From the NCBI GenBank assembly GCA_012549035.1, contig GCA_012549035.1_4805.1: DNA of 64,000 nucleotides, one strand, 5' to 3'. Below are positions 1 through 64,000 of the stretch, one piece after another. This DNA is from a phage. The position numbers and the translations under genes were made by a program. A model generated the notes under the pieces. That model did not search any database and was not told where the DNA came from. It was given only the letters and a program-made list of their open reading frames with translations. How positions within the stretch are numbered: position 1 is the first letter of the stretch; each line of letters opens with the position of its first letter.

Positions 1-174
1 CAGAGTTTAATCTGACTTTAGTTCCGTCATATTTAATAACATAACATTCACTTAATAATTCAAGTGGAGTTAATATGCTTATCGCATCAACCATTTCAAA
101 CGCGTCTATTGCGCTGAATTGATGTATTTCATAAGTAACTCCAAACAGCTCAATTACTTTATTCTTTCTCATAT

Positions 175-1047
175 TTAGGCCGATGGTGCAACGCCGCCCG
201 TCACCGTAAATATATCATCACGACTTGCTAAATCATATTCAAGTTGCATGATGACAAATGTGGTGTCGTTCAAGCTTGGGTTTAAGACTGATTTGAATTT
301 CACACCTTGGGCAAGCTTCAAATCCGCGTTATACATGCAAGTGAAGTCAGCACCCCACTCGTTCCACATCGGTATTCCGACAAATTCCTCAATCACCGTT
401 ATCTGTTCTGGATTCAGAATTTTGTCTTTATCCTTGACGATGAGCGTATCATCATCGATATATGCCGCAATAGAGTTCCTTTGATAGTTCTGAATCTCAA
501 GCAACAAGGCGGCTGCAACATATGTTGTGCGGCCTGGGTTAACAAGGCGCTGATTGTTAATCGAAGTATCGCATATAACAGTATCAATATCCATTTGCTT
601 TGCCGACCACTCCACAAACTCTTTGAATGTTGGGTTTGACGGTGCAGCTTGAGTGATAAACTTAGTCCTGTTTATCTGGTTGGTGTAGCAAGTGATGCGT
701 ATGACGATGTTCGGCGGCGGCGCTGTTATCTCGACCGTTGTGACTTGCCCCTTGTAGACTAAGTTGCTACTAACAACGTTGCCTTCTCTATATCCAGCTT
801 CAATTGTTACGTTGACATAATTCGCCGCCAATTGGCCTTGATCACGCAGACGTTTGTTGAATGCGGTGAAGTTGGAAAGCAGGTACTCTCTCAAGTACCC
901 TGTCAATCCTGCAACTTCGATTGTGGCCTTATTCTGCACGGAAAGTGCTGCCTTTTTGATTCGGCATCTGAGCATCAATCCTTCATCAAGCACTTGGCTT
1001 GTGCCATCCGGCATAGATAAGGTGACTTTAAGGATTCTCTTTTTCAA
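175..1047 (-). CDS. putative tail/baseplate protein (290 aa)
   Basis: Long ORF directly downstream of the tape-measure gene on the same strand; track start is TTG, first ATG at 1014; no motif recognised. Confidence 0.5.
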   Translation of the reverse strand: MKKRILKVTLSMPDGTSQVLDEGLMLRCRIKKAALSVQNKATIEVAGLTGYLREYLLSNFTAFNKRLRDQGQLAANYVNVTIEAGYREGNVVSSNLVYKGQVTTVEITAPPPNIVIRITCYTNQINRTKFITQAAPSNPTFKEFVEWSAKQMDIDTVICDTSINNQRLVNPGRTTYVAAALLLEIQNYQRNSIAAYIDDDTLIVKDKDKILNPEQITVIEEFVGIPMWNEWGADFTCMYNADLKLAQGVKFKSVLNPSLNDTTFVIMQLEYDLASRDDIFTVTGGVAPSA

Positions 1048-1051
1048 ATTA

Positions 1052-3232
1052 TCACCACTTCAAAGGTGTAGCAGTAAGGTTGTTTATGTCGTTGATATCA
1101 TCTTGTTCAAGCACCCGTTTCGTTTCGAATGCCGTGCTGCGTGGGTCTTGAGCGCCGTTGACGTTGATGACAACGTTTTTCTGACCCATAGTAATATCAC
1201 GCCCACCAGGTCGACTATTCGCGGAAAGGTCGCCGCCATATTTCTGGAATGCTTCAAGCTGGAATGCAGCAAGACGAGCGTTTTTCATCGCTTCGGCTTG
1301 AATGTTCGGTCTTACACCTGGAGTTGAAGCCAGTTGCATGTTTTTAATATAATCCCTTTGCGTGCCAAGCTTAAGGTAAGTTTGAGCAAAGTCAATATCA
1401 CCTTTGTTGACTTGTCCCTGCATCAACTGCTCAACTGGTACGTTCAGGTATCCTGCAATGGCTTCTTGCAATTGCCTGTATTGCACCGTTTGGCGCGATT
1501 GGCCTTGTACTGGTGCATAGCTGCCCTTTGGCGCTTCCGCTCCGCTACCGCTAAGTACTGGAGTAACTGGTGCACCTTGCGGCGCTGCCGTGGCATACTC
1601 ACCATTGGATTGTCGGTCGAGAGCGGCCATGACCTTTCCAGGATAAGCGCGTGTATTCTTGCCCCAGCCGCTGCGGTCGTAGCCACCGTGATACATCGTC
1701 AGCGCAAGATTCCAATCGCCGTTGGCAGCGTTTAAATACTCTTTCAACAGTTGAGCGCCGCCCATAATGTTTTGTCGAGGATCATTGCCATCGGTTATTC
1801 CAAGACCCTTGAAGTTAGAAGGCATTATTTGCATCAAACCAGTCGCGCCTGCTCCGCTCACAGCATTTGGATTGAATCCAGATTCAACTTCAGTCACGGC
1901 CTTCATCATCGCCACAGGTATGCCATAGCGTTTTGAAGCTTCCTCATATATTGAGTCATACGCTGTCGGGTTTCCTGACCCAAGATTATTCCCTATGGTC
2001 GCGCCAGTATTCAATGCAGGCGTTCCAGGCATCGCGGATTGCCCTGCGCTGCGCCCAATTTCACCTGCCCATGCCGCCCAAGCTTGACGCTCATCAATCA
2101 CGCCAGCAAAAGTTGACACGGCGCTTGAAAAAAGATTTATATCACGAGTGAAAAGCGCCTGTGCAGAACGTTGTTCAGCAGCGTTCTGCTCTTGATTCCT
2201 CTGGCGTTTCACATCGCCGTCTGCCATCTGCGTGATCCATCTATCAACGGCACGCTCGTGACGCTCGTTGACAGCGGCCTGCTTGTCGAACGGATGTTTC
2301 AAGTCAGCAATGAAATTGTCGACAAATTCGCTCCATCCGTCAGACATTCTTTGGAACATCATCTGGAATCCTTCGACTGTATCGGCGGTTTTGCTGACAA
2401 GCGTCGAGAATGCAGGCATAACGTTTTCACCGATGACCAGTTCAATACGCCGCCAATCTTCTTGAATTTGCCCCATACTATTTCGTATAGTCTCAAGAGC
2501 AGCTTGCTGTCTTTGCAGCTTCGCGGTTTCTTCGTCACTTATGCGCGTGCTTTCTTTCACAGACTGGTTGCGCTCACGAAGGGCGCGGACTTCATCAGCC
2601 GTGAATCCTGCCAGAGCACCAATGGCACGCGCGGTTTGCTCATTAACACTTCTCAGCTTTGTTCCAATTTCATCAAGCAGCTGATTCGTGTCTTTGATGC
2701 CGCCGTTACTGTTGAAAGGACTTGCCCCCATCTTGTTCAGCAACAAGTTGTCCTTGTTCATCACATCAGGGTTGGTGTATGCATTGAATGCCAAATTAGA
2801 AGCTTTGCTGATTAAATCGCGCGACCCCTGTGCGCCAAGGATGCCCCCTGAACTTTCATTCAACTGTCGTTGTAGTTGTTCGACACCCATTGGAGAGAGT
2901 CCGGCTTCAAAACCAAGCTTTCTTTGCGCTTCGTATTCTTTTCGAACATCAACGATGGATTTGACGACGACGGCCAATCCTGCGACAACAGGAACGAGCG
3001 CGGCAAAACGATATGTCAGCCGCGCAAGGATTCCGTCAATAGACCCCAGTTCAGCTGTGAGAGGCTTCAGCTCACCAAACACATCTTTGAATGCTCCGGT
3101 GAAGTCTTTACCAGCGGCCTTTGCCTTTTTGTTTGTCTGATCAACCTTATCTTGCAATTGCTCAAGACGATTGATGGACTCTTTCAAGTCCACCGTATAT
3201 TGAAGCACAAATTTTTCTAATGAGTCAGACAC
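1052..3232 (-). CDS. tail tape measure protein with soluble lytic transglycosylase (SLT) domain
   Basis: 726 aa; N-terminal coiled-coil-like region and hydrophobic segment AALVPVVAGLAVVV; SLT-like block VTEVESGFNPNAVSGAGATGLMQIMP...AQLLKEY; lies after the tube/assembly genes. Confidence 0.8.
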   Translation of the reverse strand: MSDSLEKFVLQYTVDLKESINRLEQLQDKVDQTNKKAKAAGKDFTGAFKDVFGELKPLTAELGSIDGILARLTYRFAALVPVVAGLAVVVKSIVDVRKEYEAQRKLGFEAGLSPMGVEQLQRQLNESSGGILGAQGSRDLISKASNLAFNAYTNPDVMNKDNLLLNKMGASPFNSNGGIKDTNQLLDEIGTKLRSVNEQTARAIGALAGFTADEVRALRERNQSVKESTRISDEETAKLQRQQAALETIRNSMGQIQEDWRRIELVIGENVMPAFSTLVSKTADTVEGFQMMFQRMSDGWSEFVDNFIADLKHPFDKQAAVNERHERAVDRWITQMADGDVKRQRNQEQNAAEQRSAQALFTRDINLFSSAVSTFAGVIDERQAWAAWAGEIGRSAGQSAMPGTPALNTGATIGNNLGSGNPTAYDSIYEEASKRYGIPVAMMKAVTEVESGFNPNAVSGAGATGLMQIMPSNFKGLGITDGNDPRQNIMGGAQLLKEYLNAANGDWNLALTMYHGGYDRSGWGKNTRAYPGKVMAALDRQSNGEYATAAPQGAPVTPVLSGSGAEAPKGSYAPVQGQSRQTVQYRQLQEAIAGYLNVPVEQLMQGQVNKGDIDFAQTYLKLGTQRDYIKNMQLASTPGVRPNIQAEAMKNARLAAFQLEAFQKYGGDLSANSRPGGRDITMGQKNVVINVNGAQDPRSTAFETKRVLEQDDINDINNLTATPLKW

Positions 3233-3235
3233 AGT

Positions 3236-3652
3236 TTACCCCTTGTTTGGAGTCTCGCCGCTGAGGAATGGCGCGATTAATCGCATCGATTCGCCGATGA
3301 ATGCTGCAGCCATTTCGCCGCCAGCTTGTTCCCAGTAGCCTTCACGCTCGGCGTGAGTATCTGGGTTTATACCGTTCTCCATGAGGACTGCTTCGAAGAC
3401 TTCTTTAAGGTTTTCCCAGTCACCAAGATGGTTGTCAATTAGTGCACCAGTACTTAATGGGATTTCTTGGCCCACATCAAGCTCGACTTTTGCGAAGCTC
3501 AACACTTCCATCGTATACTCTGAACGAAAAGCAGGGTCTTTCGACATTGCAAATTCGACAAAGCGACGCTGAATATTCCAGCCTTCCATCGCAGTCATTT
3601 TGCTGATTTTAATTTCTACTGTACGACCAGTTTGTTTGTTGGTGATCTTCAT
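3236..3652 (-). CDS. hypothetical tail assembly protein (138 aa)
   Basis: ORF packed tightly immediately upstream of the tape-measure gene, same strand. Confidence 0.55.
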   Translation of the reverse strand: MKITNKQTGRTVEIKISKMTAMEGWNIQRRFVEFAMSKDPAFRSEYTMEVLSFAKVELDVGQEIPLSTGALIDNHLGDWENLKEVFEAVLMENGINPDTHAEREGYWEQAGGEMAAAFIGESMRLIAPFLSGETPNKG

Positions 3653-3653
3653 T

Positions 3654-4214
3654 TTATATTCCTACTGTTGATTTTATTTTATTATATAACGAACTCACAG
3701 TTGTAGTCAAACTGACTGGTTCTTTAATAGCAACACCATTTGATGATTCGTCTGCAGATTGTTTAGGGTCGAAGCTTCCTTGAATGCTAAATGACGTTTG
3801 CTCGAAGGTTATTACTATTGAGACTCCATTCAAGTTTTCTTCTGACTGGGTTATTTCAACGTCGGACATCGACATTTTACTGGCAATGATGCTTCGTGAA
3901 GTTATTGAAAATGTGACTTCGTCATCATCAAATGAATTTATGATATTTTCAATTGTAGACTGGTCATTGCAAATTACGTTTAACGCCATATGGGCTGGCA
4001 TTACAACCTTTGTCGCCTGTAAATTGCTTACTGATGACGTGCTTGATACTTCGACAACCTGCATGGCTGTACCAGCAAGAGGGAATTGAGTTGTTTCTGC
4101 TGGGGATGTTATTTCTGCAGAAACAGGTGAAAGCCTTGTCCAGACAGGAAGACCTGTTGACTCATTCGTTATGGTCAAAGATTGACCAGAAAGCAGAATC
4201 GAAACGAAGTCCAT
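3654..4214 (-). CDS. hypothetical tail protein (186 aa)
   Basis: ORF in tail module, 1-nt spacing to neighbours. Confidence 0.55.
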   Translation of the reverse strand: MDFVSILLSGQSLTITNESTGLPVWTRLSPVSAEITSPAETTQFPLAGTAMQVVEVSSTSSVSNLQATKVVMPAHMALNVICNDQSTIENIINSFDDDEVTFSITSRSIIASKMSMSDVEITQSEENLNGVSIVITFEQTSFSIQGSFDPKQSADESSNGVAIKEPVSLTTTVSSLYNKIKSTVGI

Positions 4215-4747
4215 CAGAACATCCCCTTGATACCATTCATCACCTTTGTAGCGACGCCAGTGACGCTGGCAGAAGTTTCTTTTATGTATGCAATGCCGCG
4301 CTCTATTACTGTTGAGTCGCCTGCCTGCGCTGTTTGAATAGACACATCCTGCTGTGTTAATATCTCATGGAAGACCAATTGTATGGGCTGAGACGTTATA
4401 TTGTCAGCGTCCTGGCTGAAGTTGTTATTTTGCAGCACCATACGTTCGAATATTAGACCACGGGAATTAATTGTGTATATAGTCGACCTGTTTTGCAACA
4501 TCTTGGCTATTGCATCTGATGCGCTTTTCGTCTGAGCTATCACGGTGACAGTGAGTATTCGCGGCATCTTTACTCTGCCATCGACAATATAGCTGCCGTC
4601 TTCCCTTTGGTTTTTGAATATCTTCGCTTGGAGTCTTATTTTGACGTTGACTATGGCCCATCCAAGCGTGGATACTTCTCCAAGGTTGAAGCTCTTTATC
4701 GTGAAGCTTCTGTTTGATAGACTATATGACAGTAAATCGATAGCCAT
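4214..4747 (-). CDS. hypothetical tail protein (177 aa)
   Basis: ORF in tail module, overlapping stop/start with neighbours. Confidence 0.55.
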   Translation of the reverse strand: MAIDLLSYSLSNRSFTIKSFNLGEVSTLGWAIVNVKIRLQAKIFKNQREDGSYIVDGRVKMPRILTVTVIAQTKSASDAIAKMLQNRSTIYTINSRGLIFERMVLQNNNFSQDADNITSQPIQLVFHEILTQQDVSIQTAQAGDSTVIERGIAYIKETSASVTGVATKVMNGIKGMF

Positions 4748-5244
4748 TAAATGGACCCCAATATGCTCTGCGCCACGCCCTTGGCAATTTGAGACGTGCT
4801 CTGCGCGCCGCCGTAGCTGGCAAACACAAATGTGTATCGGTTTGTCTTGCGACGGCCTGATTGCTCTATGGAGTCACCAAGCGGACCGCTGATTATTGTT
4901 CCGTTAGAGAATGCCACCCTTCCACCGTCAGGATATGTAATAAGCATTGATGTCACATCCTGAATTGGCAACCACTTGAATCCCCCTTTACGGGCAGATA
5001 ATAAAAGCTTAAGATTTATGTCATCTTCAGTGTTTGGAATGACCGCAATGGATACGCGAACGACGGCGGCTTTGTCGTATATGCAAATGCCGCCGTCGTA
5101 AGTAAGTTGATAACCTACTGATTCAACTTCCTCAATAATTAGCGAATCCTGGTCATCAGACAAAGAACTGATATTCAGCCCAACAGGAAAAGATTGAAGA
5201 GCGACAATTCTAATGCTTGTGCCAAATCCACTAATATTGACCAT
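4747..5244 (-). CDS. tail tube-like protein, paralog of 6195..6662
   Basis: N-terminus MVNISGFGTSIRIVALQSFPVG aligns with MINVSGFGASIRLVASNTFPNG of 6195..6662; further shared blocks along the length. Confidence 0.6.
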   Translation of the reverse strand: MVNISGFGTSIRIVALQSFPVGLNISSLSDDQDSLIIEEVESVGYQLTYDGGICIYDKAAVVRVSIAVIPNTEDDINLKLLLSARKGGFKWLPIQDVTSMLITYPDGGRVAFSNGTIISGPLGDSIEQSGRRKTNRYTFVFASYGGAQSTSQIAKGVAQSILGSI

Positions 5245-5246
5245 GT

Positions 5247-5513
5247 TTACTCCGCAGATGCAGATTTAACTGCAGCAAGAATTTCATCCTTATAAGAAAG
5301 ACCCTTGATGTCGATGCCATTTTCTTTGGCATAAGACTTCAATTCTGAAACGCTCATGGAATCAAAATCGAGTTTTTGTTCAACGGACTTTTCTTCGACC
5401 TGCTCTTTGATTTCTGTAACAGACTCAACCTTCTTATTAAACAGCTCTGATGCGTCTTCAAATTTTTCGCCAAATTTCATGACGCCATTTGCAAAATGAA
5501 TTACTTGTGCCAT
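5247..5513 (-). CDS. hypothetical acidic protein (88 aa)
   Basis: ORF in tail module, tightly packed. Confidence 0.5.
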   Translation of the reverse strand: MAQVIHFANGVMKFGEKFEDASELFNKKVESVTEIKEQVEEKSVEQKLDFDSMSVSELKSYAKENGIDIKGLSYKDEILAAVKSASAE

Positions 5514-5869
5514 TATTGATTACTCACCTTTATACGTTCGCCATAAATAGTCACCACTTCTGCAGTGAATCCAAGGATACCGTTTTGGATGGTGACAGTC
5601 AATGAGTCGATTCCGGCAACGTCTGCTTTCTTCAGAATAGCATCTGCAATCGACTTTCGCGCACCGTCTTCGTCAACGGGCGACTTGAAAACGGTCCCCA
5701 AATAATCGACCCCGTTTTCTATATCGTACAAGTCTTCACCAAGTCGCATCTGATGCGCGGCCTTGATTACTTGCACCATCGCTTTTTCTCCTGAAAGAAT
5801 ATTTAAGTTTCTTCCATCAGGTAGAAAAAGGTCATTATTTTCGTTCACTTCAATGGTTAGAGTTGTCAA
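5513..5869 (-). CDS. hypothetical tail protein (118 aa)
   Basis: ORF in tail module, overlapping start/stop. Confidence 0.5.
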   Translation of the reverse strand: MTTLTIEVNENNDLFLPDGRNLNILSGEKAMVQVIKAAHQMRLGEDLYDIENGVDYLGTVFKSPVDEDGARKSIADAILKKADVAGIDSLTVTIQNGILGFTAEVVTIYGERIKVSNQ

Positions 5870-6195
5870 ATTGCAAACTCCGCTTCAGCAGTGGCCTGGA
5901 ATTCAGCCAACTCAGATTCTGACATGTAATATAGATTACAGCCGCCAGAGTTAAACCTTTCATAATCAGGTACGCTGTCGAAAATGAAATTACCGTACCC
6001 AATCATGAGATACTTATAAGGCACCATTGGGATACCACCAAAACAGCGCACCCCTTGAATCAAAAGTTCACCATTGCGATATACGTCGGCACACATATGC
6101 TCGATAGCGGCAAAAATGTGCAACTGCCAATATGCACCGTCAACGTTAAAGCTGATATTCTGGTTAGGTACGCTGTCAAGTGGTATTTGATACAT
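5866..6195 (-). CDS. hypothetical tail protein (109 aa)
   Basis: ORF in tail module, overlapping start/stop. Confidence 0.5.
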   Translation of the reverse strand: MYQIPLDSVPNQNISFNVDGAYWQLHIFAAIEHMCADVYRNGELLIQGVRCFGGIPMVPYKYLMIGYGNFIFDSVPDYERFNSGGCNLYYMSESELAEFQATAEAEFAI

Positions 6196-6662
6196 TATAA
6201 AATCTCTTGGTTGCTCACGCCAGTTTTGACTACGTTCTCAAACTTGAAGCGATATTGACGTGTTTTCACACGACCTTGAGACTGGATGCCAGGAATTACT
6301 GAACCAGTTGTCAAGGTGCCTTTGTTTAGCGTGATAACCATTCCAGAAGGATAAGTCAGCACAAGTGTGATCACGTCTTTTGCGGAGTTCTTGCGCTTGC
6401 CTACGCGGTTTGCAGCTGCAAGAACGTCCAAGTTGACATCACTTTCAGAAGTAGGGATGATGTTCACACCTACTTCAAGCGGGTTTGCACGGTTCCACAC
6501 TACTAAGTCACCGTTAAGGCCCATTGCAGCCTCAGAGATTTGCAGGTCCGGCGCGTCAATCGGATCAGCATCATCTGCAAAATCAGAAAGGGTCACACCA
6601 TTAGGGAAAGTGTTTGATGCTACCAAACGAATCGAAGCGCCAAAACCGGAAACGTTAATCAT
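6195..6662 (-). CDS. tail tube protein (155 aa)
   Basis: Immediately downstream of the sheath gene; paralogous to 4747..5244. Confidence 0.6.
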   Translation of the reverse strand: MINVSGFGASIRLVASNTFPNGVTLSDFADDADPIDAPDLQISEAAMGLNGDLVVWNRANPLEVGVNIIPTSESDVNLDVLAAANRVGKRKNSAKDVITLVLTYPSGMVITLNKGTLTTGSVIPGIQSQGRVKTRQYRFKFENVVKTGVSNQEIL

Positions 6663-6709
6663 TACAGATTCCTCTCAGAGAGATGGCCGCCAGTTACGGC
6701 GGCAATTAT

Positions 6710-8248
6710 TTAAATAAGAACGTCACGACCTTCAACGCGACGCACAGCATCATCTTTAGAGTAGATTAGCGTGTATGTTGCATAGTATTCGGTGCGGTTA
6801 TCGGAAGTGGTTTCAGTGTCAAAATCGACAGTCAACCAATAACCGATAGTCTCAACCTGCCGCCAAGCAGTGTTATCACCGGAAGTTTGCGTGATGTACT
6901 GTTTCTGGATTTCCGTCAGCGCCTTACCGACAGAGATGGTGCCGTTAACCTTCGCATTGTCAACAGCAACTTGAATCATTGCTTGTACAGTCGCTTTGCC
7001 TTCTTCGTTTGCAGGCACGCGACCAAGATTCAAGAACATGCTGAACAGCTGAGAAGTGATAGCAGATTTAAGCCACATCTCGTTGGCATAAGTGTTCATA
7101 TCAACTGCTGCGGTAGACCCGCCCATCAGAACACCACGCTGGAAGAACGCGAGAGTTTGACCAGCTTGCTGAGTCGCACCGATATAGTTTGCACGGTTTT
7201 GATCAGCAGTATCTGCGCGTGAATCAGTCGATACGGTTACATTTCGCGTTTCAAACTGATAATACATGTAGTTTTGAGTTGCATTTACAGTGTTATAGTT
7301 TGTCGCCGCGAGAATTTCAGCAGGTGCCTGGTCGATGTAATCATTCGCGAGGTTAGTTGCACGGATCATCATACCAACGCCTGAATAACCTTTCAACGCG
7401 GTATAGTATGAGCCGATGTTGGCGAATGCAGTCGAGAACAGATACATGTACATGTTGTTCTGCGAGTGAGTCCAAGCTGCAACGGCTGTGATTTCTTCCA
7501 GCGTTCGGTCTGCTCCAGCGAAAAGGAATGAGCCAAAGTTGTTGGAAATCTCCACAGATGCCGCGATGGCTTCTACCGGACTTGCTACACCCTGGCCAGC
7601 AACCGTAACGGTGCCAGTAGTCGTCCAACCAAGCGCCTGAGATGGGTCTGTAGGTTGGCCTGTGACGTTAATCGAAAGGTTTCCAGCGCCAGCGGTCGAC
7701 GTAGCGGCTTCCAAAGTGAACTGCTGGGTGTTGGCATTCCAATACACTTCTGCATCAGCAAGTGCAGGCACCGACGTGCCACCTTCTGCTGCAAACTTGG
7801 TGTTGATTGCCGTTTCCAAAAGTTCCGCTACGTTGGCAAGGCTTGTTGCCGCTGAAAGGTTGATGGCGTCAGTCAGGTAGTCTGTGCCGTCATAAGTGAT
7901 GCTTAAGATAGCGCCAGTGAATGCCTGGAAAGTGGCAAGTGTTTTAGGCTCAGTGTCGCCGATAACCATTGCAGGAATCGCCGTGGATACAACGCGAGAA
8001 AAGCTGATTGAATCAGGCGAGTTGATTTGCTTGCTGATGAATCCGAAATACAGTGCTGCACGCTTGTATTCTTCGGAAGAAAAACCGAAATATGATCCAA
8101 CGGCATCAGCAGTTGAAAATTCTGCTACAACGCCTGGCGGCAGAACTGTATTGGAAGTCATGATGCGAAGCGACAGTTTGCGAACTGCAACAGCCGCGCC
8201 TGCTCCGACCCCTGATACAATTTTAATATAACGAGATTGACTGATCAC
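6710..8248 (-). CDS. tail sheath protein (512 aa)
   Basis: Size, position upstream of tube, Gly/Thr/Ala-rich composition typical of contractile sheath proteins; family assignment from recollection only. Confidence 0.65.
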   Translation of the reverse strand: MISQSRYIKIVSGVGAGAAVAVRKLSLRIMTSNTVLPPGVVAEFSTADAVGSYFGFSSEEYKRAALYFGFISKQINSPDSISFSRVVSTAIPAMVIGDTEPKTLATFQAFTGAILSITYDGTDYLTDAINLSAATSLANVAELLETAINTKFAAEGGTSVPALADAEVYWNANTQQFTLEAATSTAGAGNLSINVTGQPTDPSQALGWTTTGTVTVAGQGVASPVEAIAASVEISNNFGSFLFAGADRTLEEITAVAAWTHSQNNMYMYLFSTAFANIGSYYTALKGYSGVGMMIRATNLANDYIDQAPAEILAATNYNTVNATQNYMYYQFETRNVTVSTDSRADTADQNRANYIGATQQAGQTLAFFQRGVLMGGSTAAVDMNTYANEMWLKSAITSQLFSMFLNLGRVPANEEGKATVQAMIQVAVDNAKVNGTISVGKALTEIQKQYITQTSGDNTAWRQVETIGYWLTVDFDTETTSDNRTEYYATYTLIYSKDDAVRRVEGRDVLI

Positions 8249-8260
8249 GTCGGTGTCCTC

Positions 8261-8746
8261 TTATTTAATGACTTGGCTGTTGACAGATTGCCACATAAGG
8301 CTGCTGTGAATTAAAGGTTTGTCGAATCCTTTCACACGCACGGTATATCTGGCGTTTCTTTGCCAAGGTCCGTTTTTAATTGATTCGACAATCTTTGCTT
8401 CCATCGCAAGCCCAATCTGACCTAATGCCTGTCTAGCGTCTATTTTACCGGAAAAAATCTTTTTAGCAATTTTATTCTCTATTTCACTGCGATCACTAAC
8501 GAATAATTCATAGGCATATCTCATGAATGGTCTGGGTGGCACTTCTACCCTGACTGGGCCTTGTCCAAAGTTCAAAACGGCTATGTGACCAAATTCATTA
8601 AGCCGCGCGACTTCTGACACCAACATCCCTTCTCCACCAGTTTCTGAAGGGTATCTGGTAGAATCAAACCATCCTGCCTCTACAGTAAGACCCTTCATCG
8701 ATTGAAGCGCCTTTATCTGTTTTTCTATCATTTTTGATTTTGTCAT
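8261..8746 (-). CDS. hypothetical head-tail connector/neck protein (161 aa)
   Basis: ORF between capsid and sheath genes. Confidence 0.5.
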   Translation of the reverse strand: MTKSKMIEKQIKALQSMKGLTVEAGWFDSTRYPSETGGEGMLVSEVARLNEFGHIAVLNFGQGPVRVEVPPRPFMRYAYELFVSDRSEIENKIAKKIFSGKIDARQALGQIGLAMEAKIVESIKNGPWQRNARYTVRVKGFDKPLIHSSLMWQSVNSQVIK

Positions 8747-8747
8747 A

Positions 8748-9329
8748 TCACACCGGAATATCGCCTAAATCGTTATTAACAGCTCTTGCAACAGCAGGCG
8801 TGTCAATTGAAATTGCGTTTCTGTGAAGGATTACCAAATCAAAAGAAGGAAACGATTCAAATTGCGACATGTCGTCATAGAACTTTTCATTGTTGTTCAT
8901 GTCGACTCTATATACTGAAGCTTGATGCTTTTTAAACCAATCTCTCAAATTAGCCTTGTGGGTTATGAATCTTGCTAAATAAGTCAAAACGTCATTAGCC
9001 GTAGGCTTTTCTGGATTGCCAGGGACTTCTGGAAATAAACCGCTAATTTGAAGACGTGTTGCGTATATCTGATCTTCAATATCTTTGAATTTTCCATTAA
9101 CGAATTGAGATTCATCATTGACAAATTCATTCTTTCTCATCGACCAACCGAATGGAACTGAGAATAAAAGGTTAAACCAAATCTGATCACCAGTCGGAAT
9201 GCCCTGTTGAGTCGGTTGGTATTTTTTCTGGACCGGAACAGCAGAAAGGTCTGCACGACTATACGCCGCCAGACCTTCTTCAATTCGCGTTGCCAGCATG
9301 TCAATCAGGTCGACATCTGTCATATACAC
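8748..9329 (-). CDS. hypothetical virion protein (193 aa)
   Basis: ORF in connector region. Confidence 0.5.
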   Translation of the reverse strand: MYMTDVDLIDMLATRIEEGLAAYSRADLSAVPVQKKYQPTQQGIPTGDQIWFNLLFSVPFGWSMRKNEFVNDESQFVNGKFKDIEDQIYATRLQISGLFPEVPGNPEKPTANDVLTYLARFITHKANLRDWFKKHQASVYRVDMNNNEKFYDDMSQFESFPSFDLVILHRNAISIDTPAVARAVNNDLGDIPV

Positions 9330-9330
9330 C

Positions 9331-9717
9331 TCAAGTAGACACTGGAAAGCTTTGTTTTACTTCCACGGCAAGGCAAGACGTCCAACCATCTTGGTCAAAC
9401 CATGTCGTTTCATCTTCCATCTTGTACGTTTTGCCACCAAACACAAAATAGTCGCCGGAAGCGTCGCGGTCAAGGTCAACAATGTCTTTGTCCACCCAGA
9501 TTTTGACATAGTTCTTTTGAAGCTCTAAACCAAGCTCAACGTATTGGTTTCGAAGTACAGCCTGCACCGAAGCAAGTAAGGTGATTGGTTCTTCATATGT
9601 AGTGACATAGTTGCGCATTTTATCAAGGGTGCGCCCCTTGTACATGTAATATTGAATCGGTTGGCGACCGATAACCTTTGTCGCAACTCGATATAAGTTT
9701 ACGCCAGGAATCCTCAC
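9331..9717 (-). CDS. hypothetical virion protein (128 aa)
   Basis: ORF in connector region. Confidence 0.5.
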   Translation of the reverse strand: MRIPGVNLYRVATKVIGRQPIQYYMYKGRTLDKMRNYVTTYEEPITLLASVQAVLRNQYVELGLELQKNYVKIWVDKDIVDLDRDASGDYFVFGGKTYKMEDETTWFDQDGWTSCLAVEVKQSFPVST

Positions 9718-10178
9718 CAGAATACCCCACCAATTTTACGAAATCCTTCGCGCTCTGGAAGACCACCGAATGACAAGCCACCAACGGCCAATGCTTGAAG
9801 AAGCGCCCACAACGCCATGCCATATGGAGTGCTTGATAGCCAGTATTCCCAGCCATCACTCGCAGGCGGCGCGACTTTGTTCACTGTGATGTCACCAATT
9901 GTTGCGCCAGTCACGAAGCCGCCTTGTTCAACTCCGTCACCAGAAGACACAGACACTTGTTGGTCTGCGGCTATGCATAAAAGATGAGCCGTCATATATT
10001 CCAATGCCAGCTCCAATTTACTGCCATTTAAAACACGACAAGGACTGTCTTGTGATTCAATAAATTCACATGCCATGTCATAGAATACTTGAAGTGTTGT
10101 GTCAGGGAATTTAACCTGATCAGCAAACTGTGGAAATTTAATTCTGAACTTTTCGTAATCTAATGACATGGCATTCAC
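9714..10178 (-). CDS. hypothetical virion protein (154 aa)
   Basis: ORF in connector region, 4-nt overlap with downstream gene. Confidence 0.5.
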   Translation of the reverse strand: MNAMSLDYEKFRIKFPQFADQVKFPDTTLQVFYDMACEFIESQDSPCRVLNGSKLELALEYMTAHLLCIAADQQVSVSSGDGVEQGGFVTGATIGDITVNKVAPPASDGWEYWLSSTPYGMALWALLQALAVGGLSFGGLPEREGFRKIGGVFW

Positions 10179-10183
10179 CTTAT

Positions 10184-10648
10184 TTAAACGCGGAATAAAT
10201 CATCTTCTTGGTCGCCGCTCAACTTTACCTTGATGCGCTTGTCAGCAGTTTCGCGCGTCATAGGCGCAAACGGGTCGTCTGACATGCTGCGAACTTCTTT
10301 AGCGACGGCTTTGTGATTGCCAACAATGTCGTGATTTACGACTTTCACCAAACCTTTTTCAAGATGCTGCTTAAACACGTGATGATCTTTCAGATGCTCA
10401 AAATCTGCATCGCTTACAACGGTGACGATTCCTTCAGGAGTCCACAAAGGTGCACCGTCAGCGCCTTTTGCCATTTCACCAAAGCCGGAAGTTGCTGAAG
10501 TAAGACCAGCGCCACCCTTGATCAGAATCTGTTTGCGGATGTTTGGAAGAGCGCCTGAACCAGCTTTTGCATTCGGGTTTTCTTTCACTTCCGTATAGAA
10601 GGTGTAGTTAACTGACATAGACATAGTTGAAACGATGTATTTTGACAT
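10184..10648 (-). CDS. hypothetical head completion protein (154 aa)
   Basis: First ORF downstream of the capsid gene. Confidence 0.5.
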   Translation of the reverse strand: MSKYIVSTMSMSVNYTFYTEVKENPNAKAGSGALPNIRKQILIKGGAGLTSATSGFGEMAKGADGAPLWTPEGIVTVVSDADFEHLKDHHVFKQHLEKGLVKVVNHDIVGNHKAVAKEVRSMSDDPFAPMTRETADKRIKVKLSGDQEDDLFRV

Positions 10649-10709
10649 TTTGTAGTCCTATTTATATAAGCCTCAGATAAGCCCCTACAGCCCTTGAGGT
10701 CTATTGATA

Positions 10710-10737
10710 TGGGGCGAAGCCTTTCGACCACGCCCCA
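10710..10737 (-). other. stem-loop downstream of major capsid gene
   Basis: TGGGGCG-N14-CGCCCCA inverted repeat between capsid gene stop (10764) and next gene; no clean U-tract on minus strand, so possibly an mRNA stabiliser or partial terminator. Confidence 0.35.
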
Positions 10738-10763
10738 TGTGTTTTACTGTGTAATCACAGCAA

Positions 10764-11903
10764 TTAAATACCAGTCATACGGACGACTGCGAAAGGACGC
10801 TTGAGCAAAACGCCTGCTGTTGCGTTTGCGTAGTCTTCAACGTAGCTCTTAGCACGCTTTTCAACGCCCAGAGTCATGAACTTGGTCTGAACCAGCTGAC
10901 TGAATACGGAACCATCATCGCTTGAGCCATCGATTGAGGAATCAATGTGATCAGCGTACAGGTATGCCACGTTCAAGAAAGTCGGGTCACTGCCAAGTGC
11001 GCCGTTGAGTTCCGGTGCAGACTTGATCTTCATCTTCGGATAAGTCTGGGTGATCCAGTCACGTACAGAAATACCGAAGTCAGTGGTGTTGGACAGCCAA
11101 TCGATAGAGTTTGTCGGCAGCGCCAGAGTCATGTCAACCTTCTCTGGATCAATCTGGTCCTGAGAGTTCACACGAATTTGACGAACCATCAAACGGATGT
11201 CTGCAGTCACCTGTTGGAAGGTCGCAGTAGCCCAGCCGGAAGTGGTGTTGGAAGTCATCGCCGCTGGCAGGTTTGGATCATTCAGGAAGCCGAACGTGCG
11301 GTTGTTCCCGTTGTACCAACCATAGAAGCCGATTGCGTTACGCATGATTTCCAGAGATACAGCGGCCTGCTGGCGTTTGGTTTCTGCGGAGTTCAGACGC
11401 ATCGCAGACGCGCGGCCTTCTTCCAGCATACCAACTGCCATGCCCATTTCACCGCGAACGATAGAGCGACGTTCAAAGTTTACGTTCCAGCTTGCCAGAG
11501 GAATAGAGGTGAAATCACCATATTCAACTGCGGTGCCAGCTGGTTCAACGATGCCCTGAACGATTTCTGCATCTTCCCACTGACCAACGGTATCAATACC
11601 AACCAGCTCGTCGATTTTACGAGCAGCCGTCATGATTTTGACGAAGCCAGGCAGCCACTGCTGCAGGAATTGCAACGGGGTCGGGATTGACGGAGTAGTC
11701 TGCGGCGCAGTAAACGCGGCGTCACCTACGCGAAAAGCGCCTGCACGGTTTAAGTGCTCAATCTGATCACGCACAATCGCGGAATCAAACACAATACCGA
11801 TACGAGCAAGCTGGGAAACAGCCGCGTCAGTAACGGATTGCATATCAAAAGGGCGCACCTTGCTCGCTGGGAGGCGAGAGTGTGTTTGGCTAATGCGAGT
11901 CAT
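10764..11903 (-). CDS. major capsid protein (379 aa)
   Basis: Size and position downstream of scaffold-like and 212-aa head genes; conserved three-gene head arrangement. Confidence 0.7.
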
Positions 11904-11917
11904 TATTCACCTGCCTA

Positions 11918-12556
11918 TTAACGAGTCAATTGTACAATGGTATAAGTGGAAGACTGGACGCTTGGGCCGGAAAGGGCAATAGCAGTCGGGTCAATCACGA
12001 TACCGCCTGGAATGGCAACCATGCCAGTTGGCAGTGAGCCAGTGTAGGCGATAATTGCACCGATAGGCAAGTTGTTCGGGTTGTTACCGCTGGAAATGCC
12101 TTTAGGTACATAAGCGAGCAGGTCGCCGTAGTTCAGCGTCTGCGGACTGGTGCTTGGGTTGAATACTTCAACTACGAGGCCCGTGCACATATCGTAGAAC
12201 TCGCCTTCGCTATATTGAGGCAGAACCATGCTGGCGCCCAAAGGACCAGTAGAGTTGCCATACAGAGCGTAACGCTTGCTGTTGCCAAGGATGCCATAGT
12301 AATTGGTGCCGCCCAGTTCAACTTCAAAGTCCTGCGCGCCCAAGGTTTTGGTTTGACCAGTACCCATTAAAGATACGTCATCTTTAAAACCAAACACACG
12401 GCTAATGGCGTTTACGTTTGCACCGTCGTTGGCGCTAACGATTCGGCCTGGCTTCCCACGCTGTGGGCCGTCGCGAACGATGTCGCCAGGAAAGCCAGTT
12501 GTATATTGACGGCCTACACTAGTTTGGAAAGTCATGTTTATTCCCCTTTCAACCAA
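11918..12556 (-). CDS. head structural protein (212 aa)
   Basis: Gly-rich ORF between scaffold-like and capsid genes. Confidence 0.55.
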   Translation of the reverse strand: MVERGINMTFQTSVGRQYTTGFPGDIVRDGPQRGKPGRIVSANDGANVNAISRVFGFKDDVSLMGTGQTKTLGAQDFEVELGGTNYYGILGNSKRYALYGNSTGPLGASMVLPQYSEGEFYDMCTGLVVEVFNPSTSPQTLNYGDLLAYVPKGISSGNNPNNLPIGAIIAYTGSLPTGMVAIPGGIVIDPTAIALSGPSVQSSTYTIVQLTR

Positions 12557-13956
12557 GCTTCAAATGCTTCGTCAGTTGCTGCAGAATCCGCAGCGGCCTT
12601 TTGTTTTGCGACTACACGCTGTTTTTGACCGTGTTCAACGCCGCGCAGATAATTATCCACAACGTCAAACTCAGCACCATCAACGCACTTCAAGCCTAAC
12701 TTTTTAGCGCCATATTTCGCTACGGACTTGGAGTCCATAGTTGCATGATCAAAGGCACCAACAACTTTAGACAGGCGCTGGTAGAGGCTATTCTTACGAG
12801 CAGAATCAGCGTAGAAAGCAGCAACTGCTGAATCAGATGCCATTGAGTGTTCCCCTTTTGCTGGACCTGGCGACGCTTTCGCCGCTTTTGTCGGTTTGTC
12901 ATCTTTTTCGACCGAAGCCCCCTTTACGTTGCTGTTTTGCAGGCCGCTAACCACATCTTCAGCTTTGTCGCAAGGTGATACATCTTCAGCCTTGACTTCA
13001 ACTTCTTCGTCTTTGACTTCGGCTTCAACTTCTTCTTCATCACCTACCGCGCCACCTTTCAGTTTTGCAATAAGTGCTTCGATTTGGCTGATCAATTGCG
13101 GAAGTTCGCCGCCAGCGTGAGATTCAGTTTCAACTTCAAACTTCTCTTCACCTTCTGGGGTTTCTTCTGCTTCTGCCTTGACTTCTGGATCAACCATTAC
13201 TTCTTCACGATTTTCGGTTGAGTCCTTCTCTTCTGCTTTCACTTCAACTTCATCCTGATGAGCAGCTTCAGCACTCTCTTCGTTCAGAAATTGTTCGAGC
13301 GCAGGGATCAGTGATTTCAGCTGTTCAACAGCATTATCACGCGCTTTACCTTTTAACGGTTTTGGCATGTCTAAATCCTCGTTGGATGGTGTTACAGTCG
13401 TCAAACAAAGATGGTCAAAGCAACGACCATCCAGCACCCGTGCACCTGGTACTCGACCAACGTCCACGAGAGCAATGTGGTTGCCGCGAAGAGTTGTCTG
13501 CACCACTTCATACGGCTGCCCGTCAAACTCTCCAGACTGTATGATGAATTCACAGTCATAGCCCAAAGACAAGTCAACCTTTCCAGAATCAATGGCCTTC
13601 TTCAGACGACGGCTAAACACTTTAAGGTCGCCGCGCATCCATGGCTTGTCATAATAAACATTGCCAGTCAGAACGCCATCAACTCCATACTCTTCGGGTG
13701 CTGTGTTATCCTCATCACCTTCAAATCCAGAAAGCATTTCGTGATTGTCGATGAAAGGGATATTTTTGAATGAATCTATCGCTTCGGGGTCTTTCACCGC
13801 TGACTCAGGGCGATAGACTTTTACGATGCGATTCGGATCACCATCAAGACCAACTTGACCAGCAGAATAATCAAAAATGCCAAATGACGAAATTGGACAA
13901 CCCATAATCGTCAAGAATCCATTTTTGTCAATTTCGCGTGCCGTTTGCATTCGCAT
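12538..13956 (-). CDS. scaffolding / prohead protease-like protein (472 aa)
   Basis: First gene of head operon; globular N-terminal half followed by a highly acidic E/K/A-rich C-terminal half typical of scaffold proteins. Confidence 0.6.
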   Translation of the reverse strand: MRMQTAREIDKNGFLTIMGCPISSFGIFDYSAGQVGLDGDPNRIVKVYRPESAVKDPEAIDSFKNIPFIDNHEMLSGFEGDEDNTAPEEYGVDGVLTGNVYYDKPWMRGDLKVFSRRLKKAIDSGKVDLSLGYDCEFIIQSGEFDGQPYEVVQTTLRGNHIALVDVGRVPGARVLDGRCFDHLCLTTVTPSNEDLDMPKPLKGKARDNAVEQLKSLIPALEQFLNEESAEAAHQDEVEVKAEEKDSTENREEVMVDPEVKAEAEETPEGEEKFEVETESHAGGELPQLISQIEALIAKLKGGAVGDEEEVEAEVKDEEVEVKAEDVSPCDKAEDVVSGLQNSNVKGASVEKDDKPTKAAKASPGPAKGEHSMASDSAVAAFYADSARKNSLYQRLSKVVGAFDHATMDSKSVAKYGAKKLGLKCVDGAEFDVVDNYLRGVEHGQKQRVVAKQKAAADSAATDEAFEAWLKGE

Positions 13957-14066
13957 CCACCCTCAAATAAGTATTGTGTATTATATCTAATGAAAAAAAC
14001 TTAGGCAAACAATAATTATGGTTTGAATATGTATAACAACCGATATAGCCGCGCCTTTATTAGTGT

Positions 14067-14346
14067 GATACGGATGATACGGATAAAATGAGGCGTATTT
14101 TTATCCGTATCGGTGTATAAGCCGCGCTATCACTGGTGTGCTACGGATGATACGGATGATACGGATACTTTTCATATATAAGAGTTTATAAAAAAAAATA
14201 AAATTAAATTATATATATAATTTTAAATTAATTTATTTGAATTCCTATATAGTACGGCGGCAACGCGTATCATCCGTATCATCCGTAAGATTCTTTTGAA
14301 AACAATAACTTACTTGATACGTATGATACGTCATTATACGTATAAA
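14067..14346. repeat. iteron-rich intergenic region A (9-bp GATGATACG-type units, AT-rich core)
   Basis: TACGGATGA x3 tandem at 14143-14168; GATACGGATGATACGGATA at 14067-14085; inverted copies TATCATCCG x2 at 14265-14293; AT-rich palindromic core 14170-14250. Confidence 0.7.
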
Positions 14347-14373
14347 ACTCGCGGCAATCCTTTGCCGATGAAT

Positions 14374-14511
14374 TCAGTGGATATTAAATAGCACTCCTGC
14401 AACTAAAACGCCAATCAGCATTGAGTCATAAACAGCCCATTTCCAAGAAAGCAAAGAGTTGCAATTAATATTTCGCACTTTAACATAATGTGACTGAATA
14501 ATCTTTTGCAT
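14374..14511 (-). CDS. small hydrophobic protein (45 aa)
   Basis: ATG at 14511 preceded by GAGGA 4 nt upstream; C-terminal hydrophobic stretch LIGVLVAGVLF; below track length cut-off. Confidence 0.35.
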   Translation of the reverse strand: MQKIIQSHYVKVRNINCNSLLSWKWAVYDSMLIGVLVAGVLFNIH

Positions 14512-14521
14512 AACTTCCTCT

Positions 14522-15442
14522 TTAGTTCAGCTTGATTGCGGTGATCTGTCCGTAAACGGTAGATGTCAATGCCTCTGTGCATTGATAGTTTAGATACACG
14601 TTGCCAGGCGCGGCAAGAGTGATTATCTTTGTTGGAATATTGCCGCCGAAACGACCTGCAGCCCGAATGCCAGCTGACATCGTAAATGCATCATCCGTAA
14701 TATCTGAATCGCTTGTTGACAATTTGGCTGTAATTCCGGTATTCGCTTGAATTCCTGCTGTCGCGACAGTCAACTGACTTGCCGTCACAAGCCACTTTCC
14801 TGCAGGAAGGTTTAAGGTCGCCAGATTAACCAAAGTGGTTGGAGGATTGCTAACACTGTTCGTGGCACTCTGGACGGTGCTTTCCGCTGCGTTAAGCACA
14901 CCGGAACCATCAATTGATAGAGTTGTACCGACCTTTACGCCGCCTAAAGTAGATGCTGACGCAATCGGCAATGAGTATTGAGTAACGCTAATTGTACCGT
15001 CACCTGCGACGCTTATTCCGCTTCCTATTTTGACGCCGCCGAGAACAGAAGCCGTTGCCGCTGGTAACGTGTATTGGTTGCCGCTTGATTTGACCACTTT
15101 AACGGCGACAGCATTCTTTGACCCTCCAGACTCCATTCCTATAATCACTGCTTCTCCAAAAGCGATGGTGATTGTAGATGCAGTTAAACCAGTCTGCACG
15201 TCTGTTATGTTCATTTTGGGAACTGAAAGTGTCAGATTCGGCTTGCTGGTAGAATCGCCATCATTACCGATCATAAAGAATTGACCAACTGAATTGTATC
15301 CAGACGCCAATGGCGGACTCAATGGAACAATCAGGTTTTTATCGGATGTAAATTCTGAAACAATCGCCAAACCGTTAGCATATACAGCAGGCAATACTGG
15401 CGTTTGTCCAGATAGAGGAAACGTGCTGATTGGTATCGTCAT
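14522..15442 (-). CDS. fiber-like protein with tandem repeats
   Basis: Tandem repeat blocks TLPAATASVLGGVKIGSGISVAGDGTISV / SLPIASASTLGGVKVGTTLSIDGSGVLNA; track start is GTG at 15511, preferred ATG at 15442 with GAGGT upstream. Confidence 0.6.
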   Translation of the reverse strand: MTIPISTFPLSGQTPVLPAVYANGLAIVSEFTSDKNLIVPLSPPLASGYNSVGQFFMIGNDGDSTSKPNLTLSVPKMNITDVQTGLTASTITIAFGEAVIIGMESGGSKNAVAVKVVKSSGNQYTLPAATASVLGGVKIGSGISVAGDGTISVTQYSLPIASASTLGGVKVGTTLSIDGSGVLNAAESTVQSATNSVSNPPTTLVNLATLNLPAGKWLVTASQLTVATAGIQANTGITAKLSTSDSDITDDAFTMSAGIRAAGRFGGNIPTKIITLAAPGNVYLNYQCTEALTSTVYGQITAIKLN

Positions 15443-15449
15443 AATGACC

Positions 15450-16301
15450 TCAAATGATTGGTATTTTTCTGCACTTGCAGTGTATTGCCCATCCAGGAGG
15501 ACCGATGTCACCCTTTTTGAACTTCAATTCGCCGCCAACTTCCCATAGGCGCTTGTCATCAAGTTTGAATCTCATTCCGTCGACGTGTTCATGAGAGATT
15601 CGCGGCTCCTTTCCTGCTCCTGAGTGCGCCCACTCAAATTCTTCGACTCCATTCTGGCGCATCCTTTCATCGCTTAGAACGCAATACAATTTGCTTGTCT
15701 GGTCTTTAGCGATCAAGTCGACTCTCTTTGCAGAGAAGTGTTTTACGTTTCGCAATGCCGCCTGAATGCCTGACGTGCCTTGCTGGGCTGGGTCGGGAGA
15801 AGTCAGCGAAAGCATGACTGCTTCGTACACTCTGTTGTGAATATCCTCGCCGACCTTAGTCACTAGAGTCGTGTTAAACTTCTCGCTTGTTCTAAGAGTG
15901 TTCTCAACGAATTTGTTATATGTGGCCTTTGGCGCTTCTATGCCTGCGGACTTAAGGCTTGCGAATGTAGCAGAAGTGGCACCCTTTTCGACCGATTTGA
16001 TAAAATCAGCGGCAATCTTCGACCCAACACGTGCAAACGCCTTTGCCCATTTCAGTTGCAGCCGTTTCATAAGGGTCTGGAATGTCGAATCAGCAGAGTC
16101 TTGCGCAAAAAACTTCTGCACCTGCTTCTTGTCAAGCCATTCTGAAATGCCTGCCTGATAGTCATCAATCATCGCATAGCAAAGACCTTTCATCTCACGA
16201 CGATAGGCCATCGCGATTGCGTTGGATGGGATTATCGGACTGCCGCGCCCGACTCTATCGGGTAAGCGGCGTTCACGTTTTTTCGAAGCTTTAAAAGCCA
16301 T
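15450..16301 (-). CDS. head morphogenesis protein (SPP1 gp7 / Mu F-like)
   Basis: Downstream of portal; C-terminal block HEHVDGMRFKLDD...GPPGWAIHCKCR typical of this family; start taken at ATG 16301 (MAFKASKK). Confidence 0.65.
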   Translation of the reverse strand: MAFKASKKRERRLPDRVGRGSPIIPSNAIAMAYRREMKGLCYAMIDDYQAGISEWLDKKQVQKFFAQDSADSTFQTLMKRLQLKWAKAFARVGSKIAADFIKSVEKGATSATFASLKSAGIEAPKATYNKFVENTLRTSEKFNTTLVTKVGEDIHNRVYEAVMLSLTSPDPAQQGTSGIQAALRNVKHFSAKRVDLIAKDQTSKLYCVLSDERMRQNGVEEFEWAHSGAGKEPRISHEHVDGMRFKLDDKRLWEVGGELKFKKGDIGPPGWAIHCKCRKIPII

Positions 16302-16302
16302 A

Positions 16303-18678
16303 TCAACCTTGCTTCGGTGAATTAGTAGGATTGTTGAGTGCTCCATATGCTTGAGAGCAATCACCCTTCAACCACTCCTTGAATGAGTTTACATCCAATT
16401 CGTGGATTGAGTCAAATCCATTCCAACCGTTACCAAATGATGCTTGATAAGCTTCTTTCGCTTCTTCTGCTGAATCGAATCCAAGCATACATTTGTGTTC
16501 ATCAAACTCGCCAGAGTAGTTATCGTTTTGGTTCACGATAAAAACTTTCGGTGACTTCAGATTTGGACCCACAAAGCAGTCGACTTCATCGCCGTCCGCG
16601 CCCTTGGTGCCCTTGATGAATCCGTAGTGGTGCGGCATCTTGACTGCCCATTCACCGTCAAGGCTGTTTCCTCTACGGATGCTGTTGCGAGGATTCTCAA
16701 TCCCAAGAATCAGTCCATGCAACTTCATCTTAGGTAATGATGCTGCGTCCATCTTTCCAACGTTGTGTCGTAAGTTTACGACATTACCTTTGACGCTTGG
16801 AAGGGTAGACGGTTGCACCGACCGTGAATCTTTTTGAGGGTCAAAATCCACATCCTGACCTTCTTTCAGGTAGTAATCCGCAATACCCTCCAGACCTTCT
16901 TTCAACTGCGTTAGGACATCAACCTGATGGCTTGATTCGTCATCGGTATCGTCCATGTTGATTTCAACAGGTGCTCTGTCAGGGTTTTCCGCCAACTCAC
17001 CACGCGCGGCACCCTCTGGCATAATACCTGTTTCGCTATAGAACTGGCCGCCCATCTTAACGACATCAGCTTTCGCCTGTTCAATATCGGCCTTACCTTG
17101 CAAGACTTCACCAGCAGACTTGCCAAGCAATGCCATATTCTCTGGAGACATCCCTGGGGTTTCTTCTGCTGCGTCTTCCGGCAGACGGTTGTAGCCGCTG
17201 TTTTTGTCGTCTTTGATGCGGTCGCGCTCTTCATCAGGAGAAATGACGCCAGCATCAATAAGAGTTTTGCCAGTGTTGGCTCGCTTATCATTGATTTCTG
17301 CAAGTTGAGTAGCAGTAAGTGAGCCAACTGGTTCCCATGCAACCTTAACATCGACATCCACCCCTTCTGATTTGAGAAGGATTTTGTAATGGCGGTCGAG
17401 AATTTTTGTCAGGTCATGCTGCTGGCACGTTTCCAACTCTTCGTGATAGCTGACCATCTCGAATTCACCAGTGGCATTAAAGCCTTTTGGCGAAGTCCCA
17501 AGCAGTTTGGTCGACGGAACTTTTGCGATTGCGGCCACCAGCTGGTACTGGTTCATGATGATGCTGTCGAAGTCTGACAAGTTGATGTCGAACTGGTCCA
17601 TCTCTTCTTTTTGGCCAAGCACTTTGACTGCATAGTTGTCGCGATACTTGATCCACATCATCAGACGTTCTGCAAAAGACCGCTCATTGGCAATCGCCTT
17701 GTCAACGTCGGTCCGCAGCGTGGTTGTACGCTTGGACATCGCCAGCAATGGCGCTTCGTTAGCGGTACGTTCAGCGGCATAGATGCGTTCATAAATCTGC
17801 TGAGTCAGAGGAATGCCGCCGTAAATATAAGTTGGCTTGAGAATATCAGCTGGCTCATCATTGCGCAAGATGATGAGGTGACTGCGATGATAACGTTGTC
17901 CGCTGATCACCCAGTATTCTGGATCATAGAAGTGCTGTGATGCAGGGTCTGCGGTATTTTCAGACGTCAAAAATGGCATCATCCAATAAGGGTCAACCTG
18001 AATGATTCCCTTGTAAGACCCCTTTGTCACACCATCAATGTTAAAAGGCTTGCTGTAATATTCTGGGTCATCGCTACGCACATCAAATATGATGACGCGG
18101 ATACCAAAAATATTTTTGAATCGTTCGGCTTCAACTAAGTGCTCTTTGATATTAAATTCTTTATCAATTTGCTTTAGGCGTTCGCTTGCCTGCACTGACA
18201 ATTCTGACTCAGAACTGGATTTGACTTCCCAACCTTTACGGACCGCATCGCGGCCTACCATGGAACACGCCTTGTTCACCAGCCAATGCTGTGCGATGAT
18301 GGCACAAGCTTGATAGCCGATGAATGACTGTGACAAATACCAGTTTTGAAGTTGAATAGGTACTGTGTATGGGTTGACCTGCCCTTCTGAACTGATGTTC
18401 TTCAAGGCATTATCCATAACTTTTTTGGATACTGTTGCGGAATCGACTGAACGACCTTTTATGATAGCAACACCGTCGCCATTAATATCAGGCTCATATA
18501 AAGGGAAGTCATCAACCGTTTTAAAGGTCGGTCGATTGCTTTCAGTCTTTTCCCAGCGTTGACCGCTGCCGCGCCTTTCAAGGCGTTCAAACGGTGCCAA
18601 TGGGTCGCCTGGCGGCATCTCCGCTGGTTCGGCTTCTGGTTGCGTCTTCTCCCAGAGTTTTATGCCAAGAATTTTCAT
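16303..18678 (-). CDS. portal protein with C-terminal inorganic pyrophosphatase-like domain
   Basis: Position between terminase and head morphogenesis genes; C-terminal ~130 aa carry YGFIKGTKGADGDEVDCFV and AEEAKEAYQASF, resembling family I PPase signature; track start is TTG 18711, ATG 18678 has an AGGTGG RBS. Confidence 0.7.
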   Translation of the reverse strand: MKILGIKLWEKTQPEAEPAEMPPGDPLAPFERLERRGSGQRWEKTESNRPTFKTVDDFPLYEPDINGDGVAIIKGRSVDSATVSKKVMDNALKNISSEGQVNPYTVPIQLQNWYLSQSFIGYQACAIIAQHWLVNKACSMVGRDAVRKGWEVKSSSESELSVQASERLKQIDKEFNIKEHLVEAERFKNIFGIRVIIFDVRSDDPEYYSKPFNIDGVTKGSYKGIIQVDPYWMMPFLTSENTADPASQHFYDPEYWVISGQRYHRSHLIILRNDEPADILKPTYIYGGIPLTQQIYERIYAAERTANEAPLLAMSKRTTTLRTDVDKAIANERSFAERLMMWIKYRDNYAVKVLGQKEEMDQFDINLSDFDSIIMNQYQLVAAIAKVPSTKLLGTSPKGFNATGEFEMVSYHEELETCQQHDLTKILDRHYKILLKSEGVDVDVKVAWEPVGSLTATQLAEINDKRANTGKTLIDAGVISPDEERDRIKDDKNSGYNRLPEDAAEETPGMSPENMALLGKSAGEVLQGKADIEQAKADVVKMGGQFYSETGIMPEGAARGELAENPDRAPVEINMDDTDDESSHQVDVLTQLKEGLEGIADYYLKEGQDVDFDPQKDSRSVQPSTLPSVKGNVVNLRHNVGKMDAASLPKMKLHGLILGIENPRNSIRRGNSLDGEWAVKMPHHYGFIKGTKGADGDEVDCFVGPNLKSPKVFIVNQNDNYSGEFDEHKCMLGFDSAEEAKEAYQASFGNGWNGFDSIHELDVNSFKEWLKGDCSQAYGALNNPTNSPKQG

Positions 18679-18840
18679 TGTTAACGCCACCTGACAGTGA
18701 AAGGGAATCAATCTATATTATAAATATTCATGTGTTTGTAAGCAAATGATATGTATGGTGATCATAAATAGTTCATAAAATATTTTGCTTTTGTATCATT
18801 TTGAGTTATATTTTAGTTAACCAAACGAAAGGAGATTGAA

Positions 18841-19257
18841 ATGAGCACAACAATTGTATTTGTCGTCTTGCACAACGGCGAAGTCGTTAACGTATGCGAA
18901 TATGAAGAACTGGCAAAGGCCACTGCTGCGCGATACGAAGGTGCTACTATTGACCCGTGGATTTTAGATGCGCGAAACGTCTTGCAGGCGACTTTGGATG
19001 AGTGGTTGTTGGGTCGCAAAGTCTATCCAGTAGACAACATCGACTCAATTCAAGGTGAAACAGTATATTTTGAAGATGAATGCGTTCGCGGCATCGGCAA
19101 ATTTATGGGATTGTGCCCATCTTCATCCAAAAATAAATTTTATCGTATTCAAGTTGAAGAAAACGATATGTTTGACAAAGTTACGCGCTCGATTGTTCCT
19201 GGCGGCGGCACTCCAATATTTATGGCAGAATCAGACATCAAAGGGATTATCAAATGA
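18841..19257 (+). CDS. hypothetical protein (138 aa)
   Basis: Strong RBS AAAGGAGATTGAA-ATG; plus-strand gene between minus-strand portal and terminase. Confidence 0.6.
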   Translation: MSTTIVFVVLHNGEVVNVCEYEELAKATAARYEGATIDPWILDARNVLQATLDEWLLGRKVYPVDNIDSIQGETVYFEDECVRGIGKFMGLCPSSSKNKFYRIQVEENDMFDKVTRSIVPGGGTPIFMAESDIKGIIK

Positions 19258-19493
19258 GAACTTTAACCGAACTCGATGTTTTGAAAGATGTTGCAGCCGC
19301 GCTGGGCGTTGAAGTCTCCGAAAAGTCGACACTGGGTGCACTGCGTCGTGATTTACTCGAAGCCGTCGACCGCAACGATTTTGATCGTAAGTGTTTGCAA
19401 AAGAAGATTCGACAGGCAGTAAGGGCGGGTAAGCGATTCCGTGCCAGGTCGTTTGCCGCAAGAAAACTCGACCTTCAGCACGGAATGCTTTAG
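19254..19493 (+). CDS. hypothetical basic protein (79 aa)
   Basis: ATGA start/stop overlap with upstream gene; ends 4 nt from terminase stop (convergent). Confidence 0.5.
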   Translation: MRTLTELDVLKDVAAALGVEVSEKSTLGALRRDLLEAVDRNDFDRKCLQKKIRQAVRAGKRFRARSFAARKLDLQHGML

Positions 19494-19496
19494 TTG

Positions 19497-20957
19497 TTAA
19501 AGGTTAGAGAAGAAGCCGGATGCTGCAACAATTGGTTTCATCAATGCCATGATTGCGGCGTCCGCTTTGTTAGGCGATTTAACTCCACGCTTTGCCATAT
19601 CCTTTTTCGATTCAACTTTGAACTTACCAAGAACAGACGTGTCTTTGCGCGGCGCTGACATCTCAAAAAGAAACGTCTCAATTTCTTCCGCAGACCAAGC
19701 AGGAATCCCAAGTTCTGGAATGCCGTCTGTGTCGATGGAAATCAACTCATCGGTCGGATATACGGCTTGCCCTGTCGCATACTCATATGTCTTTCTGAAT
19801 CGTTCGGCAATCTCAGTCCATTTTTGCGCTTTTATGTTTGCGAAATGGTCTTTATTGAGTATTTCAACGTGTGGTAACTCAAGGAAAACGTCATCAGGAT
19901 CATCAACAGCACCTTGCGCGTTGAACGCATTAAATTCGATTCTTGGGAATGTTGGATTTTCATGTATTGCATACTCATTGAGCTCATCAAATTTTGAACC
20001 AGCAAATGCACCGACACCGATGGCGTCATAGGTAATTGACGCGCCGAATGTCAATGCGTCTTTCCAAACTCCGCTTGCGGACTTAAGCAATTCATCTTCC
20101 AGACCTTCCCATGTCTTGATGCCACGTAATACGTTGCCTGTGACGAATGCAGTGGCGTTAAGGTCGTCGCCATCGTCCGCTACGTCAAAGCCTATACGGT
20201 TAGACCCTGACAAACTCCATCCCAGCGTAGGGTGCTTGTGGAGGTTAAGCGCAGCCTTAACGAATGCGCGGTTGATTACAGATTTGTCGCCGCCAGTCTT
20301 CGGCACGCCGCCATAAACGTGCTCTGCCTTTTTCGGGTCACGCTCGTACATGCCTGCAATAACGTCCAGCATTGTTTGCGACAAAAATGGATTGTCTTGC
20401 CAGTTTATCTTTTTAACAATGGCATTCTTCGGCGGTCGCATAACAAAGTTTTGGTAGACGAAATCGGCCTCTTCATCAGGGTTAAAGATGATCCATATTT
20501 CGGACCCTTCTTTACGGATTGTCGGCTCAATAATGTCCCACTGTTCTTCAGTAAGCGCGTGCGCTTCTTCCAGCCAAAGGACGTCAACACCTTCTGTTGA
20601 TTTAATTTCATCAACGTTACGTGCGATACCGTAAAATAGAAATTCAGATTTAGTTCTTTTATGTTCAATAGAGTTCTTTAATAAATTGAACTCATCTTTG
20701 AAATCAGAAATCTCTATTTTGTCTTTTAATAGAGTATATACAGATTCAGAAATCTTGTTCTGGAATTGTCGAACGCAAAGGAATTTTAATTTGAAGTTTG
20801 CCGCCAAATAAATAGCAAAACCAGCGGCATCGTGCGATTTGGAAGATGCACGACCGCCGTATATTACTTTGTATCGCGCTTTTGTCTTCCAGACTTCTTT
20901 TAAAGCAGGATTCAACTGGTACATGACTTTCCAATTATGTGTTAATATTTTATTCAT
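19497..20957 (-). CDS. terL: terminase large subunit
   Basis: 486 aa; N-terminal ATPase block KVIYGGRASSKSHDAAGF (Walker A-like) and overall large-terminase architecture. Confidence 0.85.
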   Translation of the reverse strand: MNKILTHNWKVMYQLNPALKEVWKTKARYKVIYGGRASSKSHDAAGFAIYLAANFKLKFLCVRQFQNKISESVYTLLKDKIEISDFKDEFNLLKNSIEHKRTKSEFLFYGIARNVDEIKSTEGVDVLWLEEAHALTEEQWDIIEPTIRKEGSEIWIIFNPDEEADFVYQNFVMRPPKNAIVKKINWQDNPFLSQTMLDVIAGMYERDPKKAEHVYGGVPKTGGDKSVINRAFVKAALNLHKHPTLGWSLSGSNRIGFDVADDGDDLNATAFVTGNVLRGIKTWEGLEDELLKSASGVWKDALTFGASITYDAIGVGAFAGSKFDELNEYAIHENPTFPRIEFNAFNAQGAVDDPDDVFLELPHVEILNKDHFANIKAQKWTEIAERFRKTYEYATGQAVYPTDELISIDTDGIPELGIPAWSAEEIETFLFEMSAPRKDTSVLGKFKVESKKDMAKRGVKSPNKADAAIMALMKPIVAASGFFSNL

Positions 20958-21033
20958 ATTATAGTTTGCTTGTGCAAGCTATATCAAGTAAAATTATGAT
21001 TCCAGCTTAGTAGTGGATAAAGGGTGATCTTTC

Positions 21034-21061
21034 GGCCAGATTCTTTCTGGCCATTTTTTTA
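21034..21061 (+). terminator. intrinsic terminator-like hairpin
   Basis: GGCCAGA-ttctt-TCTGGCC followed by TTTTTTT; lies between divergent terminase and 21075 genes. Confidence 0.5.
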
Positions 21062-21074
21062 TCAGGAGTAAACC

Positions 21075-21305
21075 ATGGCCCTAGTCAACATTCAACTCAC
21101 TCCCTCTTATACTTCCGTAATCTCTGTTGCTGAAAACGTATCAGGAGCACTTATTCAAGTTCGCGGCGGTGCCGCTGAGATTTGTTTTGGGGAAAAGGCC
21201 GATGACAATTTGATCGGAATCGCAGTTGTTGGTACAGTCACAATCCCGCCAGGCGTTGAGATTTTCGCAAAGGGAAGTGGCACATTAATTGCGTCTTCAC
21301 ACTAA
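21075..21305 (+). CDS. hypothetical protein (76 aa)
   Basis: RBS AGGAG 7 nt upstream of ATG. Confidence 0.55.
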   Translation: MALVNIQLTPSYTSVISVAENVSGALIQVRGGAAEICFGEKADDNLIGIAVVGTVTIPPGVEIFAKGSGTLIASSH

Positions 21306-21393
21306 TACGATGCCATGGACGGCATAATTCACAAAAAGTTTGCCTTTCTGAAACTCTGCGTTATAATCATATTAACTCAAAACCGGAGGTAAT

Positions 21394-21609
21394 ATGAAAC
21401 TCATCGACCGTGCCATCAAAGCCATAGATAACCATTCCACAGCTATTGCATTTGTAATGGGATTCTGTTTTACTGCTGCGTTTGGCGACGTTCAAACATT
21501 CAAGTCTGTCATCTTGTGCTGGTCTATCTGGTCCCTCATTTCTCTGGTTTTGATTCTTCCGATGACGTGGCTTGTCCTTACTTGTCTGGAATCTCAAGGT
21601 GAAGACTGA
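21394..21609 (+). CDS. small membrane protein (71 aa)
   Basis: RBS GGAGG; two predicted hydrophobic helices. Confidence 0.55.
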   Translation: MKLIDRAIKAIDNHSTAIAFVMGFCFTAAFGDVQTFKSVILCWSIWSLISLVLILPMTWLVLTCLESQGED

Positions 21610-21830
21610 TGAGACTATCAATCAAAGAGCGGGCAAAACGTCCCAAAAGGAGTGAGCCAAAAGCGAAATATACATGCGTAGGCGGTCCATTCGACGGTCA
21701 AGCGATGTGGCTTTCAAAATCTAATCCATCGACGGTTGAGTTTAGCCTTCATGGAATGCGCGGCAGATACCTGCTAAACAGAGAAACAATCGGCAGCACA
21801 TTTGTGGAGTGGAAAGAAAATGGCAAGTGA
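21609..21830 (+). CDS. hypothetical protein (73 aa)
   Basis: Start overlaps stop of upstream gene. Confidence 0.45.
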   Translation: MRLSIKERAKRPKRSEPKAKYTCVGGPFDGQAMWLSKSNPSTVEFSLHGMRGRYLLNRETIGSTFVEWKENGK

Positions 21831-22053
21831 ATTAACTTTAAAAGTACCAAAAGAAGTGCTAGATAAGGCATATGCAGATTCTGTAAAAGAATTGGCCGTG
21901 GTGCTTGGGATTGAAAATGAATTTAACGTTCAATTGCAATTCCTTAAGGACACGCTTCAAATTAAAGAGAATAGAGAGGCTGGAAGCGGTGCGCCTTTAG
22001 CTCTGGCAATCCTCTATACAGGTCTGATTTTGCAATCTGGAGACGAACTGTGA
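21820..22053 (+). CDS. hypothetical protein (77 aa)
   Basis: In-frame ATG at 21820 (MASELT) chosen to reduce overlap with upstream gene. Confidence 0.4.
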   Translation: MASELTLKVPKEVLDKAYADSVKELAVVLGIENEFNVQLQFLKDTLQIKENREAGSGAPLALAILYTGLILQSGDEL

Positions 22054-22211
22054 ATCGTTGGTGCAGTTGGAAGTTGAAACGACTCGCATGGGCCAATGCC
22101 GCCAATTCTGCTGGCCCAATCACCGCTGGTGTTGGGTCGATATGGGATGGCGAAGGCCGTTGGGACTCTCTGTGTGGCACGCGCCTATTCTTTCGCGTAA
22201 AATAATTATCA

Positions 22212-22232
22212 CCCTTCCCGCTTCGGGAAGGG
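22212..22232 (+). other. GC-rich stem-loop upstream of RBS
   Basis: CCCTTCCCG-ctt-CGGGAAGGG perfect 9-bp stem followed by AATTTAAAGAGG and ATG at 22250. Confidence 0.45.
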
Positions 22233-22249
22233 AATTTAAAGAGGTTATC

Positions 22250-22591
22250 ATGAACAACACTTTATCACAACTGTTAATCTGGACTATCGCCGCTATCATC
22301 GGCACCGTTATTATGATGTCAAGTGCAAAGGCTGAAACGGATATTTGCGGCAGGCTGATTTCTGAAAACGGCGAAATCTATTATGGCAACTCAAAAGGTG
22401 ATTATATATCGCCTGAAGTTTGCGCTCAGAAGAAAGCAGAAATGCAAAAGCAGTATCATGAAGATCAATCTATATCTCAAGCCGCTCTGATTGAATTAAG
22501 TATATCAGCCATCATCTTTCTAATCGTTTTTATGCTCATTATTAAACCAAATAATGGCAGCCACCGTCATATTCCTCTCAAAAGAAATTAA
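22250..22591 (+). CDS. membrane protein (113 aa)
   Basis: RBS AAAGAGG; N- and C-terminal hydrophobic segments; track ORF N-terminal extension rejected. Confidence 0.55.
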   Translation: MNNTLSQLLIWTIAAIIGTVIMMSSAKAETDICGRLISENGEIYYGNSKGDYISPEVCAQKKAEMQKQYHEDQSISQAALIELSISAIIFLIVFMLIIKPNNGSHRHIPLKRN

Positions 22592-22629
22592 GGTTATAAT
22601 ACGGTTGTCGACAAAACGAGGACCGTAAA

Positions 22630-24981
22630 ATGCCAAGGCTAATATTCAAAAACAACTTTGAGGTCGCGCTCGCTCAGCCAACGACGACTTCAGACACCAC
22701 AATCACAATCCGCTCAGGGTCGGGCTTTCCGGCCTTGGGCGCAAACGAGAGTGTAGTGGCGACAATCGTCGACGCTGCAACAGGCCTCCAATTCGAAATC
22801 ATCACAGTAACAGCCGTCGTTGGTGATGTCCTGACCGTTCAGCGTGCACAGGAAGGGACTGCAGCGCGTGCATGGGCTGCTGGTGACATGCTTTCCATTC
22901 GAACAACTGCTGCGACTTTGACGGGTACTGTCCGAAACTTTGGCGTAATTCCTAATGGAGTAAACCTTAACGCGCTGAACGGAAGCTGGTTCGGGCAGTA
23001 TTACCAACTGGCTGATTCTGGGGCATCAATATCACTCAACTATCCTGTCGCACAAGCGGGAATACTTGAAGTTTTACAAACGGGAGTTTCAACGAACGGA
23101 TGTGTTCAGCGATACACACCTTACAACACTAACACTGTATACCAGAGGCTGTATAATGCCATCACATCAACTTGGTCTGATTGGGTTCAAGTTTATAATA
23201 CGCAAAGCGTTATACCAGTCGCAAATGGCGGTACAGGACAAACGACCATCCAAGGGATGAAGTCTGCTTTTGGATTCGGAACGGTCGCTGATCAAAACAT
23301 TGTTCCCACTTCAATGGGCGGTACGGGATCAGCAGACAATGCGCAGGCATGGCTTAACATTCGTCCACAAGGGTCGACTCCGCTGGCTGGCGACCCTGTG
23401 AATGATTATGATGCCGCAACTAAGCGTTGGGTTGAGAACTTAGTAAATACTGGCACCGTTGGCCCAAGCATGAACGGTGTTATGAACTATGGCGTCGGTG
23501 ACTTCCACTTACGCGACAGTCGTGCTTATATTCAACCGTATGAAGTCGTTGCTGATGGGCAGTTGTTAAACCGCGCTGACTGGCCTGAACTTTGGGCGTA
23601 TGCGCAAATGCTTTCTCCTATTGCTGATGCCGACTGGCTTGCCGACCCAGCGAAACGCGGCAAGTATTCACTTGGTAATGGCACAACGACATTCCGTGTG
23701 CCAGACCGTAACGGTATTCAGACGGGATCAATAGATTCTCTTTACGGTCGAGGCGATGGTGGCAATTCAAGTCTCGACGGAACAGTGATTGAATCAGGTG
23801 CACCAGATATTCAAGGTTCCATCCGAACGGTTTCGGCAGCAGCTGTATTTGAAAACTCAGGGCAGAGCGGCGCATTTTACAATCAAGAGGCGACTTATCC
23901 TTATGCAGACCTTGGCAGCATAACTGCGCCAGGCGCTACAACAAATTATCCAAGGCGTGTGAGTTTTTCAGCCAATCGATCAAATTCCGTGTATGGCAGA
24001 ACGACAACCGAAATCCGACCGAAGTCATTCATCGGCGTTTGGGTAATCCGTGCATCTGGTGGGTTCGTGGCGGCGAATACGACTTGGAGCGTTATTAATG
24101 GTGACGCAGTAAAACCTGCAACCGGAACGCTTGTCAGAGGCGGCAGTGTAAAATCTGAATATAAAATTGGCACCAACATTGCGTATCAAGCATTCTTGCA
24201 AGCATACGGTAAGATTGATGGATTAACGTCTGAACAAGGTGCTGTGATATCTAATGGGGTGCAAGAATGGAAGTTTGCGCAAGACGGTACATTTTATTTC
24301 CCTGACTCCATAAATCAAATTGGCACGGAAAGGTCAGACGGGGCGTTGAATGTTAATGCATATCTCAGACCAAAAGACCTTGTTGCGAAACCGTTGAACT
24401 CAGTAGGCGTTTCAGCGTATGAAAGCAACGGCATGAGGATGATAAACTTCAACCAGTCAACACCTGGGTATGTATCATATTTTTCAGGGGATTGGTATGC
24501 TGGCAGTTATACATTCGGAGGCGTTCGAGGCACCGGAGTTGATTTGATGCACGCGCAAATATCCATAAACAATGGGCAAGGCGCTGCAGCAGACTTCAAA
24601 TTTCTACCTGATGGTACTGCTACTGCAGGGAACTGGGTAAGCACGTCTGATGAAAGGGTAAAAACAAATATTCAAAGGATTTCCGACCCGTTAGGAAAGA
24701 TGAGGTTGATCAAGGGTGTGACTTGGGAGCGCCTTGATAAGTCAGAGAAACCGAATGGCATCGGCTTTATAGCTCAAGATGTAGAAGGTGTATTCCCTGA
24801 CGCAGTAAGAACTTTGAAATATTCAAACACGGAACTTAAGGATGGCACGGTTGTAGAGAATATCAAGTCAGTCGACACTTACGGAGTGGCAGCGGCACTG
24901 CACCACGAGGCTATTCTCGCATTGATGGATCAAATAGATGAACTCAAGGCAGAGATAGCCGCGCTGAAAGAAGCGAAATAA
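22630..24981 (+). CDS. tail fiber protein with C-terminal intramolecular chaperone (S74-type) domain
   Basis: 783 aa; C-terminal block SDERVKTNIQ...GVTWERLDKSEKPNGIGFIAQDVEGVFPDAV...LMDQIDELKAEIAALK matches the endosialidase-chaperone auto-cleaving domain. Confidence 0.85.
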   Translation: MPRLIFKNNFEVALAQPTTTSDTTITIRSGSGFPALGANESVVATIVDAATGLQFEIITVTAVVGDVLTVQRAQEGTAARAWAAGDMLSIRTTAATLTGTVRNFGVIPNGVNLNALNGSWFGQYYQLADSGASISLNYPVAQAGILEVLQTGVSTNGCVQRYTPYNTNTVYQRLYNAITSTWSDWVQVYNTQSVIPVANGGTGQTTIQGMKSAFGFGTVADQNIVPTSMGGTGSADNAQAWLNIRPQGSTPLAGDPVNDYDAATKRWVENLVNTGTVGPSMNGVMNYGVGDFHLRDSRAYIQPYEVVADGQLLNRADWPELWAYAQMLSPIADADWLADPAKRGKYSLGNGTTTFRVPDRNGIQTGSIDSLYGRGDGGNSSLDGTVIESGAPDIQGSIRTVSAAAVFENSGQSGAFYNQEATYPYADLGSITAPGATTNYPRRVSFSANRSNSVYGRTTTEIRPKSFIGVWVIRASGGFVAANTTWSVINGDAVKPATGTLVRGGSVKSEYKIGTNIAYQAFLQAYGKIDGLTSEQGAVISNGVQEWKFAQDGTFYFPDSINQIGTERSDGALNVNAYLRPKDLVAKPLNSVGVSAYESNGMRMINFNQSTPGYVSYFSGDWYAGSYTFGGVRGTGVDLMHAQISINNGQGAAADFKFLPDGTATAGNWVSTSDERVKTNIQRISDPLGKMRLIKGVTWERLDKSEKPNGIGFIAQDVEGVFPDAVRTLKYSNTELKDGTVVENIKSVDTYGVAAALHHEAILALMDQIDELKAEIAALKEAK

Positions 24982-24988
24982 TTCACTC

Positions 24989-25016
24989 AAGGCGCTGAAA
25001 AGCGCCTTTACTTTAT
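24989..25016 (+). terminator. intrinsic terminator after tail fiber gene
   Basis: AAGGCGCT-gaaa-AGCGCCTT then T-rich TACTTTAT. Confidence 0.5.
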
Positions 25017-25034
25017 GCGCTATTAAGTTATACT
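25007..25034 (+). promoter_or_regulatory. sigma70-like promoter (TTTACT-N16-TATACT)
   Basis: Same element class as the island promoters; upstream of gene 25065. Confidence 0.35.
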
Positions 25035-25064
25035 CATTATACGTTAACAAGTGAGGTGAATGAA

Positions 25065-25346
25065 ATGAAATTTGAATACATCGATAAGGCCCAAAAAGCA
25101 AAGGCGCTGCCTAAATATGTCATCTGTGGTATTGATCCTGAAGATAACCGCTTGGTCTTCTTAAAGCAAGTTGATAGCAATGAATCTGGCGATGCAGTTA
25201 ATTGGTGCATTCCTTTGTTTGAGACAGCAGAAGAAGCCCAGAAAGTATTGTCAGAAAGCAATCTGCCTAAACACTACAACGTGATTTCACAAGATGACAT
25301 GGCAAAATTAGTGTTTAATTTTATGGATATTGGAGAAAGGTTCTAA
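25065..25346 (+). CDS. hypothetical protein (93 aa)
   Basis: ATG at 25065 with GAGGTG upstream. Confidence 0.5.
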   Translation: MKFEYIDKAQKAKALPKYVICGIDPEDNRLVFLKQVDSNESGDAVNWCIPLFETAEEAQKVLSESNLPKHYNVISQDDMAKLVFNFMDIGERF

Positions 25347-25555
25347 TGGAAATTAAATTATTGTCCGATTTCGTAAAAAGTATTGAATCCAAAGGAATGA
25401 CAATAAAGGCAAAGAAAGGTGGCCTTGTCTGCATCGATAAGCAACAAAGTGATCAGAGTATATCTCTTGATGATATCAAAACTATGCAAAAGCTTAACAA
25501 GAAGGGCGACTTGCACAAGTTCTTAATTGATATTGGGGCGGTGGACAATGGATAA
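25346..25555 (+). CDS. hypothetical protein (69 aa)
   Basis: RBS GGAGAAAGG; 1-nt overlap with upstream stop. Confidence 0.5.
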   Translation: MEIKLLSDFVKSIESKGMTIKAKKGGLVCIDKQQSDQSISLDDIKTMQKLNKKGDLHKFLIDIGAVDNG

Positions 25556-25646
25556 AGAATCACGACGCTTTGCATTTTGGGGCACGGTATGCATCGCCGC
25601 GCTGTTTGGAATCGCTTATGCAATTGTTTACGCTGCAGCGGCATAA
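25548..25646 (+). CDS. small hydrophobic peptide (32 aa)
   Basis: MDKESRRFAFWGTVCIAALFGIAYAIVYAAAA; overlaps stop of upstream gene, ends 2 nt before next ATG; weak RBS. Confidence 0.3.
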   Translation: MDKESRRFAFWGTVCIAALFGIAYAIVYAAAA

Positions 25647-25648
25647 TT

Positions 25649-26044
25649 ATGATCATCGATATTGAAAAGGCTCTCAAGCGCGAATTGACACCAGGTGCGA
25701 CTCCTGGAGAAGAAGCCTACTACCGACCGAAAGCGCAACGCACCAATGAGATTCCGGTTGTGAAGCGGACAGTGAATAAGAACGGTCAGCGGTCGCGACC
25801 ACGCTCTATCCGGTCCGGTGAAAGGCTGAAAACGATTCGCCAGTGTCTACAACGTCTCGAAATAATGGGTTGTCGCGCTTATATCGACCCTGATGGAAAG
25901 GTCATGGTGAGAATTGGCAATAGTACACAGCTACAAGACGGATTGCCCTGCGGCGAATCCAGACCCATAGCCAAGACCGACCGTGTGGCTACTGGTCGCG
26001 AGGTTGAGGAAAGTTGGTTGGGTGCTTTCTTATTAAAATATTGA
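25649..26044 (+). CDS. hypothetical basic protein (131 aa)
   Basis: In-frame ATG at 25649 (MIIDIEK) within track ORF 25577..26044. Confidence 0.5.
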   Translation: MIIDIEKALKRELTPGATPGEEAYYRPKAQRTNEIPVVKRTVNKNGQRSRPRSIRSGERLKTIRQCLQRLEIMGCRAYIDPDGKVMVRIGNSTQLQDGLPCGESRPIAKTDRVATGREVEESWLGAFLLKY

Positions 26045-26051
26045 GGTTAAT

Positions 26052-26246
26052 ATGAATAAAAATGAATCAGTAGCGTTCTTGCAATGGCTGGAAGGCGTGG
26101 TGGAGTATTACGCACCAAAAGACCGCTTCATCTTTCAAGGTAAAAGCTTCAAGCGCAAAGGACAAGCCCAGAAAGCAGCGCGTAAGTACTGGAAGGAAGT
26201 TTATTCAGATTTCTTTCAGCACATCGGCTCAGTTGGTATCGATTGA
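26052..26246 (+). CDS. hypothetical protein (64 aa)
   Basis: RBS TGAGG upstream of ATG. Confidence 0.5.
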   Translation: MNKNESVAFLQWLEGVVEYYAPKDRFIFQGKSFKRKGQAQKAARKYWKEVYSDFFQHIGSVGID

Positions 26247-26341
26247 TGAATCCAATCGTTACAATTAACAAACCGATTTGAATGCCGCGCTATGCGGCTT
26301 TATTATAATTCAAGTTAATCACCCTCATGAAAGGTAATGAT

Positions 26342-26722
26342 ATGTCAAATAAGAATGATTCTATTCACAATACATATACTAAAGGCAGCGGCACTGCTTT
26401 TGGTTCAAGTATCAAACTTGACGCTCCATCTTGCGATTCTGATGGATTGGAAGTCGGCAACCGCGACTTAACATGGGTTTTACGTCGCCAATCCGATTTA
26501 GAAGAGAAGCTGGAAAATATTGAGCGTTCTCTCGAAAGTTTGCGCGACCAGCTTTTTGGCTGTTCTGGAGATGAGTCAAAACCTGGACCATATGCAGCCA
26601 ATCGTGGTTTGATTGATAATATGCTTGCTATTACCGCTCGATCAATTGGTAAGACTGTGTCCATTGAATCATTGATCAGCCAGATTGCGGATGGCTTTGG
26701 TGATGCCCATAAGAGTGAATAG
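26342..26722 (+). CDS. hypothetical protein (126 aa)
   Basis: ATG 26342 preferred over 26327 (AAAGG upstream); TATAAT-like box at 26304-26309. Confidence 0.5.
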   Translation: MSNKNDSIHNTYTKGSGTAFGSSIKLDAPSCDSDGLEVGNRDLTWVLRRQSDLEEKLENIERSLESLRDQLFGCSGDESKPGPYAANRGLIDNMLAITARSIGKTVSIESLISQIADGFGDAHKSE

Positions 26723-26751
26723 TGGGTGTTGCTGATTTAACCGTGAATCGT

Positions 26752-26778
26752 GGGTCGCTGTTGCGGCCCTTTCTTTTG
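26752..26778 (+). terminator. intrinsic terminator
   Basis: GGGTCGC-tgtt-GCGGCCC stem (one G-U pair) followed by TTTCTTTTG. Confidence 0.6.
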
Positions 26779-26995
26779 CCTGCCGCGCAGGAGTGTACTG
26801 CAAAATTCCTGTGGGTACAAAATAGTACGGTACTGTCTAGGGCTTTTTCTTTGAAAAGTTAGTGGACCAAATGTGTCGTATTTTGATTAGTGTACCGCAA
26901 ATTTCATCAAGTACCAAAACGCACCAAAAGACCCATGCCATAAAAACCACACGAACGCAATAATCAATCGCCGTTACAGTTTCCAGCGTTACAAT

Positions 26996-27056
26996 TCGAA
27001 AGCGAATGATTCGACGCATAATAATATGAAGCACAATGATTCGAAAGCGAATGATT
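26996..27056. repeat. direct repeat ATTCGAAAGCGAATGATT x2
   Basis: Two copies about 44 bp apart inside the 600-bp non-coding gap. Confidence 0.6.
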
Positions 27057-27373
27057 GTGTGTAGGATAATATCGGTGGGGATTATTCGAGATGCATGTAA
27101 TTTCGCATGCGTACTATTTTCGGGCGAAGGGTCGGCATATTCCTCGTTTTAGTTCGGAACGAAGGGAAAGTTTTGCGCCTTTATAAAACAACGACTTACG
27201 CGACCCGCCCTAACGGTCCGATATAGGTGTCTATATAAAACAAGGACTTACTCGATGTTCTCCATTTAACGTAATACCTGTTATGCGAACTAAGGCGCAT
27301 CTCGATGAAGATTATGCGACGAAGAAGGGAAGGATAAAGGAGTTTTTTGCGGAGAAGCGCATCGAGATAGGGA

Positions 27374-27401
27374 CGAAGAAAAGCCGCGACTAAGCGCGGC
27401 C
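27374..27401 (-). terminator. intrinsic terminator (minus strand)
   Basis: On minus strand GCCGCG-cttagt-CGCGGC followed by TTTTCTTCG, 26 nt after stop of 27427..27636. Confidence 0.55.
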
Positions 27402-27426
27402 TATTAGTAACGGTGGGTGATTATAA

Positions 27427-27636
27427 TTAAAGGAATAATCCGGCGCGTTTAATTTGCCCAAGGACGTTATCGCGACGGCGACGCATAACCGCGTATTTAA
27501 CTTCTTCTTCGTATCCCCAGCCGCCGATGGATAACATCGCGTTCATATTATCGCATAATTCCTTAAGCTCGCGAAACATATCGATTACGGCGGTGCGATG
27601 GGCGCGCGCGTTAAGAGAGTTATTCATATTAGTCAT
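27427..27636 (-). CDS. hypothetical protein (69 aa)
   Basis: RBS AAGGAG; second gene of a two-gene minus-strand operon; CpG-rich codon usage. Confidence 0.55.
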   Translation of the reverse strand: MTNMNNSLNARAHRTAVIDMFRELKELCDNMNAMLSIGGWGYEEEVKYAVMRRRRDNVLGQIKRAGLFL

Positions 27637-27646
27637 TTTCTTCTCC

Positions 27647-27937
27647 TTAAAGGCTTACGATTTTAAAGTAAGTTACTTCGCCGCCGAGTTGCGGTACAGC
27701 GATATATTCGCCGCCGATTTCGGTGATCGTATAAACGAATCCGTTAATCGTTACGCGGTAGGATACGATGTCCTCGTCGCGATACTTGTAAAGGTCGAGG
27801 AAGTTGATCGGCTCATAAATAGACTCGATAATCGCGTCGACGTTAGAGAGATAAACGCTCTCTAAGGTTTCGCCAAATACGTTAGAGTTTTCGGAAGTTT
27901 CGACGCGAGCGGCGCGGATAGCGGATAAAGTAATCAT
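27647..27937 (-). CDS. hypothetical protein (96 aa)
   Basis: RBS AGGAG 6 nt upstream of ATG; preceded by promoter cassette and leader hairpin. Confidence 0.6.
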   Translation of the reverse strand: MITLSAIRAARVETSENSNVFGETLESVYLSNVDAIIESIYEPINFLDLYKYRDEDIVSYRVTINGFVYTITEIGGEYIAVPQLGGEVTYFKIVSL

Positions 27938-27961
27938 AATATTCTCCTAGTTAGTCGGGAG

Positions 27962-27982
27962 GGTAGCGACCTATTCGCTACC
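27962..27982 (-). promoter_or_regulatory. conserved 5'-UTR hairpin (cassette copy 1)
   Basis: On minus strand GGTAGCGA-atagg-TCGCTACC flanked by GGGA...TCCC; covaries with copy at 28524..28544. Confidence 0.45.
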
Positions 27983-28004
27983 TCATCCCCTCTCGATATA
28001 AAAC

Positions 28005-28033
28005 ATTATAGCCTTAGTGTACGAATAAGTAAA
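28005..28033 (-). promoter_or_regulatory. promoter cassette copy 1 (TTTACT-N17-TATAAT)
   Basis: Minus-strand GCTTTACTTATTCGTACACTAAGGCTATAATGTTTTATATCGAGAGGGG; near-identical to the 28473 and 28403 copies. Confidence 0.5.
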
Positions 28034-28043
28034 GCACTTTTCG

Positions 28044-28346
28044 TTATTTTGCGATAAAATATTTGTAAGCCTTATCGCCTTCTACGTCGATATACTCGAC
28101 GATAATTAATGCTTCGCCGCGCGGCGTAACCGTCTCGATAAGGGTAACGGCTTCGTCGTCGGTCTTCGCGAAGCGGATGGCGCTACGTTCGGCGTACTTG
28201 ATATCGTCGAAGGAAAGACCGACGAAGGCGACCGCGCGGACCTTAATGGCGCTAGATTCTAGTTCGGCGTTAACGGCGGCGATAAGAGAGCGAACGGTTA
28301 AACGGTCTTCGTCGTAAGTAAGGATGGAAGAGATTAAAGTGGTCAT
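28044..28346 (-). CDS. hypothetical protein (100 aa)
   Basis: ATG at 28346 with GGGAG-TTTTATT-ATG arrangement identical to neighbouring genes; track N-terminal TTG extension rejected. Confidence 0.55.
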   Translation of the reverse strand: MTTLISSILTYDEDRLTVRSLIAAVNAELESSAIKVRAVAFVGLSFDDIKYAERSAIRFAKTDDEAVTLIETVTPRGEALIIVEYIDVEGDKAYKYFIAK

Positions 28347-28402
28347 AATAAAACTCCCGATGCTAGTGGAAGGAAGGGCCATCGCCCGTCTCGATATAAA
28401 CA

Positions 28403-28430
28403 AGTATACGTGAGTGTACGAAGAAGTAAA
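28403..28430 (-). promoter_or_regulatory. promoter cassette copy 3 (TTTACT-N16-TATACT)
   Basis: Minus-strand CTTTACTTCTTCGTACACTCACGTATACTTGTTTATATCGAGACGGG. Confidence 0.45.
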
Positions 28431-28472
28431 GAAAAAGATAAATAATTTATCTCATTTTTATCGAAAAAGTGC

Positions 28473-28500
28473 TTTACTTTTTTCTACACTATATTATAAT
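28473..28500 (+). promoter_or_regulatory. promoter cassette copy 2 (TTTACT-N16-TATAAT)
   Basis: GCTTTACTTTTTTCTACACTATATTATAATGTACTCATATCGGGACGGG upstream of gene 28570. Confidence 0.5.
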
Positions 28501-28523
28501 GTACTCATATCGGGACGGGATGA

Positions 28524-28544
28524 GTTGACGAATAGGTCGTTAAC
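28524..28544 (+). promoter_or_regulatory. conserved 5'-UTR hairpin (cassette copy 2)
   Basis: GTTGACGA-atagg-TCGTTAAC with compensatory changes relative to the 27962 copy; followed by CTCCC-AAACT-AGGAG-ATG. Confidence 0.45.
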
Positions 28545-28569
28545 ACTGCTCCCAAACTAGGAGTTTATT

Positions 28570-29208
28570 ATGGCCAGTTTGAATCGTTTCTCCACCAGCG
28601 GCGACGTAATCGCAACCAAGACAGCCGACCTCGTTGCATTCTATAACGAAAATTCAGGCTCAAAGCCGATTAAAAAATTCGCGGACCGCCGGACCGCCGA
28701 GACTCGCGTAATCGCGTTAATCGAGTCCTTAAACGCGCTCGATGAGCCGTCCAACGAATCGCCCATCCCAGACGTGAAGGCGCGTGAGGAAGTGTCCAGC
28801 GATGTAAAAACGCATAAGGCGCGTGCGGTCGTTAAAAAGGCTGAGCCGACCCAGGAAGAACTCGACGCGATGAGTGATGAAGAGTATGAAGCCTTCGTTA
28901 AGAGCAGCCTTAATAGCGCTCCGGTTGGCGCTCCGGTTGGCGCGGATAAAATTGCCAGCCCTTCCCATCGCCGTTCGAATAGCGAAGGTATTGCAAAAAG
29001 TTGGGATAACAAGGAAGTGGCGCAAAAGCGTCTCACCCGTAACGGCGTTATGGTCGAGGGTGTAGGCGAGTTCAAATCGGTCCGCGTAGCGTTCGCCGCG
29101 CTGGGATTACCGGATAGCAAGCACATTCGCTTCCGCATGAAGCTTAAAGAAGCTGGACGCTTGAACTTCGAGTTCGGCAACAAGTCCTACACCTTCCAGA
29201 TTATCTAA
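28570..29208 (+). CDS. hypothetical protein (212 aa)
   Basis: RBS AGGAG; CpG-rich codon usage; Ala/Pro-rich linker APVGAPVGA; terminator directly downstream. Confidence 0.65.
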   Translation: MASLNRFSTSGDVIATKTADLVAFYNENSGSKPIKKFADRRTAETRVIALIESLNALDEPSNESPIPDVKAREEVSSDVKTHKARAVVKKAEPTQEELDAMSDEEYEAFVKSSLNSAPVGAPVGADKIASPSHRRSNSEGIAKSWDNKEVAQKRLTRNGVMVEGVGEFKSVRVAFAALGLPDSKHIRFRMKLKEAGRLNFEFGNKSYTFQII

Positions 29209-29215
29209 TCGAATG

Positions 29216-29237
29216 GCGGCCCTTCGGGGTCGCTTTT
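29216..29237 (+). terminator. intrinsic terminator
   Basis: GCGGCCC-ttcg-GGGTCGC followed by TTTT; mirror image of the stem at 26752. Confidence 0.6.
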
Positions 29238-29258
29238 CATAGTGCAAATTGGTGGCTT

Positions 29259-29522
29259 ATGAATACGCTTATTCTCATCGCTACGTTGTCCATCGGAAGT
29301 GGTCGCACCTTATCCCTTTATGATCATAGTGCAAATTGCGCTTACCCAACGCGCGTTGCGGCGATAGTTAATAGTGCAAATCGAATGCTATTCGAGACTT
29401 GTTGGCGGGTCGATAACGAGAAAGGGCGCATCGTCTTAGGTTATAGTGCAAATCTGCTGGTGGAGTCGTTCGACTGGACGGCGGAAGGTCGTAAATTGTT
29501 ACGTAAAGTGACTAAAAGATGA
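29259..29522 (+). CDS. possible small protein (87 aa) overlapping repeat array
   Basis: ORF with island-type codon usage; three in-frame motif copies each encoding SAN; may be non-coding. Confidence 0.35.
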   Translation: MNTLILIATLSIGSGRTLSLYDHSANCAYPTRVAAIVNSANRMLFETCWRVDNEKGRIVLGYSANLLVESFDWTAEGRKLLRKVTKR

Positions 29523-29583
29523 CTTATAATAATACACTTTCTAACGCGTTTATGGCTGCAGCCTTCCCCGTCGTATTACCGAT

Positions 29584-29624
29584 GGCCCTAGAAGTGGAGA
29601 AAATGTGTTCTAGGGCCGTTTTAT
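29584..29624 (+). terminator. terminator-like inverted repeat
   Basis: GGCCCTAGAA-N14-TTCTAGGGCC followed by GTTTTAT. Confidence 0.45.
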
Positions 29625-29636
29625 AGTGCAAATTGG

Positions 29637-30110
29637 CTAGTGGCGGGAGAATTGCTCACCCTCTTTGGCCGCCTCTCCAAAATCCTTGTAGAAATCGTCC
29701 ATGGAACGGCCCATTTTACTATTGCCATTCTCATCAATCATCGTGATGCCGTAGATGATATTCAGTTCACGAATGGCATTAAGCTTGGCTGATGCCGCGA
29801 CTTCTGGATCACGCACAAGCTTCACTAAATTGTGAATGGAACTCTTTACACTCCACAATTCCTTCAATGGCATCTCTTCCATACGCTTTTTGTAGCGCAT
29901 CTTGTAGTACGGATTGCGTTGCGTGCAGAGGATTCGCTGGCCAGTGTAGTTATCGGTCGCAACCTCCATGCCAAATACTAGTGCAAAAGCTGCGCGCATG
30001 TCATGGCCCTGAATAACAAGGTCAATGAACTCATCGAATAATGCCTGATTATGCTCTGCAAATCGCGGGTCTTCAAAGTCTTCAGGCATTGCTACATAAT
30101 CTTGACTCAT
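29637..30110 (-). CDS. hypothetical protein (157 aa), possible small terminase-like DNA-binding protein
   Basis: ATG at 30110 lies inside a motif copy; track TTG extension to 30305 rejected; weak resemblance to small-terminase N-terminal helix pattern, identity uncertain. Confidence 0.55.
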   Translation of the reverse strand: MSQDYVAMPEDFEDPRFAEHNQALFDEFIDLVIQGHDMRAAFALVFGMEVATDNYTGQRILCTQRNPYYKMRYKKRMEEMPLKELWSVKSSIHNLVKLVRDPEVAASAKLNAIRELNIIYGITMIDENGNSKMGRSMDDFYKDFGEAAKEGEQFSRH

Positions 30111-30338
30111 AGTGCAAATCCCATAGTGCAAATTAATAGTGTGAATTATACAATGATTGAACATTATATTCAAGTGCAGATTGATGTTCAAATTGGCTGT
30201 AAACGTACATAAATCATAGTGCTGAATGAATATCGGACCGTGGTGCGTGGTGTACTGTTTGATACGTATAAAAGAAATCCATCCCTTTCGCCGCTTGTTA
30301 TGCAAATCAATGACTTAGCCGCTGCTGGCTGGTTGAAG

Positions 30339-30612
30339 CGTATCATGACGTATCATCCGTATTGCCGCAAGTCTTTGTTTTTACTTATATCTTACGGATA
30401 ATACGTTAAATATATAAATTAACATAAGTATGAGGATGTAGAAAAAAATTAATTTAAATTAATTCAAAATGGAGTTAATTAATTTTTGAAATAATTCTGG
30501 TTACAATAAGGAAAAATGGCGTATCATCCGTATCATCCGTAAGATTCAGTGTACAAATCCAGGCGCGGCGCACCCTAGCGCCATGATACGGATAAAAACC
30601 TATCCGTAAGAG
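30339..30612. repeat. iteron-rich intergenic region B
   Basis: CGTATCAT(G/C) tandem units at 30339-30364 and 30519-30547; 29-bp segment GCGTATCATCCGTATCATCCGTAAGATTC identical to 14265-14293; AT-rich palindromes at 30410-30490; AATCCAGGCGCGGCGC x2. Confidence 0.7.
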
Positions 30613-30840
30613 TGTACGCTTCAAGCAAAGAATCCAGGCGCGGCGCGGCTTTCGCCACCACACACCACGGTTCACTCTCCAAAATCCGCACACTAAATTC
30701 CAAAATCCAATGCTCATACTCCAAAAATAAATCAAAATTTCCATTTTATTTATTATTTTCATCCACAATATCCTAAATTCTATCCGTATCAACCATGCCT
30801 CAACCCACCACTATTCACGCCACTCACTTCAAAATTTCCA

Positions 30841-30873
30841 TCGAAAACAACAAAAGGTCGCATAAAGCGACCC
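30841..30873 (-). terminator. intrinsic terminator ending the early operon
   Basis: On minus strand GGTCGC-tttat-GCGACC followed by TTTTGTTGTTTT, about 50 nt after stop of 30925..31464. Confidence 0.6.
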
Positions 30874-30924
30874 ATTGCACACATTCCATTATTCAAAACA
30901 CGTAAACGAGTGTTCTTTTATCCA

Positions 30925-31464
30925 CTATAATTTAGGCATCAATCCCTTTTCCGTTCTCCTTTTTATCTCGTCTTCTATCATTTTATTGGTTACTCTATAC
31001 CCAATCCTCTCCAATTCCAGCAATACTTCCTTTTGGTATTTTCTTATTTTTACGATGTCGACCGTATCCCTCCAATAAGATAATACCTTCTTAATGACTG
31101 ACTTTTCCATTTTATATCTGGCTGTCGTCATATATTTCATTTTGAAAATAGAGTTGATGGCATCCGTCTTTAACCATTCCTTTCTTAATTCAGGATGATC
31201 ATCCCAAAGAGCAATGGCGAACTCCTGCGGACTTTTGCACCTGCTTTGAAGCTCCTTTATGTAGTCGACCGTTTTCACTTTTCTATCTAAACGCTCGCGG
31301 CAAACGGTGCACTCTTCCTTGAGCAACCAATCGGCCTTCTTGTCAATTTGCAAAGTTGAATTACCATCCCTTTTATACCTGCCGCAAATGCTTATGCCTT
31401 CATCTTTTAAGAAGTAATGCAACTCTTTAGAGTATTTCGCTTTACGCCAAAAGCCTCCCATCAC
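30925..31464 (-). CDS. hypothetical Cys-rich protein (179 aa)
   Basis: Last gene of minus-strand early operon; CxxC-like pairs (CGRY...CTVC). Confidence 0.55.
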   Translation of the reverse strand: MMGGFWRKAKYSKELHYFLKDEGISICGRYKRDGNSTLQIDKKADWLLKEECTVCRERLDRKVKTVDYIKELQSRCKSPQEFAIALWDDHPELRKEWLKTDAINSIFKMKYMTTARYKMEKSVIKKVLSYWRDTVDIVKIRKYQKEVLLELERIGYRVTNKMIEDEIKRRTEKGLMPKL

Positions 31465-31883
31465 CCCTCCTTAACGACCCGATAAGCAACAATCTTTGCG
31501 CCAGTCGGGCTTGCCACTGCACCCCAGTTCAAATTATCCGAAGGGACGGCCTCTTTTGATTTATAACCGTTGAGTAATTCAAACATGACCATCTTCCCAG
31601 GCACCGGATTATCGCCACCAAACCACACGGTCCACGCTTCTTCCTTTTGTGCGACAGTCTTCTTGCTTTGTTCGATGATGTCACTAAAATTCTTCACTAC
31701 CAGCTCAGCGGCTTTGATGCACTCGTGGTATTGTTCAATCTCTTTTGTTAGAGAATCATTAAGCTTGAGTAGTGATTCATAGTCCTCATATGCAACAAAA
31801 CGTCCTTCGTGACTTTCTGGAACAGGAGTGATGTCGAAATCTTCTGTCGCCACATCGTATGTCAGATCATAACGTTGTATCAT
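31461..31883 (-). CDS. hypothetical protein with shared C-terminal domain (140 aa)
   Basis: C-terminus WTVWFGGDNPVPGK...IVAYRVVKEG paralogous to C-terminus of 33034..33534. Confidence 0.55.
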   Translation of the reverse strand: MIQRYDLTYDVATEDFDITPVPESHEGRFVAYEDYESLLKLNDSLTKEIEQYHECIKAAELVVKNFSDIIEQSKKTVAQKEEAWTVWFGGDNPVPGKMVMFELLNGYKSKEAVPSDNLNWGAVASPTGAKIVAYRVVKEG

Positions 31884-32367
31884 TTAACTTCTCCAAAATT
31901 TCAATAGCGATTTGCGTTTGCTTCTCAAGAGCGATACGCAACATGTCAATTTGCAAGTCACGGTGAGCCAGTTCAGCGGCGATGTCCGACTTGCTGTAAA
32001 GTCCTTCGTGAGTCATGGCATAAATGTGGCGCGTATAATAGCCGCCCTCGTCGAGTTGCTCGATGTCACGTTGCCCGACTGCGTATTGTTTATCGGTTGA
32101 TGGCGCTTGGATTTTGATTGATTCGACTTCTTGAAGAGAATAAATTGATGCTGGTCGGTTCTCTTCAAACGTCTTTACTTGGTCAATGCGCTGACACCAA
32201 GATGATTCACCGATTTCAAATCCCCACTGTCCGTGTGTGCTTACCCATGAAGGTTTCTTCTCATACACCCAAATGCTGCCATTAGAATCGCGCGCAACGA
32301 ATCGTGCACGAGCGTCTATTTCGTATTCTTTACCTTCGAACTTGATGCGCTGTCTATTGTTAGTCAT
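31867..32367 (-). CDS. hypothetical protein (166 aa)
   Basis: ORF in early operon, overlapping start/stop. Confidence 0.5.
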   Translation of the reverse strand: MTNNRQRIKFEGKEYEIDARARFVARDSNGSIWVYEKKPSWVSTHGQWGFEIGESSWCQRIDQVKTFEENRPASIYSLQEVESIKIQAPSTDKQYAVGQRDIEQLDEGGYYTRHIYAMTHEGLYSKSDIAAELAHRDLQIDMLRIALEKQTQIAIEILEKLNDTTL

Positions 32368-32696
32368 GATGCATCCTTAGTTGGATAGAATTTAGGGTTG
32401 TTCTTATAGAATGCCTTGAGCCATGCCTTTGCTTCTGCGATGCTGCTGAACTCTTCCTTGGAGAGTCCGGTGCGGTCCTCGCCTGCGACCTTGAAATGGA
32501 TGCGCACCTTGAGCCGAAGGTTGGTTGCTCTCGCGTAGTGGCCTTCATAGCCGTGATGGTCGAGGCTTACGATTGCGGCAAGCAGCTCGCAGTCTTCTTT
32601 ATCGGGATTGCCGCTGTAACAAGTCGGCCAGCCGCGACGTTGGAATGACCTGTATTGGCCTGTTGGCTCAGGGTCCACGTACCATTTCAATTTCAT
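32364..32696 (-). CDS. hypothetical protein (110 aa)
   Basis: ORF in early operon, 4-nt overlaps. Confidence 0.5.
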   Translation of the reverse strand: MKLKWYVDPEPTGQYRSFQRRGWPTCYSGNPDKEDCELLAAIVSLDHHGYEGHYARATNLRLKVRIHFKVAGEDRTGLSKEEFSSIAEAKAWLKAFYKNNPKFYPTKDAS

Positions 32697-33034
32697 TTAA
32701 CCTTCTCCAATTGGAATCTTGTTTCTGGAAAGCCTGCGACAAACATGTCACGACCCTCGACATCACGCTTCACGAACCAACGCATGCCGTTGACTACCGT
32801 GAAGACAATTTGCCTTCCATCAATAATAAGTCCTTTTGCCTCATAAAGCAAATAAGTCTGACCGACTTTGAAGCTCAATATGTCCTTGCTTGTGCTGGTG
32901 CACTTGAGCCGCCACTGGGTGAGATTGGATTCACTCGCCTCGATGTCAACAACCTTACCGCGCAGCGGCGATGTGCGTTGAATCTCTTTCATTTGCTCGT
33001 CGAACGTTAGCTCACGGCCTTCTTGCTCTTCCAT
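32693..33034 (-). CDS. hypothetical protein (113 aa)
   Basis: ORF in early operon. Confidence 0.5.
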   Translation of the reverse strand: MEEQEGRELTFDEQMKEIQRTSPLRGKVVDIEASESNLTQWRLKCTSTSKDILSFKVGQTYLLYEAKGLIIDGRQIVFTVVNGMRWFVKRDVEGRDMFVAGFPETRFQLEKVK

Positions 33035-33534
33035 TATTCCTCCACGACGCGATAAGCGATGATGTCATCGCCGCTTCCAACGTGCTTCCATCTTACTGAT
33101 TGTGAGCCGTAACACCCGACGGACTTTATCCCGCTTCTCATTTTGTACTTGATAATCTTCCCAGGCACCGGATTCTCGCCTCCAGCCCATTCAATCCAAC
33201 CTTCATGAGACTCTTCGGACTTCTTCAATTGCTCATGCTTCTCACCAATGTGGGCAATTGGTTGGTTGCTGTTGTAAAAGAATCCAAGCGCAACATCGTA
33301 GCACGGATGACTATGAGAAAGACAGATGTCATCACACCAAAGCTCCATGGTGCGCGACTTAAGCGTCATGATATTGGTATACCACTCGATGGTGTAGTGG
33401 TCGTTAAGGTTGCCGACGATGTAGAAGTTGCGACAAAAGTGCGAAGCATCGTCAGACTTCTCGCGGCGATAGCTTTTGATTGCGCCAGCCTTTACAGCCA
33501 TTTCCAGTACTGCTTCGAGTTGTTTGATTTTCAT
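33034..33534 (-). CDS. hypothetical protein with shared C-terminal domain (166 aa)
   Basis: C-terminus WIEWAGGENPVPGK...IIAYRVVEE paralogous to 31461..31883. Confidence 0.55.
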   Translation of the reverse strand: MKIKQLEAVLEMAVKAGAIKSYRREKSDDASHFCRNFYIVGNLNDHYTIEWYTNIMTLKSRTMELWCDDICLSHSHPCYDVALGFFYNSNQPIAHIGEKHEQLKKSEESHEGWIEWAGGENPVPGKIIKYKMRSGIKSVGCYGSQSVRWKHVGSGDDIIAYRVVEE

Positions 33535-33767
33535 TTCTTTACTCCGAGTTCAATTTGATAGCCGATTGACAATTCATTTTCGCCGATGGTAAATGCATCG
33601 ACGGGCTGCGACATCACCGCTTTTAAATATACCTTCTTGCGCCGCTTCGCCTTGTACAAGCAACGGTCGCCGCTGCGGTTGTAAATATTAAGCCAGGTGC
33701 GCTTACTAATCTTATACGGCACATGCGGCTTGATGAATAATAAACGGGCCTTAAGATTTGATGTCAT
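33531..33767 (-). CDS. hypothetical basic protein (78 aa)
   Basis: ORF in early operon, overlapping start/stop. Confidence 0.45.
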   Translation of the reverse strand: MTSNLKARLLFIKPHVPYKISKRTWLNIYNRSGDRCLYKAKRRKKVYLKAVMSQPVDAFTIGENELSIGYQIELGVKK

Positions 33768-34044
33768 AATATTTACCTCCAGCCATATTCTCTTTAATTT
33801 CTTTTAATGCTGCACGACCTGCTTTTGTCATCACCACGGATGAATAGCGCGTCGTGTCTTTCTCACCTGGCATTGCCCAATCAACAAGGCCCAGGCGGAA
33901 TAAGACAGGGATTGATGGCGCATTGATGTCGTGAAATAGTGATGGCCGCTTTTCATAAGCCTTCTTGCGGTCGCCGCGCAGCATGTATGGCGTTCCGTCT
34001 TCCATCCGGTACAATGTTTGAATTTGCGCTAGGCTTAGTCTCAT
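33751..34044 (-). CDS. hypothetical protein (97 aa)
   Basis: ATG 34044 with GGAGAA RBS; track start is TTG at 34059. Confidence 0.5.
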   Translation of the reverse strand: MRLSLAQIQTLYRMEDGTPYMLRGDRKKAYEKRPSLFHDINAPSIPVLFRLGLVDWAMPGEKDTTRYSSVVMTKAGRAALKEIKENMAGGKYYDIKS

Positions 34045-34225
34045 TGTTGTCTTCTCCAAACTGCGTGTAATGTTTTCTGGTCGAACTTGGACAGCGTTTC
34101 ACGCTCCGATGCCTTAAGGAATCGCGTGCCAAAGAATAACATACCTTGCGGCGTTTTAACGAGCGACACGCCTTTGTTACGGTAAAGCTTACCAAGGCTG
34201 ATGCGTTGTGGACTTCGGTACTCAT
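33953..34225 (-). CDS. possible Arg-rich small protein (90 aa), overlapping frame
   Basis: ATG 34225 with AAGGAG RBS right after promoter cassette, but overlaps 33751..34044 by about 90 nt and has low-complexity composition. Confidence 0.3.
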   Translation of the reverse strand: MSTEVHNASALVSFTVTKACRSLKRRKVCYSLARDSLRHRSVKRCPSSTRKHYTQFGEDNNETKPSANSNIVPDGRRNAIHAARRPQEGL

Positions 34226-34253
34226 AATCAGTTCTCCTTTGCTTGATGAACTA

Positions 34254-34281
34254 AGTATAATACAGGCAAATAAAAAGGCAA
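34254..34281 (-). promoter_or_regulatory. early-operon promoter cassette copy 1 (TTGCCT-N16-TATACT)
   Basis: Minus-strand TCAAAAAGGTGAGCTAGATGCTTGCCTTTTTATTTGCCTGTATTATACTTAGTTCATCAAG; near-duplicate at 35514..35542. Confidence 0.45.
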
Positions 34282-34303
34282 GCATCTAGCTCACCTTTTT
34301 GAA

Positions 34304-34564
34304 TTAAATATTCTTCGCCTCTTCGTGGAGGCCGACTGACCTTAGTTTGCGTCGCAAGTAAGCTTTCTTCTCGCTCTCCCGTCCTGCTGGGGTGACTCGC
34401 CAACGTAATGTGTTCTCCAGATTCTTGCGTCGGTTGTGCTCGTCGAGTAGCTCTACCAGTGCCTTTGCATCGTCGAGTGTTAACACCACGGGCCGCGACC
34501 CATTAACGGCTTGTCGAAGCTTCCGCGCGGCAACGGCCAGCTTAGTCATCGGACCCTTGTTCAC
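34304..34564 (-). CDS. hypothetical protein (86 aa)
   Basis: ORF in early operon. Confidence 0.5.
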   Translation of the reverse strand: MNKGPMTKLAVAARKLRQAVNGSRPVVLTLDDAKALVELLDEHNRRKNLENTLRWRVTPAGRESEKKAYLRRKLRSVGLHEEAKNI

Positions 34565-34953
34565 GGCAACTCCTTATTCATCGGCGTTATGGAAAGCACC
34601 TTCACTTCAGTGATGTCACGGTTGTATTCGCGCTTGATTTGTAGAATCTGGGATTGGATGCGCGCGATAAAATGCGGCGTGATTCCTTCCTTAACGTTAA
34701 TCCAGGCCGCAAGCTGCATCGAGTCGATGTCACTTCTCAATGTCGTTGGGCAGTTAATAGCACTTGGTGCACCACTAGCACCGTAAGCAAGTTGCGCGTC
34801 ATAAGCTGAATACTTGAATGACACCAGGAACATTCTTTCTTCAAGCTGACTCTCGCTCTTAGGATTCTTATCACAATTAGTCATGTGCTGCACAAACTCT
34901 TCGTGTGGAAGATGCATCACATCGTGGCAATACGGACAACGTTTCATTCTCAT
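34561..34953 (-). CDS. hypothetical zinc-finger-like protein (130 aa)
   Basis: N-terminal CPYCH...H...C motif. Confidence 0.5.
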   Translation of the reverse strand: MRMKRCPYCHDVMHLPHEEFVQHMTNCDKNPKSESQLEERMFLVSFKYSAYDAQLAYGASGAPSAINCPTTLRSDIDSMQLAAWINVKEGITPHFIARIQSQILQIKREYNRDITEVKVLSITPMNKELP

Positions 34954-35186
34954 TTTGCATACTCCATAGCATATTGCTGCAGCTTAAACGCAGCCTTTTG
35001 TAATTGTTTGTGGCGTTCAAATAACGTCTCACGCTTTTCAGCAGGGCAATCGGCGCGAAGCATTGTTATGGCAACGCTTGACATAGCATTCAATAAAAAC
35101 TGAAAACAAGACACCATTCTCAGCTCATTGCGCTTGTTGAAAGACAACTTACCCAGCGCGGCATTCATAATTGCACCTCGACACAC
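34950..35186 (-). CDS. hypothetical protein (78 aa)
   Basis: ORF in early operon, 4-nt overlap. Confidence 0.45.
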   Translation of the reverse strand: MCRGAIMNAALGKLSFNKRNELRMVSCFQFLLNAMSSVAITMLRADCPAEKRETLFERHKQLQKAAFKLQQYAMEYAK

Positions 35187-35482
35187 GATTCACTAGCCGA
35201 GAATCCCCAGCCTTCCAGACCGACTTCGCCGCAACAGCGCACCTTTGCCCAACCAGTCATGAGCCATTGGCGATACTTTTCGAAGTATGTTGGCTTTTCT
35301 GAATAACAATGAACAAGGCCGTCGTCATCAATGGCCACGTAACGCGTCCAAGGCGCAACGGGTACAACTACGTCGGGGTGCGACTCTGGCCAAGGCTTGA
35401 TGTGTACAGCTGTGTTCAAGTCTACGTTTAACACGCTGCCTAACCGCTCGTCTTGCTCCTGGTCGATGCCTAAGTAAATCAT
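35165..35482 (-). CDS. hypothetical protein (105 aa)
   Basis: ATG 35482 with GAGGTG RBS; track N-terminal extension rejected. Confidence 0.5.
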   Translation of the reverse strand: MIYLGIDQEQDERLGSVLNVDLNTAVHIKPWPESHPDVVVPVAPWTRYVAIDDDGLVHCYSEKPTYFEKYRQWLMTGWAKVRCCGEVGLEGWGFSASESCVEVQL

Positions 35483-35513
35483 AATCACCTCGCTTGTTTG
35501 TCTTGATGAAAAG

Positions 35514-35542
35514 AGTATAAGTATTGATAAAAGAAAAGGCAA
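35514..35542 (-). promoter_or_regulatory. early-operon promoter cassette copy 2 (TTGCCT-N17-TATACT)
   Basis: Minus-strand TCAAAAAGGTGAGCTAAATGCTTGCCTTTTCTTTTATCAATACTTATACTCTTTTCATCAAG. Confidence 0.45.
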
Positions 35543-35566
35543 GCATTTAGCTCACCTTTTTGATAT

Positions 35567-35899
35567 TCATTTTACATAGTGAAGTAGGTCAATCTCTATC
35601 TGTTCACGTGTCCTTGTTATCTTTGTATCACCCGTCCGGTGAGAGAATCGATAGATGGTCAACTCTCCGTCACCTCCTCTATCGAACTTCATGTTGGCTA
35701 GTCGACAAGCATATATTGCATTAAGCTTATTACCATAAGACAAAATGTTAAATGTCAAAACGGTATCGCCCATCCTCACATTCTCTTTTATGCACCTCTT
35801 TAAGAAGTAATAGGACTCGGCAAAGGCGTTGTGCCTTTTCCAGATTTCGTTCACCTTCCTACGCTCATGCGCGGCAAGTATCTGATCACGGGTCATCAC
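35567..35899 (-). CDS. hypothetical protein (110 aa)
   Basis: ORF in early operon. Confidence 0.5.
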   Translation of the reverse strand: MMTRDQILAAHERRKVNEIWKRHNAFAESYYFLKRCIKENVRMGDTVLTFNILSYGNKLNAIYACRLANMKFDRGGDGELTIYRFSHRTGDTKITRTREQIEIDLLHYVK

Positions 35900-36132
35900 T
35901 GCACCTCTGTTATTCCGGTAATTCGAACGATGACGGTGTCATCCAAATTGAACTGCTGCCGCGCGACGCGTTTGATGTCGTCCTTAAGGTCAGAAATCAA
36001 CTCCCTTGTTAACACTGTACGCTCTGAGACGCCATATTGAACGTCAAAGGTATACTCGCCATAAAATACCGCGCCATTGGGAAGTTGAACGACATAGAAT
36101 GCCATATACATGGCGTTAATATAATCTTCCAT
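35896..36132 (-). CDS. hypothetical protein (78 aa)
   Basis: Internal ATG (MEDYINAMY) chosen to avoid overlap with 36132..36479. Confidence 0.4.
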   Translation of the reverse strand: MEDYINAMYMAFYVVQLPNGAVFYGEYTFDVQYGVSERTVLTRELISDLKDDIKRVARQQFNLDDTVIVRITGITEVQ

Positions 36133-36479
36133 CACACATTCTCCACGGGTCGACGAATGAGTTTGCGTAATCCTTCGGGCCAGACCTTCTTGATGACGGC
36201 CTTTGCTGGGCTGGATGAAAGCTTCTTCAGCTTCAATAGGACACATCCTTCATCACCGTTCGGTTGCACCTGGATAACGACTCGCGCTTGTCGGTCGATG
36301 ACCATGACATCGCCAATGCGAATGTCTTTTACCAACACGCCCATCTCCTTCGTGCCGGATACGCCATTGATGTGATCAAAACCTTTTCGCAGCGGCTTCA
36401 TCCTTTCTTCTCCTGCCATTTCTCTGACACGTTTCTTAATCTCTGCGCCAAACAACACTTCGTCTTTAACATGAGCCAT
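36132..36479 (-). CDS. hypothetical protein (115 aa)
   Basis: ORF in early operon. Confidence 0.5.
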   Translation of the reverse strand: MAHVKDEVLFGAEIKKRVREMAGEERMKPLRKGFDHINGVSGTKEMGVLVKDIRIGDVMVIDRQARVVIQVQPNGDEGCVLLKLKKLSSSPAKAVIKKVWPEGLRKLIRRPVENV

Positions 36480-36960
36480 GGTCGAGCACCTTATAAAGAA
36501 TGCAAGAAGGACTGCTGAACTCCCTTAATGCATAAGCCACGTTCAAGCTGCCAGGTTCTTTCTTTGCGTTTGTCACTTCCATGTATTGGCAACCGTTTAT
36601 GCTGTATCGCCTTACTACAACAGCATTGAAAATCTGACTGCCGTAATATACGCAAACAATAACGTCACCAACTTCTATCTTATCAGCCGGAACAGGCTTA
36701 AGGCGCGGCTTTTTATCAACATAAGTTTGAATAGGAACTCTTACGCAACGTGATTGATGGTGAATAGGTCTTGTTGCACCCTTGACGTTTCGCTTCAGTA
36801 ATTCATCGATGGCATAGTCGACATCATCACTTTTAAACTCATTCATGATAAAGTTTCTTACCTTTACACGAATGTTGACATCTGCCTCTGCACGTCTCAA
36901 TGCGTGTAAAATTTCTTCACACTCTTCTTTGTTTAACATTAAAGGGCGATGAATGATCAT
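36466..36960 (-). CDS. hypothetical protein (164 aa)
   Basis: RBS GAGGT 5 nt upstream of ATG. Confidence 0.55.
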   Translation of the reverse strand: MIIHRPLMLNKEECEEILHALRRAEADVNIRVKVRNFIMNEFKSDDVDYAIDELLKRNVKGATRPIHHQSRCVRVPIQTYVDKKPRLKPVPADKIEVGDVIVCVYYGSQIFNAVVVRRYSINGCQYMEVTNAKKEPGSLNVAYALREFSSPSCILYKVLDHGSC

Positions 36961-36962
36961 AA

Positions 36963-37118
36963 TTAACCTCTGATTTGTGACACAAAACGTTTATAGTGTT
37001 CTTTGGCCAGGACGCGTGCGCGCTCTTTCGTATGGCCGCTGGCTTCAAGTACGCGGCGAAGCTGCTTGATTGCGTCTGCCTTACTGATTTTATTATCGCT
37101 AAATTGATATTTATTCAT
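36963..37118 (-). CDS. small protein (51 aa)
   Basis: ATGA overlap with upstream stop and 2-nt gap to downstream ATG; MNKYQFSDNKISKADAIKQLRRVLEASGHTKERARVLAKEHYKRFVSQIRG. Confidence 0.4.
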   Translation of the reverse strand: MNKYQFSDNKISKADAIKQLRRVLEASGHTKERARVLAKEHYKRFVSQIRG

Positions 37119-37336
37119 GCTTCACAAGCCGCCTTAATTTGACGTGTAGTAACGATGACCACTTCACCAACCAGTGACTTGTCATCTTCTTTTACCGTAT
37201 CGATTCGAACGCGGTAGTGATTGCGACCGCGCAAATCGGTAAGGTATTCATCCAGCTCAAGGATGGTGCCTGCTCGCATATGTTGTCCTGATACCCAACG
37301 GATACGGTCGCCAGCCTTAAGGGTTTTCTTGCTCAT
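37115..37336 (-). CDS. hypothetical protein (73 aa)
   Basis: Internal ATG (MSKKTLKAGDRI) avoids overlap with 37344..37622. Confidence 0.45.
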   Translation of the reverse strand: MSKKTLKAGDRIRWVSGQHMRAGTILELDEYLTDLRGRNHYRVRIDTVKEDDKSLVGEVVIVTTRQIKAACEA

Positions 37337-37343
37337 CTTCAAC

Positions 37344-37622
37344 TCACTTATAATATTTAAACATAGCCGCGCAAAAGTCTTGCATGGCATTCTTAATTTG
37401 CTTCTTGAACAACGGATCATGCATCGTTTCAACATTCGTCTTAATCCGAACGTGACCGATAACATCAAACGCAGTCGCTGGCATCGGCTCATAGATTTCA
37501 TGATCGTTCAAGATTATGTCTAGCTTTGACTCAGAAATCACGGGATAATTCTTGCCAGCAGTAAATTGGTCATCAATAGATGATATGCACTTGACAAAGA
37601 ATACTTTGTATGTAGTAATCAT
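37344..37622 (-). CDS. hypothetical protein (92 aa)
   Basis: ORF in early operon. Confidence 0.5.
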   Translation of the reverse strand: MITTYKVFFVKCISSIDDQFTAGKNYPVISESKLDIILNDHEIYEPMPATAFDVIGHVRIKTNVETMHDPLFKKQIKNAMQDFCAAMFKYYK

Positions 37623-37828
37623 AGAGAATCCTTCGGGCCGCAGTAGCGCCCGTCCAGGTAGCGGTCGTATTGGATTAAAGCGAATGTTTTCAATGAAAGG
37701 TTACGGCGCTTAAACAGGTGACCCGTTGATGGATTCCGCTCGTGCGCCGTTGGATAAAGGCGTGTCAGGTAGTGGATGAGGACTTGTAAAGCCCTACGTT
37801 GCTTTGTTATTCTCCCTTGTGTATTCAT
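37619..37828 (-). CDS. hypothetical basic protein (69 aa)
   Basis: ATGA overlap with downstream gene start; lies in GC-rich, possibly structured region. Confidence 0.35.
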   Translation of the reverse strand: MNTQGRITKQRRALQVLIHYLTRLYPTAHERNPSTGHLFKRRNLSLKTFALIQYDRYLDGRYCGPKDSL

Positions 37829-38018
37829 GGCTGAATCTACCCTCTGTCAATATCCGGTCATGGATAACTATACCAGTACAGCGCAGGCGGTTGGCATTGC
37901 TTCTCGCCTTTGCTGCTTGATGAGGATTGAACAAGCCAAACAAACTAGCCTTAAACGCAAACTGGTAATATTTGATTAAGGTACTAAGTGCTAACTCAAT
38001 CCTGTCTAAATTAATCAT
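37794..38018 (-). CDS. hypothetical protein (74 aa)
   Basis: RBS GAGGTG 6 nt upstream of ATG 38018. Confidence 0.45.
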   Translation of the reverse strand: MINLDRIELALSTLIKYYQFAFKASLFGLFNPHQAAKARSNANRLRCTGIVIHDRILTEGRFSHEYTRENNKAT

Positions 38019-38057
38019 AATATCACCTCGTCAGAAAAGCAAATATTTTGATGATAA

Positions 38058-38705
38058 TTATCCTGTGGCCTGCATATTGCGTACATACTTCTGCTCTAAT
38101 GAATAGATGAAGTCGGCGACAGTCAATCCCTTCGTGTGCCATTCATACATGGTGAAGCCTGTATTCAGGAAATAGCCGCGCACCTTGTCCATCGCTTCAG
38201 CTTCCTCCATTGAAGCCATCAGCGCGGCGACGTTGTCATAAGAAGGCACAAATCCCTTCTTGCGTAGCGCATTGCGCAAATCTTTAGTTCTGAAGCCAAT
38301 CTTGCAAGGGTCATCGCGGCCCGTGGATGATGCAACCTTTGGAAGAGCAAGGAACTCTTTGAGGAACATTGCAATGTTCAAGTCGCCTGCATCATCAAGC
38401 TTCTGGATTCGGTTGCGACCGCGACCCTTGAATTCACTCGCACGAGGGTGAGCGCCAAAACAGTGCGCCCCTTCCAGTTTAGGGTCAATGATCATCACAT
38501 CTTTCCCAATGCGCAGCTCTACGTAGTAAAGATAAGACTCATCGACAAGCTTTGTGCGCTTGCAAGTGATTGAGTCCTTATCATAACCAAAGCCGCGCAA
38601 CACGGTTGAGATCATTCGGTTCATTTCTTCGCCGTGAACGTCACTTTCTTTGTTCAGTTCACCAAGATGTTGAAAGAATTTAGCGATGTTGATTGCTTTA
38701 TTCAT
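38058..38705 (-). CDS. hypothetical protein (215 aa)
   Basis: 1-nt overlap with helicase gene stop. Confidence 0.55.
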   Translation of the reverse strand: MNKAINIAKFFQHLGELNKESDVHGEEMNRMISTVLRGFGYDKDSITCKRTKLVDESYLYYVELRIGKDVMIIDPKLEGAHCFGAHPRASEFKGRGRNRIQKLDDAGDLNIAMFLKEFLALPKVASSTGRDDPCKIGFRTKDLRNALRKKGFVPSYDNVAALMASMEEAEAMDKVRGYFLNTGFTMYEWHTKGLTVADFIYSLEQKYVRNMQATG

Positions 38706-40375
38706 CAGAATTCATCCTTATCTCTTCCCAAAGAACGTTTACGCTCAATAACCTTCTTCAAGAATTCAATATCTTCAGGGTCAGACTCATCGCGGATAAG
38801 ATACGCTAAGATGGTCATCAAATCAGAAATGTATTCTCCTGCTTCATTCTTAATCAGCGGCGTAAAGTACCCGCGCTGGTTGCGATAGGTTGCAGGCTCA
38901 AAACCAAGCTTCGACATGTGCGGCGCAAGGGTACGAGAGAAAGGCGACTTGCCACACTTCGCTCTGAATCCCATAGCAATAGCGCCACTGGTGATGTGCC
39001 AGCGTCCGCTGTGATGTCGGTCATAAGGCGCGGTGATGACGACTTCAACAAGGTCGTTGTCGACCATCTCATCACGGATAACGCCGCGCGCACGTTCCAT
39101 TTCGTTCTTGCTGAACTCAGTAAGCATGCGAGATGTTTCACCAACAAACGCGTTATAGCCTGCTTCGCCGTGCTTCTCCATCCACGCAGCGCACTCAGCC
39201 ATAAGCTGCCAAACGTCTTCTTTCAAAGTGGAAAGGTCGGCTTGGAAGTCCTTAGACCAGTTCGGTTGCCCGTCCTTGTCAGCGAGTTGGCCAACAAAGA
39301 TAGGGTACACACGACGGTTGCCCGTGTCGTCACGCTGCATGCCTGCGTATTCGTTGCCGTCCATGATCGCAATCCACTGGCGTGGTTTAACCTGCGTATC
39401 TTCAAATTTGAAGTCCAGGTCATCTTCCGTCTTAGTCAGGAATGCTTTCATGTTTTCGATGTCGGCCTTTTTAAAGCCTGTCATCTCGCCAACGTTCGCG
39501 ATAATTGAGCGACCCGTGATAGCTCGCAAGAACGGGTTGAAGTTTTGCGCGGCTAAGTTCAACGGAATCGGTGTTGCGTGGCGGTCGTTCATAATAGCTT
39601 CGCAAAGCAGCTTGCTAAAATAACTCTTCCCTGCGTTCTGGCCGCCGATGAGCGCAATGGAGATTGGCGCTTGACAGCCAGGGTTGGTCAGGCGGTTGTA
39701 GAGCGATAGCCAAAAATACACACCGATTTGTCGGTTTAACTCTGTATCGAACGGTCGGAATAGCTCGATAAGGTATTTCTCGATGCGCGCAGTACCGTCC
39801 CATTCAGGCAGCTTCTTGTAGAAGAAGTCCATCAGGTCGTCGCGCTGATAACGCATGGCCCATTCCTTATAGGATTGAGCGACCTGACGTGAGTTTGGGT
39901 TGGACAACCCTGCTGCGTCGACAGCGGCAACTATCTCTGTGACTTCCAAGGTACGGTCAGTGAATGTTTCGCCGCGATGGTCGACTAAGCGCCCACGAAA
40001 AGTATCTTTGTGAGGGAATGGAACAACGCCACTTCCCTTATCAAACAACGCGTCGAACACCGCATAACGGTTCATGTCACTCGTCCGGTCTGCCTGTAGA
40101 ACGAAGTCATCTTTAGTCGGCTTGTAGTGAGGGAACTTGATTACCTGAAGTGAGGCGAGCAAGCGTGCTCTTTCAACCAAGTCTTCTTCACCGTAGCATT
40201 CCATGCGCTCTGAATCTTTTTCAACGGCTTTATGTTGAAGGCTGATTTTAGCTCTGGTGCCTTGCTGCTCTGCTGCCTGCATTTCTTCCGAAACACCTGC
40301 ATCTTGAATTTCGTCAAAGATTGCACCAAATTCATCACCTGTATCCTCTGGAAGATTGTCATTATTAATTGACAT
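38705..40375 (-). CDS. SF3-type NTPase / helicase (VirE / D5-like primase-associated)
   Basis: 556 aa; Walker A IALIGGQNAGKS and downstream architecture typical of phage/plasmid primase C-terminal helicase domains. Confidence 0.7.
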   Translation of the reverse strand: MSINNDNLPEDTGDEFGAIFDEIQDAGVSEEMQAAEQQGTRAKISLQHKAVEKDSERMECYGEEDLVERARLLASLQVIKFPHYKPTKDDFVLQADRTSDMNRYAVFDALFDKGSGVVPFPHKDTFRGRLVDHRGETFTDRTLEVTEIVAAVDAAGLSNPNSRQVAQSYKEWAMRYQRDDLMDFFYKKLPEWDGTARIEKYLIELFRPFDTELNRQIGVYFWLSLYNRLTNPGCQAPISIALIGGQNAGKSYFSKLLCEAIMNDRHATPIPLNLAAQNFNPFLRAITGRSIIANVGEMTGFKKADIENMKAFLTKTEDDLDFKFEDTQVKPRQWIAIMDGNEYAGMQRDDTGNRRVYPIFVGQLADKDGQPNWSKDFQADLSTLKEDVWQLMAECAAWMEKHGEAGYNAFVGETSRMLTEFSKNEMERARGVIRDEMVDNDLVEVVITAPYDRHHSGRWHITSGAIAMGFRAKCGKSPFSRTLAPHMSKLGFEPATYRNQRGYFTPLIKNEAGEYISDLMTILAYLIRDESDPEDIEFLKKVIERKRSLGRDKDEF

Positions 40376-40511
40376 TTAATCCTCCTGATACGGCTTTGTT
40401 ATATTGTTGCATGGATATATCCTTTCAGGGTGCGGTAAATAAACGCCAGAAATCTGGCGTTGTATATTAATATAGTAAAACTCAATTTAAAGCAATATAA
40501 CTGGTGAACTA

Positions 40512-40802
40512 TCAGCAAGGAAATTGGTTGGCGTATGCCTTTCTCAATTTGTTTACTGATTGAACAGCATGAAGGTATTGGCAATCGGTGAAGATGCGGC
40601 GCAAATGATCCATAGAAGACAGGTCATCGTTAGTAACCACCAGAATCTCTTCCGAAGGACAGCCAGCCTCTTTGGCAATCTCATTGAGATTTGCGCCACT
40701 AATTTCTTCAACACGTTTCACCTCATCGATACCGTAAACATCAACGGCAACTTCGATGTCGTCATCGCTGATATTTTCACCATAAAGAATTACAATATTC
40801 AT
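40512..40802 (-). CDS. hypothetical acidic protein (96 aa)
   Basis: ORF in replication-proximal part of minus operon. Confidence 0.45.
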   Translation of the reverse strand: MNIVILYGENISDDDIEVAVDVYGIDEVKRVEEISGANLNEIAKEAGCPSEEILVVTNDDLSSMDHLRRIFTDCQYLHAVQSVNKLRKAYANQFPC

Positions 40803-40921
40803 CCGCTCACCCCTGCCAAATAATATGCCATATCCAATACATATAATAGCCCCAGGATGATGACAAGGGAAATGATTAATGTGTATTTCTTTACGGCTTT
40901 CATAAGTATCTATACCTAAAT

Positions 40922-41185
40922 TTACTGTTGAGGATCACCAATGGAGTCTGTTGCATCCCATTCAACGCGTGCTGTACGTTCTGCTGGTGGACAACCTTCG
41001 CCAGCGTAAAGTTCCACAACACCTTCATGAGAGCGGCACTGGCACTCTACAAGGTCGCCATCCTCCCAGGCGCCTTCCTCCGCGTTGCGATGTTGCCGCA
41101 CCTTGATAACATCGCTCGCACAGTTAGGACAAGTCGAGAGATTGCTGGTAACGTTCCAGATGAACTCGTTACGGAAAGCACCCAT
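40922..41185 (-). CDS. hypothetical zinc-ribbon protein (87 aa)
   Basis: ATG 41185 with GAGGTG RBS; CPNC...CQC motif. Confidence 0.45.
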   Translation of the reverse strand: MGAFRNEFIWNVTSNLSTCPNCASDVIKVRQHRNAEEGAWEDGDLVECQCRSHEGVVELYAGEGCPPAERTARVEWDATDSIGDPQQ

Positions 41186-41186
41186 G

Positions 41187-41477
41187 CTACACCTCTTGAT
41201 CTCTTTGCTGTTGAATCGCGACTGAAGCTTCGTCAAAATTGACTGGCTCAACAGTGAACGTTGCGCTGACGGTAAGGTCTTTAATAGTCAGAAGTGTGTT
41301 GAATCGCTCGGCCTGAAGATTCATAGCGACATGCGTTGATACGTTAAGGATTGCACCAACAACTTCCTCCACTGCGTAGCCTGCAAACAAGGGGAGAATC
41401 TGGTTGACAAGCTTAAGCTCGTTTTCAACACGAAGCTTTTGTGCTTCTTCAACGGTCATCATTTTTGGTTCGTTCAT
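41187..41477 (-). CDS. hypothetical protein (96 aa)
   Basis: ATG 41477 with AAGGAA RBS. Confidence 0.45.
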   Translation of the reverse strand: MNEPKMMTVEEAQKLRVENELKLVNQILPLFAGYAVEEVVGAILNVSTHVAMNLQAERFNTLLTIKDLTVSATFTVEPVNFDEASVAIQQQRDQEV

Positions 41478-41481
41478 TTTT

Positions 41482-41628
41482 TTATTCCTTAACAAATTCA
41501 GAGTAGTGTTTGGCCGCAGCCGCTTGATGGTGAGCCATGACTCCTTGAAGGGTCGGAAGCTCTGCTGGTTTAGGTTCTAACGACTTTAACAGACATTCAA
41601 CCTCGATGTTCAATTCTTCGCTTTGCAT
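41482..41628 (-). CDS. small protein (48 aa)
   Basis: RBS AGAGGTG; stop overlaps RBS of downstream gene. Confidence 0.35.
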   Translation of the reverse strand: MQSEELNIEVECLLKSLEPKPAELPTLQGVMAHHQAAAAKHYSEFVKE

Positions 41629-41686
41629 GAATCACCTCTGCTTCAGTTCATAAAATGATTATAGTTGCTATGAAAATAAAAGCAAA

Positions 41687-42769
41687 CTATTTTATGCCAC
41701 CTGCACGACGATTTATCATGTCAAGTTGATTCTCAATATAAGGCATGACGATTGCTTCAACAAAAGCAGTCCAACCTTTCTTGCCTTCCCCTTTCCGGTG
41801 ACAGTCGTGGGCGCAACCGAACACAAATTCATGTTCTGCACCAGGGATAGGGCCGCGAAAGTAAGCGCCATACGGGTCGCCGTTGGTGTGCTCTTCACCC
41901 CAAGGACAGATTATGCGGCACTTGCCTGACATATTCTCGATGACGTCGCCATCAGACCCTTCACCCATCTTGTTGCGCGCTAGAATTTGCTGGGCTATTT
42001 TATACCAAACGGCATCATACTTGTATTCATCGACGTCAATTTGAATCTCACGCTTTTGCGGCATGACGACGTGAAAGCCAAATGCCTGACAAATGTCTTC
42101 GATGGTGTAGCGCAAGGAGTAGTCTGCATGGACAAGTCGGCAGCGGAACGGGTCGCCGTTCTCATCGACATATTTATAGGGGCCGTCGTGAGTCACACGC
42201 TTGTTATTGATGCACCCAGGAACACGGCCCACGCGCGTTACGTCTTTAATCGTGTTGTCGCCGCCCTTCTTGAGTACCATGTTAACGAAAGACCCAAGGA
42301 ACGCTTTGAACTGAATAAGATGGTCAATCGGTTCTTTAAAGAAGTACCAAAGCTGGTGGTTGTTCGGTGAAGTCTCGACGATGACAGTCGGCTTCAGTCG
42401 CTCAAAAAAGAATTCCAAATCTAAATCGCCTTTGGACCCTTTACCGTGACCGATGTCGTCGACCATCATCGCCATACCGTGACCAAAGGCCGACTCTGTA
42501 CGCCAGTATCGCATCTCACCCGTCTTTGGGTTGGGAGACTTACGCATTGAACTGATGCAAGCATAGCCGTTTTGGTGCTGCATGAGCGGCTTGCCCAACT
42601 TCCAAGGCTTAGGCCAGAAGCTGCTGTTAATCTTCTTGCCGCGCTCGTCAGTCTGCACCGTTGCTTCAGGAGCAAACACCGTCATGACGCGCTCATCTTC
42701 TGGGATGCCTCTTTGGAGTTCTGTTAAAAACTCTTCAATTATTTTTGCTTCTTCTCTTAAACTAGCCAT
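41687..42769 (-). CDS. putative DNA primase (primase-polymerase-like) with C-terminal zinc-binding motif
   Basis: 360 aa; motif VETSPNNHQLWYFF resembles the sGxGxH motif of archaeo-eukaryotic-type primases; C-terminal C/H cluster; upstream of SF3 helicase. Confidence 0.5.
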   Translation of the reverse strand: MASLREEAKIIEEFLTELQRGIPEDERVMTVFAPEATVQTDERGKKINSSFWPKPWKLGKPLMQHQNGYACISSMRKSPNPKTGEMRYWRTESAFGHGMAMMVDDIGHGKGSKGDLDLEFFFERLKPTVIVETSPNNHQLWYFFKEPIDHLIQFKAFLGSFVNMVLKKGGDNTIKDVTRVGRVPGCINNKRVTHDGPYKYVDENGDPFRCRLVHADYSLRYTIEDICQAFGFHVVMPQKREIQIDVDEYKYDAVWYKIAQQILARNKMGEGSDGDVIENMSGKCRIICPWGEEHTNGDPYGAYFRGPIPGAEHEFVFGCAHDCHRKGEGKKGWTAFVEAIVMPYIENQLDMINRRAGGIK

Positions 42770-42862
42770 CTTTCTTTCCTTTGGTGATCAATACCTGCAG
42801 TATAATATTGAGTGATACAAAGTCAACAATATTTACCATTTAGTTCACAATTTCGATTTACT

Positions 42863-42891
42863 TTGCTTTATACTATATCTGCAATTATACT
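42863..42891 (+). promoter_or_regulatory. sigma70-like promoter (TTGCTT-N17-TATACT)
   Basis: In AT-rich divergent region between primase-like (minus) and 42930 (plus) genes. Confidence 0.35.
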
Positions 42892-42929
42892 ATCAGAAAA
42901 TATTTCCGCACTAACAAAGGTCGCCTGAA

Positions 42930-43256
42930 ATGAACGAAAAAGAGACGAAGCAACGCGAACGTGCAACACACGTCGGAATCGTTGAGTCCTTCCTTAATAC
43001 AAGATTGAATTCAAGCCTAACAATCATGCGATTCCTGGGTCAACCAGACAGAATCAAATTTATTTTTGCCGCAAATCCGGTATCGCTGTACATCCCTGTT
43101 GAATCCATGGCGTACTTAGTGCGCGACGAGAAAGGATGGAAGATACCAAACACAACTGTTTTCTTCAGCCATGTTGATGGTGAGATGTTTGAACGAAAAG
43201 AAGATTGCCATTTTATTCCAGTATATCTGGACCTTGAAAGCGTAGTGGAGTTATAA
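42930..43256 (+). CDS. hypothetical protein (108 aa)
   Basis: First gene of plus-strand replication module. Confidence 0.55.
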   Translation: MNEKETKQRERATHVGIVESFLNTRLNSSLTIMRFLGQPDRIKFIFAANPVSLYIPVESMAYLVRDEKGWKIPNTTVFFSHVDGEMFERKEDCHFIPVYLDLESVVEL

Positions 43257-44440
43257 TGAACATTCCAGAATTTAATGATGAGCCAGTGATTCAGTTTAAC
43301 GCGCAACAAATCGACGCCATCGAGAAAGCCGTTGCATGGTACAAGCGATTGCAGGACGGTAAAACGACGAAGCGCGTGTTTTTCATCGCTGGCTATGCAG
43401 GAACTGGTAAAACCTCTATTGCTCGCGAGATTGTGCGCCGTTGTGTCGGTGAGTATGGAGCTATCTATATTGCGCCGACCGGAAAGGCTGCAAGCCGATT
43501 AAAGCAAAAAGGCTGTCGTGGCGCTAAGACCCTTCACCAGTTCATCTATAACGTGCGCGGCGTAAATGACGACAATGAGCCAATCTTTTCGAGAAAGTCA
43601 AAGCTGGATGAAAGGCCGCACCTTGTTGTACTCGATGAAGCGTCGATGGTTGGCGAGTGGGACACAGAGCGCCTTCTTGATCACCGCATCCCTGTCCTGG
43701 CATTAGGCGACATTGGACAAGTCCCTCCGGTAAAAGCCGCCGCCTACTTTACTGAAGATGCCGTTGACGTACTGTTAACAGAAATCATGCGGCAAGGGAA
43801 AGAGTCCAATATAATCCGCGCCTCCTTCTTCGTGCGCCAAGGCAACCGCCTTCCTCCGCGTGAATACGATGACGTCAAAGTATTGGCAGAATCGCCGCGC
43901 GTTACTGCATTGAAGAAATTCATGGGCGAAGATGATCAAATTATTTGCTCCTATAATAGCACCAAAGATAAATGGAATTCATTATTACGGCAAGTGAGCG
44001 GACGTATAACGCCAATGCCAGGAATCGGCGAGAAAGTTATTTGCACCTTCAACCAGCACGGGCCAGGATTCTGTAATGGCGAGCAAGGGATTGTTATTAG
44101 CTATGAGCCAGTGCCGGACTTTGAAAGGGATGAAGATGAGTCGAATGAAATAATGTATGTCAACTTGCGTTCATTGACTGATGGTAAAGATATAAAGGTA
44201 AAGATTAATCCTCTTTCCTTCTCTACTGATCAGGAAGTGCGCAAAGAAGCGCAACGTGCTGTTGGCGGGATGGACTACGGCTATGTCATCACGGTGCACA
44301 AATCGCAAGGCAGCGAGTGGGACAATGTGTGCGTGCTGGAAGAAATCTTGCGCGGCGTTCCGTACTCCAAGATGATGTACACCGCTATCACCCGTGCTAA
44401 GAAGAATCTGACCGTGTACCGTGATTTGAAAGCGCGTTAA
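43256..44440 (+). CDS. SF1 DNA helicase (Dda / RecD-like)
   Basis: 394 aa; Walker A FIAGYAGTGKTS, DEAS box VVLDEASMV, and C-terminal ITVHKSQGSEWD motif. Confidence 0.75.
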   Translation: MNIPEFNDEPVIQFNAQQIDAIEKAVAWYKRLQDGKTTKRVFFIAGYAGTGKTSIAREIVRRCVGEYGAIYIAPTGKAASRLKQKGCRGAKTLHQFIYNVRGVNDDNEPIFSRKSKLDERPHLVVLDEASMVGEWDTERLLDHRIPVLALGDIGQVPPVKAAAYFTEDAVDVLLTEIMRQGKESNIIRASFFVRQGNRLPPREYDDVKVLAESPRVTALKKFMGEDDQIICSYNSTKDKWNSLLRQVSGRITPMPGIGEKVICTFNQHGPGFCNGEQGIVISYEPVPDFERDEDESNEIMYVNLRSLTDGKDIKVKINPLSFSTDQEVRKEAQRAVGGMDYGYVITVHKSQGSEWDNVCVLEEILRGVPYSKMMYTAITRAKKNLTVYRDLKAR

Positions 44441-44593
44441 TGTTGACGTAAATTTACGAAAAATAAAACTGAAAATCAGTTTAATTAAAGTGGCATTGCC
44501 GCCATAGTTTTTAGTTGCTACTGGCGGCAACTGAAGGCATAATTAAGTTATCCCAAACGGGGAATATAAAATAAACTAATTTATTTAAGGACT

Positions 44594-45439
44594 GTGAATA
44601 TGGCCGAAGCAATCAAAGTATTATCTAAAGAAGAAAAACAAGCAGCCGCAGCAGAACGTCGTCGCGTGGCTGAAGAAAAACGCCTGGCTAAAAAGAAAGA
44701 AGCCGAAGAGAAACGCCAGAAGCGTGAGCAGGAAAAACAAGCCAAGCGTGAAGAAGCTGCGCTGAAACGCAAGCAGGCTGCTGATGAGAAGGCTCAGAAG
44801 CGTGCTGAAGAAGCAGCTAAGAAAGCTAAAGAGCGTGCAGAAAAGGCTGCTGCTAAGAAAGCAGAGCGTGAAGCCGCTAAAGCAGCAAAAGAAATCGAAA
44901 AGGCAAAGGCTAAAGAAGAAGCCAAGCGCCTGAAAGCTGAGCAGGCTGCGGCCAAGAAAGCAGAGCGTGATCAAGCCCGTGCTGCAGCGAAGGCCGAAAA
45001 AGAGAAGGCCAAAGAAGAAGCTAAAGCGAAACGCAAGGCAGAGCGTGAAGCTGCTAAGATTGCGGCGAAAGAAGCTGCAGAACAGCAGAAAGAACAGCGT
45101 AAGAAAGAAGCTGAAGAACGTCGCAAAGCCATCGCAGAACGTAAGGCTGCTAAAAAGGCAAACGGTCAGCGTCGTGCAAAAGCCACTCACTTCATCTACA
45201 CTGGCAATGGCCTGAGCCAGCCGCAAGAGCATTCCACTCGTGGACGCGTTCTGGCGGCGATCAAAGAAGGCGAAGTTGGCGTGGCGCAGTCTATCGATGA
45301 GCTGGGCGAAAAAGTTAAAGATCAACTGTTTGGCGCTTCCGTTCGCTCCTACCTGAGCAAGCTGGAAGAGATGGGCCACATCGAGTTTGTCGATGTTGAA
45401 TCCAACGACGATGCTGAAGACGGTGATCAAGCGGAATAA
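44594..45439 (+). CDS. K/E/A/R-rich charged-helix protein with globular C-terminal domain (281 aa)
   Basis: About 190 aa of AEEKR/AKKAE-type low complexity, then about 80-aa C-terminal domain; host-optimal codons. Confidence 0.6.
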   Translation: MNMAEAIKVLSKEEKQAAAAERRRVAEEKRLAKKKEAEEKRQKREQEKQAKREEAALKRKQAADEKAQKRAEEAAKKAKERAEKAAAKKAEREAAKAAKEIEKAKAKEEAKRLKAEQAAAKKAERDQARAAAKAEKEKAKEEAKAKRKAEREAAKIAAKEAAEQQKEQRKKEAEERRKAIAERKAAKKANGQRRAKATHFIYTGNGLSQPQEHSTRGRVLAAIKEGEVGVAQSIDELGEKVKDQLFGASVRSYLSKLEEMGHIEFVDVESNDDAEDGDQAE

Positions 45440-45467
45440 CCTGTAGGACGGTTATATAGCGGTAATT

Positions 45468-45494
45468 GACCCACACTTGTTGTGGGTCTTTTTT
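45468..45494 (+). terminator. intrinsic terminator
   Basis: GACCCACA-cttgt-TGTGGGTC followed by TTTTTT. Confidence 0.65.
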
Positions 45495-45573
45495 CGTCTG
45501 TACTAAATAGAAATGACTTGTTGCTGTAAAATAATTTAGCTATTATACTTCTCATATCACCCACAAAGGACAA

Positions 45574-46569
45574 ATGAACATGAAACAACATGTAATGATT
45601 ATCGGCGGCGGTTTGGCAGGACTTATTACCGCGTGTCACTTCCCGAACTCTATTGTGTACGAAGCAGGGGAGCGAGCGCAGCAGCACAAGGCGTTGCTAC
45701 GCTTTCGCGGCGAAGAAGTAAGCCGTATTACCGGAATCCCTTTTAAGGCCGTGACAGTTGACAAGGCTGTGTATTTTCGCGGCAACTACTACCACGACCA
45801 TTGCCCAATCAACCTTGCCAATATGTATTCCATGAAGGTCACCAATCAATTCGGTAGCCGCTCAATTATGAAGCTTAAAACTGCAACGCGTTATATTGCG
45901 CCTGATGACTTTTATGATCAGCTTGTCGACAAACTGGGTGACCGCATATTCTTTAACACTCCTGTTGATACGCTTTGCGGCTATAGCGAGACGCCAATCA
46001 TCAACACGTCGCCGCTGCCAGTCATGATGAAGCTTGCTGGGATTGATCAAAAGATTGATTTCTCATTCGATAAGGCGAACATTCGTGTTTACCGCTTTAA
46101 GATTAAACGCAAGTGTGAACTGTATCAAACCATTTACTTCCCTGACTACTCCGTCAGAACTTACCGCGCATCAATCACTGGCGACACATTGATCATCGAA
46201 ACAATTCCTTTGGTTAGCGTAAGTGAAGCTGCAGTTGAAGCCGCTGGCGGCATTACTCGTTACCGTGACATTAAGTTGCGTGCAGAAGTTGACGAAGTGT
46301 TGACAGCCTTTGGCCTCTCATGGAGTGACATTACTCTTGAAGAAGTTGAAAAGGTCGACCAGAAATATGGCAAGATTGTCGACATTCCGAAGGACTTGCG
46401 ACACGCCCTACTCCTGCAGCTGACTATGGATTTGAACGTGTTTAGTGTCGGTCGATTTGCTACCTGGCGCAACATTTTGCTTGATGATGTCGCTCATGAC
46501 CTTGTTGAAGTTGAAAAACTCATCAAAGCAAATAACTATCAAAAATTTGCTTATATTGCTAATAAATAA
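45574..46569 (+). CDS. FAD/NAD(P)-binding oxidoreductase-like protein (331 aa)
   Basis: N-terminal Rossmann dinucleotide-binding motif MIIGGGLAGL. Confidence 0.55.
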   Translation: MNMKQHVMIIGGGLAGLITACHFPNSIVYEAGERAQQHKALLRFRGEEVSRITGIPFKAVTVDKAVYFRGNYYHDHCPINLANMYSMKVTNQFGSRSIMKLKTATRYIAPDDFYDQLVDKLGDRIFFNTPVDTLCGYSETPIINTSPLPVMMKLAGIDQKIDFSFDKANIRVYRFKIKRKCELYQTIYFPDYSVRTYRASITGDTLIIETIPLVSVSEAAVEAAGGITRYRDIKLRAEVDEVLTAFGLSWSDITLEEVEKVDQKYGKIVDIPKDLRHALLLQLTMDLNVFSVGRFATWRNILLDDVAHDLVEVEKLIKANNYQKFAYIANK

Positions 46570-46634
46570 TTTGCTTTCTGCTTCAATGGGCGTATACTTT
46601 AATCATTGAAGCAGAACTCATAGAGGAAACGAAA

Positions 46635-47081
46635 ATGAAACGAATCACTGGAATCGCGCTTGCCGCAACCGCTATTCTCGGCACCATGTATATGGAAGCT
46701 ACTGAAGCGGCTGTCCGCACTTCCGATTCAGTAGCTGTGTATGATTGCGAAGCGATGGACGGTAAAACCGCAGCAGCCACTGGCGCAACTATCACGGCTT
46801 ACATCGGCGTGAACGAGCAAGAAGGTCTGAATATTCAGATTCAAGGATTCACAGGCAAAGGTGCCAACCGCACTCCTTGGATGCAACGTTTCACTTTCGT
46901 TCAGCCTCGTTCAACTGGCGGCTTTATCAACCTGATTGGTGAAAATCGTTCTGGTGCAGAAATCTTTACATCAATGAGTTCTAATAATGAACCAAAGAAA
47001 AGTTTTCAGTTGCTTTATAACGCACAATTCGTTTATCATTGCACCTTCTCTGGTGATCAGCAACTAGTAAATTACCGTTAA
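46635..47081 (+). CDS. secreted/periplasmic protein (148 aa)
   Basis: N-terminal signal-peptide-like MKRITGIALAATAILG. Confidence 0.55.
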   Translation: MKRITGIALAATAILGTMYMEATEAAVRTSDSVAVYDCEAMDGKTAAATGATITAYIGVNEQEGLNIQIQGFTGKGANRTPWMQRFTFVQPRSTGGFINLIGENRSGAEIFTSMSSNNEPKKSFQLLYNAQFVYHCTFSGDQQLVNYR

Positions 47082-47094
47082 TAGGATAATTAAA

Positions 47095-47904
47095 ATGAAA
47101 GTTGAATTAATTCGATACACCCAAGATGCACTTGACCTTTTGCTGGAAACAAAGAACACGCGCATGACTGGTAAGCCTGTCTCTGAGATGACGGAATCAG
47201 AGAAGCAAGAGCATTGGCGCTACATGCTTGACACCATCAAGTCGCCTTTTGACTTTGTGGACTATATCTTTGACATCACCGCTGTATCAAAGAATATGAC
47301 TCATCAGATGGTACGCACACGCACAGGTGCATATCAAGAACGCACCAGCCGCGCTCAGGAATCTTCTGCATTTGATGCGATTCGTCCGAAGGCATTCGAG
47401 CACCCTTCTGACTGCAATGATGAAAATGCATTTGATGATGTGCACATAAGACATCACTCATTGGCAGAGAAATGGGATGATGCAATGGCGACTATCGATG
47501 CTTTGTATCAAGAACTTCGCGCGGCTGGCGCAGAGATTCAAGATGCACGTGCCGTGTTGCCTTCTAATATGCAAACGCATATCATGGCAAAGTTCAACTT
47601 GCGCACCCTGCAACAAATGGCTTCCAACCGCTTGTGTACGCGCACCCAAGGCGAGTATCAGGAAGTTTTCCGTGCGATGGTAGCGGAAGTCCTCAAGGTG
47701 CACCCGTGGGCTAATCCTTTACTACAGCCGCAATGCATCGGTATGGGCAAGTGCGCATTCCCTCGCCATGGCAAGGCCCATTGCCCTTGGTATCGTGATT
47801 GGATGGATACCACTGCACAGCAAGAAGAGTTGCGCATCCAGTTTTGGGATGCCGCGCCAATCACCAATAATCCAGTTGCTAAAGATGGAGTATCAAAAGG
47901 ATGA
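47095..47904 (+). CDS. ThyX-like (flavin-dependent thymidylate synthase family) protein with RTR in place of RHR
   Basis: N-terminus MKVELIRYT and block ARAVLPSNMQTHIMAKFNLRTLQQMASNR resemble ThyX; signature region reads VRTRTGAYQERTS. Confidence 0.6.
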   Translation: MKVELIRYTQDALDLLLETKNTRMTGKPVSEMTESEKQEHWRYMLDTIKSPFDFVDYIFDITAVSKNMTHQMVRTRTGAYQERTSRAQESSAFDAIRPKAFEHPSDCNDENAFDDVHIRHHSLAEKWDDAMATIDALYQELRAAGAEIQDARAVLPSNMQTHIMAKFNLRTLQQMASNRLCTRTQGEYQEVFRAMVAEVLKVHPWANPLLQPQCIGMGKCAFPRHGKAHCPWYRDWMDTTAQQEELRIQFWDAAPITNNPVAKDGVSKG

Positions 47905-48773
47905 GCATTAAAAACAGCGAAATCTTAAACGTATTCGACCTTGACGGAACGCTGTTTGATGACCGTTGGCGCTTAGACCGCATCAAGGTGGCAGGTCCGT
48001 TGTCAGACTATGATGACTATCACAGCGGTATTGGTTATGATCAGTTCTATCCTCACATTGCATCAGCAGTAGAGTCGGCATCTCTTCGCGGTGAGGCGGT
48101 TGAATATTGGACTGCAAGGCCAGAAAAATACAGACAAGTGACTTTTGAACGTCTGGACAATGTTTTCCCTTTTGATGAATTTACAATCAAGATGAGAGAC
48201 TATGGCGACAAACGTCCATCAACTATTATGAAATCTGCATGGCTATCGCACGCTTTGCGGCACGGCGATTATCGAATCATCAATGTATTCGACGACCGAC
48301 AAGACGTACTCGCGCGGATGCAAGATGAAGCATTGTATTATAACTCCGTTGCTCAAAATAAAATCGCTTTTACATTTAATCTTTGCAAAGCAGGTGAAGT
48401 GGTGCAACAATTAGCAATTGATCCAAGCGCAACAGGGCAAGAAGAGACTAAGGCTGTGGAAGTTGAACAATCTCCGGCAACTGCCGCCGATATTCTTGAT
48501 GCGATGGCCGCGACCTTCCGTGAGCGCAATGCCGTTTATGGCGATAACGCTGTGATGGTAGGTCAGGTTATGCAGGTGTTGTTCCCTAATGGCGTAACTT
48601 TGAAGACACCGGAAGACTACCACATGTGGCATCTGTTCGAGCTTAAGATTGTCAAGCTTACACGCTTCGCAATCAGCGGCCTGAAGCACGAAGACTCAAT
48701 ACGCGACGATGGTGTTTATAGCGCCATGTGTGAACGTCTTGTAAACACCCATAATATTAATTTCAATAAATAG
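47901..48773 (+). CDS. HAD-superfamily phosphatase fused to C-terminal domain of unknown function
   Basis: HAD motif I VFDLDGTLFDD and motif IV-like NVFDDRQD; about 140-aa unknown C-terminal domain. Confidence 0.55.
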   Translation: MSIKNSEILNVFDLDGTLFDDRWRLDRIKVAGPLSDYDDYHSGIGYDQFYPHIASAVESASLRGEAVEYWTARPEKYRQVTFERLDNVFPFDEFTIKMRDYGDKRPSTIMKSAWLSHALRHGDYRIINVFDDRQDVLARMQDEALYYNSVAQNKIAFTFNLCKAGEVVQQLAIDPSATGQEETKAVEVEQSPATAADILDAMAATFRERNAVYGDNAVMVGQVMQVLFPNGVTLKTPEDYHMWHLFELKIVKLTRFAISGLKHEDSIRDDGVYSAMCERLVNTHNINFNK

Positions 48774-48838
48774 TTTACTTGTGCGTTTCGATGAGTTATA
48801 TTTACCTCATCGAAACGAAGTCCAAAAAGGATAAATAA

Positions 48839-49522
48839 ATGAAAAAAGTAATTGTTGTAACAGGTTCCAATTCCGGTCTTGGTAAATCTATTTTTGACAC
48901 CCTTGGCGCTTACGGTCATAACGTGCTTGGCATCGATTCAGCATACGGATATGACGTCCGCGATGCTAAACAGATGAAAGAAATTTTAAGCCCATGTGAT
49001 GTTGAAGGCTTGATCAACTGTGCTGGTGTCAACTCTAACAATTGGTTTGAAGATGTAAACTATGAAGAGTTTAACCGCGTTATGCACACCAACGCATTCT
49101 CTTTCGTTAACACGACTCAGGCTGCGCTGAAAAGTCTTATCGACAACAAAGGCTTTGTGATCAACATCGTTTCCAACGCTGCGCATATTCCTATGACGTC
49201 CAGCTTGTGTTATAATGCATCCAAGGCCGCTGCGCTTATGATCAGCAAGCAGATGGCTCACGAACTTACGCCTAAGTACGGCATCACGGTATTCTCTATT
49301 AGTCCTAACAAGTTGCGCGGCACTGGCATGTCTAAACAGATTGAAGATGCCGTTTGCGCGACTCGCGGCTGGACTCCTGAATACGCTGCTGAATACCAGA
49401 AAAAGGCATTGATGAATGGATTGGAAACTGAGCCGCAAGTAATTGCTGACTTCATTCGCCATATCTTAATTACGGGCGCATGGCGCTTTATGTCTGGCAC
49501 TGATATTCCATTTGGTAAATAA
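48839..49522 (+). CDS. short-chain dehydrogenase/reductase (SDR) family protein
   Basis: TGSNSGLG cofactor motif and YNASK catalytic motif. Confidence 0.65.
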   Translation: MKKVIVVTGSNSGLGKSIFDTLGAYGHNVLGIDSAYGYDVRDAKQMKEILSPCDVEGLINCAGVNSNNWFEDVNYEEFNRVMHTNAFSFVNTTQAALKSLIDNKGFVINIVSNAAHIPMTSSLCYNASKAAALMISKQMAHELTPKYGITVFSISPNKLRGTGMSKQIEDAVCATRGWTPEYAAEYQKKALMNGLETEPQVIADFIRHILITGAWRFMSGTDIPFGK

Positions 49523-49614
49523 CAAACATTTGAAGTTGTCACACCCGCTCCTGAAAAGAAACAGGACGAAGACAACACAGTAATTAATCAATAATATTTA
49601 ATTAAGGAAACAAA

Positions 49615-50166
49615 ATGCCACATTTTAAAATTGAACAAATCGCCCTGTCAATTCCAGATGCTCAGCGCGCACAGGATTTCTTGGCTAAAATCGGCCTGAC
49701 AGAATGGTTCCATGATCATGTTGTTGCTACTGGTCGCGTATTTGAAGCTGATGACTTTAAAGGTCGTCGCGACGATTGCACCAATGAAGCTGACTTGCGC
49801 TTCAACTATCAGGCTGGCAACGGTACTGATGGTGGCGCTGGTAAGCCTCTTGAGCTTGAAATCCTTGACTACACAATGGGCTGCAACTGGATTAACGAAA
49901 ACATCGAATATATCGATGCGCATGACAATCAGGTCAGCCATCTTGGCATGCACGTAACTGCCGCTGAACTTGCTGAATGGCGTAAGTTCTTTAGCGAAGA
50001 AGGCATTCAGGTTGCACAGGAAGTTGTAACTGACTCTCATACCAACCCGAACATTGCTGGTCAACGTCGTTACAACTATGTGATCTTTGATACGCGTGAA
50101 ATCATCGGTGTTGATTTGAAGTTTATCGTGCGCTTGAATCAAGACGGTACTCCGTACACTGTATAA
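49615..50166 (+). CDS. hypothetical protein (183 aa), possibly VOC/glyoxalase-like
   Basis: ORF with good context; fold assignment speculative. Confidence 0.5.
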   Translation: MPHFKIEQIALSIPDAQRAQDFLAKIGLTEWFHDHVVATGRVFEADDFKGRRDDCTNEADLRFNYQAGNGTDGGAGKPLELEILDYTMGCNWINENIEYIDAHDNQVSHLGMHVTAAELAEWRKFFSEEGIQVAQEVVTDSHTNPNIAGQRRYNYVIFDTREIIGVDLKFIVRLNQDGTPYTV

Positions 50167-50220
50167 CGAATCGTGAATCTGTGGCCGTCCTAATGGGCGG
50201 CCTTTTTGTAGGAGGCCAAT

Positions 50221-50763
50221 GTGTTATTTCTCCCTTATGACTTCGAAACAACCGGATTAACCGTGCACCCGAAAGCGCCGCTTGGAATGCAGCCGCGCCC
50301 TATTGAATTTGCAGGCTTGCTGACAGACGGCAAAGAGATTCTTGAAACGTTTGAATTCATAATTAATCCTGAAATCGTGATCGAAGAAATCATCACAAAG
50401 ATTACCGGATTAACAAATGAAGACCTTGAGTGCAATCCACCGTTCATCAATTTCGTCCCGCAGCTAAAAGAAATCCTCAAGAAGACTGATGCAACTATCG
50501 CGCACAACCATGCGTTCGATAAAAACATTCTTGATTATGCACTACAGCGCGAAGGACTTACGCTTGATGATGTTAATTTTCCAGAAATAAACATATGTAC
50601 AGTTGAGCAAACCTTGCCTATTTTTGGCCGAAGAGTTAAGCTTCAAGAGCTGTATGAATTATATTTCGGAAAATATGAACAGAAGCACCGTGCATTAGAC
50701 GACGTAATATTACTGCACAAAGTCTGCCAACAAATTGGCGTATATGACATCTGGAGTAAATAA
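50221..50763 (+). CDS. DnaQ-like 3'-5' exonuclease (DEDDh)
   Basis: Exo I YDFETTGL, Exo II HNHAFDKNIL, Exo III HRALDD motifs. Confidence 0.7.
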   Translation: MLFLPYDFETTGLTVHPKAPLGMQPRPIEFAGLLTDGKEILETFEFIINPEIVIEEIITKITGLTNEDLECNPPFINFVPQLKEILKKTDATIAHNHAFDKNILDYALQREGLTLDDVNFPEINICTVEQTLPIFGRRVKLQELYELYFGKYEQKHRALDDVILLHKVCQQIGVYDIWSK

Positions 50764-53660
50764 TGTTTCCACAATTGAGAGTTCGCAGCGGTTACACGTT
50801 CAAAGAAGTTTATGGACGGCATCCTGAAATTATAGCACGGCTCAAAGAGTTGGGCTGCGAAGTCGCGGCATTAGTTGATAACAACACATGGGGTCACGTT
50901 CGCTGGGAAAAGGAATGCCAGAAAAATGATATTAAGCCTATGTTTGGAATGGAGATTCCAATCATCGACCCTGATGCGGACCCTAAAAAGGGATTCAAAC
51001 CGAAGGCTTGGATATTGGCCCTTGACTTAAAATCTTTTTACAACGCTACAACACTTTCAACGCAGCGCGGTGGACTTACCCGTTCAGAGTTCGGTGCGCT
51101 CGATGGCGTCGTTAAATTCTGTGGCGGTGCCGTGGAGTTGCTGCGGCCAGAGGACTACGACTATATAGACGTCAACCCATCATCGTTCCTTTTGGCAAAG
51201 CGCCAGGCATTGGCTCATCGTAGCAGTGGAAGGCCGCTGGTTTTAACCGGATACAACCACATGCCTTCACCTGAGCACGTTGACTTTGCTTATGCGTGGG
51301 AAGTGCGCGACACGGTCAAGCCGCACTGCATCGTTGACGCGGAAGACTTGCGCAAACAGCTTAAAGGCATCTTGACTGAAGATGAGCTCAATCAGGCAAC
51401 GGCCAATGCTGTTGACATAGCAAACGGCATAGTCGGACTTGACCTGAAATTACGCAAGGCACCGATTATTCACCTTGCTGGTGACATGGTAAAGCTTGCT
51501 CGCGAGGGTATGGAGTACCGTCTAAAAGCAGGTCACATCAAAGAATGGACTCAGGAATACGAGGACCGCTTCAACGAAGAAATTCACCAGATTCAGCTGA
51601 AAGATTTCGACTCATACTTTCTGGTGGTAGCGGACCTTGTACGATTCGCAAAAACAAAAATGCTCGTCGGTCCTGCGCGCGGCTCATCGGCTGGTTCACT
51701 TGTTTGCTATTGCCTCGGCATCACGGAAGTGGACCCAATCCCGTATAAGCTGCTGTTTGCCCGATTCATCGACGTAAGCCGCGCCGACCTTCCTGACATC
51801 GACATCGACTTTGAAGATACCAAACGCTATATGGTGTTTGATTATCTTAAAGAGAAATACGGCGAAATGAACGTTGCAAAGCTTGGCAACATCAACACGC
51901 TTAAGGCCAACTCAGTAATGGCTCAAGTTGGTAAGAAGTTCAACATTGGATACCACGAAACAGCCAACATTAAAAACGCACTGCTTGAATACTCATCCGG
52001 TGACGCCCGTTATGGTCACGGCCTGGAGGATACCTTTGCAACAACGACCACGGGTCAAGAGTTCGTGGCTAAATATCCCGATGCCGCGCGATGCATGGGT
52101 GACCTTGAGATTCACCCTTCCCACACTGGCGTTCACGCAGCGGGAATCATCGTGTGTAATGACCCAATCTCTGATTACTGTACTGTAACTGCAGAAGGGA
52201 TTGCGCAAATCGATAAGCCTGACAGCGAATACCTCAACCTTTTGAAGCTTGATGCACTGGGCCTTCGTACTCTCGGCATCATTTCTGATACAGGCGTCAT
52301 TGATGCTGAAACGCTGTACGGAATCAAGCTTGATGATCAAAGTGTCCTTGACATTCTTAATGAAAACAAAATGTCAGGCATCTTCCAGTTTGAAGGTGAT
52401 GCTGTACGCTCAGTAACAAACTTTGTGCACGTCGATAACTTTAACAAAATCGACAACCTGACGGCGTTGGGTCGACCTGGACCATTGTCATCCGGTATGG
52501 CCCAGAAATACATTGAACGCGCGGCAGGGCGTGCGCCGATTGAGTACGACGTGCCGCAGCTTGAGCCGTACTTGAAAGAGACTTACGGCGTGTTTCTTTA
52601 CCAAGAGCAAATCATGGCCGTGGTTAAAGAGATTGGTTCATTTGACTGGGCGAAAACATCCGCTGTACGTAAGGCGATGTCAGGCCGTAAGGGTGAGGAA
52701 TACTTTAACAAGCTTGGCGAAGACTTCGTTGCAGGCGCAATAAATAATGGCGTGCCGGAAGCGGATGCAAGAAAGCTTTGGCAGGCGATGGCGACGTTCG
52801 GGTCATGGGGCTTTAACAAGTCACACTCCGTGTCATACGCGGTCGTGACCTACTGGACCTTGTGGCTTAAACGACACTACCCGTTGGAATTTGCCGCTGC
52901 TTGCTTACGCGCTGCTAAGGACGAAGACCAGACGATTGCGATATTACGTGAACTTGCGAAGGAAGGCGTGGATTATGTGCCAATCGATCCTGATCACTCT
53001 TCAATGAACTGGACCATCGCTAACGGAAAGCTAATCGGCGGCATCATGAACGCTAAAGGGTACGGAATGGTGAAGGCGATGAAGTACATCGAAGCACGTG
53101 AAGCCGGAACCTTAACGCAAAAGCAGAAGGATGCATTGGCCAATGCTGAAGTCAAATACGGCGACCTTACAGAGATGCACACCAAGTTCGGCTGGGCATA
53201 TAATGACCCATATCTTATTGGCGTCACTTCCGGCGCTTCAATACGCCAGATGAAGGAAGTAGGCGATGATGAGCGTGCAATAGTAATCGGCAAGTTGACA
53301 AAGAAAGTGCTTGCGGACGAGAATGAAGCAACACGCATCCGTAAACGACTTGAGCGCGGCATCTATACAAAGCACGGCAAGCTTAAAAAGGGTCTTCAAG
53401 CTGATGGCCGCTACGCAGAGTTTGACCAGTACGGGAACAAGCTTGAGACTCAGTTCATCGACCTTATGTGCAAAGACGACTCGACCGACTCGCCAATGCG
53501 ATTCAGGATTCGTCCAGAGAAGTTCCAGAAGTACGGGAAGTACATCGCTGAAAACGTCGGGAACGGCGCATTCTTCCTGATGAAAGGTCGTAAGCTTGAA
53601 GGCATTGACATGTTCATTGTTGACGTGATCAAACAGGTGTACCCAGATGGCAACAAATAA
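50763..53660 (+). CDS. DnaE-type DNA polymerase III alpha-like catalytic subunit
   Basis: 965 aa; N-terminal PHP-like start and PDIDIDF polymerase active-site motif. Confidence 0.75.
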   Translation: MFPQLRVRSGYTFKEVYGRHPEIIARLKELGCEVAALVDNNTWGHVRWEKECQKNDIKPMFGMEIPIIDPDADPKKGFKPKAWILALDLKSFYNATTLSTQRGGLTRSEFGALDGVVKFCGGAVELLRPEDYDYIDVNPSSFLLAKRQALAHRSSGRPLVLTGYNHMPSPEHVDFAYAWEVRDTVKPHCIVDAEDLRKQLKGILTEDELNQATANAVDIANGIVGLDLKLRKAPIIHLAGDMVKLAREGMEYRLKAGHIKEWTQEYEDRFNEEIHQIQLKDFDSYFLVVADLVRFAKTKMLVGPARGSSAGSLVCYCLGITEVDPIPYKLLFARFIDVSRADLPDIDIDFEDTKRYMVFDYLKEKYGEMNVAKLGNINTLKANSVMAQVGKKFNIGYHETANIKNALLEYSSGDARYGHGLEDTFATTTTGQEFVAKYPDAARCMGDLEIHPSHTGVHAAGIIVCNDPISDYCTVTAEGIAQIDKPDSEYLNLLKLDALGLRTLGIISDTGVIDAETLYGIKLDDQSVLDILNENKMSGIFQFEGDAVRSVTNFVHVDNFNKIDNLTALGRPGPLSSGMAQKYIERAAGRAPIEYDVPQLEPYLKETYGVFLYQEQIMAVVKEIGSFDWAKTSAVRKAMSGRKGEEYFNKLGEDFVAGAINNGVPEADARKLWQAMATFGSWGFNKSHSVSYAVVTYWTLWLKRHYPLEFAAACLRAAKDEDQTIAILRELAKEGVDYVPIDPDHSSMNWTIANGKLIGGIMNAKGYGMVKAMKYIEAREAGTLTQKQKDALANAEVKYGDLTEMHTKFGWAYNDPYLIGVTSGASIRQMKEVGDDERAIVIGKLTKKVLADENEATRIRKRLERGIYTKHGKLKKGLQADGRYAEFDQYGNKLETQFIDLMCKDDSTDSPMRFRIRPEKFQKYGKYIAENVGNGAFFLMKGRKLEGIDMFIVDVIKQVYPDGNK

Positions 53661-54069
53661 CCGTGAGCAGAAATACATATTCGTCCCATTGAAGAAGCAT
53701 TCGGAATCAATATTGAAGCTTCAACGAATCGAGTCAATGACGGGCGATGGCGTGCCGGACGTAATCGGCACCAACCGGAAAGGGCGCGGCTTTTGGCTTG
53801 AAATGAAGTTCTTTGAATCGTGGCCTGCAAGGGCCACCACTGCACCTTTCAGAAATGCATTTGAGAAAGGCCAATGCAGCTTTCTTTCTTCGTGGAATGA
53901 TTGGAAATACCCATCATTTGTTCTGCTTAAGGTTGATTCTGAGAAGATGTTTTATTTAGTCCACCCTTCTATTGAATTAAAGCGTTATAATACTGCAGAC
54001 GTTCAACGTGAGATAATCGTGAAGGGAACTATTCATCACATCATCAAGTATTTAGAGGAATTGTCATGA
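53647..54069 (+). CDS. VRR-NUC domain nuclease
   Basis: GDGVPDVIGTNRKGRGFWLEMK matches the D...E.K nuclease core. Confidence 0.6.
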   Translation: MATNNREQKYIFVPLKKHSESILKLQRIESMTGDGVPDVIGTNRKGRGFWLEMKFFESWPARATTAPFRNAFEKGQCSFLSSWNDWKYPSFVLLKVDSEKMFYLVHPSIELKRYNTADVQREIIVKGTIHHIIKYLEELS

Positions 54070-55589
54070 AAACACAAGGAATGCGCCACCAATTATTGGC
54101 GCTTGATAAAGCAGGCCGCAGAAAATACTTTGCTTATTTCATGGAGCAGGGTCTTGGTAAAACCTGGACTGCTTTGGCAGAGTTTGAAAAGCATTTCACC
54201 GCTGGCGCATTTGACGCCATGGTTGTCATCGCTCCTAATGGTGTACACTCAAACTGGATTCGTCGTGAAGCGCCAGAGCACCTTTCCATCAAGTGGATTG
54301 GGCATTACTGGCGCGGCAATGACAAGATGAAAACTAAAAAGGGCAAAGCAATTTGGGAGAAGATGTTTGCTGATCACTATCCTGAAGGTGAAGTGCCTGC
54401 GCGCATCTTCTCATTCAACATTGACACGGTGAATACGCCAGTCGGTTATCAACACATTGAGTCCGTACTGAAGAAGTACCGCTGTTTGATGATCATTGAT
54501 GAATCGACGCGTATCAAAAATAACACAGCCAAGCGTTCCATCAAGGTTGTGGAATTGGGACGGCTGGCAAAGGCCCGTCGAATCCTTTCCGGTACGCCGC
54601 TGCCGCGCTCGCCTGCTGATATTTACATGCAGTATCACTTCCTTGAAGCTGGCTTGCTTGGCACCAAATCGTTCCGTGCATTCAATTCTGAATTCACGGT
54701 GCTGCTTGAAGCGCACGACCCAGAGATGCAGGCCATTCTCAAGAAAATCGGCGGCAACGGTTATGGCATTCCGCAAGTGCCGCGCAAAGACCAGTTTGGC
54801 CGACCGATGTATAAAAACCTTGACAAGCTTATCCGGCTGATGGAGCCGCACTATTTCCGCGCGACAAAAGCGGAATACCTGCCGGAACTTCCAGAGAAGG
54901 TGTACAAGTTTATCGACTTCGAGTTGTCGCCTAAGCAGCGCGATGTCTATGATGAACTCAAGAATGAGTACAACTATCTGATGGAGTATAAAGGCGAAGA
55001 AGAAAACGTTAAGTTTGAGATGATCGCATCTCGCACTAAGATGAAGCAGGTGACATCAGGCTTTGTTAAGGTGTATGATGAGATGGTCTACATGGAAGAT
55101 AACCCACGATTCACGGCCTTTAAGGACTATGTTGAAGGGGTGTTGGAAGATGACCCAGAGCGCAAATTCATTGTGTGGGCAATCTTTAAGGAAGAGATGA
55201 ACCAGATTAAGGATTGGCTTGAGTCTGAAGGCGTGGTCACTGGTGTGTACAACGGTGAAACGTCAAAAGAGCAGCGCGAGTTCTTGATTGATGACTTCCA
55301 GAAAAACACAGTCGAGAACGGTGGGACGCAAGTCTTAGTTTGTCACGCTGCAGCGGCAGGCATCGGAATCACGCTTACCGCCGCCGACTTGGCAATCTAT
55401 TATTCTTGCAACTATGACAACGAGTTGCGCAAGCAATCCGAAGACCGAAATCACCGCATCGGCACCAAATCAAGCGTGTTGTATGTTGATTTTATTGGGG
55501 TTGATACCATCGACGAAGAAATTCAGCGTTCATTGAGTATGAAGTCTATGCTTGCTGATCACATCCTCGACGGCAAAAAGATGAATTAA
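54066..55589 (+). CDS. SNF2-family helicase
   Basis: Walker A GLGKT, DExx box LMIIDESTR, conserved C-terminal helicase motifs. Confidence 0.75.
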   Translation: MKTQGMRHQLLALDKAGRRKYFAYFMEQGLGKTWTALAEFEKHFTAGAFDAMVVIAPNGVHSNWIRREAPEHLSIKWIGHYWRGNDKMKTKKGKAIWEKMFADHYPEGEVPARIFSFNIDTVNTPVGYQHIESVLKKYRCLMIIDESTRIKNNTAKRSIKVVELGRLAKARRILSGTPLPRSPADIYMQYHFLEAGLLGTKSFRAFNSEFTVLLEAHDPEMQAILKKIGGNGYGIPQVPRKDQFGRPMYKNLDKLIRLMEPHYFRATKAEYLPELPEKVYKFIDFELSPKQRDVYDELKNEYNYLMEYKGEEENVKFEMIASRTKMKQVTSGFVKVYDEMVYMEDNPRFTAFKDYVEGVLEDDPERKFIVWAIFKEEMNQIKDWLESEGVVTGVYNGETSKEQREFLIDDFQKNTVENGGTQVLVCHAAAAGIGITLTAADLAIYYSCNYDNELRKQSEDRNHRIGTKSSVLYVDFIGVDTIDEEIQRSLSMKSMLADHILDGKKMN

Positions 55590-55663
55590 TATCAAAAATA
55601 ATTTGACTTGTCACGGAAGATGAGTCATAATTACTTCATCGAAACGAAACAGAGGAATACAAA

Positions 55664-55927
55664 ATGGTACGCATCCTTGAACGTTACAAAAATGAAGCTA
55701 CTGGAGTAATCGCTTTCAAACGTCTTTTGGTCAAAGAAATTGACGGAATGTTCCGCGTTGTTAAAGAGTTTGATTATGGCAACGGTGCTGGGGTGAATAC
55801 CGTTATTATGCCTGGCATCAAGGCATATAAAACCTTAAAAGGCGCTGAGAAGGCTTTGGCGGCTTGGAAACCTGAACGTTATCAAATGACCCGTGTTGAA
55901 GGGCTAATGCAAGAAGGTAAAATATGA
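55664..55927 (+). CDS. hypothetical protein (87 aa)
   Basis: ORF with RBS-like GAGGAA upstream. Confidence 0.5.
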   Translation: MVRILERYKNEATGVIAFKRLLVKEIDGMFRVVKEFDYGNGAGVNTVIMPGIKAYKTLKGAEKALAAWKPERYQMTRVEGLMQEGKI

Positions 55928-56481
55928 GCAATATTAATTGGGAAGATGATTTGCCGCAGGTTGCTCCTGAGAGCATTCAAGAGCGCCTTGCGCGCTTAGT
56001 ATCTGAACTGGCAGAACGCCAAGAAGCTTTGACGGAGCTTGAAGATGAAGCTGATATGCAAAAGCAGCGCATCAGTGAAATCAAAACTGTTCTGCTTCCT
56101 GGCGTTATGGATGAGCTTGGTGTGTCTGAAATCAAGCTTGAGGACAAGACCAAAATCAAGGTCGAGTCAAAGGTGAATGCTTCAATCAAGAAAGAAAACG
56201 AATTAAAAGTTTTCGATTGGCTTGTCAACAACGGTTACGGCGGCTTGATCAAGTCCAGCGTCACGGCTGAGTTCGGTCGCGAAGAAATCGAACAGGCGCA
56301 AGAGATTGTTGCCGCGCTGCGTGAAGATGGTGTTGAAGCCACGTTGAAACAAGGCGTTCACTCTGCTACACTGAAGTCGTTTGTAAAAGAACAGCTGGAA
56401 GCGGGCAATCCAGTTAGTGAAGATATTAGCGTTTTTGAATACAAAGAAGCTAAAATAACCTTGCCTAAAAGCAAAAAGTAA
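55924..56481 (+). CDS. hypothetical acidic protein (185 aa)
   Basis: ATGA overlap with upstream gene. Confidence 0.5.
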   Translation: MSNINWEDDLPQVAPESIQERLARLVSELAERQEALTELEDEADMQKQRISEIKTVLLPGVMDELGVSEIKLEDKTKIKVESKVNASIKKENELKVFDWLVNNGYGGLIKSSVTAEFGREEIEQAQEIVAALREDGVEATLKQGVHSATLKSFVKEQLEAGNPVSEDISVFEYKEAKITLPKSKK

Positions 56482-56540
56482 TTTAACCTTTATCTTGAAA
56501 TCAGGTTGCCACGAAACTTGATACTATAGGAAAATATCAA

Positions 56541-57401
56541 ATGTCTAAGAAAGAAACTACCGAAGTTGCAGTGAAAAACACCCAGATGTCCGCTATGGCT
56601 GATTTTGTCGACATGACCGATTTTGGCGCTGGTTTTGAAGGTGCCGATGCCGATGCGTATGCCATTCCTTTTATCGTCGTACTGCAGAAGATGTCTCCTA
56701 TGGTCGACGAAGATGATCCAAAACACGTTCCTGGCGCAAAAGCTGGCATGCTTTACAACACCGTTACTGGTGAGTTGTATGACGGCAAGAAAGGCGTGCA
56801 GATCATCCCTTGCGCATTCAAACGCACCTTCATTCTTTGGGGCGGTCGCGAGTCCGACGATAAAGGCTTTAAAGGTGAATTCACCAAAGAGCACGTTGAT
56901 GCAGAAGTCGCGGCAGGCCGCGCTGTTGAGATCAACGGTAAGGTATTCGTGCCGGACGAAAACGGCAAGGTGCACGAGAAGAAATCTCCTTACTACGCAG
57001 ATACACGCAACCACTTCGTAATTCTGTTGAACGAAGAAACTGGTGAATTTGGTAGCGCAATGCTGTCTCTGACTTCTTCCATGATCAAGCCGTCTCGCAT
57101 GCTGATGACCGCTCTGCAGCAGAAGAAAGTTCAGACTCCGCAGGGTCTGAAAACGCCGCCGACCTTTATGAACATCGTTCGCATGGGTACTGCATCCCAG
57201 TCCAAAGACGGCAACACCTGGTCTGTTCTGAAGTTTGAGCTGGAAGGTCTGGTGCAGGACAAAGGCCTGTACGAAGTCGCCAAGGCATTCCACAACGACG
57301 TAGTTGGCGGTAACGTTAACATCGACCGCAGCAAGCAGGAAGAAGCAAGCGGTGCCGCTGGTCCTGTCAATGAAACTCCGACCGACGCAGAAGAGTTTTA
57401 A
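56541..57401 (+). CDS. ssDNA-binding protein-like
   Basis: 286 aa; acidic C-terminal tail ending in DAEEF (terminal Phe as in T7 gp2.5 and bacterial SSB); in replication module. Confidence 0.45.
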   Translation: MSKKETTEVAVKNTQMSAMADFVDMTDFGAGFEGADADAYAIPFIVVLQKMSPMVDEDDPKHVPGAKAGMLYNTVTGELYDGKKGVQIIPCAFKRTFILWGGRESDDKGFKGEFTKEHVDAEVAAGRAVEINGKVFVPDENGKVHEKKSPYYADTRNHFVILLNEETGEFGSAMLSLTSSMIKPSRMLMTALQQKKVQTPQGLKTPPTFMNIVRMGTASQSKDGNTWSVLKFELEGLVQDKGLYEVAKAFHNDVVGGNVNIDRSKQEEASGAAGPVNETPTDAEEF

Positions 57402-57458
57402 TCGACAATCAAATCAACAAGGCTGCCGATTGGCGGCCTTTTATTTATCTGGTGCATC

Positions 57459-57977
57459 ATGATAGAAAGAATTGTACCGCTCCTGAAGATTCTGGCCCTT
57501 GTTGGCGCGTTTGCCGCTGGATCATACGTTGAAGAACTGCAGCAAACCAACGCATCACTGGCCAAGGATAACCAATATCTGACATCGCTGAATGAGCGTA
57601 AGGACAAGATAAATGCACTCGAAGAGCAAATTGCATCTTTACAGGTTGAATCGGCATCGGCATATGAGAAAGGTCGCCAGGAAGCGCAACTGGTTGCTGA
57701 TGACACTATTGCTCGTTACAAGTCTGGGAATATCAAGCTGCGCGCGCAACTCAGCTGCTCCCGTGAGTTACTCAGGAGTGTGCCCGACTCTGCGACCACT
57801 GGACGCCTCTCTGTCCCAGAAGGAAACTGTGGACTATCAGAAGAGGATGTCAGATTTCTTGTTCAGTTCGCCGCAGAAACAAATCGATTAAAAGAGAAAG
57901 TTAATAGCTTGATTGATACTTATAATCAGGCTAAAATAAAAATCGATCAATTCAATGCATCAAAGGAAAATAAATGA
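57459..57977 (+). CDS. i-spanin (Rz-like)
   Basis: N-terminal transmembrane helix IVPLLKILALVGAFAAG then coiled-coil-prone domain; contains embedded +1 lipoprotein ORF. Confidence 0.5.
   Translation: MIERIVPLLKILALVGAFAAGSYVEELQQTNASLAKDNQYLTSLNERKDKINALEEQIASLQVESASAYEKGRQEAQLVADDTIARYKSGNIKLRAQLSCSRELLRSVPDSATTGRLSVPEGNCGLSEEDVRFLVQFAAETNRLKEKVNSLIDTYNQAKIKIDQFNASKENK
57700..57891 (+). CDS. o-spanin (Rz1-like) lipoprotein, embedded
   Basis: +1 frame ORF inside Rz-like gene; MTLLLVTSLGISSC lipobox-type signal, Pro-containing mature region. Confidence 0.45.
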   Translation: MTLLLVTSLGISSCARNSAAPVSYSGVCPTLRPLDASLSQKETVDYQKRMSDFLFSSPQKQID

Positions 57978-58597
57978 AACAGATTTATGCAAACATTCGC
58001 CAGTGGGCTTCTGACCGTAACATCATCCAAGGTTGCGACCTTAAGGACCAATACCCGAAGCTTATCAGCGAGTTCGGGGAGTTAACCGACCACGTTGATC
58101 AACTCCATGACCTTGTGTTCTTCGACCCTGAAATTGGATATACAGAGCAAGCCATCTGTGACTTGCAGGCAGCAATTAAGGACGACATCGGCGATTGCCT
58201 TGTTGTGTTGACCATCCTGGCAGCGCAAAACGGTACTGAAATCGAAAACATTAATGGCGGCGGTTGCGCTGATAAAGGTGCTCACCCTCATTCATTTATC
58301 CTTCGCCTGGCAAAGACCCTTGGACGACTTGGTGATGCAATCGCTAAGAATCAGACCATGGATATTGACGTGACCATCATGGCCGCAGCCGATTACCTTT
58401 CCGGCGTAGCTCATGATTATGGCCTTCGCTTATCCGACTGTGCGCAAGCGGCCTACGAAGACATTAAAGACCGAAAAGGTGTCATGTACAACGGCACATT
58501 CATCAAATCGACTGATCCAGCTTATGAGCACTCCTGCAAAATGGTAAAGAAGCTGGAACTTGAAGACCGTGTGATCAGAGAAGTTACAGGACAATAA
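57974..58597 (+). CDS. MazG-like nucleotide pyrophosphohydrolase
   Basis: ISEFGELTDH and DIGDCLVVL resemble MazG EExxE/D metal-binding helices. Confidence 0.5.
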   Translation: MKQIYANIRQWASDRNIIQGCDLKDQYPKLISEFGELTDHVDQLHDLVFFDPEIGYTEQAICDLQAAIKDDIGDCLVVLTILAAQNGTEIENINGGGCADKGAHPHSFILRLAKTLGRLGDAIAKNQTMDIDVTIMAAADYLSGVAHDYGLRLSDCAQAAYEDIKDRKGVMYNGTFIKSTDPAYEHSCKMVKKLELEDRVIREVTGQ

Positions 58598-58599
58598 TT

Positions 58600-59562
58600 A
58601 TGACAGCATTAAAACCAATGAAGGGTTGCCAACGTAAGCAAATAATCGAGCGCGGCGAGGACGTGCCGCTGCCTTGCGGACTGTCATTCAAGGTCGATGG
58701 CATACGTGCAATGGCGTATGACAACTTGCCAATGGGCACTTCCGGCATGCCGTTGCGCAACGTTCAAATCAAAAAAGAGTTCCTCTTCTTGGGTGAATTA
58801 ATTCACGGACTTGATGGAGAGCTAATCGACGGCAATCCGAATGACAAGAACGTCATGCAACAGGCCTATACTGCATGCATGAATACTGATGCAATCACTA
58901 ACTTTACATGGTGGGTGTTTGATGACTTCAGTGACCCTGATTTGCCTTTTGAAAAGCGTTATGCAAACTATCGAGCTAGAGTTGCTGAGGTCAATCAGCA
59001 TCTCATCAACCATGGTCGACGCCCATTCCTTCGCGCTCTCGAATATCGAAACATCGAAAATATGGAACAGTACGCGGCGATGCAAATCGAAGCAGACCAG
59101 CTTGGATATGAAGGCTTGTATGGCAAGTCTTGGACGGGCAAATACAAGCATGGCCGCGCAACGCCAAAGTCACGTGATGTATGGAAGGATAAGCCGTGGA
59201 CGGATGAAGAAGGATTGATCATAGACTTCGTTGAGATGATGGAGAACAACAACGAAGCATTCATTGACGAATTGGGTCGCACCAAGCGTTCAAAAGAGGC
59301 TGAAGGTTTAGTTGCGAAAGGATACCTTGGCTCATTTGTAGTCGTCAATCCAAAATATGTTGATGAGAAAGGTGAAATGATTCCTTTCCGCGTTTCAGCT
59401 GGTTCGATGCCTATGGCAGAGCGTAAAATGCTTTGGGAGAATCGCGAGAACTATCGCGATAAATATCTAACGTATAAATTCTTTAACTTTGGCATCGTTG
59501 ATGTGCCGCGCTCTGCTTTGTATAAATGCTTCCGTGATATTACCGATATGGAGTATTTTTAA
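58600..59562 (+). CDS. ATP-dependent DNA ligase
   Basis: Motif I LSFKVDGIR (KxDGxR adenylation lysine). Confidence 0.7.
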   Translation: MTALKPMKGCQRKQIIERGEDVPLPCGLSFKVDGIRAMAYDNLPMGTSGMPLRNVQIKKEFLFLGELIHGLDGELIDGNPNDKNVMQQAYTACMNTDAITNFTWWVFDDFSDPDLPFEKRYANYRARVAEVNQHLINHGRRPFLRALEYRNIENMEQYAAMQIEADQLGYEGLYGKSWTGKYKHGRATPKSRDVWKDKPWTDEEGLIIDFVEMMENNNEAFIDELGRTKRSKEAEGLVAKGYLGSFVVVNPKYVDEKGEMIPFRVSAGSMPMAERKMLWENRENYRDKYLTYKFFNFGIVDVPRSALYKCFRDITDMEYF

Positions 59563-59636
59563 GACACTAGATAAATAATTGGTGCGGATAATCTATCGCG
59601 TCGTTTTATAGAATTTAATATACAGTGTATACATAA

Positions 59637-59662
59637 AGCCGGAAATCTCCGGCTTTTCTTTT
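59637..59662 (+). terminator. intrinsic terminator
   Basis: AGCCGGA-aatc-TCCGGCT followed by TTTCTTTT. Confidence 0.6.
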
Positions 59663-59738
59663 ATTTACCTTTCGCCTTATTTACTTTCAAAACCTTCGGC
59701 CTATACTATTAATATTCGTAATCAAAAGGTGAATTATA

Positions 59739-60281
59739 ATGAAATCGAAAACTTTAAAGATTGTTTTGATCACCATCATGGCTATGCTGACAGTCTTGTT
59801 CTTCACCAAAAGTGCAGCGGCTGAAAGTATGTTTACGCCGCCAAATAGTAATGCCAAAGTGTTAACGAGATATTTTAACAACGGCCAATCGTTCGAATTT
59901 TGCTGGAACAAATATGATGTGATAAAGGAAAGGTTTGATAAGGAAAAGATGTGCGTAATGAATGATCGCGGTCGCCAAGTCGTTTCGTTTGTGTTCGGAA
60001 TGTCAATTGCAAAAGTTGATGCCGCTGAAATCGTTGTCAGGTATAATACATTGGACAGCGGCCTTGTCGACAAGACATACCCTGTTGCAGTAGACAGCAG
60101 GACAGGCGGCGCACTCATACTCACTCCAGAAGATAAATCAGATGTCGTTAACATGCTCATCAACAGCAAAGACGTAATCGTGTTTTATCATGTTGAAGGC
60201 GTATCAGACTACCAAATGGCCTACTATCCACTGCCCTTAAGAGATGCTTCAGGTAATGTTAAGACACAGGAAGTGCGTTGA
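59739..60281 (+). CDS. secreted protein (180 aa)
   Basis: Signal-peptide-like N-terminus IVLITIMAMLTVLFFTKSAAA. Confidence 0.55.
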   Translation: MKSKTLKIVLITIMAMLTVLFFTKSAAAESMFTPPNSNAKVLTRYFNNGQSFEFCWNKYDVIKERFDKEKMCVMNDRGRQVVSFVFGMSIAKVDAAEIVVRYNTLDSGLVDKTYPVAVDSRTGGALILTPEDKSDVVNMLINSKDVIVFYHVEGVSDYQMAYYPLPLRDASGNVKTQEVR

Positions 60282-60508
60282 CATGGGTGGTAGTTATGCA
60301 GAAAGATTTGGAAGAAAACAAAAGGCTGAAAAAGGCTTTGACGTCTCAAATCTTGTCCCTGTTGGTAAAGCTTATTGGGGAGTCAATCAGCAACAAGGTG
60401 GCACGGGCTGCGATTGTTGGCGTGATTGGCATGGCGGGGTATTACTTCGACTTGCCAGACATTGATACAAGTTCCGCGTCGCCTGTCCAGGTTGAAGCCG
60501 TAAAATAA
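60278..60508 (+). CDS. small membrane protein (76 aa)
   Basis: ATGA overlap with upstream gene; hydrophobic segment AAIVGVIGMAGYYF. Confidence 0.45.
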   Translation: MTWVVVMQKDLEENKRLKKALTSQILSLLVKLIGESISNKVARAAIVGVIGMAGYYFDLPDIDTSSASPVQVEAVK

Positions 60509-60533
60509 ACAAAGGCCCATATGGGCCTTTTTC

Positions 60534-61178
60534 TTACATGACTGCTAGTGCATCCTTGTAACGCTTCCGTCGCAAATCCCCATGGTTAGCCGTATTCGGC
60601 GCGACCCCGTTAATCCGCTTCACGGTCGAATCAAATGCACCCGCATCGGCAAGTGGAATGCAACCGCTGTTCTTGAAGAACCACGCCGCGCTGTCAGCGA
60701 TGTATTTCGGCTCAGTCAAAATGTCAGGGTTATTCAATGCGTCATACCCTGATTGCTTTGAATACTCTGCATAGTTAGCCTTTCCAGTCAGCTGAATGGC
60801 ACCACGGCCACGGTACTTCCAACCGTCGCCAGATGCTACCGAACCATTTCCCATTCGGTTTGCATATGTATTATTGGCGATTTCCATTGGTTTACGGGCA
60901 ATCGACAATGCCAAGGCGTTTGGTGCGCCACCGAAACGACCGCTGGCGCTGTAACGGCTAGGCCACGTATTAGCAAGACCTTGAGCGGAATAATTCAGGT
61001 TTTCCACAAAGGTCTTCAGGCTGCCTGTTTCCACTCCTACGTTTGCAAGCAGCGCCGCGATGGCATTCTTGCTTTTGATTCCGTAGTGCTCACAAGCCTG
61101 CTTGAAGGGGTCGACCCATTTTTCAGCAACATCCATGCTGCATCCGGTCCCTTTAGATATTACGTTTGCATTAATCAT
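60534..61178 (-). CDS. endolysin, glycoside hydrolase family 19-like
   Basis: Blocks VGVETGSL, YRGRGAIQLTGKANY and AAWFF resemble GH19 chitinase/lysozyme signatures. Confidence 0.65.
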   Translation of the reverse strand: MINANVISKGTGCSMDVAEKWVDPFKQACEHYGIKSKNAIAALLANVGVETGSLKTFVENLNYSAQGLANTWPSRYSASGRFGGAPNALALSIARKPMEIANNTYANRMGNGSVASGDGWKYRGRGAIQLTGKANYAEYSKQSGYDALNNPDILTEPKYIADSAAWFFKNSGCIPLADAGAFDSTVKRINGVAPNTANHGDLRRKRYKDALAVM

Positions 61179-61186
61179 AAATCACC

Positions 61187-62974
61187 TTATGCGCTTCTGT
61201 ACCAGCCGTTCAAGACGACATATCGCGGCAGAGTTGAAACAGCCGTTGGGACGGACTGCCCTGCATCGCCAGTGTTACCGACCACATCGTGAGTGTGAGC
61301 GGGGAGGGTATATCCATGGCTGTGATTGCCAGCGTAATTTATATTCAACCCATGAGTGTGTGACCCAGAAGATTGAATATTGTGAACGTGGTTGCCGTTA
61401 GTTGAGGTGTTGTATTTATAGTTGTCCCAGTCGCCGCCCTTTCGACTTCCGAAGTTGTTGTGCGTCCCATCATACACGCCATACCGCGCATCATTCGTAT
61501 TTGCTTCACCCCAGCTACTGTCATGGTGGTGGTTGCCTGCTGAATCCATTCCGTGCACGTGAGCACCGTTTTGACTGGTATCGCCTGTGTGGTTATGGTT
61601 GCCTGCGTCTCCAGTGGTATTGGACCATGGACCACTCTGTCGCGTAGTTATGTTCACGCTGTGATTGTGCAGAGGAAGCATGGCGGCGGTAAGAGTAACA
61701 GAGTCTGCACCTCCAGTGTCAAGACCGTTTCTTGCCGTGCCAGACGTCCTGATGACCATGTTATCAGGCAACCTGGTCCATACCTGACCGTAAGCGCCCA
61801 GTTTAGTATTTGGGTTAGTGCCATTAGTCAAGAATCGAGTCTCACCGACTTCGAATACATCACCCATAGTTATCAACTTCGCGGCCAAAGCATCGAGTTG
61901 GCGCTTTGTAACAAACTGTTGCGGCTCACTAGCATCGACACCGATTTGCGCCGCGCCGAATGCTTGAAGAAGACGCCAAACGGTGCCGTCATAAATAATA
62001 GTAAAAGGAAGAAGCCCGACGATGGACCCTGCTGGCAGCTCGCCGCCGTCGAATCCAAGGACTGCAACTTTGTTTGCACCAATGGTCACGGTAACAGGTC
62101 CGGTAGTCGTGACATCATTGACAATTGTCAGGCGACTACCTGCTGACGGCGGCCATGCATAACCTGCCGGAACGGTAAGGATTATATCTTGTGCACCTTT
62201 ACCTGATGCAAGATTCGGCGTGCCGATTTGCACGTCTTGAACAGTTGCATTTTGAATCCAAGCACTCCAAGCACCAGACGTATAAGAGCGGGTGAAAACA
62301 TATCCGTTCATTGACGTGTATTGTTGCAGGGCGAAAGTCTGCGCATCAACCTGCCAAGCGCAAACCTGGAGACGACCTGCAACCTTCGTCGCACCAACCG
62401 CGTTCGGGATGTTAGAGCAGAGAGCGGCAACGGTGTCAGATTGAATGACAATAGTTGTGGAAGTCGTGATATTATCAAAGTCCACAAAGTTTGAAATCAG
62501 TCCGCGAACAAAATACGGGTTTTGCGCATCGCCGCCAGCAGGCATAGGAATATATTTTCGCGCTTCGCTAGGCAGCGTCAATTCCTGCCAAGATTCCGTT
62601 TCGCCGTTAGCTGGGACTGCGCTGGTGTTGCCGTCAACCACGCTCTGGAAAATGCGCCATTCAGGCGCTGAAGGAGTTCCAGAGTTGCTTACTACGATGG
62701 CGTTTTTTGGGTATCCATCCGGCTTCAAGTCAGACGAGAAATACTGTTGAGCGCCGTGGTCCTGGATGAACATAAGGTTGTCGGTGATCAGATTCAACAA
62801 CCAGTTCATCGACTCACGTTCAACTGCTTTCGCGGCGACATTTCCGGCTTCCAGCGCAAGTGCATAGTCAGGGGTGTAGCCGCGCTGGAAGTTCACATAA
62901 CCGCTTGGACTTGCATCCGGCACCACGGATACATCACCGCTTTGCGCGAAAGGTCTGTTAATAAGTGTTGGCAT
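61187..62974 (-). CDS. tail fiber protein with collar-type motif and His-rich C-terminus
   Basis: TLTAAMLPLHNHSV collar-like motif; C-terminal HxH-rich repeats (NHNHTG, HVHG, HHHD, HTHG, HSHG); start taken at ATG 62974. Confidence 0.65.
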   Translation of the reverse strand: MPTLINRPFAQSGDVSVVPDASPSGYVNFQRGYTPDYALALEAGNVAAKAVERESMNWLLNLITDNLMFIQDHGAQQYFSSDLKPDGYPKNAIVVSNSGTPSAPEWRIFQSVVDGNTSAVPANGETESWQELTLPSEARKYIPMPAGGDAQNPYFVRGLISNFVDFDNITTSTTIVIQSDTVAALCSNIPNAVGATKVAGRLQVCAWQVDAQTFALQQYTSMNGYVFTRSYTSGAWSAWIQNATVQDVQIGTPNLASGKGAQDIILTVPAGYAWPPSAGSRLTIVNDVTTTGPVTVTIGANKVAVLGFDGGELPAGSIVGLLPFTIIYDGTVWRLLQAFGAAQIGVDASEPQQFVTKRQLDALAAKLITMGDVFEVGETRFLTNGTNPNTKLGAYGQVWTRLPDNMVIRTSGTARNGLDTGGADSVTLTAAMLPLHNHSVNITTRQSGPWSNTTGDAGNHNHTGDTSQNGAHVHGMDSAGNHHHDSSWGEANTNDARYGVYDGTHNNFGSRKGGDWDNYKYNTSTNGNHVHNIQSSGSHTHGLNINYAGNHSHGYTLPAHTHDVVGNTGDAGQSVPTAVSTLPRYVVLNGWYRSA

Positions 62975-62984
62975 TGCCGTTCCT

Positions 62985-63980
62985 CTACACGATGTATTTA
63001 ATTTTTGATAAAAGGGTTGATGCCCAATCACCAGTTAAGTCAGTTATGTTCATGCTTGAAACATAACCACCAGCAGCACTTCTCGGAAAGTTTACTGTTG
63101 CTACAACATCACCATTAGAAGCAATCAATTGAACTCCAGTGGCAAGTGATCCTGGGTTTTTGATGTATATAGAAGTCGCAGTTTTCTTTGCGAAATCTTC
63201 GCTTGTTGAAATTGCAAGCGCATTCATCGTACTACCAGACACAAGCATCAAGCTTAAAATATCAAGTTCAAGAGTCGTACCAACTTCGGTCGGCAAGTCT
63301 TTCCCTGATATCAAACCGATGCTGATGCCGCCTGTTGATCCATCCCAGGTAGCGCCTTCAACAATCTCAGCGGCAAGGTCAATTTCGATACGTTGCAAAT
63401 CACCTGCGCCTATGTTGTAGAATTTAGGGATATAGCCACCCATCCCATCCGGTACAGTTACAAAAAGTTTTTGACCGTTAACCGTGTTGTTTTTGACTAT
63501 TGCGATAAATGACAAAGGGCCAGTCAGGGTGCCAGTGTATTTAGTAGCAAGTACAGCGCGTGCATAACCGGATGCTGGCACAGTCCCTATTGTAGCGGAA
63601 AGCTTGAATGATGGGAACTGGTTGGGCACACCGCTGATTGGCGTCGCTGTTACAGTGTTTGTGCCATCCTCAATTATATTGCCAAAAGATGTACCGTCAT
63701 TTGGCTGTGTGTAGCGCCAATAGTTAGTGATTGCCGTGCGTGGTATTTCACGACCAAAGTCATCTCTTGATGCTTTTGAGATTGAATAGTCGTTGACAAG
63801 CGCGCCGTCGACGACCTGGTTTACACCTTTCAAAGATTCAAGCTGGCGTATCACACCGTTGAAGTTGTTCAGCGGCCACTCGTTAATGCCGCCAACTCTG
63901 ATGATACCGTCAGTGTTAATCCACGCAACACCTTCCGTTTCAAATCCTACGCGCGTGTCTGTTATGTCGCTGACAGTCAA
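62985..63980 (-). CDS. tail fiber / baseplate-associated protein
   Basis: 331-aa ORF upstream of fiber gene; true start may lie nearer the window edge. Confidence 0.5.
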   Translation of the reverse strand: MTVSDITDTRVGFETEGVAWINTDGIIRVGGINEWPLNNFNGVIRQLESLKGVNQVVDGALVNDYSISKASRDDFGREIPRTAITNYWRYTQPNDGTSFGNIIEDGTNTVTATPISGVPNQFPSFKLSATIGTVPASGYARAVLATKYTGTLTGPLSFIAIVKNNTVNGQKLFVTVPDGMGGYIPKFYNIGAGDLQRIEIDLAAEIVEGATWDGSTGGISIGLISGKDLPTEVGTTLELDILSLMLVSGSTMNALAISTSEDFAKKTATSIYIKNPGSLATGVQLIASNGDVVATVNFPRSAAGGYVSSMNITDLTGDWASTLLSKIKYIV

Positions 63981-64000
63981 ATCGATATCAGATAAGTCTG

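Follow-up and report, generated by a model that had tools for sequence, protein, structure and literature searches.

Organisation of the locus

The window, a 64,000-nucleotide stretch of coliphage DNA, contains six plus-strand genes at positions 45574–50166, which are flanked by two terminator-like hairpins and followed downstream by a DnaQ-like exonuclease and a PolIII-alpha replicase. The features are as follows.

45468–45488 (45468–45498 with the T-run), plus strand: terminator-like hairpin, GACCCACA..TGTGGGTC with a T-run after it, which ends the upstream gene and forms the 5′ boundary of the unit
45574–46569, plus strand: FAD-type flavoprotein, 331 residues, phrog_4828 at 4e-149, with a GxGxxG motif
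46635–47081, plus strand: 148-residue protein whose N-terminus resembles a signal peptide, lineage-specific although located within the transcription unit
47095–47904, plus strand: ThyX-family protein of the 'non-His' class, 269 residues, Pfam Thy1 1.2e-29
47314–47355, plus strand: ThyX-motif region of that protein, RTRTGAYQERTSRA, residues 74–87, located by alignment to ThyX structures
47734–47784, plus strand: its clade-specific C-terminal extension with three cysteines (C214, C220 and C230), CIGMGKCAFPRHGKAHC
47901–48773, plus strand: fusion of a HAD phosphatase and a DUF6378-like domain, 290 residues, HAD_PNKP 33.5 bits, DLDGT motif
48839–49522, plus strand: classical SDR, 227 residues, adh_short 9e-32, TGSNSGLG and YNASK motifs
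49615–50166, plus strand: VOC/glyoxalase-superfamily-like protein, 183 residues, weak Glyoxalase_4 match (E 0.004), sixth gene of the unit
50183–50202 (50183–50212 with the T-run), plus strand: terminator-like hairpin, GGCCGTCC..GGGCGGCC with a T-run after it, which bounds the unit on its 3′ side
50221–50763, plus strand: DnaQ-like 3′-5′ exonuclease, context gene 3′ of the module
50763–53660, plus strand: PolIII-alpha-type replicase, context gene 3′ of the module

The gene order is compact, the start of the HAD gene overlapping the ThyX-like stop by 4 nt, and is kept across lineages at 30–50% protein identity. Given the flanking hairpins and the recurrence of this gene set, with its order unchanged, on many viral contigs that are unrelated, the clustering is far beyond chance. 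An earlier, preliminary description had named five of these genes as a metabolic cluster; all five are present on the plus strand as described, and the VOC-like sixth gene had been left out. Public annotations class the SDR as moron or auxiliary metabolic and leave most other genes of the module as hypothetical.

The ThyX-like protein has an altered active site

Pfam Thy1 matches the ThyX-like protein over profile positions 2–191 of 191, so that it has the same full-length domain as ThyX/FDTS (PF02511; T. maritima TM0449, M. tuberculosis Rv2754c). Its TIGR02170 score of 80.3 bits falls below the equivalog cutoff of 87.9, and PDB ThyX entries match it no better than E 2.5e-4. The preliminary description had read the RHR signature as RTR. 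Mapping of the active site by HMMER alignment to the T. maritima and M. tuberculosis ThyX structures, and by MAFFT, supports this: in the correct register RTR stands in place of RHR at residues 74–76 (nt 47314–47322). The RTR(x8)S spacing given there was one residue off; in the gapless register T. maritima Ser88 corresponds to Thr84 and the motif is RTR(x7)T, the serine at x8 being the neighbouring Ser85. In T. maritima numbering, Arg78, Arg80 and Arg90 are kept, His79 is replaced by Thr, Ser83 by Ala, Ser88 by Thr84 and Tyr91 by Ala87.

Residues were counted in 85 module-linked ThyX-like proteins and 70 cellular ThyX proteins. His53, which has a folate-stacking role in ThyX, is found in none of the 85 module-linked proteins, as against 69 of the 70 cellular ones. 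His79 is likewise missing from all 85 (Thr in 66, Ser in 17, Asn in 2) and present in 70/70 cellular proteins. An aromatic residue or His at the Tyr91 position occurs in 0/85 (Val in 47, Ala in 32) versus 70/70, and the motif Ser at the Ser88 position in 23/85 versus 70/70. At the sequence level the His and Tyr losses are a signature of the clade and not peculiar to the window. The earlier idea of an altered, non-canonical ThyX is thus upheld both by the missed TIGR02170 cutoff and by the disappearance of His53, His79 and the lid Tyr91 throughout the clade.

The nucleotide-binding residues are retained. Arg78, Arg80, Arg90, Arg147, Arg174 and Gln75, which bind dUMP, are kept in 84–85 of the 85 module-linked proteins and are invariant in 121 close homologues; the nucleotide-binding Arg and Gln do not vary among the 70 cellular ThyX proteins either. 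Arg165 is also among the kept dUMP phosphate/uracil-binding residues, and Arg165/Asn163 on the FAD side are, like the dUMP-binding Arg/Gln set, common to ThyX/FDTS and the ThyX-like protein. The class differs from ThyX/FDTS by R[T/S/N]R in place of RHR, the absence of His53, Ala or Val for the lid Tyr91, an invariant Arg at position 178, its restriction to viruses and its pairing with a second flavoprotein. The Wifce/Pbuna clade has in addition a Cys-bearing C-terminal extension, in which C214, C220 and C230 are invariant in 121/121 close homologues; alignment showed no such extension in canonical ThyX or in the Ss1 and Y65 versions.

In ThyX, the RHR motif binds the FAD phosphate and ribityl moiety, and the Tyr acts as a solvent lid over uracil C5 and flavin N5 (PMC6514825). 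The hydrogen bond to the FAD phosphate could still be made by the Thr, Ser or Asn that replaces His79, and with all nucleotide-binding residues in place the protein could be a working dTMP synthase.

The partner flavoprotein and the HAD-DUF6378, SDR and VOC-like proteins

The flavoprotein carries GxGxxG at residues 11–16 (nt 45604–45621) and a C-terminal motif, GRFATWRNILLDD, at nt 46450–46488. Its fold is of the UDP-galactopyranose-mutase/protoporphyrinogen-oxidase type, and two independent structure searches both ranked UDP-galactopyranose mutase (UGM) first, with 17% identity over the aligned region. No Pfam family, GLF included, matched even at E up to 10, and NCBIfam gave Rossmann-tip matches only, with E above 0.1. 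Compared with UGM and the protoporphyrinogen and amine oxidases, which are two-domain FAD enzymes, the flavoprotein is 100–150 residues shorter, shares 12–17% identity and has different conserved basic residues.

The HAD domain (residues about 1–175) is capless and of the PNKP type, scoring above the HAD_PNKP cutoff of 27.6 bits. Its DLDGT motif lies at residues 13–17 (nt 47937–47951), and Asp13, Asp15, Asp131 and Asp132 do not vary among 41 homologues. The C-terminal DUF6378-like four-helix domain covers residues about 195–280 and includes FRERNAVYGDN (nt 48516–48548). The protein thus differs from the T4 and Clostridium Pnkp 3′-phosphatases (HAD_PNKP) in being fused to this domain, and a domain search found no P-loop kinase. 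The public name of the gene, 'polynucleotide kinase/phosphorylase', is unjustified, since the DUF6378-like domain stands where a P-loop kinase would be. The SDR has TGSNSGLG at residues 8–15 and YNASK at residues 125–129. The VOC-like protein scores 17.8 bits against a Glyoxalase_4 cutoff of 27 and has no PDB sequence relative.

The ThyX-like protein and the flavoprotein form a virus-restricted pair

In 76 of the 80 IMG/VR loci gathered via the flavoprotein, a non-His ThyX-like gene lies 0.8–3.9 kb downstream. A scan of 185,579 species genomes gave 10 close relatives of the ThyX-like protein, all on MAG contigs, and each of the 10 had the flavoprotein together with the exonuclease or PolIII-alpha beside it. 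The flavoprotein was found beside a cellular RHR ThyX in 0/70 loci. The non-His ThyX class is virus-only and always paired with one particular FAD protein, and the grouping of neighbours made from the window reflects a co-inherited module and not an accident. The pair also occurs in Cronobacter podophage Ss1, a 207-kb Rhizobium phage and Pbunavirus LMA2.

The rest of the module is more variable. The HAD-DUF6378 protein is usually present, and the SDR and VOC proteins often (homologues in 50/80 and 48/80 loci, respectively). The exonuclease and PolIII-alpha come after the module in almost every lineage, with counts of 56/80 and 52/80 loci, respectively; in many of the remaining loci the contig stops too early. 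Pbunavirus (LMA2) shares the flavoprotein, ThyX-like and HAD genes; the SDR and VOC genes are absent from Pseudomonas Pbunavirus. Ss1 has the flavoprotein and lacks both SDR and VOC.

In Microbacterium phage Sparcetus the locus combines flavoprotein-like, HAD, SDR, VOC and DUF6378 members but lacks a ThyX-like gene, an observation that speaks against a role of the module in modification.

A possible link to thymidine modification

In virion DNA of F8 and 14-1, phages of the sister genus Pbunavirus, about a quarter of T is hypermodified, in TG context. The published account gives the adducts as a tetrose sugar-alcohol and a cyclised aldopentose, and the nucleoside masses as 362 and 390. The authors of that work found known modification genes to be absent, which left the hypermodified T with no assigned genes. 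In the hypermodification pathways of M6, ViI, SP10 and PhiW-14 (Lee et al. 2018; NAR 2021, PMC8989533), as in Pbunavirus, part of T carries a C5-methylene-linked substituent in sequence context and, as here, a thymidylate-synthase-type enzyme belongs to the replication module. Those phages use a ThyA-family dUMP hydroxymethylase followed by a 5-HMUDK kinase and transferases, none of which was found here; the sole thymidylate-synthase relative is of the ThyX fold, unrelated to ThyA. Neither Pfam searches of the 19 window ORFs nor the annotations of Bas98 and Bas99 contained a ThyA-type hydroxymethylase, 5-HMUDK or TET/JBP T-dioxygenase, and no glycosyltransferase, nucleotidyltransferase or kinase was found in the unit.

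Wifceviruses are resistant to most restriction systems tested. Bas98–100 plate with an EOP of about 1 on EcoCFT_I, EcoRV and EcoCFT_II and of 0.3–0.9 on EcoRI, despite 38, 8 and 92 counted restriction sites, and fail on EcoP1. The EcoRI and EcoRV resistance misfits a TG-only model, because the sites of these two enzymes lack TG/CA. Palindromic hexamers containing TG/CA have observed/expected ratios of 0.99 in the window, 1.02 in Bas99 and 0.96 in F8, as against 0.59–0.72 in the four unmodified controls T7, lambda, phiKMV and T1. Strongly depleted palindromes in the window number 0/16 among those containing TG/CA and 12/39 among the others (Fisher p 0.012), lambda and phiKMV among the four negative controls trending weakly the same way. 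The palindrome signature of the window matches that of the experimentally modified F8.

A nucleotide or DNA-base modification pathway had been suggested for the cluster. The non-canonical ThyX, the co-inherited module, the hypermodified T of Pbunavirus and the F8-like palindromes all point in this direction, each by association. A role of the module in thymidine modification is plausible on these comparisons, and the module appears to be the best genetic candidate for the Pbunavirus modification.

Pbunavirus, the only lineage with chemical evidence, is without the SDR and VOC genes, which counts against the modification reading. A modification in TG context also requires an enzyme that reads DNA, a point likewise against this reading of the six proteins.

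Proposed function and alternative explanations

We propose, with a probability of about 45%, that the interval 45574–50166 is one operon encoding a virus-restricted pyrimidine-C5 module, which would feed the phage PolIII-alpha replisome and most likely provide the thymidylate-branch chemistry behind Pbunavirus-type T modification. Loss of the lid and of the folate-side His would expose the 5-methylene intermediate of the ThyX reaction; instead of being simply reduced, this intermediate could react with water or some other nucleophile that traps it, or be passed to the partner flavoprotein. The product would be a precursor of the 5-hydroxymethyl-dUMP type; the Pbunavirus masses of 362 and 390 equal those of 5-hmdU plus tetritol or pentose minus water. 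The partner flavoprotein may carry out the flavin half-reaction that the ThyX-like protein lacks, by re-reduction or by C-H/N5-adduct chemistry, the HAD-DUF6378 protein may police nucleotides or phosphorylated intermediates, and the SDR and VOC proteins may shape a lineage-specific substituent. Besides the proteins of the module, the modification would require a step that acts on DNA and is specific for sequence (TG context). The more specific proposal that the non-His ThyX is a flavin-dependent dUMP hydroxymethylase or alkylase, capturing the 5-methylene without a lid in a two-flavoprotein system with a UGM/PPOX-fold partner, is rather doubtful.

PolB, the ThyX-like UMP C5-methylase of polyoxin biosynthesis, offers a precedent for recruitment of the ThyX scaffold to another nucleotide substrate; PolB still methylates and is not known to have a partner flavoprotein.

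Plain dTMP supply is a strong rival, which could well hold although we lean against it. The non-His ThyX would then be a phage-type flavin-dependent thymidylate synthase that supplies dTMP for fast replication and the flavoprotein its dedicated flavin reductase or electron donor, with the HAD, SDR and VOC proteins as accessory enzymes of nucleotides or cofactors and any modification encoded elsewhere. The Thy1 match (1e-29) over the full profile, the retention of every Arg and Gln that binds dUMP and the position within the replication region, adjoining the replicase, all agree with this. Three quarters of Pbunavirus T are canonical, so that dTTP is needed, and the change of Ser to Thr would be benign, since Ser88 is reportedly not the catalytic nucleophile of ThyX. 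However, RHR-type ThyX of cells and actinophages functions without the partner, which accompanies none of the 70 cellular loci. That no member retains the lid Tyr or His53 fits poorly with unchanged chemistry, and in the species-genome scan the non-His class is never the housekeeping enzyme of a cellular genome. The missed TIGR02170 equivalog cutoff and the fold class of the partner (UGM, PPOX, amine oxidase), which differs from known flavin reductases, also argue against ordinary supply.

The flavoprotein might instead be a genuine mutase-like enzyme of sugar nucleotides and, with the SDR, VOC and HAD proteins, make a sugar or sugar-alcohol donor for DNA, the ThyX-like protein supplying pyrimidine only. 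This fits UGM topping both structural searches and the tetrose sugar-alcohol and cyclised aldopentose of Pbunavirus; an SDR and a phosphatase are also a standard route from a sugar phosphate to an alditol. We consider it improbable: there is no Pfam GLF match and identity to UGM is 17% over the aligned region, the flavoprotein goes with the ThyX class rather than with SDR and VOC (Pbunavirus and Ss1 have it but lack both), no nucleotidyl- or glycosyltransferase was found in the unit, and the HAD domain belongs to the capless polynucleotide-end group, not to the sugar phosphatases. A chance neighbourhood of unrelated auxiliary or 'moron' genes, with RTR a product of neutral drift or gene decay, agrees with the public labels (moron/auxiliary metabolic for the SDR, hypothetical for most others) but is hardly credible, being contradicted by loci conserved in gene set and order at 30–50% protein identity, overlapping frames and shared flanking terminators, the 0/70 cellular pairing, and invariant signature residues that indicate selection and not decay.

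Pbunaviruses rank with the phages most often used in therapy against P. aeruginosa, and their DNA hypermodification was found recently. The pyrimidine-C5 reading singles out the ThyX-like protein, the partner flavoprotein and the HAD-DUF6378 protein as a prime candidate set that is small, conserved and experimentally tractable, offers a residue-level rationale in the loss of the lid Tyr and two His, and predicts that coliphages which grow on engineered K-12 have a modification in TG context. If the hydroxymethylase or alkylase proposal is true, there would be a second, ThyA-independent route to 5-hmdU-derived hypermodified thymidine, widespread in phages with their own PolIII-alpha. Wifcevirus DNA, like Pbunavirus DNA, would have modified T at TG sites, which would account for the restriction resistance of the BASEL isolates. 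A ThyX scaffold turned from methylase to hydroxymethylase or alkylase would represent new enzymology in a validated antibacterial drug target family, and would provide a new marker by which sequence alone could reveal phage genomes likely to be modified.

A lineage-specific protein within the unit

The secreted protein that the preliminary description had counted as a member of the cluster lies outside the conserved module. This 148-residue, signal-like protein has no Pfam, PHROG or NCBIfam match, and its homologues occur in 3 of the 80 module loci, all Wifcevirus. Pbunavirus LMA2 carries five small ORFs at the same position.

A six-gene unit within the replication module

The interval 45574-50166 is filled by six plus-strand genes, and these 4.6 kb share 93-96% identity with the Wifcevirus coliphages SP13, F13, WFC/WFH and the BASEL isolates Bas98-101; the ThyX-like protein of ManiWeber Bas99 is 100% identical to the window copy. 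Strong terminator-like hairpins closely flank the first start and the last stop, so that the six genes resemble a single transcription unit, and their bracketing of exactly this interval suggests that the unit is separately terminated within the replication module. A Dda-like helicase and a Lys/Ala/Glu-rich protein are encoded upstream, and a DnaQ-like exonuclease followed by the PolIII-alpha replicase downstream.

45468-45498: terminator-like hairpin (45468-45488) and T-run, just outside the first start
Gene 1 (+): 331-aa flavoprotein with GxGxxG, phrog_4828, without a Pfam family
Gene 2 (+): 148 aa, signal-like N-terminus, without a family
Gene 3 (+): 269-aa ThyX-like protein, Thy1 domain
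Gene 4 (+), 47901-48773: 290 aa, HAD_PNKP (the HAD fusion); its start overlaps the gene 3 stop by 4 nt
Gene 5 (+): 227 aa, classical SDR
Gene 6 (+): 183 aa, weak VOC/glyoxalase match
50183-50212: terminator-like hairpin (50183-50202) and T-run, just beyond the last stop

The SDR is generic and FabG-like. A PDB sequence search returned no match for the HAD fusion and no solved relative of the VOC protein. The public name of 47901-48773 (Bas98_0050, LMA2 gp57 and others), 'polynucleotide kinase/phosphorylase', is a misnomer, since the protein contains only a phosphatase-type HAD and a DUF6378-like domain.

The ThyX-like protein lacks the histidines and lid of cellular ThyX

In HMMER alignments to the T. 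maritima (Tm) and M. tuberculosis ThyX structures, RTRTGAYQERTSRA of the window protein lies opposite RHRIASYNELSGRY without a gap. The RHR-to-RTR change proposed in the preliminary description therefore stands: mis-registration is ruled out by the concordant HMMER and MAFFT alignments and by the invariance of the residue. The spacing given there, RTR(x8)S, was off by one, as Tm Ser88 pairs with Thr84 and the serine originally chosen is the next residue. The position of Tm Tyr91 is occupied by Ala. Among the 120 closest homologues (identity down to 53%, nearly all from 60-74-kb phage contigs), Thr75, Ala87, Ile48, Arg183 and all dUMP-binding arginines are invariant. Across 1.84 billion representative proteins, R[T/S/N/Q]R prevails in the 150 clusters nearest to the window protein, and canonical RHR...SQRY is confined to the weakest matches. 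The window protein also misses the NCBIfam ThyX equivalog model (80.3 vs 87.9 bits).

For direct comparison, 85 module-linked proteins, encoded beside the flavoprotein, were aligned with 70 cellular ThyX (Tm numbering). His53, which we take to stack on the folate pterin as in the T. maritima folate complex, is present in 0/85 module-linked proteins vs 69/70 cellular ones. His79 likewise occurs in 0/85 (Thr in 66, Ser in 17, Asn in 2) vs 70/70, and an aromatic residue or His at Tyr91 in 0/85 (Val in 47, Ala in 32) vs 70/70. Arg78, Arg80, Arg90, Arg147, Arg165, Arg174 and Gln75 are kept in both groups. A review of FDTS structures (PMC6514825) describes RHR as hydrogen-bonded to the phosphates and ribityl of FAD, and the tyrosine as a lid that keeps solvent from uracil C5 and flavin N5.

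The Wifcevirus and Pbunavirus proteins, the latter from the sister Pseudomonas genus, also carry a C-terminal extension (47734-47784) with three invariant cysteines, C-x5-CAFPR-x-G-x3-C, together with RxWMD and FW motifs. Canonical ThyX lacks this extension, which could be a metal, redox or docking site.

The non-His class is virus-restricted and paired with the flavoprotein

The flavoprotein was found by tblastn in 362 phage records, 292 of them from Pseudomonas (Pbunavirus) and the remainder from Escherichia, Serratia, Rhizobium, Xanthomonas, Pantoea, Vibrio and Aeromonas phages. Pbunavirus LMA2 has the order flavoprotein (gp65), small ORFs, ThyX-like (gp59), HAD fusion (gp57), exonuclease and PolIII-alpha; the VOC protein was not found in Pseudomonas Pbunavirus. 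Cronobacter podophage Ss1 encodes a 36%-identical flavoprotein overlapping an RNR-type ThyX-like gene, followed by a HAD-DUF3310 fusion and PolIII-alpha, and in a 207-kb Rhizobium phage 1.5 kb separate the flavoprotein from an RNR ThyX-like gene.

When 80 IMG/VR loci were retrieved via the flavoprotein, 76 had a ThyX-like gene 0.8-3.9 kb downstream, always of the non-His class (without the RHR histidine). The DUF6378-like domain occurs in 68/80, HAD in 63, exonuclease in 56, PolIII-alpha in 52, SDR in 50 and the VOC protein in 48, and distant lineages keep these genes closely packed in the order flavoprotein, ThyX-like, HAD-DUF6378, SDR, VOC, exonuclease and PolIII-alpha. The 148-aa protein with the signal-like N-terminus, originally counted in the cluster as a secreted protein, does not belong to this set, being present in just 3 Wifcevirus loci of the 80.

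An RTR-class profile was scanned against one genome per species (185,579 species). Ten close relatives were returned, all from phage-like MAG contigs of scattered taxonomy; each has the flavoprotein nearby and is non-His wherever the motif is readable. The other 70 matches are more distant cellular ThyX with RHR in 69 and one motif unread, and no flavoprotein, HAD, SDR or VOC gene lies near any of these 70 loci. It follows that the non-His class is confined to viruses and obligately paired with the flavoprotein. We regard the anatomy, clade signature, virus restriction and obligate pairing as established.

Microbacterium Krampusvirus phages have an analogous gene set upstream of DnaE. Potty (4099-6182 of the locus) encodes a flavoprotein-like protein and a ThyX-like protein of 439 aa whose motif reads RQR..ESMRF; Sparcetus (2279-5594 of the locus) encodes flavoprotein-like, HAD, SDR (35%), VOC (33%) and DUF6378-like (49%) proteins, and no ThyX gene was found in that locus. 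Because the HMM E-value was 0.1, homology of the Microbacterium 'oxidoreductase' to phrog_4828 is not claimed; the two share motifs only.

Thymidine modification in Pbunavirus and the TG/CA signature

DNA of Pbunavirus F8 and 14-1 resists enzymes with TG in their site; nucleosides of 362 and 390 Da, derived from a tetrose sugar-alcohol and a cyclised aldopentose respectively, take the place of roughly a quarter of T, and homologues of known modification genes are absent from such phages (Yee et al., bioRxiv 2025.03.31.646159). By our own arithmetic, 362 equals 5-hmdU (258) + tetritol (122) - 18, and 390 equals 5-hmdU (258) + pentose (150) - 18. In the literature searched, later papers citing Yee et al. 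assign no modification genes, and no characterised ThyX partner or ThyX-based hydroxymethylase came up. F8 and 14-1 carry different thymidine adducts. Identity between them is 97% for the flavoprotein, 94% for the ThyX-like protein and 96% for the polymerase; the HAD-DUF6378 fusion (79%, with indels) and the small ORFs on either side of the ThyX-like gene (gp59, gp61, gp62; 78-82%) diverge far more.

Palindromic hexamers (16 with TG/CA, 48 other) were compared with order-4 Markov expectations. In the window, TG/CA palindromes occur at expectation and the others are depleted; this is the pattern of F8, and T7, lambda, phiKMV and T1 lack it.

Palindromic hexamers in phage genomes (O/E with TG/CA; O/E other; strongly depleted, TG/CA vs other)
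Window: 0.99; 0.73; 0/16 vs 12/39 (Fisher p 0.012)
Bas99: 1.02; 0.76; 0/16 vs 12/39 (Fisher p 0.012)
F8 (modified): 0.96; 0.73; 0/15 vs 12/44 (p 0.026)
T7: 0.60; 0.58; 6/15 vs 14/37
lambda: 0.72; 0.62; 2/16 vs 13/41
phiKMV: 0.59; 0.43; 3/14 vs 18/33
T1: 0.67; 0.73; 6/16 vs 14/44

Absent from the window are 0/16 TG/CA and 16/48 other palindromes. The 14 CC/GG palindromes include 12 that are missing or strongly depleted; the remaining two, CCATGG and TGGCCA, are the ones with TG/CA and stand at expectation. Pooled module-bearing loci of other lineages give O/E 0.88-0.91 (TG/CA) vs 0.62-0.65 (other); cellular loci give 0.92 vs 0.92. GATC (O/E 0.40), CCGG (0.53) and CTAG (0.54) are also under-represented in the window, which has no BamHI, KpnI, XbaI, XhoI, SacII, EagI, BspEI or AgeI sites (up to 19 expected).

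Restriction sites counted by us in Bas99 agree with the published BASEL table (S2). CACAG is indicated as the EcoCFT_II site by its 92 occurrences, equal to the tabulated 92, a count that four other 5-mers also give. Sites with TG/CA (EcoKI-type, EcoCFT_I, CACAG) show resistance where tested, and AGACC, without TG/CA, shows sensitivity. EOP is nonetheless 0.3-1 for GAATTC and GATATC, two further sites without TG/CA; a TG-only model of Wifcevirus resistance, which fits EcoKI-type, EcoCFT_I, CACAG and EcoP1, fails for EcoRI and EcoRV and is therefore incomplete. EcoP1_I is the exception to Wifcevirus restriction resistance (PMC11990801). The published puzzle of EcoCFT_II resistance and EcoP1_I sensitivity at similar site numbers coincides with whether or not a site contains TG/CA.

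Possible function of the module

We infer, tentatively and with a probability of roughly 0.45, that the module acts in thymidine-branch modification chemistry, the reading we favour. Loss of the solvent lid and the folate-side His would leave a 5-methylene intermediate exposed and diverted from hydride reduction, and water or another nucleophile might capture it instead. The only chemically examined lineage, Pbunavirus, has 5-hmdU-type adducts without any ThyA-type hydroxymethylase, and the TG/CA signature of F8 recurs in the window genome. In the main rival reading, plausible though somewhat less likely, the ThyX-like protein is a divergent but otherwise ordinary dTMP synthase served by its own dedicated reductase. 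A cellular organism with the RTR class as its only thymidylate synthase would have proved plain thymidylate synthesis, and no such case occurs in the 185,579 species genomes. TG specificity, which would call for a DNA-level enzyme, is explained neither by the dTMP-synthase rival nor by the modification reading.

Neighbouring genes

Directly upstream of the unit, 44594-45439 (+) encodes the 281-aa Lys/Ala/Glu-rich low-complexity protein (phrog_4765), which accompanies the module in Pbunavirus-like lineages only (32/80 loci) and which in LMA2 bears the annotation 'putative structural / cell wall associated'. The long antisense ORF within this gene, 44621-45430 (-), is probably a composition artefact. 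Elsewhere, an adjacent pair (55924-57401) with the helicase on one side and the spanin/MazG-like/ligase genes on the other matches Pfam families named for cyanophage Pam3 gp33 and gp34 (DUF7307, 2.6e-37; Pam3_Gp34, 4.2e-86); these are conserved candidates for replication or modification roles.

Follow-up and report, generated by a model that had tools for sequence, protein, structure and literature searches.

The segment from 50221 to 59562 of the analysed window, a 64,000-nucleotide stretch of phage DNA, is very probably the conserved block of replication and recombination genes found in Wifcevirus, E. coli myophages distantly akin to the PB1-like Pbunavirus. Over its full 9.3 kb it shares 94-97% nucleotide identity with 29 Wifcevirus genomes, and the annotation agrees. 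Gene content and order are identical to those of vB_Eco4M-7, WFC, ECML-117, FEC19 and BASEL Bas98-101, and no difference of substance from these phages was found in the window. The open reading frames listed in the initial annotation are all present at their given positions on the plus strand, with family matches far beyond chance. The block is real but ordinary within Wifcevirus, and it was already known and annotated: a 2020 paper names these functions in the gene list of vB_Eco4M-7 and ECML-117, and like the Wifcevirus records it lists a Pol III alpha subunit, a DEDDh exonuclease, helicases, a primase and an ATP ligase. The order of genes (ThyX, PNKP-like, exonuclease, DnaE, nuclease, SNF2, gp33-like, gp34-like, MazG, ligase) is shared with Pbunavirus, Carpasinavirus, Myosmarvirus, the BcepF1-like phages and Vibrio phage JSF39, and was also found in a Burkholderia phage. 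In Pbunavirus and the allied genera the hosts differ, the small intergenic ORFs vary, and the polymerase is 58-62% identical, in some cases with a coiled-coil insertion or inteins.

The block consists of two units delimited by terminator-like hairpins on the plus strand. A GC-rich hairpin followed by a T-run (50183..50202) bounds the first unit upstream, at a place homologous to that of an annotated terminator in WFC, and hairpins at 57419..57440 and 59635..59656, both annotated in WFC, close the first and second transcription units, respectively. The first unit holds the genes for the exonuclease, the polymerase, the nuclease, the SNF2 helicase, an 87-aa ORF, and the gp33-like and gp34-like proteins; the second holds those for the two spanins, the MazG-like protein and the ligase. 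The spanin pair, the 87-aa ORF and the DUF7307 (gp33-like) ORF had been overlooked in the initial annotation.

The 965-aa protein (50763..53660, plus strand) was described as a Pol III alpha-like polymerase, and judged by its sequence it is a DnaE-type C-family DNA polymerase with an intact catalytic triad. Pfam annotation assigns it DNA_pol3_alpha (3e-63), DNA_pol3_finger (1e-37) and, just above the cut-off, PHP (8e-6; 26.7 bits versus 26.4). NCBIfam TIGR00594 scores 475.8 against a cut-off of 434, PolC models score far below the DnaE models, and PHROG matches agree. The protein is 33% identical to residues 252-872 of E. coli DnaE, and among PDB sequences it matches the Taq, E. coli and M. 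tuberculosis alpha subunits at about 1e-85. The PDIDIDF motif lies at residues 344-350, and the catalytic D345, D347 and D497 correspond to D401, D403 and D555 of E. coli. The predicted domains are a degenerate PHP domain, the palm, thumb and fingers, and a lineage-specific C-terminal domain.

At the nine ligand positions of the PHP domain the phage polymerase carries R, R, E, N, E, P, G, H and P, where the canonical residues are H, H, D, H, E, H, C, D and H. One of the nine canonical ligands is thus kept, versus four in E. coli alpha, which likewise lacks a full metal site; on these residues the trinuclear metal site has been lost. Published work links loss of the PHP metal ligands with the encoding of a separate exonuclease of the epsilon type. 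Such a gene, starting with GTG, lies directly upstream (50221..50763, plus strand), as had been proposed, its stop overlapping the polymerase start by one base (TAATG). The 180-aa DnaQ/epsilon-like product is a DEDDh 3'-5' exonuclease (Pfam RNase_T 6e-22; PHROG 192 'DNA polymerase exonuclease subunit' 2e-37), in which D7, E9, D100, H156 and D161 align with the motifs of E. coli epsilon. We infer that it is the proofreading partner of the polymerase, substituting for the dead PHP domain in the way that epsilon serves E. coli alpha. The arrangement resembles the E. coli Pol III core (alpha, the DnaE product, and epsilon, the DnaQ product) in fold family, in the catalytic aspartates and in proofreading by a separate DEDDh exonuclease. 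It differs in that the phage exonuclease stops after its catalytic domain, where the C-terminal tail of epsilon would start, and so lacks both the alpha-binding segment and the clamp-binding motif. Because this tether is missing, the exonuclease would have to bind the polymerase in another way.

The polymerase had also been said to lack the long C-terminal region of cellular DnaE. A difference is indeed present, but the region is not simply absent: the last 166 residues form another, lineage-specific region, in which nothing similar to the clamp-binding, OB or tau-binding parts of cellular DnaE could be detected. In the window this domain carries a short insertion that is missing in the more distant relatives compared. 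The description of the module as self-contained is not supported, since HMM searches of the window revealed no clamp, clamp loader or canonical SSB, and none was recognised among the annotated relatives. No primer-removal nuclease or topoisomerase was recognised either, the primase and two of the helicases are encoded outside the block, and lysis genes interrupt it. Two conserved proteins of 281 and 331 aa are encoded upstream. Compared with E. coli Pol III, no theta, beta or clamp-loader genes were recognised in the phage.

These absences, together with the membership of the polymerase in the host's own polymerase family, would fit a partial toolkit, in which a viral catalytic core works within the host replisome and still needs the host beta clamp, clamp loader and SSB. 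We consider this unlikely. The region of E. coli alpha with the internal clamp-binding QADMF has no detectable counterpart in the phage polymerase, nor do the OB domain and the tau-binding C-terminal domain. A regular-expression search found no motif of the Qxx[LMIV][FLWY] type anywhere in the protein, the exonuclease lacks the corresponding motif of epsilon, and in place of DnaG/DnaB-type partners the phage encodes a non-bacterial primase and an SF3 helicase of its own. The polymerase may use the host beta clamp via a non-canonical motif. We nevertheless infer clamp independence: the polymerase would dispense with the contacts that cellular Pol III makes to the beta clamp and tau, and DNA binding or processivity would come from its lineage-specific C-terminal domain or from another partner.

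Priming and unwinding would be provided from the opposite strand, by an archaeo-eukaryotic-type (AEP, RepB-like) primase (41687..42769, minus strand; Pfam RepB_primase 4.5e-36, phrog_4861) and a VapE/D5-like SF3 helicase (38705..40375, minus strand; Pfam VapE-like_dom 1.6e-28, phrog_4630 and phrog_256), which is likely the replicative helicase. A Dda/RecD-like SF1 helicase is encoded at 43256..44440 on the plus strand (Pfam AAA_30 2e-22, UvrD_C_2 6e-13). All three genes fall outside the module as it was initially delimited.

C-family replicases are uncommon in phages, as had been stated: a match at E<=1e-10 was found in 1,376 of 50,697 phage records (2.7%), and an earlier survey counted 28 among 808 dsDNA virus genomes. 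Kazlauskas and Venclovas (2011, 2016) found these polymerases in only a small share of phages, with no clamps at this genome size. In their description the conservation of the viral proteins spans the PHP domain to the fingers, the C-terminal region is dissimilar to that of E. coli alpha (a pattern already present in the 2011 survey), and an AEP primase, an SF3 helicase and an ATP ligase accompany the bacterial-type polymerase. The window exemplifies this description, with no difference from it.

The gene that follows the polymerase (53647..54069, plus strand) encodes a 140-aa PD-(D/E)XK nuclease that resembles Holliday-junction resolvases in its fold and catalytic residues. The AF2 model (pLDDT 93.8) has the same fold as RecU, archaeal Hjc and VRR-NUC (TM 0.5-0.63), and the invariant residues E29, D38, E52-x-K54 and Q76 form the same E...D...ExK...Q constellation. 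It differs from those families in that it passes no family HMM. It had been labelled a VRR-NUC nuclease, which stands as far as resemblance to the RecU/Hjc/VRR-NUC resolvases goes; membership of VRR-NUC itself is less clear. That the protein is a bona fide VRR-NUC partnered with the SNF2 helicase, following the classic association of virus-type replication-repair nucleases, is a reading to which we give somewhat less than even chances. In line with it, the best match of the family profile to PDB sequences is the VRR-NUC nuclease 4qbo (E=0.0086, covering the GVPD...E-x-K...Q core; RecU 0.06), the target-normalised TM with 4qbn ('VRR_NUC domain') is 0.63, and the gene overlaps that of the SNF2 helicase (ATGA). 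On the other hand, the nuclease has no Pfam match, none of the 41 family members matches Pfam VRR_NUC at E<=1, and no homolog carries a precomputed Pfam domain. RecU and Hjc also precede VRR-NUC (rank 18) in the Foldseek ranking, a weak PHROG match points to Holliday-junction resolvases, and the protein exceeds minimal VRR-NUC domains by about 45 aa. The neighbouring 507-aa protein (54066..55589, plus strand) is an SNF2-family SF2 helicase/translocase, as initially annotated (Pfam SNF2-rel_dom 1e-21, Helicase_C 6e-11; GLGKT at residue 29, DEST at residue 145). Judging by fold and adjacency only, this helicase and the resolvase-like nuclease may together act, ahead of packaging, on branched or stalled intermediates of replication and recombination.

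Downstream lie, all on the plus strand, the 87-aa ORF (55664..55927; phrog_27467), the 185-aa DUF7307 or Pam3 gp33-like protein (55924..56481; Pfam 2.6e-37), whose gene always precedes the gp34-like gene, and the 286-aa Pam3_Gp34-family protein (56541..57401; Pfam 4e-86). The last had been called SSB-like; its DAEEF ending was confirmed, but it belongs to Pam3_Gp34 and has no sequence or significant structural tie to solved SSBs. If it were the phage's own ssDNA-binding protein, with the acidic Phe-ended tail docking on the polymerase or the helicase in the manner of T7 gp2.5 and E. coli SSB, the toolkit would be nearer to self-contained. The tail ends ...TPTDAEEF and that of T7 gp2.5 ...EDGDF, residues 266-286 are disordered in the AF2 model, and in 39 diverse homologs the terminal Phe is invariant, in an xAExF motif after a disordered low-complexity linker. 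A few structural neighbours in BFVD are named SSB (E=9e-5 and 2e-3), RPA and SSB chains are the weak top PDB matches, and no canonical SSB was recognised in the window. We nonetheless find this role rather doubtful. All PDB matches fall short of significance (best E=0.014, TM 0.12), no sequence or profile match ties the protein to solved SSBs or gp2.5, and it is hypothetical in every public record. The gp34-like gene of Vibrio phage phiVC8 adjoins that of a canonical E. coli-type SSB with DFDDDIPF, which makes the SSB label doubtful, and the phiVC8 homolog lacks the terminal Phe. The family is accompanied by an SNF2 helicase and DUF7307 across phages whose polymerases differ, and the SNF2-gp33-gp34 cassette is conserved also in PolA phages. 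The gp33-like/gp34-like pair may instead be an accessory linked to the SNF2 helicase, not to the type of polymerase.

The second unit opens with lysis rather than replication genes, an Rz-like i-spanin (57459..57977; phrog_1327 3e-26) and an embedded o-spanin with lipobox ISSC (57613..57891), both on the plus strand and annotated in related records. The two remaining assignments held up on PHROG matches. A MazG-like nucleotide pyrophosphohydrolase with a C-terminal extension is encoded at 57974..58597, plus strand (phrog_1992, MazG-like, 1e-61; Pfam MazG only 0.024). A 320-aa ATP-dependent DNA ligase, which would seal Okazaki fragments, is encoded at 58600..59562, plus strand (phrog_114, 2e-42; KVDG at K31; NCBIfam DNA ligase 4e-6; weak Pfam ligase domains).

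Along its entire length, the 9.3-kb region from 50221 to 59562 shares 94-97% nucleotide identity with 29 published phage genomes, among them vB_Eco4M-7, vB_EcoM_WFC, ECML-117, FEC19 and the BASEL isolates Bas98-101. The matching genomes, 66-72 kb in size, are those of Wifcevirus myophages of E. coli and Shigella. Their GenBank records name a DNA polymerase III alpha subunit, a DEDDH exonuclease or polymerase exonuclease subunit and a DNA helicase, and also carry a MazG-like pyrophosphatase, an ATP-dependent DNA ligase and an Rz-like spanin. The replication gene set of vB_Eco4M-7 and ECML-117 is given in the published paper on both phages. The gene order from ThyX to ligase is kept in Pbunavirus, Carpasinavirus, Myosmarvirus, a Burkholderia phage and the Vibrio phage JSF39, with polymerase identities of 58-62% across them, and the block represents a long-established, stable module within the PB1-like supergroup. 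The replication block is already known, both in Wifcevirus and as a general trait of viral C-family replicases, and little is added here: the genus, the genes it carries and the general characteristics of C-family polymerases in viruses have all been published. All ORFs named in the initial annotation of this region are present in their places on the + strand. What had been observed is real and has secure statistical backing, and its interpretation is partly right.

The 965-aa protein encoded at 50763-53660 (+) had been described as a Pol III alpha-like polymerase, and on this Pfam, the NCBIfam model TIGR00594 and the catalytic aspartates agree. The palm domain matches PF07733 (DNA_pol3_alpha; 3e-63) and the fingers domain PF17657 (DNA_pol3_finger; 1e-37), while the N-terminal PHP domain reaches 26.7 bits with PF02811 (cut-off 26.4), or 29.3 bits when the N-terminal fragment is used alone. 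The motif PDIDIDF spans residues 344-350; D345, D347 and D497 are conserved and align with D401, D403 and D555, the three catalytic aspartates of E. coli. Residues 208-798 are 33% identical to residues 252-872 of E. coli DnaE, and the solved alpha subunits of Taq, E. coli and M. tuberculosis are matched at about 1e-85. The protein passes the C-family superfamily model TIGR00594 (475.8 bits; cut-off 434.35) and reaches none of the NCBIfam cut-offs for cellular equivalogs, scoring 496 bits with the DnaE model NF004226 (cut-off 1002), 331 with DnaE2 and 45 with the PolC model NF001688. None of the profile searches assigned it to a non-polymerase PHP family. A DnaE2-like, error-prone role was rejected, because the genome has no other gene annotated as a DNA polymerase and the DnaE models outscore DnaE2. 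A C-family match at E<=1e-10 is contained in 1,376 of 50,697 phage records (2.7%), mostly from Pbunavirus, actinobacteriophages and Bacillus phages, and most of these are already annotated as DnaE-like. This count agrees with the survey of Kazlauskas and Venclovas (2011), in which C-family polymerases were found in 28 of 808 dsDNA virus genomes.

The polymerase had also been said to lack the long C-terminal region of cellular DnaE. That cellular region is indeed undetected, but a lineage-specific region is found there instead. It comprises the about 166-167 residues beyond the fingers domain (288 in E. coli alpha) and has no Pfam match. Its 166 C-terminal residues showed no significant similarity to residues 901-1160 of E. 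coli alpha in hhalign (probability 0.2), and a profile search of the PDB with the same residues found nothing. When 1.84 billion representative proteins were scanned exhaustively with HMMER, just 21 clusters gave a match; each full-length match checked was a phage-type DnaE, matched at its extreme C-terminus, two of them with an intein. Since this lineage-specific C-terminus has no detectable cellular similarity, the polymerase is not merely missing the cellular region. An OB fold, suggested by a DnaE OB-like pattern seen by eye, found support neither in hhalign nor in the PDB profile search. A regular-expression search found no clamp-binding motif of the Qxx[LMIV][FLWY] type anywhere in the polymerase, and the set of features expected of a cellular DnaE ortholog (a clamp-binding motif, an OB domain and a C-terminal domain that binds tau) was not detected. 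The same pattern was described for viral C-family polymerases by Kazlauskas and Venclovas (2011), with conservation from PHP to fingers and a C-terminal region unlike that of E. coli alpha; sliding clamps were absent from phages of this genome size in their study.

Past the fingers domain, relatives of the polymerase have insertions specific to their lineages. The polymerase of the Pbunavirus phage Epa14 (locus L006, 5904-9014) has one of ~70 aa with many charged residues (E, K, A, L), which looks like a coiled coil. The polymerase of the window has an insertion of its own, of ~26 aa, which falls within the C-terminal domain at about residues 880-905, and inteins are present in two metagenomic homologs (proteins P0170 and P0185).

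The nine canonical metal ligands of the PHP domain are H, H, D/H, H, E, H, C/H, D/N and H. E. coli has R10, H12, D19, F44, D69, H83, G134, D201 and R203 at these positions, and the phage polymerase has R6, R8, E15, N40, E64, P80, G122, H166 and P168, so that the ligands are lost. Comparable degeneration is seen in five relatives belonging to other genera, and position 5, with its glutamate, is the only one where a canonical ligand is kept across the group. Loss of the PHP ligands co-occurs, according to published work, with a separate epsilon-like proofreader, and the separate exonuclease and ligand-poor PHP domain encoded here are the arrangement described in that work.

The exonuclease, a 180-aa protein encoded at 50221-50763 (+), had been proposed to be a DEDDh enzyme preceding the polymerase, and motifs, profile match and gene order bear this out. 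It matches Pfam RNase_T (PF00929) at 6e-22, with 79 bits against a cut-off of 24, and D7 and E9 (Exo I), D100 (Exo II) and H156 and D161 (Exo III, of the Hx4D type typical of DEDDh) align with E. coli epsilon. These catalytic residues are invariant across six phage lineages. The stop codon of the exonuclease overlaps the start codon of the polymerase (TAATG), and the order exonuclease-polymerase is kept in all relatives examined. The protein remains far below the cut-off of all NCBIfam epsilon equivalogs. It stops at residue 180, whereas E. coli epsilon runs ~60 residues further; that C-terminal part of epsilon contains a clamp-binding motif and the segment tethering it to the PHP domain of alpha, both of which the phage protein lacks. 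The sequence QIGVY at its C-terminus was considered as a clamp-binding motif and judged a chance match, because the Tyr alone is invariant among the homologs, and of six phage sequences five have another residue in place of the Gln. We infer that the exonuclease is the proofreader and would touch the polymerase via an interface unlike that of epsilon.

The 140-aa protein encoded at 53647-54069 (+), whose gene overlaps both the stop of the polymerase and the start of the SNF2 helicase, had been labelled a VRR-NUC nuclease. This label holds only at the level of the superfamily; the Pfam VRR_NUC model (PF08774) is matched neither by the protein itself at E<=10 nor by any of 41 family members at E<=1, and RecU and Hjc rank above VRR_NUC in Foldseek. 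The protein has no Pfam match at all. A word-index search gave only 6 close relatives; the wider family came from a profile that included distant phage homologs. The residues E7, E29, D38, E52, K54 and Q76 are invariant in the family, forming a D...ExK...Q constellation. The AlphaFold2 model is confident (pLDDT 93.8), and its Foldseek matches in the PDB include RecU Holliday-junction resolvases (E about 2e-4; TM 0.58-0.60), archaeal Hjc (E 4e-4 to 4e-3; TM 0.50-0.63) and, at rank 18, the VRR_NUC domain 4qbn (E 6e-3; TM 0.63 on the target). Against PDB sequences the family profile finds the small nuclease 4qbo first (E=0.0086) and RecU second. The invariant residues and the fold matches therefore indicate a resolvase-like PD-(D/E)XK nuclease; membership of VRR-NUC proper is possible.

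In public records the nuclease is named "hypothetical" or "DNA helicase", the latter widely in GenBank and RefSeq phage records. The source of the helicase name appears to be PHROG 2165, and it looks like an annotation error spread by transfer. A homolog is found in the Achromobacter phage Axy16 (locus L007, 8944-9405), where it stands alone, without an SNF2 helicase beside it, in the PolA-based replication module of Steinhofvirus siphophages. The occurrence of the nuclease by itself in such PolA-based phages means that it is not tied to DnaE.

The SNF2 helicase (54066-55589, +) was correctly named, having an SNF2-related ATPase domain and Helicase_C with the Walker A motif GLGKT and the DExx motif DEST. 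It is followed by a DUF7307 protein (gp33-like; 55924-56481, +) and by a 286-aa protein (gp34-like; 56541-57401, +) that belongs to Pfam PF23977 (Pam3_Gp34) and is hypothetical in every source. The gp34-like protein had been called SSB-like, with a DAEEF terminus. The tail is confirmed: in 39 homologs of at least 50% identity the terminal Phe (F286) is invariant, within xAExF and behind a variable low-complexity linker, and this acidic disordered tail with an aromatic end resembles those of T7 gp2.5 (...EDGDF) and E. coli SSB. The label itself, however, is doubtful. The AlphaFold2 model has a confident beta-rich core (residues 41-260) between two disordered ends, and an OB-fold core of the SSB/gp2.5 type was detected in it neither by sequence nor by structure. 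The protein has no Pfam SSB match, sequence and profile searches of the PDB matched no solved protein, hhalign found no relation to T7 gp2.5 (probability 0.1), and Foldseek gave no significant PDB neighbour (best E=0.014; TM 0.12). Its Foldseek neighbours in BFVD are almost all uncharacterised phage proteins, a few of them labelled SSB. The genomic surroundings also speak against an SSB: the family accompanies an SNF2 helicase and DUF7307 in phages that use other polymerases, such as Yuavirus and the Vibrio phage phiVC8. Moreover, the gp34-like gene of phiVC8 is directly followed by a gene for a canonical E. coli-type SSB carrying DFDDDIPF, and the C-terminal residue of the phiVC8 homolog is not Phe. 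That the gp34-like protein is an SSB seems to us possible, with the balance leaning against it. Given a core that offers no significant link to solved SSBs, and given the genomic context, the gp33-like and gp34-like pair is treated as an accessory linked to the SNF2 helicase.

The genes occur as a cassette in the order SNF2 helicase, sometimes Pam3_gp32, DUF7307 (Pam3 gp33-like) and Pam3_Gp34, for instance at 54066-57401 in the window, at 2819-5684 in phiVC8 (locus L013) and at 2180-5822 in Epa38 (locus L014). The cassette spans polymerase families, being present in the DnaE-encoding Wifcevirus and Pbunavirus and in the PolA-encoding phiVC8, as well as in Yuavirus. It is a widespread conserved module, found also in PB1-like phages used for therapy.

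The block had been presented as a self-contained toolkit. Genes for an AEP-type RepB-like primase (41687-42769, -), a VapE/D5-like SF3 helicase (38705-40375, -), a Dda-like SF1 helicase (43256-44440, +), ThyX and a PNKP-like protein all lie outside it. Among the ~35 ORFs scanned with Pfam and PHROG and in the annotated relatives, no clamp, clamp loader, canonical SSB, RNase H/flap nuclease or topoisomerase was recognised, and self-containment is therefore not demonstrated. Phages are already known to combine a bacterial-type polymerase, an AEP primase, an SF3 helicase and an ATP ligase. Two conserved proteins without Pfam matches, of 281 aa (44594-45439, phrog_4765) and 331 aa (45574-46569, phrog_4828), are encoded in the interval that separates the Dda-like helicase from ThyX, and among them there may be a divergent processivity factor; the Epa14 homolog of the former is labelled 'TolA protein'. 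Between the PNKP-like gene and the exonuclease lie genes for a FabG-like short-chain dehydrogenase (48839-49522), kept at the same place in Xanthomonas phage XcP1 and Erwinia phage TropicalSun, and for a weakly glyoxalase-like 183-aa protein (49615-50166).

For Wifcevirus an unusually short infection cycle is reported: one study saw it finished in about 10 minutes, and another cites 3-5 minutes from adsorption to progeny release; the mechanism of this fast cycle is called unexplored in the literature. The exonuclease and polymerase could be a minimal, clamp-independent two-subunit C-family replicase that, together with a gp34-like hub, underlies the short cycle, although we consider this joint reading unlikely. 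The lineage-specific C-terminal domain would then stand in for the clamp, OB and tau apparatus, and the gp34-like protein would be a replisome hub or ssDNA-binding factor of a new kind, docking via its invariant terminal Phe. In the literature searched, no biochemical work on a C-family polymerase from a phage turned up, and a 2022 review of the DNA polymerases that phages encode has bacteria alone under family C. The compact alpha-plus-epsilon pair comes from a phage that can now be grown on an E. coli K-12 derivative with O-antigen restored and cryptic prophages removed, and it could offer a tractable model of a clamp-free C-family replicase.

Finally, of the labels of the two distal enzymes, that of the ligase is supported and that of the MazG-like protein is probably right. 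The MazG-like protein (57974-58597, +) matches phrog_1992 (1e-61) and phrog_715 (9e-30), and Pfam MazG only at E=0.024, below the cut-off. The ATP-dependent ligase (58600-59562, +) matches phrog_114 (2e-42) and has the adenylation motif I KVDG (KxDG) at K31; its Pfam nucleotidyltransferase and OB domains are present below the gathering thresholds. A sigma-70 promoter scan found 35 candidates (26 +/- 6 in shuffled sequence) and was left unused, as this is no excess. Strong terminator-like hairpins at 50183, 57419 and 59635 match terminators annotated in WFC. They bound one unit with the exonuclease, polymerase, nuclease, SNF2 helicase, an 87-aa ORF and the gp33-like and gp34-like genes, and a second with an i-spanin, the MazG-like gene and the ligase. 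The i-spanin gene (57459-57977, phrog_1327) has an o-spanin ORF (57613-57891) nested in another frame, with the lipobox ISSC at residues 40-43. This is an embedded spanin architecture, and the pair, annotated as such in Bas101, consists of lysis genes that the initial annotation had overlooked. It sits between the replication genes and MazG, ~2.6 kb away from the endolysin, which is encoded on the opposite strand (60534-61178).
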